Origin: a bacterium
Lineage (GTDB): Bacteria > Electryoneota > Electryoneia > Electryoneales > Electryoneaceae
DNA: 18,683 nucleotides
Direction of reading: 5' to 3'
Assembly: GCA_043801585.1 (NCBI GenBank)
Contig: JAZDLX010000133.1
Span: forward strand, 1 to 18,683
The notes under the pieces: generated by a model
The model's database searches: none
The model's input: only the letters and a program-made list of their open reading frames with translations
What the model was told of the DNA's origin: nothing
Translations under genes and position numbers: made by a program
Part shown: positions 1 through 18,683 of the stretch, one piece after another
How positions within the stretch are numbered: position 1 is the first letter of the stretch
How the letters are laid out: every line of letters begins with the position of its first letter

Positions 1-206
1 AGAAGGAACAGGTTACGTAACGATTTGGATTTGTTCTTCAGAGGAATCCATGATGTTCGTCGCTTGTCGAACCAGCCAAACAGTATTAATGCAATAAACG
101 GGATAAATTGCAGAGCATAAGCACTCAGCTTATGCTGGTGAGAGTAATAATAGAACTGAATTCCGTAGATGCTGAACAACAGCCATATGCCAACGCGTAG
201 TATCAT
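1..206 (-). CDS. N-terminal part of a hydrophobic membrane protein running off the left edge (candidate Wzy polymerase / O-antigen ligase-like); not in the supplied ORF track
   Basis: Manual translation from ATG at 206 gives MILRVGIWLLFSIYGIQFYYYSHQHKLSAYALQFIPFIALILFGWFDKRRTSWIPLKNKSKSLRNLFL with no stop before the edge. It has two hydrophobic segments, a GAGGA about 12 nt upstream, and follows the flippase directly. The product call rests on context only. Confidence 0.6.
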   Translation of the reverse strand, partial: MILRVGIWLLFSIYGIQFYYYSHQHKLSAYALQFIPFIALILFGWFDKRRTSWIPLKNKSKSLRNLFL

Positions 207-237
207 TGTTCGATGAAATCCTCGCGAAACCTGTTAA

Positions 238-1641
238 CTACCGCCGTTTGCGGTAGCGCAACACAATCAATAATGCAGCTGTCAAGTATACTACCTTTAC
301 GCCAATGGCAATAAGAGGAGCTGTATAATGCAACGCAAGGTTTACCGGAATCCCGCCTGCCGCGATCAAAAGAAAGACTCCGATGTTAAAGTATTCATAG
401 TGTAGCGGCAAGATACGCTGGGCAAAATAGTAACAGATAGCGAAGAATACCGCATAAGTAATTGCGTGTGTCAGCGCGGCGCCCATCACACCGAATTTCG
501 GGACGAGAAGAAGGTTCAAGCCAACGTTCAATACGGCTGCCGTTATTGTGGATACGCCGATAATCCGTGAATTGCCCGCTCCCAGCGTTAGAACGTTAGC
601 GGGGATGGTGTAAAGAGCATTGAAAAGGAAACCCAATAACAACAGTGGAAATGGTCCCGCTGCACCGTGGTAAGAGGGCGGTGTAAGCAGATGCAACGCC
701 TCCGGCATGAAAAGGTACATCGGAAGAGCAAGCCCGGTCGTCATCGCGACAAGATAGGTGCTCGCTCGGGCCGCATTCTTTTCACGTAATTCGTCTCCTC
801 GCACAAGATTACCAAAGACAGGTATCAAAGCGTTGTTCATTGCGGAAGCCAGCAGGAAAAGCACACTGCTAAGCGTGAAAGCGAAGTTGAAACGTCCAAC
901 ATCCGCCAAGGGAACATGCCGCTCAAGTATCAGACGTCCCACCGACGCGAGCAACCACAGCGAGAGCATATGGGGGATCATCGGGATACTGTAAGCCAAC
1001 GCCCGACGAAACATCTTCGTGTCAAAACGAATCCGGACGTATCTCACTAAAAAGACACCAAGCGGTACAGCAACGACTACATTACCCAGCACCTTTGCAA
1101 GAAGAGCTCCCTCCGCACCACGCTTCAGGCCAACCACCAACCAGAAAGTAAAAGCTGTACTTAACAGGAAAACACCAAGATTCATCGAAGAATACGCAGT
1201 GGGCCGCTCCGCTGCGCGAAACAGTTCTCTTGGAATGGTAACAAACACAGCGGTCAGAAAACCTATCAGCAATGTCAGATGCAGATAAGGATCGAAGGGA
1301 ACCTGCTCAAAGAGCGAGCCATGGAAAGAACGGCCGGCAAACTCGATAAGTATGTATCCGAGTGTGGGTAGTACAATTGAAAATATCCAAATCGTGCCGT
1401 AAAAGGTTCTGCGTTCCTGTTCGTCTTGATAGTCGTAGTAAAATTTCAGTGCGGCACCGCGGATGCCGAGGGTGAAAACAATAGGAAACATCATCGCCAA
1501 AACATTGGCAATTCCGATAATGCCGAAATCCTCCGGCGTTAGAAATGCCGTGTAGATCGGCAGGAGGAAAAAGTTCATGCCCCGAGTGATCAGATCACCC
1601 AGGGCGTACAAGCTGGAAGTTTTAAGCAGCCGTTTCAGCAT
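238..1641 (-). CDS. wzx: Oligosaccharide flippase (Wzx / MOP-PST family)
   Basis: 467 aa with many hydrophobic segments. The N-terminus 'LLKTSSLYALGDLITRGMNFFLLPIYTAFLTPEDFG' and the C-terminal 'LNVGLNLLLVPKFGVMGAA' are typical of polysaccharide flippases. Confidence 0.9.
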   Translation of the reverse strand: MLKRLLKTSSLYALGDLITRGMNFFLLPIYTAFLTPEDFGIIGIANVLAMMFPIVFTLGIRGAALKFYYDYQDEQERRTFYGTIWIFSIVLPTLGYILIEFAGRSFHGSLFEQVPFDPYLHLTLLIGFLTAVFVTIPRELFRAAERPTAYSSMNLGVFLLSTAFTFWLVVGLKRGAEGALLAKVLGNVVVAVPLGVFLVRYVRIRFDTKMFRRALAYSIPMIPHMLSLWLLASVGRLILERHVPLADVGRFNFAFTLSSVLFLLASAMNNALIPVFGNLVRGDELREKNAARASTYLVAMTTGLALPMYLFMPEALHLLTPPSYHGAAGPFPLLLLGFLFNALYTIPANVLTLGAGNSRIIGVSTITAAVLNVGLNLLLVPKFGVMGAALTHAITYAVFFAICYYFAQRILPLHYEYFNIGVFLLIAAGGIPVNLALHYTAPLIAIGVKVVYLTAALLIVLRYRKRR

Positions 1642-1661
1642 TAGGAAGTTCCGGTCCGGGA

Positions 1662-2549
1662 TCAGAGTCCGTAGAAAAGATTTCTAAGTTTCGTTCTCCA
1701 GTACCAGGATTTTGAACAGTTTTGGAGGTGCTGAAAGTCCACAGGATCTCTGACCGCAATGATATTGCCGTGGGCGAGATCGCTCCCCCGTGGCTGACCT
1801 GGGTACACCCAGATTTCCCGCCATTTGTGAGGTCCGCCGTAGCGCACGACAGGATACCACTCCGAAACCAATATGAAATATCCTCTTTCGCGCAAATAGT
1901 CAGCCATGTTCTGAAAGGTGTACTTAAGGGAGACCGTTTTGCGATCCTCAAATTCGGCGAGAATCATACGGGGCTTTATCGAGTCCCAATTCAGACCTTT
2001 CAACACAAACAGGTCATAGCCTTCTGTATCGATCTTCAGGACATCAATTCCGCTGATTCCTTTATCGTTGCAGTATTTTTCAAGCGTTATGATATCAACG
2101 CTGGCAGTTTTTTTATGGCTTTCATGGAACGGGGTTAGCGTACTGATACCTGTTGATATATCGCTGCTGTAGAAAGCAACATCGGAGCGAATTTCATTGG
2201 ATATGGCCCGGTTATCTCGCACGACGTTGGGAAAACAACTCGTTTCCTCGGTCAATATCGCCATCATTTTGGGGTCAGGTTCAAACGCATGGACTTGCCA
2301 GCCCGCTTTCGCGTAAGGGAGGAGAGTCACACCTTTGTTCGCTCCGACATCGAACATTGTACCGGGCTTGCCAGAGCGAAACGCAACGGATGCCATTAAA
2401 TCAGTTTCACTGATCGTTATGATCTTTGAAAGGCAAGCACGCAGCCTTTTTGGAAAAAGCCATTTGACTCGCTGCCACACTCTGTAGAGGAAACCGATGA
2501 ATGAATGCATGAATCTGTCCTTGGTAAAGTATAAAATCCCTGTCATCAA
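1662..2549 (-). CDS. FkbM-family SAM-dependent methyltransferase (start could be 2549, 2546 or 2510)
   Basis: Motifs 'FDVGANKG', 'HAFEPDP' and 'IDVLKIDTEGYD' are hallmarks of FkbM/Methyltransf_21. Confidence 0.9.
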   Translation of the reverse strand: MMTGILYFTKDRFMHSFIGFLYRVWQRVKWLFPKRLRACLSKIITISETDLMASVAFRSGKPGTMFDVGANKGVTLLPYAKAGWQVHAFEPDPKMMAILTEETSCFPNVVRDNRAISNEIRSDVAFYSSDISTGISTLTPFHESHKKTASVDIITLEKYCNDKGISGIDVLKIDTEGYDLFVLKGLNWDSIKPRMILAEFEDRKTVSLKYTFQNMADYLRERGYFILVSEWYPVVRYGGPHKWREIWVYPGQPRGSDLAHGNIIAVRDPVDFQHLQNCSKSWYWRTKLRNLFYGL

Positions 2550-2557
2550 ATGTGAAG

Positions 2558-3763
2558 TCAGGCAGCGACGTCTTCCAGGTCGTTCAACAGTCCCTGCTGA
2601 AAACGTGAACTGTGAAATTCTTCGCGCCTATCGAATAATTTATTGGGCTTGGACATGAAAGCATTTGACATGGCTTGCCTTATAGAATCAACATTTTCTG
2701 GGGAACACAATTCTCCCCAAACGTTTTTCGCAAAAAGCCCCATCCAGTTTTCCTCACTGCATACGACCTGTTTGCCAAGCACATAGGATTTGATCAGAAC
2801 CCCAGAAGTGCCATAAAACCCCTCATAAGGAATGCACACACAGTCCGCGGCCTTCAAACAATCCACACTTTCGTCTATGCTGAGAATACGATTCTCTATA
2901 ATGAGTGCGCCCGATTCGATCAATCTCCTGGTCGCTGGATTCTCGAGCTCAGCATGTATCCTCGGATCGGCCAGTTGTCCCGCAATGAGTAAACGAGTAG
3001 CCTCAAAACCTGGCTGCTCTCTTAGTTTCCTGAAAGCAGCAATAAGCGCCGCCGTTCCCTTCTTACGATTGTGGAAACCAAAGGTAATAAACAGATAATC
3101 ATTTTGGGAAATTCCAAAACGTTTTTTCAGCTCCTCTTGATCATAATCAGTTTCATAGAATGCCGCCTCAACCGGGTCGGCAATTAAATCAAACTTATCG
3201 CGTTTCATGGTTTTAGTGAGGTAATCAACGGCATATTCGTCAAATAGATGAAGACAACGTAGATTAGAATCATGCGAAAGCAGGAAAAGAGCAAGCATAC
3301 GCCCCATATCACGTAACCGACTTCTGATACTACTCTCCGTTTTGGCTTGAATACCGCCATAGCGCGTATAGTCGATTGTCGGGCCAAGGTAGATTGAGGA
3401 CCAAGGCGCTGCAAAGGCTCTTCCACCCTTGAGTAAATACGACTGAATCAGCACGGAGATCCAATTATCCAGCGTGATAAGGTAGACATGGACAGGGCAA
3501 AGCTCGTGAATGACTGAATTAATTTCCTGGAAGTCTTTCTGAGTCGGTTTTCCATTTTCACCAAACGAATTACCTTTCAGATATCGGATCGTCAGATTTG
3601 GGGCAAATTGAAGAAGTGTTGGGAACAGCAGAGTATTCTTTATTTCTTCAGTAGCTAACAAAACCACATTCTGCTTCCGTGCCATCAAGGCTTCGCAAAG
3701 CAGGAGAAGATGGGCCTGATGATGACCGTTATATTTATCCTCAACAATCAGGATGGGATTCAC
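2558..3763 (-). CDS. GT-B fold glycosyltransferase, GT4-like
   Basis: N-terminal 'GHH', then 'FITFGFHNRKKG' and 'ADCVCIPYEGFYGTSGVLIKSYVLGKQVVCS', resembling the GT4 C-terminal domain. GTG start overlaps the upstream stop (GTGA). Confidence 0.8.
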   Translation of the reverse strand: MNPILIVEDKYNGHHQAHLLLLCEALMARKQNVVLLATEEIKNTLLFPTLLQFAPNLTIRYLKGNSFGENGKPTQKDFQEINSVIHELCPVHVYLITLDNWISVLIQSYLLKGGRAFAAPWSSIYLGPTIDYTRYGGIQAKTESSIRSRLRDMGRMLALFLLSHDSNLRCLHLFDEYAVDYLTKTMKRDKFDLIADPVEAAFYETDYDQEELKKRFGISQNDYLFITFGFHNRKKGTAALIAAFRKLREQPGFEATRLLIAGQLADPRIHAELENPATRRLIESGALIIENRILSIDESVDCLKAADCVCIPYEGFYGTSGVLIKSYVLGKQVVCSEENWMGLFAKNVWGELCSPENVDSIRQAMSNAFMSKPNKLFDRREEFHSSRFQQGLLNDLEDVAA

Positions 3764-4641
3764 TTCACCTCCGTATCAAAGAGAGAAGCATAATCCACTT
3801 TGTCAAATACATCTAGTTTCGTTCCCGGGGTTGCGTTATAAATAGAACGGCCGTCCTTTTCATACTCCTCTTTAGCCTTTCGGTAGGCCATCTCAATCAG
3901 TTTGATTTGTGGAACATGCCACCGATATCCCTTTCCAAAATACGTAGGATCGAAGTGGTTAGAATCCTCCGAGTCGCTGAGTATACGGTCCGTTCCGTAT
4001 TTATTCGGTTCTATAATCGGCTTTTCCGGGATCTTATAGTCATGATCAAATCCGATCAGATATATTTTCCGGAATCCCATATAATATGCAAGCTGCATAT
4101 GGACGAAAGAAACAGTATGGTTGCCATAAATAACTTCACTGATATCTTTAGTAAACTCAGGATAATTTTGGGGTGCTCTGACACGTAGAAACAGGGTGTT
4201 ATTGTCCCTTTTTGCAAAATTTGCCCTTTCTAGAGTGAAAAATTTGATGGAATCCTTTAGAGCGTTAATATCTTTATGACGATCTTCCATGACAAGTGGA
4301 TCGGATACGGCATAGTATGTCGGACGCCATTTAATACGATCATATAGCAAATAGATAGCGTTAGCGGCAAAGGTAATTTCACCTTCGAGCAACGAAAGAT
4401 CTAGTCGATTCAGACTAGGTCCATTGCCGATAATGAAACATCGTGCGCGATCAGAGTGTATGTCTCGAAATCCAGCCAACTTTGGACAATCGATTCGTTG
4501 CCATTGATGACATGCACGTTGATAACGTATTGTTCCGATGACGTAGGAAATGAAATTGATCTTTTTCGATACAGGCAAACGTTGTGGACAAAAACCCAAT
4601 TGGCTTACAAATCTCTGTATTTGTTTCTTTAAAGCTGACAT
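3760..4641 (-). CDS. DUF115 / Maf / MptE-like protein resembling CstII-type sialyltransferases; putative CMP-ulosonate transferase
   Basis: 'RCFIIGNGPSLNRLDL', 'TFAANAIY', 'PTYYAVSD' and 'LAYYMGFRKIYLIGFDHDY' match the IxGNGPSL...GFxxIYLxGxD pattern shared by DUF115/Maf and GT42 proteins. Confidence 0.8.
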   Translation of the reverse strand: MSALKKQIQRFVSQLGFCPQRLPVSKKINFISYVIGTIRYQRACHQWQRIDCPKLAGFRDIHSDRARCFIIGNGPSLNRLDLSLLEGEITFAANAIYLLYDRIKWRPTYYAVSDPLVMEDRHKDINALKDSIKFFTLERANFAKRDNNTLFLRVRAPQNYPEFTKDISEVIYGNHTVSFVHMQLAYYMGFRKIYLIGFDHDYKIPEKPIIEPNKYGTDRILSDSEDSNHFDPTYFGKGYRWHVPQIKLIEMAYRKAKEEYEKDGRSIYNATPGTKLDVFDKVDYASLFDTEVK

Positions 4642-4667
4642 GCCTGAACCCTTTATAGAGTATCTTT

Positions 4668-4697
4668 AGACTATTACCTAGATACATGCACTATCAA
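4668..4697 (-). promoter_or_regulatory. Candidate internal sigma70-like promoter at the module junction
   Basis: Minus strand reads TTGATA (4697-4692), 18 nt, TAGTCT (4673-4668) in the AT-rich gap before the DUF115 gene. It could be a chance match. Confidence 0.25.
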
Positions 4698-4703
4698 CTG
4701 GCA

Positions 4704-5366
4704 TCAAGTAAATCCAATAACCGTGCACGGACCGCCATCGCCCCTCCGAAGACGCAGTGGCGATACGACAACACGCGCCAGCCGACCATCTACCTCAGCC
4801 AGCGCCATGTCCTCAATCGCTAGGATAGGATGTCCCGGACGGTTTGGATCAAGCAATCCACGGTGCGCCTCACGGCCTTCCATTCGATGCAGACTCGAAG
4901 TGACGGAGATGACGTCCATTCCCAGAGCTCGAACAGTGGGATAATGTTCCCGCAGCCAGCCGCCCAGCGAAGGGGCGATCCCGGGATTTCGCGCCCAGTA
5001 AACCTCTTCACCGCGATACTTCTCAAATCCTGTACGCAACAATAACAGGTCCGTTCCCTCCGGGATGTGACCTGCGACATCTCCCGGCTCGATCAGGTGC
5101 CCCTCTTCGCCCGGCACGTCAATGAGTACGGGACGGTCGAACACCCAGAATTCAGCGGGGAAATCAGAGAGGGTCGGCACGTCCTCGGCAAAATGGTACG
5201 GCGTATCCACATGGGTGCCGAGATGATTGGGCAGCGTCAGGCGAACGGTGTTCGCCGTGTCGCCCGCGGCGATGCTGGTGAGCCTGTCGATCTTCAGGCT
5301 TTCACCGCCCCCATAGGCTGGAGTGTCCTCCGCCAGTTCGTGGGACAGCCAGATGATTTTACTCAT
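4704..5366 (-). CDS. Cyclase-family (kynurenine formamidase/KynB-like) metal-dependent hydrolase
   Basis: Signature HxGTHxDxPxH ('NHLGTHVDTPYHF'), plus 'LLLLRTG', 'LGMDVIS', 'IEDM' and 'PLRLRRGDGGP'. Start overlaps the upstream stop (ATGAGTAA). Confidence 0.9.
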   Translation of the reverse strand: MSKIIWLSHELAEDTPAYGGGESLKIDRLTSIAAGDTANTVRLTLPNHLGTHVDTPYHFAEDVPTLSDFPAEFWVFDRPVLIDVPGEEGHLIEPGDVAGHIPEGTDLLLLRTGFEKYRGEEVYWARNPGIAPSLGGWLREHYPTVRALGMDVISVTSSLHRMEGREAHRGLLDPNRPGHPILAIEDMALAEVDGRLARVVVSPLRLRRGDGGPCTVIGFT

Positions 5367-6078
5367 GGGCCGTACCCCTGCTGTCCGACGATAGTCTTTC
5401 TTGCATCATTGCCTCAGCGATGGACCAGTCGATCGGTTCGTCGATGTCCACAGCCTCGTAGGGGTCCATCGGCAACAGCATCGGGTTCGTCCCGATCCGG
5501 TTTCCGCGCTCATTGAAGACCGAGCGGCTGAAAAGGTAGATACAGGAGTTCTCTTCATAAACCGTCGGGAGCTCCTGGGTCTTGATCAGTTTCTCTGGAT
5601 CATGGTTCACCGGTCGTCCATCCGAAAAGTAGAACCTTTTCTGGATGGGCGTCACGGTGAAAAGCGAATCGCGCTCACCGCGTTCCGACGAGAAAAAGGT
5701 TTCCACCGCCCGATCCACCGTCGCCGAAAGCAACAGCGGGTTGGTGCTGTGAGTCTGAAGAAACCATTCCCCCCCGGTGATCGAGAGGTCGTGCGCCATG
5801 ATCTGGTTCGCCTCGTTGCTGGTGATGGTCAGCAGGTGATCGGGGCGCATGTGTATGGTGACGTCGAAATTCGAACGGGCGCTGGCAGCGATCTCCTCGG
5901 AGTCCGTGTTGATGATGATCTCACCGATGTGGTGGCTTTGGGTAAGCACGTCCATGATCCAGTGGAAGAGGGGGCGGCCGCAGAATTCCCTCATGTTTTT
6001 ACGGGGTACGCGTTCGGAGTGGCCCTTCATGAAAAGGAGTGCCTTGATCGGAGGAATCTTGCTCATGATCCGGCTCAC
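5359..6078 (-). CDS. Acylneuraminate/ulosonate cytidylyltransferase (NeuA/KdsB-like); start at GTG 6078 or ATG 6066
   Basis: 'MKGHSERVPRKN' is a variant of ARxxSKRxxxKN; also 'INTDSEEI', 'QTHSTNPL', 'KTQEL', 'YEENSCIY' and 'AVDIDEPIDW'. Confidence 0.9.
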   Translation of the reverse strand: MSRIMSKIPPIKALLFMKGHSERVPRKNMREFCGRPLFHWIMDVLTQSHHIGEIIINTDSEEIAASARSNFDVTIHMRPDHLLTITSNEANQIMAHDLSITGGEWFLQTHSTNPLLLSATVDRAVETFFSSERGERDSLFTVTPIQKRFYFSDGRPVNHDPEKLIKTQELPTVYEENSCIYLFSRSVFNERGNRIGTNPMLLPMDPYEAVDIDEPIDWSIAEAMMQERLSSDSRGTAHE

Positions 6079-6854
6079 TTCTCGCGGATACTGCGAAGAA
6101 ACGCTGACTCATCGCGCATTTTCTCGGCGAAGAACACCATATCGTCGCCGTAGGCGATGAAGGAATAGCCCGCTTCGATCCGGACGCGAAGCTGTTTGTG
6201 GTCGGTGTGGACAACGTGAATTCCGCCAGGCTTCCCGCTCGAGCGCATGACCTTCTCGACCTTCTCGAGCGCGGCTTTTACCTCCGGATGATCGAAATTC
6301 CCGGGTTGGTTGACCGAACCGGACAGGTCGTAAGGACCGACGATGAAACCGTCAACGCCATCAACAGCGAGAATCGCCTCGAGGTTCGCTACCGCATCGA
6401 CATGTTCGATCTGAACGATGACGATGGTCTCGTTCAGGCTCCGCTCGCGGTATTCGGGGAATCCCATTCCATAGTCTTGCGCGCGGGAGAGGCCGACGCC
6501 GCGAGTCCCTTTTGGCGGGTAGTAGGCCGCCGAGACCGCTTTGCTCGCCTGCTCGGCGGTGTTGATCATCGGAATAATAACGCCAGCAGCGCCGGAGTCC
6601 AGCGCACGTTTGATGATCAGCGGGTCGTTGTCGCCGACGCGGACCAGTGGAACGCACCCGGCGAGGTCGATGGTCTGGATCATCTGGTGCATCTCGGCAT
6701 AGTCGATGGCTGTGTGCTCGACATCAATCACGAGCCAGTCAAATCCCGACTTCGCCATCACCTCAGTTATCGGACTGAAGCCCCAGGATAGCCAGGATCC
6801 GATGGTCAGCTCCCGGTTGGCCAGCGCTTCTTTCAGCCGGATGGATGTGCTCAC
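6075..6854 (-). CDS. HpcH/HpaI/GarL-family class II pyruvate aldolase; likely start GTG at 6854
   Basis: Catalytic and metal motifs 'IDVEHT', 'LVRV', 'VQIEH' and 'VGPYDLS', plus 'YPPKGTRG'. The GTG at 6854 overlaps the AroB-like stop (GTGA) and follows GGGGAG, so it is preferred over the track start at 6890. Confidence 0.9.
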   Translation of the reverse strand: MSTSIRLKEALANRELTIGSWLSWGFSPITEVMAKSGFDWLVIDVEHTAIDYAEMHQMIQTIDLAGCVPLVRVGDNDPLIIKRALDSGAAGVIIPMINTAEQASKAVSAAYYPPKGTRGVGLSRAQDYGMGFPEYRERSLNETIVIVQIEHVDAVANLEAILAVDGVDGFIVGPYDLSGSVNQPGNFDHPEVKAALEKVEKVMRSSGKPGGIHVVHTDHKQLRVRIEAGYSFIAYGDDMVFFAEKMRDESAFLRSIREK

Positions 6855-7933
6855 GATTTCTCCCCCCGCCATGCTTCGTCCCGGAACCAAGTCTCAATCC
6901 ACTCGCGTCCTTGACCATCGACATCGAGCGTCGTCTTGAACATCTTGCCCAGCCCACGGGTAAGAATCACTTTGACTTCCTTGCCCACGTTCTTCTTGTC
7001 TTTACGGAGAGCGCCGATGAAGGCATCAATGTCGATCTCGCCCAAGGGTACCTCGTCCCAATAACGGACGAGCACTTCGCGTAAACGGTCGCGAAGCGGC
7101 ATGTCGATCAAGCCACTCTTCGCCGAGATGTAGTTGGCGATGTCCATCCCGTGGCTGACTGCGATGCCGTGGGGGACGCGGTAATCGGTGATCGATTCAA
7201 TCGCGTGGCCGAACGAGTGTCCGTAATTGAAAACCTGACGCTCCTTCTGGTCAAACTCATCGATTTCGATGGTCGCCTTCTTCACCTGAAGGCTGATGTG
7301 GATCAGCTCCTCAAGCACGCTTCTGTCTTCAAATGCCTTGGCGCCCACATCACGGATGATCTCGTACTCGTACTCGCCGGCAACGAAGAAGAAGTGGGTC
7401 ATTTCGCCCAAACCGGAGACGATCTCTTTCTGGTGCAACGTCGTGAGGAACTGCAGGTCGATGTAAATCTCGTTCGGCGGATAGAAATTGCCGAGGAGAT
7501 TCTTGAAGCCCCTAAAATTGATGGACGCTTTTCCTCCAATACAGCTATCGCCCTGTGCGAGCAGGGTGGTGGGGAAGAATATCCATTCCGCTCTCCGGTA
7601 GATGTTCGCTGCGATGAAGGTGACGATGTCCTGGGTAATCCCGCCACCGATGGCTACGAGTCTGTTGTTCTTGCGGAATCCACCCTCGATCAGTTCCTGG
7701 ATTACCGGCTCGATCTCTGTATAGCTTTTCTTCTTTTCCAATGCCTCGATCACGATGGGGTTGTAGTCATCCAGAATATCCCCGAAGCGATCCTTGTGCA
7801 GGTTCAGGACGTTGGCATCGATAACAACGCGGTCCCCCTCACAAAGCACTTCCTGCAAGGTGACGGCGACATCGTCGATAAAGTTCACTTTATAGTCATG
7901 TACGGCAGACCGTATCTCGAGATTCTTAGACAC
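6851..7933 (-). CDS. AroB/3-dehydroquinate-synthase-like sugar-phosphate cyclase (divergent paralog, probably not the housekeeping aroB)
   Basis: 'AIGGGITQD', 'PTTLLAQGDSCIGGK', 'KNLLGNFYPP', 'SGLGEMTH', 'RQVFNYGHSFGHAIE', 'HGIAV' and 'DKK' are NAD- and metal-binding motifs of the DHQS superfamily. Confidence 0.9.
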   Translation of the reverse strand: MSKNLEIRSAVHDYKVNFIDDVAVTLQEVLCEGDRVVIDANVLNLHKDRFGDILDDYNPIVIEALEKKKSYTEIEPVIQELIEGGFRKNNRLVAIGGGITQDIVTFIAANIYRRAEWIFFPTTLLAQGDSCIGGKASINFRGFKNLLGNFYPPNEIYIDLQFLTTLHQKEIVSGLGEMTHFFFVAGEYEYEIIRDVGAKAFEDRSVLEELIHISLQVKKATIEIDEFDQKERQVFNYGHSFGHAIESITDYRVPHGIAVSHGMDIANYISAKSGLIDMPLRDRLREVLVRYWDEVPLGEIDIDAFIGALRKDKKNVGKEVKVILTRGLGKMFKTTLDVDGQGREWIETWFRDEAWRGEKS

Positions 7934-8681
7934 TTACAAATCCTCCATCCACTACGATGTTTTGCCCTGTGATGTATGTGTTCAACGGACTCGCGAGGAA
8001 CATCACAATCCGCGCGATTTCGTCTGGTGTGGCGAACCGGCGAAGCGGTACCTGTGCCGAAAGCGACTCGTACTCTTCCTGGCTAAGGGTAGCCTTGGTC
8101 AACTCCGTGAGGGTGAACCCGGGCGAGACGGCATTAACGAGAACGTTATAGGGGCCGAGGTCCGCTGCCACTGCTTTGGTCAGGCCAATGATGCCCCATT
8201 TGGTCGCGGAGTAGGCGGCCCGCCGTTCACGGGAGATCACACCCCAGATCGAGGCGATACTGACGATTCGTCCCGATTTGGCAGCCTTCATCAACTTGGC
8301 GACTTCACGGGTGAGCAGGAAGTGCGCCCGAAGGTTGACCGCGTGTAAAAGGTCGATGTCCTCGGTTTTGATCTCGTCAATCGGGTTGTTACGGTTGATG
8401 CCAGCGTTGTTTACCAGAACATCGAGACGGCCTAGCTTGGCAATCTTCTCAAAAAAGTCGTTCAGAGAATCGTCGTTTGTGAACTCGACCTGCATGTACT
8501 CGATTCCCTCGAGCCCTGCCGACCGGTCGTTTTCGATGCATTGATCGATTTCAGCCTGGTTGTCGCCGGTCAGGATCAGGTTCGCGCCAGCGTCGTGGAA
8601 TTCTTTTGCGATTGCGGCGCCAATCCCTCGTGTACCACCCGTTATCAGGACGGTTTGTCCGGTGAGGTCTATCGCTGTCAC
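7926..8681 (-). CDS. Classical short-chain dehydrogenase/reductase (SDR)
   Basis: 'ITGGTRGIG', 'LVNNAGIN', catalytic 'YSATK', 'VSPGF' and 'ITGQNIVVDGG'. GTG start follows AGAGGAG. Confidence 0.92.
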   Translation of the reverse strand: MTAIDLTGQTVLITGGTRGIGAAIAKEFHDAGANLILTGDNQAEIDQCIENDRSAGLEGIEYMQVEFTNDDSLNDFFEKIAKLGRLDVLVNNAGINRNNPIDEIKTEDIDLLHAVNLRAHFLLTREVAKLMKAAKSGRIVSIASIWGVISRERRAAYSATKWGIIGLTKAVAADLGPYNVLVNAVSPGFTLTELTKATLSQEEYESLSAQVPLRRFATPDEIARIVMFLASPLNTYITGQNIVVDGGFVSV

Positions 8682-8707
8682 AACTTCTCCTCTCTAGTCC
8701 AACGTCC

Positions 8708-9631
8708 TCAGAACGACACTCCAAGGTCACGCAGCAGATTTTGCACTGCCGCCAGCTCCATACTGCTGCGGCACTGGGCCGTGTACGTGCCAACGTGCGG
8801 CGTCAACAGCACGTTATCGTACTTTGTCAGCGGACCCTCGTAGGGCTCTTTCCAGAAAGCGTCGAACCATGCGGCGCCAACGATGCCGTCCTCCAGTGCA
8901 GTAATCAATGCCTGCTCGTCAACAAGGCTGCCTCGGGCGGAATTAAGCAGAATGACACCCTTTTTCACCTTGGAAAATTGGCTAGAGCCAAGGATTACCT
9001 CCTCGCCGCTGGCATGGAGACTGATAATGTCCGCGACCGTAAGCCCTTCTTCGAGGTCAACCAGTTTTTCCCCGGCGATCAGGTCCTCGGGCTTCAGAAA
9101 CGGGTCGGCAACGAGAATTTGTGGGCCGAAAACGCGCATCATCTCGGCGGTTTTGCGCCCGATCCGTCCATAGCCCACAAACAGCACCGTGCGTCCGATG
9201 AGCCCCTGGCCGATGGACTTCGCCCACTCTCCCGCGTGGAGTTTCGCATTCGTGGCAACGAGGCCACGGCTGAGGGCAAGGGCAGCTGTAACCGTCATTT
9301 CGGCAACCGCCTGCGTGGGGCCGTCGGGTGTGTTAGAAACTTTGATGCCCTTTTCACGCGCCGCTTCGAGGTCGACGTTTGCGATTCCGATTCCAACGCG
9401 CGCAATCGCCTTCAACAGGGGCGCCGACTCGAGAACCTTGCGGTTCAGCGGTTCGAGGCCGGCGATCAGCCCATCCTTGTCGGCGAGATAATCGATCGCC
9501 TCAGCCTCGGTCAACCTGCGTCCGTACGGGTTCTCTACAACCTCGATTCCCGCACTGTGCAGCATTTCGCGGGGGGCAGGATCTGAATCAGCAAAACTTG
9601 ATGTCGTAATTCCAACACGCAGCGGAGTCAC
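8708..9631 (-). CDS. D-isomer-specific 2-hydroxyacid dehydrogenase (SerA-like, no ACT domain)
   Basis: 'VAEMT', 'VGYGRIG', 'LNSARG', 'DAFWKEP' and 'LTPHVG' give the Arg/Glu/His catalytic set. At 307 aa it has no room for a regulatory domain. Confidence 0.9.
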   Translation of the reverse strand: MTPLRVGITTSSFADSDPAPREMLHSAGIEVVENPYGRRLTEAEAIDYLADKDGLIAGLEPLNRKVLESAPLLKAIARVGIGIANVDLEAAREKGIKVSNTPDGPTQAVAEMTVTAALALSRGLVATNAKLHAGEWAKSIGQGLIGRTVLFVGYGRIGRKTAEMMRVFGPQILVADPFLKPEDLIAGEKLVDLEEGLTVADIISLHASGEEVILGSSQFSKVKKGVILLNSARGSLVDEQALITALEDGIVGAAWFDAFWKEPYEGPLTKYDNVLLTPHVGTYTAQCRSSMELAAVQNLLRDLGVSF

Positions 9632-9656
9632 CGATTACCTCTTGCCACTGAGTCTG

Positions 9657-10220
9657 TCAGGAAACGGAGTATTCACTCTTTCCGATGAGCAGGTCGCAGA
9701 CGGCTGCGAGCCAGAAGGTATGCGCCGCCTCAACGATATTGTAGGCGCGACTATCAAGCCAGAAATTGATGTCACCCAGGCTTTTCAGAGGATTGTCCAC
9801 GGCGAAGCCTGTGAACGTGATAACGGTGATACCCATTTCCTTCGCAGTTTCGGCGGCGCGAACCATATTCGGAGAACGCCCGCTGGAACTGATCAGGATC
9901 GCCAGGTCGCCCGAGTCGCCGTGATGTTCGATCGCCTTGGCCACCCACAGTTCGTAACCGTAGTCGTTTCCGTAAGCGGTGATCAGCGCGGCGTCGTTGA
10001 AGGCCATCGAGCGCACCCCACCTTGCTTCGTATAGTCGAGTGCGAAGTGACTGGCGATACTGGCGCTGGCTCCGTTGCCCGCGAGAATCACCTTCTTTCC
10101 CGAGTCCCGTACCTGGACAAGTGTATCACGGAGCTGCTTAATCGTTTCCTGGATGCCGGGTGTATCCACACCACGGTGATACTGGCCAAAATAGTCCTTC
10201 AGGAATGTGTCATCGTTCAT
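9657..10220 (-). CDS. SIS-domain sugar-phosphate isomerase, GmhA-like but divergent
   Basis: 'ILAGNGASASIASHF', 'TAYGNDYGY', 'ISSSGRSPN' and 'YNIVEAAH'. Confidence 0.85.
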   Translation of the reverse strand: MNDDTFLKDYFGQYHRGVDTPGIQETIKQLRDTLVQVRDSGKKVILAGNGASASIASHFALDYTKQGGVRSMAFNDAALITAYGNDYGYELWVAKAIEHHGDSGDLAILISSSGRSPNMVRAAETAKEMGITVITFTGFAVDNPLKSLGDINFWLDSRAYNIVEAAHTFWLAAVCDLLIGKSEYSVS

Positions 10221-11208
10221 AGGATGGGTCGCTCGCGTAAATCTTGTCGACGGTTTGCATCAGCACGAGGGCATCCGCTGAGCTGCCAATCCGTATCGGC
10301 TCATCACGTTCGATGGCGTCGAAGAAATGGTCGATCTCCGAGCGCCAGGAGTGATCCTCGTGATAGGTAATCCGGTCTTCGTCCTCCCAGGTAGCGGCGG
10401 GTGCGGTGGACCGGTTTTTTGCTACTGAAAGAACTTCGTCACCGTACGTCTTGGATGATGTACGTAGACCATTGAGTACCATATATCCCCGCTCGAGGAA
10501 GATTTCCAGGGAGAAGAGGTGGCGCCACTGGGTCATCGTCGAATGCAGCGAGGCAACGATGCCGGTTTTGGAATCCTTCAAGATGGCGAAGACATTGTCC
10601 TCGATTTCGCCTTTCCAATAGCGGTTCGAGATATATGCGTGCACATCGTCAAACGAAGTGCCGAGATAAAGAAACAGGTCGAGCATGTGGATGCCCTGAT
10701 CCAGCAGGATCCCACCCCCGGCCAAGTCACGTTTTGAACGCCAGGTTTCAAAGAAGGCGGCATCCACACTTTTACCATATCGCCCTCGCATCCAGAGCAC
10801 CTGGCCGTATTCACCACTGTCTATCAGATTCTTCATGTGGCGAATGCTGGAATGGTGTCGGTGGTTAAAGCCGTACATCAGCTTTTTACCGCTGGTAGCT
10901 TCGACCTCGCGAATCTCTTCAACTTCCGCCGCACTGAATGCGGGAGGTTTCTCACAGAACACATGCTTGCCCTGCTGGAGAGCGGCGATTGTATGAGGTT
11001 TATTGAGAAAATTCGGAGTACAGATAAACACCGCATCTATGGAGGAATCTTCAATGATCTCCTCGGGGGATTCTGCCGCCACAAAGGATTCGAAATCCTT
11101 TGAAGAGTCTGCATCGTAGACCTTGACAACTTCGGCACGTCCAGCCGTGCTCACAGCTTCAGCTCTGGTGCGACCCATCTTTCCAAATCCAATAACGCCT
11201 ACCTTCAT
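10210..11208 (-). CDS. Gfo/Idh/MocA-family NAD(P)-dependent oxidoreductase
   Basis: 'VGVIGFGKMG', 'HVFCEKP', 'GFNHRH' and 'GGGILLDQGIHMLD'. RBS AAGGAGAG lies upstream. Confidence 0.92.
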   Translation of the reverse strand: MKVGVIGFGKMGRTRAEAVSTAGRAEVVKVYDADSSKDFESFVAAESPEEIIEDSSIDAVFICTPNFLNKPHTIAALQQGKHVFCEKPPAFSAAEVEEIREVEATSGKKLMYGFNHRHHSSIRHMKNLIDSGEYGQVLWMRGRYGKSVDAAFFETWRSKRDLAGGGILLDQGIHMLDLFLYLGTSFDDVHAYISNRYWKGEIEDNVFAILKDSKTGIVASLHSTMTQWRHLFSLEIFLERGYMVLNGLRTSSKTYGDEVLSVAKNRSTAPAATWEDEDRITYHEDHSWRSEIDHFFDAIERDEPIRIGSSADALVLMQTVDKIYASDPSYER

Positions 11209-11265
11209 TGTACTCTCCTTGACAACTGTGCCAGGTGTTCATCAAAGCTGGTGTGTGCGGCTGTG

Positions 11266-12357
11266 TCAGGCTCCCACATCGAGGGGGCGGAGGAAATCGG
11301 AGGGACTCTTCCAGAATGAAAGTGCGAGAACCCATGTTGATCCGGCGAGCGCACCGAGAAAGAGTGCTATCAATACCATCCGTCTACGATGCGGTTTGCT
11401 CTTCAGTGCAGAAATCTTTGCACGGTCGAGGACGACCACGGGCTGACTCTGGCGTACTTCTTCAATCCGTGAAAGCTCGTACTGCTGCCGTAAAGTCAGA
11501 TATATCTCCGTCTGAATCCGCACGTTACGCATCAGGCGATCCCGCTCAAGCTCGAGTTGGGGAGAGCCTGTAATAGATCGATTGCTCTCTTTGAATTGGG
11601 TCAGTTCATCCTCAGCCTGCGCAAGATCTTCATCCACTTGGACAATTCGTCCCTCAATAAACTCACGGTTCTTTCGCTCCAGGCTGTTGTTCATGCGGGT
11701 GGTGATCTCAGCAACCGCATCATAAAGATAATTGGCCACGTCGGCGGAGAGACCTCTCTCCTCCATCAATACGGTGACATGAATCTGCCCGGTGTTTTTA
11801 TCCTCATGTGTACTGATACGGTTTCGTAAACGTTGAATGGCCAGCTCTTCCTGGCGAAGGGCGATCAGGTTGATGCCGCCTTTCCCTTTATCCGATCCGA
11901 GCAGTAATGACCGCAGTCGTTCGCGAAACACGAGGGAGTTAGATCCCGTTGTGTCATTGTATTCCCAATAGGTGATCATGTCGACGGGTTCACCAAACTT
12001 GCTGTTTTCCCATTTATGGCGAACCATCCTGCTCATTACCGAGTAGGATTGCAGTACTTCGGGAATGTTGAAACTCTGCTTGCCACTCATGGGAAAGTTG
12101 AAACCCAGATTTGCTGCAATGCCCGTGAGGTTTTCCAGACCTCCTGGTGGCGATGAAGTGGGGTAAAGAGATACTCCGGAAGTATACAAGTTGGGGATAA
12201 ACAGGCTTATTACCGCCGTCATAAAAGCAATTCCCAGAGCTATTATACCGATGAACTTCCATCTCTCGATAAGAAGCGCAAGGATAAATTCAATGCTCAG
12301 CTCATGGGAAGAGATATCAAGATCCCGAAATCTGTCTGGAATTTGTAGGCTTTTCAG
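11266..12357 (-). CDS. Polysaccharide co-polymerase / chain-length determinant (Wzz or Wzc-N-like, no kinase domain); probable CTG start at 12357
   Basis: The frame is open upstream of the track ATG (12222) and encodes the typical Wzz N-terminus 'ELSIEFILALLIERWKFIGIIALGIAFMTAVISLFIPNLYTS'. A coiled-coil middle is followed by 'VVVLDRA...KSKP' and a second TM helix. AAGGGAG lies 5 nt upstream of CTG 12357. Confidence 0.8.
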   Translation of the reverse strand: MKSLQIPDRFRDLDISSHELSIEFILALLIERWKFIGIIALGIAFMTAVISLFIPNLYTSGVSLYPTSSPPGGLENLTGIAANLGFNFPMSGKQSFNIPEVLQSYSVMSRMVRHKWENSKFGEPVDMITYWEYNDTTGSNSLVFRERLRSLLLGSDKGKGGINLIALRQEELAIQRLRNRISTHEDKNTGQIHVTVLMEERGLSADVANYLYDAVAEITTRMNNSLERKNREFIEGRIVQVDEDLAQAEDELTQFKESNRSITGSPQLELERDRLMRNVRIQTEIYLTLRQQYELSRIEEVRQSQPVVVLDRAKISALKSKPHRRRMVLIALFLGALAGSTWVLALSFWKSPSDFLRPLDVGA

Positions 12358-12423
12358 AACGTCTCCCTTGGGGCAGTGATGGGTTCACCCGAGTGGTTTT
12401 TTGCTTGAACGATCTGGTATACC

Positions 12424-12449
12424 TAATAATATATAGTGATGCCTGTCAA
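12424..12449 (-). promoter_or_regulatory. Candidate promoter of the polysaccharide operon
   Basis: Perfect TTGACA on the minus strand (12449-12444) followed by an AT-rich tract (CTATATATTATTA) about 70-90 nt upstream of the first gene. No -10 hexamer falls at the ideal 17-nt spacing. Confidence 0.35.
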
Positions 12450-12799
12450 GAGTCTATGTAACGTATAAGGACTCTGTTCCAGATGCAATAACAAAGGTAA
12501 GTCTTAAAGGTTCAACCGGTTGCCAAACACCTGGAAGCTTACTTACGGTTTAGTCCTGCAATTCACCCCTGGGGCAGGGATAAATCCCCTTATTCCCCTG
12601 ACGTGATTCGAGAATGGATCCACTCATAGCTTCAGCGCTCTGCAGGAGTAACGCGAAGCACTGATATCCTCCGGTATACCCAGAGACTCGAATTTGTTGT
12701 GAAGGTAGTCGCCGCATCCGGTGGTAAAAAGAGCAAATTGACAAAGAAAAGCGCTTATGAAGAATCAGGGATTCTTGCCCTCTCAACTTTGTCGATAGT

Positions 12800-14014
12800 T
12801 CATTTTACCAGGAGCATCCTGCCGTTCATGACCTTGCCATTCGCCTGCAGACAGCAGAGATAAATTCCACTGGAGAGACCGTGTCCATCGAAAATAACCC
12901 GATGTTCCCCCATCTCCCACCACCCATGTGCCAGTGTCTGTATCCTGCGTCCGGTCAGATTATAGACCGAGAGATCGACACTTCCAGACTGTTCGAGTGA
13001 GAAGCGAATGGTGGTGAGTGGGTTGAACGGGTTCGGCGCGTTGGAATAGAGGGCGGTTTCAGACAATGCACTTGAGGGGGCTGCATCCTCCACCTCCGAC
13101 GATTCGAAGATTTCGCCGATGACATCACCGGTCGAGTATTCCGGAGTTAGTCCGAGTAAATACGCAGCGGTAACTGAGGCGTCTGGAAGAACTCTCACCT
13201 GGGTGGTTACATGGCCTTTGGCCACGTTCGGACCTATCGCCAGAAACATGATATGGCGGCAGCCATCACATGAGCAGCCGTGACCGGAAAATCCTCCATG
13301 GGCATCGTCGTGCCGGCCATGGTCGTTGGTGACCAGCATTGTCGTGGTGTTCTGATAAATCGGATCCGCCTGGATCGCATCCCAGAGTACACCGACGAGG
13401 CTGTCGGCAATCTGGATTGCCCGGGTGTAACGCTGCCAGTCGCCGGAATGTCCCTCGTGGTCGACGTCCGCGAAATACACCCAGAGCAGCTGGGGATGAC
13501 TGGACTCAATGACCTGGAGCGCTTCCTGCAACACATCTCTGTCCGTACTACCCTCACTGTGGAGTGTTGGCCAATAATCCGGGCCATAGTCTGGGTGAAA
13601 ACTCGGCAGCCATAAGGAATAAATGTATTTGAGCACATAAACACATTTGTCTTCGCTCGTCCCTTTCTGCTTTCGAAAGTACTCGAAAATGGTGGGATCC
13701 ACGGCGTATTGAGTCAAAATTTGATTGTAAACCGTGTCCCGGACCTCGGTCCACGACCCGCACCACAACGCCGGAATCGCACGGCTGGTGTAGGTAAATC
13801 CGTCGTTGTAGAACGCATCCACAAGTGAGCCTTCCGACGAAAGCGCATCCATTGCCGGGATGTAAGTCCGGGATGATTCACCGAAAGTTTCCGAGTACCT
13901 CGCCCCGTCGATCACGACAAACACCACGTTCTGAGCCCGCGCTAACAGAGGGATCAAAGCGATGACGATCATGACAACTAGTGCCTTCCAACTACTTCTG
14001 CAAGCACAACACAT
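12800..14014 (-). CDS. Secreted alkaline-phosphatase-superfamily enzyme (phosphatase/phosphodiesterase-like) with C-terminal T9SS type A / FlgD-Ig-like domain
   Basis: RBS GAGGTG before ATG 14014 and a signal peptide ending ARA-Q. Metal motifs 'FVVIDGAR', 'DVDHEGH', 'VTNDHG' and 'GHG'. C-terminal 'NAPNPFNPLTTIRFSL...VYNLTGRRI...LSSGIY...MLLVK'. Confidence 0.85.
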   Translation of the reverse strand: MCCACRSSWKALVVMIVIALIPLLARAQNVVFVVIDGARYSETFGESSRTYIPAMDALSSEGSLVDAFYNDGFTYTSRAIPALWCGSWTEVRDTVYNQILTQYAVDPTIFEYFRKQKGTSEDKCVYVLKYIYSLWLPSFHPDYGPDYWPTLHSEGSTDRDVLQEALQVIESSHPQLLWVYFADVDHEGHSGDWQRYTRAIQIADSLVGVLWDAIQADPIYQNTTTMLVTNDHGRHDDAHGGFSGHGCSCDGCRHIMFLAIGPNVAKGHVTTQVRVLPDASVTAAYLLGLTPEYSTGDVIGEIFESSEVEDAAPSSALSETALYSNAPNPFNPLTTIRFSLEQSGSVDLSVYNLTGRRIQTLAHGWWEMGEHRVIFDGHGLSSGIYLCCLQANGKVMNGRMLLVK

Positions 14015-14261
14015 ATTCTCACCTCACTCCCGTTGCATTCTCTACGTTACGAAACCGGGATCGCCAACACACGCCGACTGGAGCACCGGAGGCCGGATGT
14101 CGTCATTCCGACGATCATTCAATGGTTATGCTTCCGCGTCCTTGGGCTTCCCATCGATCCTCCATTCCGGTTGCAAATGTGACCGATACTCTGCACTTTT
14201 ACACGATCCCGCTCCGTTTCCAGTCCGGTCGTTGGATTTCATATCAGCCTTGGAGATACCG

Positions 14262-16370
14262 ATGAAAGTCGCCATTCAACGCCTGATTGCCCTGTGCATT
14301 CCGTTCCTTATCGCCGCCTGCACCTCTTCCATGCAGCAGGCAACGATGACGGAAGAACGGCAAGCCGTTCAACCTCCCGCTTCGATCTCCTCGCCCGATG
14401 GAATGAACCGCATCGACTTCGAGCTCCGGGATGGAGTTCCGACATACAGCGTCAGGCACGGCGAAAAAGAGGTGATTCTCCCCTCAAAACTGGGGATCAT
14501 CTTTGCCAACCTCCCTCCACTGGTGAACGAATTTACCCTCTCGGACGTCAGTTTTGACACTGTTGACTACATGTGGACCCAACCCTGGGGTGAGGTTGCG
14601 GAGATTCGGGATCATTACGCAGGGATGACCGTCGAACTTACGAACAGCAACGGAATGTCGATGACACTCCAGTTACGTGCCTACGACGATGGGATTGCGT
14701 TTCGTTATGAACTCCCCGAACAGAATGTGATGAAAAACGTCAAAACGGCGGAGATCAGGGACGAAGTCACCGAATTTGCTCTCGCGGGAAACCCCGAAGC
14801 GTGGTCGATTCCCGCCTACCAGTGGAACCGGTACGAATACCTGTACACGAAGTCTCCGGTGAGCGAACTCGATACCGTGCACACACCGGTGACGCTTGAA
14901 ACCCAAGATGGTCTCTTTCTGTGCATCCATGAAGCGGCACTGACCAATTACGCCAGCATGACCCTCGCCCACCGGGAGGGAGATCTGTTGAAGTGCGACC
15001 TCGTGCCGTGGTCGGACGGGATCAAGGTCCGTGGTCCACTGCCGATGGTCAGCCCGTGGCGGATCGTGATGATCGCAGACTCGGCGGCGGGGCTGCTCAC
15101 TTCGACGCTGGAACTGAACTGCAATGAACCGTGCCGCATCGAGGACACCTCCTGGATCAAACCCGGCAAGTATGTGGGCATCTGGTGGGGGATGCACCTC
15201 GGCATCGAAACGTGGTCATCCGGTGACAGACACGGTGCGACAACGGAGAACACGAAACGGTATATCGACTTTGCTTCTAAATACGGATTCAACGGAGTGC
15301 TCGTGGAGGGGTGGAATGTCGGATGGGACGGGGACTGGGGTGCCAACGGCGACAAGTTCAGCTTCACTCAACCCTATCCTGATTACGATCTGACAGGCCT
15401 CGCCGCCTACGCCCGAGAAAAAGGAGTAAGACTGATCGCCCACAACGAGACGAGCACAGGAATCCTGAACTACGAAACACAACTCGATTCGGCATTTGCC
15501 TTGTATCACCGGCTGGGTATCAACACGGTAAAGTCTGGGTATGTCGGCCAGAGCCGGGAGATCAAACGCCGTGATCCGGCCACCGGCGAAGTAATCGGTC
15601 TCGAGTGGCACCACGGACAGTACATGGTCGAGCACTACCGCAAGGTTGTCGAGACCGCCGCGAAATACCACCTGATGATCGACGCCCATGAACCCATCCA
15701 CGACACGGGCATTCGACGGACTTGGCCGAACATGATGACTCGGGAAGGGGCGCGTGGGCAGGAATACAACGCCTGGTCCGGTGACGGAGGCAATCCCCCC
15801 GACTATACGACCATCATTCCGTTCACACGGCTGCTCGCCGGGCCGATGGATTTCACACCGGGGATTTTCGACCTGATCCCGAAAAAGACCACGCATCCAA
15901 AAAACCGCGTCAACACGACTCTGGCAAAACAACTTGCCCTCTACGTGGTCATTTACAGCCCCCTGCAGATGGCCGCCGATCTGCCGGAAAACTACGGGGG
16001 ACAACCGGCGTTCAAGTTCATTGAAGATGTCTCGACCGATTGGGCGAAGACCGTGGCGCTGAACGGTGTCATCGGGGACTACGTGACCATCGCCCGCAAG
16101 GACCGCCACAGCGACGACTGGTACCTGGGCAGCATCACCGATGAGAATGGACGGACGTTGATTGTACCACTGAATTTCCTTAATGAAGGGGTGACGTACA
16201 CGGCCGAGATCTACGCCGACGGAGAAGGATGCGACTGGAAGACCAATCCCCTTGCCATCTCTATTACGACCAGAATGGTAACCTCCGATGATTCGTTGGA
16301 GATCGTACTGGCGCCCGGCGGCGGGCGGGCCATCCGTTTTTCGCCAATAGAGAAGGCCGCCGGAGAGTGA
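14262..16370 (+). CDS. Glycoside hydrolase family 97 (SusB-like alpha-glucosidase), predicted lipoprotein; start 14262 rather than 13962
   Basis: 'RAYDDGIAFRY', 'SWIKPGKYVGIWW', 'VLVEGWN', 'HNET', 'KSGYV', 'REGARGQE', 'PFTRLLAGPMDFTPG' and 'YSPLQMAAD'. GGAG precedes ATG 14262, then a signal peptide with lipobox IAA-C. Confidence 0.93.
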   Translation: MKVAIQRLIALCIPFLIAACTSSMQQATMTEERQAVQPPASISSPDGMNRIDFELRDGVPTYSVRHGEKEVILPSKLGIIFANLPPLVNEFTLSDVSFDTVDYMWTQPWGEVAEIRDHYAGMTVELTNSNGMSMTLQLRAYDDGIAFRYELPEQNVMKNVKTAEIRDEVTEFALAGNPEAWSIPAYQWNRYEYLYTKSPVSELDTVHTPVTLETQDGLFLCIHEAALTNYASMTLAHREGDLLKCDLVPWSDGIKVRGPLPMVSPWRIVMIADSAAGLLTSTLELNCNEPCRIEDTSWIKPGKYVGIWWGMHLGIETWSSGDRHGATTENTKRYIDFASKYGFNGVLVEGWNVGWDGDWGANGDKFSFTQPYPDYDLTGLAAYAREKGVRLIAHNETSTGILNYETQLDSAFALYHRLGINTVKSGYVGQSREIKRRDPATGEVIGLEWHHGQYMVEHYRKVVETAAKYHLMIDAHEPIHDTGIRRTWPNMMTREGARGQEYNAWSGDGGNPPDYTTIIPFTRLLAGPMDFTPGIFDLIPKKTTHPKNRVNTTLAKQLALYVVIYSPLQMAADLPENYGGQPAFKFIEDVSTDWAKTVALNGVIGDYVTIARKDRHSDDWYLGSITDENGRTLIVPLNFLNEGVTYTAEIYADGEGCDWKTNPLAISITTRMVTSDDSLEIVLAPGGGRAIRFSPIEKAAGE

Positions 16371-16463
16371 TCTGCCTCGAACGTCACGTTCCGTCCCGGA
16401 GGAGCTCTCTTTTCGTTGGCAGCTTCTGCTCCGGTCGAACCATCAAGGTGCCGGCGATTCTGC

Positions 16464-16493
16464 TTGTGCGTTTTACACCATCAGAGGTATCAT
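16464..16493 (+). promoter_or_regulatory. Candidate sigma70-like promoter of the Wzi-like gene
   Basis: TTGTGC (16464-16469), 18 nt, TATCAT (16488-16493). Confidence 0.4.
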
Positions 16494-16500
16494 TGTAACC

Positions 16501-18219
16501 ATGAATCCTTTATCACGTCTTCGCGCTTCGCACCCTCCTGCTCACAGACGAATCGTGATCAGCGTGTGGCGCCCATTTATACTTGCCGTTCTGCTTCTTG
16601 CGCCCGGGTTCTCCATTGCGAACCCTCTTACCATTGAACGGACAAATGCCGACGCGCTTGACCTCGAGTATTTCTGGGTAAGCGGCGACGTGACCTACGC
16701 ACCATTCACACGGTTTCCCGCCCCGCGCGAGGAAGTGCTTTCCTATTTGCCGGACGACAGCAGCCTCGCACATCTGTCACCGCAGGGACACTACCTCGCC
16801 AGCCTGTACAGATTGGCCTGGGATCCCGCCTGGAGTACACGACCGACACGAACCCGGCGGGCGTTCCAGGGCCTTTTTCAGGACGTGCTTGGCCTCGGAG
16901 GTTTCACACGCGACCTCTTCCGTTACAATCTCGATCTATTTCAGCAGCGGGATGGCAAACTCGTATTCGGCGGCAACATAGTCCAACGTTTTGAAACCAT
17001 TTATGACGAGAGTTTCAAAGACAAACCTTTCATCCTGTATCAATGGGGCGTCGAGACGTGGATCACCTATGGCAACCGGATTGGAGCCCAGGTTCGATTC
17101 ACGGACACAACGGAGCGCGGCACCGGAATTCACGAAACGATTTACTCGCCTTACGCCGGGTACATAGCGGGAGGCCACGGCACCAGCATCTCCTACGACG
17201 AAACAGTCGCATCTCTCGGTTATCGCGGAGAGGTTTTCGGTGTGAGGATCGGTCGGTGCCGTCATTCGTGGGGACCAGCTCTGTTGCATCGCCTTGTGCT
17301 CAGCGACCAGTACGCCCCCTATCCTTACGTGGAGGCTGAGTTCGACTGGCACAAACGTCTCCTGCTGACCTGGTTTCACGGCAGACTCGATCCAAATCCA
17401 CTACCCCCCGACACGCTTTATCTCACCCCAGAGGGCAATATTCGGCGGGCATCGAAAGAGAAATACATCGCCGCACACAGGCTGGAAGTGATCGCGGCGT
17501 CTTGGATGACCATCGGGATGACCGAGGCGGTCATCTACGGCGAACGGAGTCCGGAACTCGGCTACCTACTCCCGTTGAACCTCTACTGGTCCGAAGGCCA
17601 CAACCAGGACCATGACGACAATTTGATGTGGTCCGCGGATTTGCGGCTGCGGCCGGTTGCGGGAGTCCTTCTTTTCGGAGAACTGCTGATTGACGAAATG
17701 CACTTTTCAGCGTTCGGAACGGATGAATTCGGGAATCGCACCGCGTACACTGTCGGTGGAAGGTGGCTTCCCTCCTCTCTGGATGGTAAGCTGGATCTGC
17801 GTACAGAATACACAAAACTTCGGCCATTCATTTACACACACTGGTTCCCGATCAACGTGCCGACTCAATACGGTGAAAACCTCGGTAGCCCACTTCAACC
17901 AAACAGCGACGAATGGCGTTTCCGCCTGCGTTACCATCCCGCTCCGGAATTCACTCTCGGGGTATATGCCTGGAGTCAACGACACAGTGTGACACCGGAA
18001 GGGGCCGATCCTGTCGGTGGTTCAGTATGGGAAACACGCAAAGGGAATGAGGGGACGTATCCGTTTCTTGCGGGTGTCAGGGAAGACCGCAACGAGTCCG
18101 GTGTGGAGTTTCGTTGGCAGGCACTCGAAGAATTGTTGCTGTTTGCGGAGTACGGCCGCGGGACGAACGTGGGCGAATCCTACAATCGGTTCATCACCGG
18201 TTTCCATTTCCACTACTGA
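16501..18219 (+). CDS. Capsule assembly Wzi-family-like outer-membrane beta-barrel protein
   Basis: Hydrophobic signal region; 'IGR...SWGP...LVLSD...PYP', 'KYIAAHRLE', 'EAVIYG', 'DDNLMWSAD' and 'GELLIDE'; C-terminal aromatic beta-signal 'GFHFHY'. Confidence 0.75.
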   Translation: MNPLSRLRASHPPAHRRIVISVWRPFILAVLLLAPGFSIANPLTIERTNADALDLEYFWVSGDVTYAPFTRFPAPREEVLSYLPDDSSLAHLSPQGHYLASLYRLAWDPAWSTRPTRTRRAFQGLFQDVLGLGGFTRDLFRYNLDLFQQRDGKLVFGGNIVQRFETIYDESFKDKPFILYQWGVETWITYGNRIGAQVRFTDTTERGTGIHETIYSPYAGYIAGGHGTSISYDETVASLGYRGEVFGVRIGRCRHSWGPALLHRLVLSDQYAPYPYVEAEFDWHKRLLLTWFHGRLDPNPLPPDTLYLTPEGNIRRASKEKYIAAHRLEVIAASWMTIGMTEAVIYGERSPELGYLLPLNLYWSEGHNQDHDDNLMWSADLRLRPVAGVLLFGELLIDEMHFSAFGTDEFGNRTAYTVGGRWLPSSLDGKLDLRTEYTKLRPFIYTHWFPINVPTQYGENLGSPLQPNSDEWRFRLRYHPAPEFTLGVYAWSQRHSVTPEGADPVGGSVWETRKGNEGTYPFLAGVREDRNESGVEFRWQALEELLLFAEYGRGTNVGESYNRFITGFHFHY

Positions 18220-18295
18220 CTTTTCCATGCACCCGCGGACACTTTTTCCGCCGCAGGTGGCTAATTGTTCCAGCATGCGGTGATGCCGGGCAACC

Positions 18296-18329
18296 AATTG
18301 GACCCCCGCCTGCGCAGGGGTGACCAATT
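18296..18329. repeat. REP/RPE-like palindromic element (GTCAnnCC-GCGnAGGCGGGnnTCC type)
   Basis: Minus strand reads GTCACCCCTGCGCAGGCGGGGGTCCA (translating as 'VTPAQAGVQ'). The stem is extended by AATTGG/CCAATT. Confidence 0.7.
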
Positions 18330-18360
18330 AAACGACATGACAGCGGTACGAATAAAACGC

Positions 18361-18403
18361 GATTGCTTCGTCATCCGTCGGCTGACGGATTCCTCGCAAT
18401 GAC
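18361..18403. repeat. REP/RPE-like palindromic element (GTCATTGCGAG...GAAGCAATC type)
   Basis: Minus strand reads GTCATTGCGAGGAATCCGTCAGCCGACGGATGACGAAGCAATC, with an inner hairpin ATCCGTC-GGCT-GACGGAT at 18373-18390. Confidence 0.75.
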
Positions 18404-18413
18404 AAATGCGTAA

Positions 18414-18435
18414 CCCGGGACCACCGTGTCCCGGG
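18414..18435 (-). terminator. GC-rich hairpin just after the glmS stop; possible terminator
   Basis: Perfect 8-bp stem CCCGGGAC-caccgt-GTCCCGGG; the U-tract is weak. Confidence 0.4.
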
Positions 18436-18439
18436 AGAC

Positions 18440-18683
18440 CTATTCCACGGTGACACTTTTTGCGAGGTTGCGAGGCTTGTCGACGTCGAGGCCGAGCAGG
18501 TCGGCGATGTGATAGGCCATCAGTTGCAGCGGGATCACGGTTAGCAGCGGCTGCAGCATCGGGTGCGAGTCCGGCACCTTCAGCACATGGTTGGACAGGC
18601 GGCTGACCGCGTGGTCGTCCTCGCTGACGATGCTGATCACCACCCCGCCACGAGCACGAACCTCCTCGATGTTGCTGATCACC
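18440..18683 (-). CDS. glmS: Glutamine--fructose-6-phosphate aminotransferase, C-terminal end (partial)
   Basis: 'SNIEEVRARGG', 'IPLQLMAYHIA' and the conserved terminus 'DVDKPRNLAKSVTVE'. Confidence 0.97.
   Translation of the reverse strand, partial: VISNIEEVRARGGVVISIVSEDDHAVSRLSNHVLKVPDSHPMLQPLLTVIPLQLMAYHIADLLGLDVDKPRNLAKSVTVE

Follow-up and report, generated by a model that had tools for sequence, protein, structure and literature searches.

Organization of the Locus

The question raised by this locus is which activated sugar is made by a cassette that carries a NeuA-type cytidylyltransferase and operates with neither NeuB nor KdsA in cis. The window, that is, the whole stretch of DNA analyzed, is a complete contig of 18,683 bp, so the locus may run past its Wzx end. 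Nine co-oriented genes were identified on the minus strand (ORFs, Pfam, and NCBIfam), flanked by a Wzz-like gene and by a tail of GT1, FkbM, and Wzx genes, all on the same strand. The run begins with the Wzz-like chain-length determinant (11266..12222), which has a GNVR domain (PF13807, E = 8.7e-10); weak matches of this gene to chain-length determinant and Wzc models were also found in NCBIfam. The tail comprises a GT1-family glycosyltransferase (2558..3763; PF13692 and PF00534), an FkbM-family methyltransferase (1662..2549; PF05050, and TIGR01444 with 78.7 bits at a cut-off of 37.7), and a Wzx-type flippase (238..1641; PF01943 and PF13440).

Between them lie eight cassette genes followed by a DUF115 gene, the layout given in the preliminary description. 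When longest-ORF starts are used, overlaps (11, 8, 40, 4, and 8 nt) account for five of the seven junctions among the eight genes and gaps of 25 and 26 nt for the remaining two, which agrees with the mostly overlapping junctions described earlier. Scanning of the 17 ORFs of the window against Pfam and NCBIfam confirmed that NeuB, KdsA, and NeuC are absent from it, and likewise NDP-sugar dehydratase, aminotransferase, and acetyltransferase. Elsewhere in the same genome, on a different contig, there is a NeuB cluster (C16:1-8000) that encodes two cytidylyltransferase domains of its own. The genome also has a housekeeping aroB (C16:42273-43412) and two DAHP_synth_1 genes, and therefore makes DAHP.

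Distribution and Conservation of the Cassette

At least 597 metagenome stretches match the cassette. Its carriers include Chlorobium limicola DSM 245 and 15 of the 401 sampled genomes from the phylum to which the genome with locus L005 belongs. Among 90 related loci, NeuB was found in 4 and DAHP_synth_1/KdsA in none; this lack of a condensing synthase in cis was counted in favor of the pathway proposed below. Loci flanked on both sides by 4 kb or more, 30 in number, were considered full. All eight families occur jointly in 12 of them, a count that takes in the window itself and its 95–96% twin L060; the arrangement is far beyond chance, and the cassette is real and recurrent.

The core of the cassette consists of the SDR (30 of the 30 full loci), the Gfo/Idh/MocA oxidoreductase, or GFO (27), the SIS isomerase (26), the 2-hydroxyacid dehydrogenase, or 2HADH (26), and the cytidylyltransferase (29 counting either strand, 28 counting the same strand only); these five are found together in 24 loci. 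In all 30 full loci, and in 67 of the 68 loci having enough upstream sequence, the gene immediately upstream of the AroB-like one encodes an SDR. The usual gene order is (PGL)-SIS-GFO-2HADH-SDR-AroB-like-CMP transferase.

The cassette is a widely conserved, apparently uncharacterized, biosynthetic unit of a surface-polysaccharide locus; direct observations are the genes that it contains, their retention as one block, the intact catalytic motifs, and the family memberships. No characterization of it was found in the literature search, so the earlier statement that no such pathway has been characterized holds for the literature searched; the signature family had, however, already been flagged in NCBIfam as TIGR04425, a hypothetical equivalog. 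The explanation that we tentatively favor is that the cassette starts from a seven-carbon sugar phosphate and makes from it a CMP-activated 2-keto acid sugar, which would enter a Wzx-dependent surface glycan. If true, this would be a new way to sialic-acid-like sugars. The usual gene order is close to the order of the proposed reactions, which was counted in favor of this explanation.

Proposed Formation of the 2-Keto Acid

The first step would be the isomerization of sedoheptulose-7-phosphate to heptose-7-phosphate by the GmhA-like single-domain SIS phosphosugar isomerase (9657..10220; PF13580). The best NCBIfam match of this protein is gmhA (73.9 bits at a cut-off of 209), and phosphoheptose isomerases are its best matches among solved structures (E = 7e-20). 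Across 51 family members, conservation extends to the phosphate loop SSSGxSxN and to residues H58, D62, E164, and H167. On our reading of the alignment, there is no His aligned to His183 of Burkholderia pseudomallei GmhA. The seven-carbon length of the substrate would follow from this likeness to GmhA, the one feature from which it is inferred, at a score below the cut-off.

The GFO protein (10210..11208; PF01408 and PF22725) would then oxidize C1 of heptose-7-phosphate to a phospho-lactone. Its EKP motif is conserved, and the nearest solved structures are those of DgpA, 1,5-anhydrofructose reductase, glucose-fructose oxidoreductase, and aldose-aldose oxidoreductase (E about 1e-22). Enzymes of this family can also oxidize C2, C3, or cyclitol hydroxyls.

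The lactone would be opened to heptonate-7-phosphate by the Cyclase-family metal hydrolase (4704..5366; PF04199), which contains the motif HLGTHVDTPYH and resembles kynurenine formamidase and isatin hydrolase; that it is a lactonase is our guess. The Cyclase gene was found in 17 of the 30 full loci and in 34 of the 90 loci overall. An in-cassette PF01182 lactonase is present in five of the 90, none of which has the Cyclase gene, and the copy in locus L115 passes the 6-phosphogluconolactonase equivalog (169 bits at a cut-off of 124), so in some relatives a true 6-phosphogluconolactonase could perform this step. The mutual exclusion of the two hydrolases is not significant ((56/90)^5, about 0.09, among loci related to one another), and ten full loci have neither.

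The D-2-hydroxyacid dehydrogenase (8708..9631; PF02826 and PF00389) is phosphoglycerate-dehydrogenase-like: D-3-phosphoglycerate dehydrogenases, led by 1wwk (E = 5e-52), are its best matches among solved structures, and R233, E262, and H279 are conserved. It would oxidize the C2 hydroxyl of the phospho-aldonate, yielding 2-keto-heptonate-7-phosphate, the 3-hydroxy analogue of DAHP. The SIS phosphate loop, the kinship of the 2HADH, and the in-cassette PF01182 lactonase point to a preference for phosphorylated substrates, and the sugar phosphate start suggested in the preliminary description is plausible. The conserved core and the bona fide 6-phosphogluconolactonase within some cassettes suggest that the 2-keto acid arises by oxidation.

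AroB-like Protein

The signature gene (6851..7933) encodes an AroB-like "sugar phosphate phospholyase". The protein passes TIGR04425 (413.4 bits, cut-off 400), fails the aroB equivalog (252.4 bits, cut-off 305), and is separated from housekeeping AroB by a long branch on the tree. Twelve residues, R113, D129, K135, N145, E177, K218, R232, N236, H239, H243, H255, and K313, are all common to 29 housekeeping AroBs; they include the Arg and Lys that we take to bind the DAHP carboxylate, by their roles in DHQS. While these core residues are retained, K to H180, HQ to YP151-152, and E to I257 are family-specific changes in the active site, and the reaction is therefore apparently not simply that of DHQS. 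In the proposed pathway, the AroB-like enzyme would eliminate the 7-phosphate by DHQS-type NAD+ chemistry, and the ketone left would be reduced by the translationally coupled SDR ketoreductase (7926..8681; PF13561 and PF00106), the gene of which overlaps the AroB-like gene by 8 nt.

In an alternative that we regard as rather unlikely, the upstream half is the same, and the AroB-like enzyme performs the full DHQS reaction, in which phosphate elimination is followed by ring opening and an intramolecular aldol step. The product would be a hydroxylated quinate-like cyclohexane carboxylic acid, CMP-activated as a "carba-ulosonic acid" donor, with the tertiary C1 hydroxyl beside the carboxylate mimicking the anomeric center of an ulosonic acid. 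The retention of essentially the whole DHQS catalytic set is in line with this, as is the fact that the protein is far nearer true DHQS (H. pylori enzyme, E = 2e-46) than anything else of solved structure. The enol-pyranose intermediate of DHQS cyclizes spontaneously, and to our knowledge every characterized member of the superfamily cyclizes its substrate; retention of the ring oxygen would thus require chemistry new for the superfamily. An SDR always adjoining the AroB-like gene is expected of a ketone product, and the GFO is as similar to inositol dehydrogenases as to aldose dehydrogenases. The three family-specific changes count against this alternative, as do the enzymes that act downstream.

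Predicted CMP Activation and Transfer

The cytidylyltransferase is NeuA/KdsB-type (5359..6078; CTP_transf_3, PF02348). Its best NCBIfam match is PseF (79.7 bits, below 205.7), and its best matches among solved structures are CMP-Neu5Ac synthetases (E = 3e-14). It would place CMP on the anomeric hydroxyl, after which the Maf/CstII-like DUF115 enzyme would transfer the sugar. The latter (3760..4641; PF01973, 45.5 bits at a cut-off of 34.6) is MptE-like. Its AF2 model (pLDDT 84.7) is most similar to the Maf glycosyltransferase 5mu5 (E = 1.2e-6), then to the MptE kinase (HPPK), followed by CstII, ST6GalNAc2, and ST8SiaIII, in agreement with the preliminary description. All Atlas neighbors of the protein have PF01973, and some additionally have WaaZ_KDO_III. 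Use of the CMP-sugar by this enzyme is predicted.

MptE-like, polysialyltransferase-like, or GT29-like transferases are present in 15 of the 30 full loci, and the co-occurrence of three sialyl/ulosonate-type transferase families speaks against a carbocyclic product. With CMP esterified to a tertiary carbon of a carbocycle, there would be no ring oxygen to stabilize the transition state of transfer, and CMP-quinic acid is, as far as we know, only a synthetic sialyltransferase inhibitor. YhcH/DUF386 genes, annotated as N-acetylneuraminate anomerase, were found in 10 of the 30 full loci, and an anomerase is sensible for a hemiketal only. PMC8141875 describes YhcH as an anomerase and its pairing with the NanA aldolase. 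The downstream logic thus appears to be that of CMP-ulosonic acids, which was counted for the favored pathway. Since the enzymes that follow are of the kinds that handle hemiketal ulosonic acids, a product that keeps the ring oxygen, a deoxy-heptulosonic acid, is weakly preferred.

HpcH/HpaI Aldolase

The cassette also encodes an HpcH/HpaI class II pyruvate aldolase (6075..6890; PF03328, E = 1.1e-34). According to the preliminary description, this enzyme replaces NeuB or KdsA by condensing pyruvate with a carbonyl supplied by the isomerase, dehydrogenases, and cyclase, and the resulting 2-keto-3-deoxy acid, possibly cyclitol-fused, is CMP-activated. We consider such an origin of the backbone improbable. 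The gene is intact, with catalytic E58/H59, R84, E162, and D188 conserved; the protein scores below the equivalog cut-offs of HpaI, GarL, and RhmA, and its nearest matches are GarL and YfaU (E about 5e-46), both aldolases of 2-keto-3-deoxy sugar acids. On the AroB-like tree, HpcH is present in the branches that are basal, and its presence in eight of the ten loci with YhcH echoes the YhcH–NanA pairing described in PMC8141875. However, it is accessory, being found in the window and in 16 of the 30 full loci against 29 for the cytidylyltransferase, which is kept without HpcH in 13. At least five gains or losses are needed on the AroB-like tree, and together with the accessory distribution this makes HpcH unlikely as the keto-acid-making step. 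Apart from NeuB in three of them, the 14 full loci without HpcH showed neither another aldolase nor a synthase. The close sisters L002 and L005 differ in that the former has HpcH and the latter a class-III aminotransferase in its place; this aminotransferase occurs in three loci, and none of the 30 has both genes. The model also leaves no clear role for the 2HADH, the SIS isomerase, or the in-cassette phosphogluconolactonase. The cassette, its recurrence, and its independence of NeuB and KdsA in cis were borne out, and the sugar phosphate start is plausible; the HpcH-made ulosonic acid was not supported.

That the AroB-like enzyme is just a second DHQS is highly improbable. Its substrate would be the DAHP of the cell, or DAHP that HpcH forms out of pyruvate and erythrose-4-phosphate, and the outcome a quinate/shikimate-type acid that decorates the glycan or feeds a small-molecule pathway, with the dehydrogenases as generic tailoring enzymes. 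The conserved DHQS residues, the DAHP made by this genome, and the ability that an HpcH aldolase might have to form DAHP-like acids are compatible with this reading, but the failed aroB and passed TIGR04425 cut-offs, the long branch, and the location within Wzz/Wzx/GT loci with CMP-type transferases speak against it, and the phosphosugar isomerase and phosphogluconolactonase go unexplained.

In the favored pathway, in which the keto acid arises elsewhere, HpcH would be an optional tailoring enzyme that extends or branches the sugar with pyruvate or epimerizes the open chain. Given the basal position of HpcH and a weak HpcH-like gene that was also found beside a distant AroB-like/TPP cassette, the aldolase may have been functionally linked to the AroB-like enzyme in an ancestor.

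Gene Content of the Locus

The window is the complete contig C31 (18,683 bp), which belongs to a 3.28-Mb genome of 225 contigs with a GC content of 56%. Thirteen genes on the minus strand of the window form a head-to-tail run. It opens with a Wzz-like GNVR protein (11266–12222), followed by a Gfo/Idh/MocA oxidoreductase (GFO, 10210–11208), a GmhA-like single-domain SIS protein (9657–10220), a D-2-hydroxyacid dehydrogenase (2HADH, 8708–9631), an SDR (7926–8681), a protein resembling 3-dehydroquinate synthase (DHQS), referred to here as AroB-like (6851–7933), an HpcH/HpaI aldolase (6075–6890), a CTP_transf_3 cytidylyltransferase (5359–6078), and a cyclase-family hydrolase (4704–5366). The run is completed by an MptE-like/DUF115 protein (3760–4641), a GT1 glycosyltransferase (2558–3763), an FkbM methyltransferase (1662–2549), and a Wzx flippase (238–1641). 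The eight pathway genes, from GFO to the cyclase, have seven junctions, and five of these are overlaps if starts are taken from the longest ORFs.

No NeuB, KdsA, NeuC, NDP-sugar dehydratase, aminotransferase, or acetyltransferase was found among the 17 scanned ORFs of the window; thus, the preliminary description had recorded both the gene run and the absence of these enzymes correctly. Pfam and NCBIfam scans of the window also gave no match to HAD phosphatase families. In positions 1–13000, 18 sigma-70 promoter candidates (12.2 ± 3.4 in shuffled sequences) and 12 terminator candidates (12.2 ± 4.2) were counted, and neither number is above the shuffled level.

The AroB-like Protein

The AroB-like protein passes the TIGR04425 model with 413.4 bits (E 6.6e-124; 413.2 bits in the genome search) against a cut-off of 400. 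The model is also passed by relatives from a Desulfobacterales MAG and from the genome of locus L005, a MAG titled Bacteroides. TIGR04425, [quoted passage not shown], is a hypothetical equivalog of purely computational origin, which specifies no substrate and no product; NCBI applies this name to the family member of Chlorobium limicola. The signature gene family of the cassette is already named in this way and is uncharacterised.

The protein does not pass the aroB equivalog TIGR01357 (252.4 bits, cut-off 305), and the housekeeping aroB is a separate gene (C16:42273–43412), whose product has 30% identity to the AroB-like protein. AroB (EC 4.2.3.4) and the AroB-like protein have the same fold, both Pfam domains, and the motif residues common to 29 housekeeping AroBs; however, the AroB-like gene is located in a glycan operon beside a cytidylyltransferase and not in aromatic amino-acid metabolism.

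Active sites were compared between 30 family members and the 29 housekeeping AroBs of the window's phylum. Common to both are R113, D129, K135, K144/N145, E177, K218, R232, N236, H239, H243, H255, and K313/K314, which we take to be the metal and phosphate ligands of DHQS and, going by the A. nidulans structure, its carboxylate ligands. Fixed family-specific changes are K to H180, H to Y151, Q to P152, E to I257, A to S130/C131, and T to S240. His180 is found in at least 90% of the 30 family members, whereas the 29 housekeeping AroBs and the genome's own AroB have Lys at this position, presumably Lys197 in A. nidulans DHQS numbering. The canonical DHQS active-site set is therefore incomplete at one point, the Lys of Glu-x-x-Lys being replaced by His180, while all the other core residues are retained.

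The best solved-structure match is DHQS (E 2e-46), far ahead of 2-deoxy-scyllo-inosose synthase (E 1e-26) and ValA (E 1e-23). Members of the DHQS superfamily with sugar phosphate substrates but no part in the shikimate pathway appear as weaker matches (2d2x, 4p53, and 5tpr) and are far more distant (E 1e-20 to 1e-26 versus 2e-46); among them, the sedoheptulose-7-phosphate cyclases (EEVS/EVS/DDGS) are represented by weak matches to 4p53 and 5tpr. If the products of these non-shikimate enzymes are activated at all, a different transferase family converts them into NDP-cyclitols. Judging from the sequence, the substrate of the AroB-like protein would be similar but not identical to DAHP, namely a 2-keto acid 7-phosphate in the pyranose form.

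Distant AroB-like homologues with 35–45% identity were noted in MAGs titled Actinomycetota, Acidobacteriaceae, and Sulfurirhabdus (L011:7487–14470, L013:8240–16504, and L015:5999–15160). They are part of a second conserved glycan-type cassette, which encodes a weak HpcH-like protein, an SDR, the AroB-like protein, and a three-domain TPP enzyme, continues with GtrA, GT2, and epimerases, and has no cytidylyltransferase. These proteins have the DSC and Y/H-P signatures in common with the family of the CMP-type cassette, but retain Lys at position 180; His180 is confined to cassettes of the CMP type.

Conservation and Distribution of the Cassette

The ORFs from 90 loci, comprising the window and related cassette loci L001–L009 and L060–L139, were clustered and made into HMMs, and all of these loci were then searched with the HMMs in six frames. 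Thirty loci are fully flanked, having at least 4 kb on either side of the AroB-like gene, and same-strand genes were counted within 8 kb; these loci include the window and its 95–96% identical twin L060, and they are mutually related, not independent. An SDR was found in all 30 loci, a cytidylyltransferase in 28 (29 if either strand is considered), GFO in 27, and SIS and 2HADH in 26 each. The cyclase (17 loci) and HpcH (16) are less frequent, as are the MptE-like protein and DUF386/YhcH (10 each), the polysialyltransferase-like protein (4), and a class-III aminotransferase (3). The SDR gene lies immediately upstream of the AroB-like gene in all 30 full loci and in 67 of the 68 loci with sufficient upstream sequence. 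All five core partners occur together in 24 of the 30 loci, and all eight window families in 12. The preliminary description had named a failure of these genes to co-occur elsewhere as an argument against its proposal; since the families recur together, this argument falls away.

Matches to the family were found in at least 597 metagenome stretches. TIGR04425 members above the cut-off are present in 15 of the 401 sampled genomes (about 4%) of the phylum of L005, including its own genome, and in 1 of the 79 genomes of the window's own, small phylum, which is the window's genome. Serotype-specific glycan genes typically show a scattered distribution of this kind. Chlorobium limicola DSM 245 has a family member (ACD90921.1), and relatives occur in MAGs titled Desulfobacterales, Spirochaetia, Elusimicrobiota, and Pelagibacteraceae. 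Full-text literature searches revealed no paper on this cassette.

Enzymes of the Early Steps

The SIS protein reaches 73.9 bits with the GmhA equivalog, which is below the cut-off of 209.45. It aligns with phosphoheptose isomerases (E 7e-20) and retains the phosphate loop together with a conserved His, Asp, Glu, His set. Of four aligned GmhA positions with metal-binding or catalytic roles, three are retained or conservatively changed, and the fourth, presumably His183 in B. pseudomallei GmhA numbering, is Ala. Among solved structures, 3-phosphoglycerate dehydrogenases come closest to 2HADH (E 5e-52), whose catalytic Arg, Glu, and His are conserved. The nearest structures to GFO include glucose-fructose oxidoreductase and aldose-aldose oxidoreductase, along with C3 and cyclitol dehydrogenases.

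In five of the 90 loci, a PF01182 (6-phosphogluconolactonase) gene is located directly upstream of the SIS–GFO–2HADH–SDR–AroB-like block, and the copy in locus L115 passes the 6-phosphogluconolactonase equivalog TIGR01198 (169 bits against 124). Together with SIS and 2HADH, this in-cassette enzyme points to phosphorylated substrates that would be oxidised at C1 and C2. The cyclase of the window passes PF04199 (76.4 bits, cut-off 23.1), and its HLGTHVDTPYH sequence, conserved in 31 members, matches the HxGTHxDxPxH metal motif; with the arylformamidase equivalog, it scores 60.8 bits, below the cut-off of 223. Cyclase genes were found in 34 of the 90 loci and never together with PF01182. This mutual exclusion was dropped as proof of a lactonase role and retained as a hint, because it would arise by chance with a probability of about 0.09 and the loci are related, with close relatives making up three of the five that carry PF01182; a lactonase function of the cyclase is accordingly a guess. 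What matters more than the exclusion is the presence of a phospho-lactonase inside some cassettes.

In the Zwf/Pgl pair and in the Epd/PdxB pair of pyridoxal phosphate synthesis, an aldose phosphate is oxidised to an aldonate phosphate and then to a 2-keto-aldonate phosphate. The logic proposed for the cassette is the same: C1 would be oxidised by a dehydrogenase, a phospho-lactonase would act next, and the last enzyme would be a PGDH/PdxB-like D-2-hydroxyacid dehydrogenase. Unlike Zwf or Epd, the proposed C1 dehydrogenase is a Gfo/Idh/MocA protein, and the product would enter the synthesis of a nucleotide sugar.

CMP Activation and Transfer

The cytidylyltransferase passes PF02348 (72.3 bits, cut-off 22.6), and its nearest solved relatives are CMP-Neu5Ac synthetases. 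Its best equivalog, PseF, gives 79.7 bits and is below its cut-off of 205.7, as is every KdsB model below its own. As read from the alignment, the Mg-binding D..D motif corresponds to that of NeuA.

The DUF115 protein passes PF01973 (45.5 bits, cut-off 34.6). A sequence search against the PDB gave no match, and structural relatives were found by fold search only. The AlphaFold model (mean pLDDT 84.7) has the Maf glycosyltransferase 5mu5 as its top fold match (E 1.2e-6, probability 1.00), followed by the archaeal MptE kinase and then by ST6GalNAc2, CstII (1ro7, probability 0.99), and ST8SiaIII, with low TM-scores of 0.3–0.47. The atlas neighbours of the model are all PF01973 proteins, some of which also carry the WaaZ Kdo-transferase family. 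A preprint on Maf enzymes reports that their PF01973/DUF115 region resembles CstII and that they transfer Neu5Ac and Kdo (10.1101/2020.06.03.131540). With the PF01973 match, a Maf/CstII-like fold is predicted here as well; however, the DUF115 protein is short and single-domain (293 aa versus 632 aa in Maf), and it is encoded in a polysaccharide locus and not a flagellar one.

An MptE-like, polysialyltransferase-like, or GT29-like gene occurs in 15 of the 30 loci. The YhcH homologues score 103 bits with NCBIfam NF040884, below its cut-off of 160; YhcH has been described as a sialic acid anomerase with ring-opening activity (PMC8141875). By family assignment, the cytidylyltransferase, the DUF115 protein, these transferases, and YhcH belong to the usual equipment for hemiketal 2-ulosonic acids. 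In two metagenome loci, matches to GT29, the animal-type sialyltransferase family, directly adjoin the cassette (L138:6681–7451 and L117:1371–2874).

The cassette resembles the pathways of CMP-Kdo (KdsD/KdsA/KdsC/KdsB) and of the nonulosonic acids (NeuC/NeuB/NeuA; Pse, Leg) in ending with CTP_transf_3 and a sialyl/Kdo-type transferase, in starting, as with KdsD, from a SIS-domain phosphosugar isomerase, and in its location in a Wzx-type glycan locus. In contrast to these pathways, the scans of the window matched neither a HAD phosphatase family nor a PEP-dependent condensing synthase, which is also rare in relatives: NeuB was found in 4 of the 90 related loci, and DAHP_synth_1/KdsA in none. 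An oxidation would instead give rise to the keto acid, and an elimination reaction would release the phosphate.

Role of the HpcH Aldolase

The HpcH protein of the window is intact and passes PF03328 (120.1 bits, cut-off 25), whereas the equivalog cut-offs of HpaI, GarL, and RhmA are not reached. It matches GarL and YfaU with E values of about 5e-46, and R84, E162, and D188, which align with residues of both, are conserved in 25 members. The preliminary description had given this aldolase the task of building the acid backbone. This role probably fails, because the cytidylyltransferase is kept without HpcH in 13 complete loci and the presence of HpcH changes at least five times on the maximum-likelihood tree of 30 AroB-like proteins (none of 500 shuffles was as low). 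Pfam scans of unassigned ORFs found no other aldolase in 14 loci without HpcH.

HpcH is accessory to the cassette. Close sister loci differ in this respect: HpcH is encoded in L002, whereas the gene set of L005 includes a lysine-6-transaminase-like class-III aminotransferase together with a cytidylyltransferase–cupin fusion and two YhcH genes. HpcH and a class-III aminotransferase are never found together in the 30 loci, which suggests that they are alternative tailoring enzymes of a common carbonyl intermediate. The reaction of HpcH would be either the addition of pyruvate to a carbonyl of the pathway intermediate or an epimerisation of the keto acid in its open-chain form. Against the accessory reading, HpcH occurs in basal branches of the AroB-like tree, and the weak HpcH-like gene in the distant AroB-like/TPP-enzyme cassette makes an old link between aldolase and AroB possible.

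Proposed Pathway and Nature of the Product

We consider this gene set a widespread CMP-ulosonic-acid cassette with a different logic. In the proposed pathway, SIS would convert sedoheptulose-7-phosphate into a heptose-7-phosphate, which GFO would oxidise to a phospho-lactone; the latter may be opened by the cyclase-family hydrolase, by a Pgl enzyme, or by spontaneous hydrolysis. 2HADH would then oxidise C2, giving a 2-keto-heptonate-7-phosphate, from which the AroB-like protein would release the phosphate in a beta-elimination that follows an NAD+-dependent oxidation. The SDR would reduce the remaining ketone, the cytidylyltransferase would form the CMP-sugar, and DUF115 would transfer the sugar to the glycan, with GT1, FkbM, Wzx, and Wzz acting afterwards. 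The genes are commonly arranged in an order that closely follows these reactions. The predicted seven carbons rest on the below-cut-off similarity to GmhA, and C1 is the presumed site of oxidation by GFO.

The AroB-like step may leave the ring oxygen in place, a weakly favoured outcome, and the product would be a deoxy-heptulosonic acid. This would need the return of hydride to C7, by analogy with NDP-sugar 4,6-dehydratases, in which such a return takes place. The main rival, which is unproven, is the full DHQS reaction of the AroB-like protein, which would yield a carbocycle without an anomeric centre; the co-occurring transferases and the anomerase, assigned by homology, argue instead for the product with the ring oxygen. 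We regard as unlikely the fuller version of this rival, in which a hydroxylated, quinate-like “carba-ulosonic acid”, formed by DHQS-type cyclisation of a 2-keto-heptonate-7-phosphate of oxidative origin, is activated with CMP and installed in surface glycans by Maf/CstII-like enzymes. If it were true, it would be the first sialic-acid-type pseudo-sugar donor, with pseudo-glycosyl transfer in primary cell-surface biosynthesis, in a pathway spread over many phyla. The central idea of the preliminary description, an undescribed pathway to a CMP-activated acidic sugar with a DHQS-like enzyme, stands, and the part that it assigned to the aldolase probably does not.

If the proposed pathway is correct, bacteria would have a second route to CMP-activated acidic sugars, based on sugar phosphate oxidation and DHQS-type phosphate elimination, in contrast to the familiar condensation of PEP with a sugar. 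Glycan loci without NeuB or KdsA may then still specify sialic-acid-like or Kdo-like sugars, with relevance to serotype diversity, phage receptors, and immune recognition. For the DHQS superfamily, the biological role would be new and the chemistry may be new as well, the NCBIfam hypothetical equivalog TIGR04425 would gain a function, and new CMP-sugars would become available for glycoengineering.

Variation and Surroundings of the Locus

The L060 metagenome contig (L060:1–11708), whose AroB-like gene is 95–96% identical to that of the window, carries the same eight genes. Wzx is located between the cyclase and DUF115, no FkbM was called, and the 11.7-kb contig stops shortly after GT1. This is a rearrangement inside a very close relative of the window locus. 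Loci L008, L085, and L131 form a sub-variant with additional GFO-like genes, up to three cytidylyltransferase genes, and a conserved protein, unk19, that belongs to no known family; DUF4862 was found in L085 and L131, and a radical-SAM/SPASM enzyme in L085.

The GC content of the window is 44–49% at the Wzx/FkbM/GT1/DUF115 end (positions 1–5000) and 53–59% in the sugar cassette (5000–11200), compared with 56% in the genome. This contrast suggests a mosaic origin of the locus.

A separate NeuB cluster (C16:1–8000) in the same genome encodes an asparagine synthase, NeuB, a GT2–cytidylyltransferase fusion, a second cytidylyltransferase, a methyltransferase, and a 4,6-dehydratase-type epimerase. 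Besides the product of the cassette, this bacterium probably produces a nonulosonic acid of the conventional type. This NeuB was rejected as the source of the cassette substrate, since it is encoded on a different contig, where it has cytidylyltransferases of its own, and since few other loci have NeuB in the vicinity of the cassette.

The glycan operon is adjoined by genes for a T9SS-sorted alkaline-phosphatase/phosphodiesterase-like protein (12800–14014, minus strand) and a GH97 glycoside hydrolase (13962–16370, plus strand). A Wzi-like protein is encoded nearby (16501–18219, plus strand), with a score of 29.7 bits, slightly below the Pfam cut-off.
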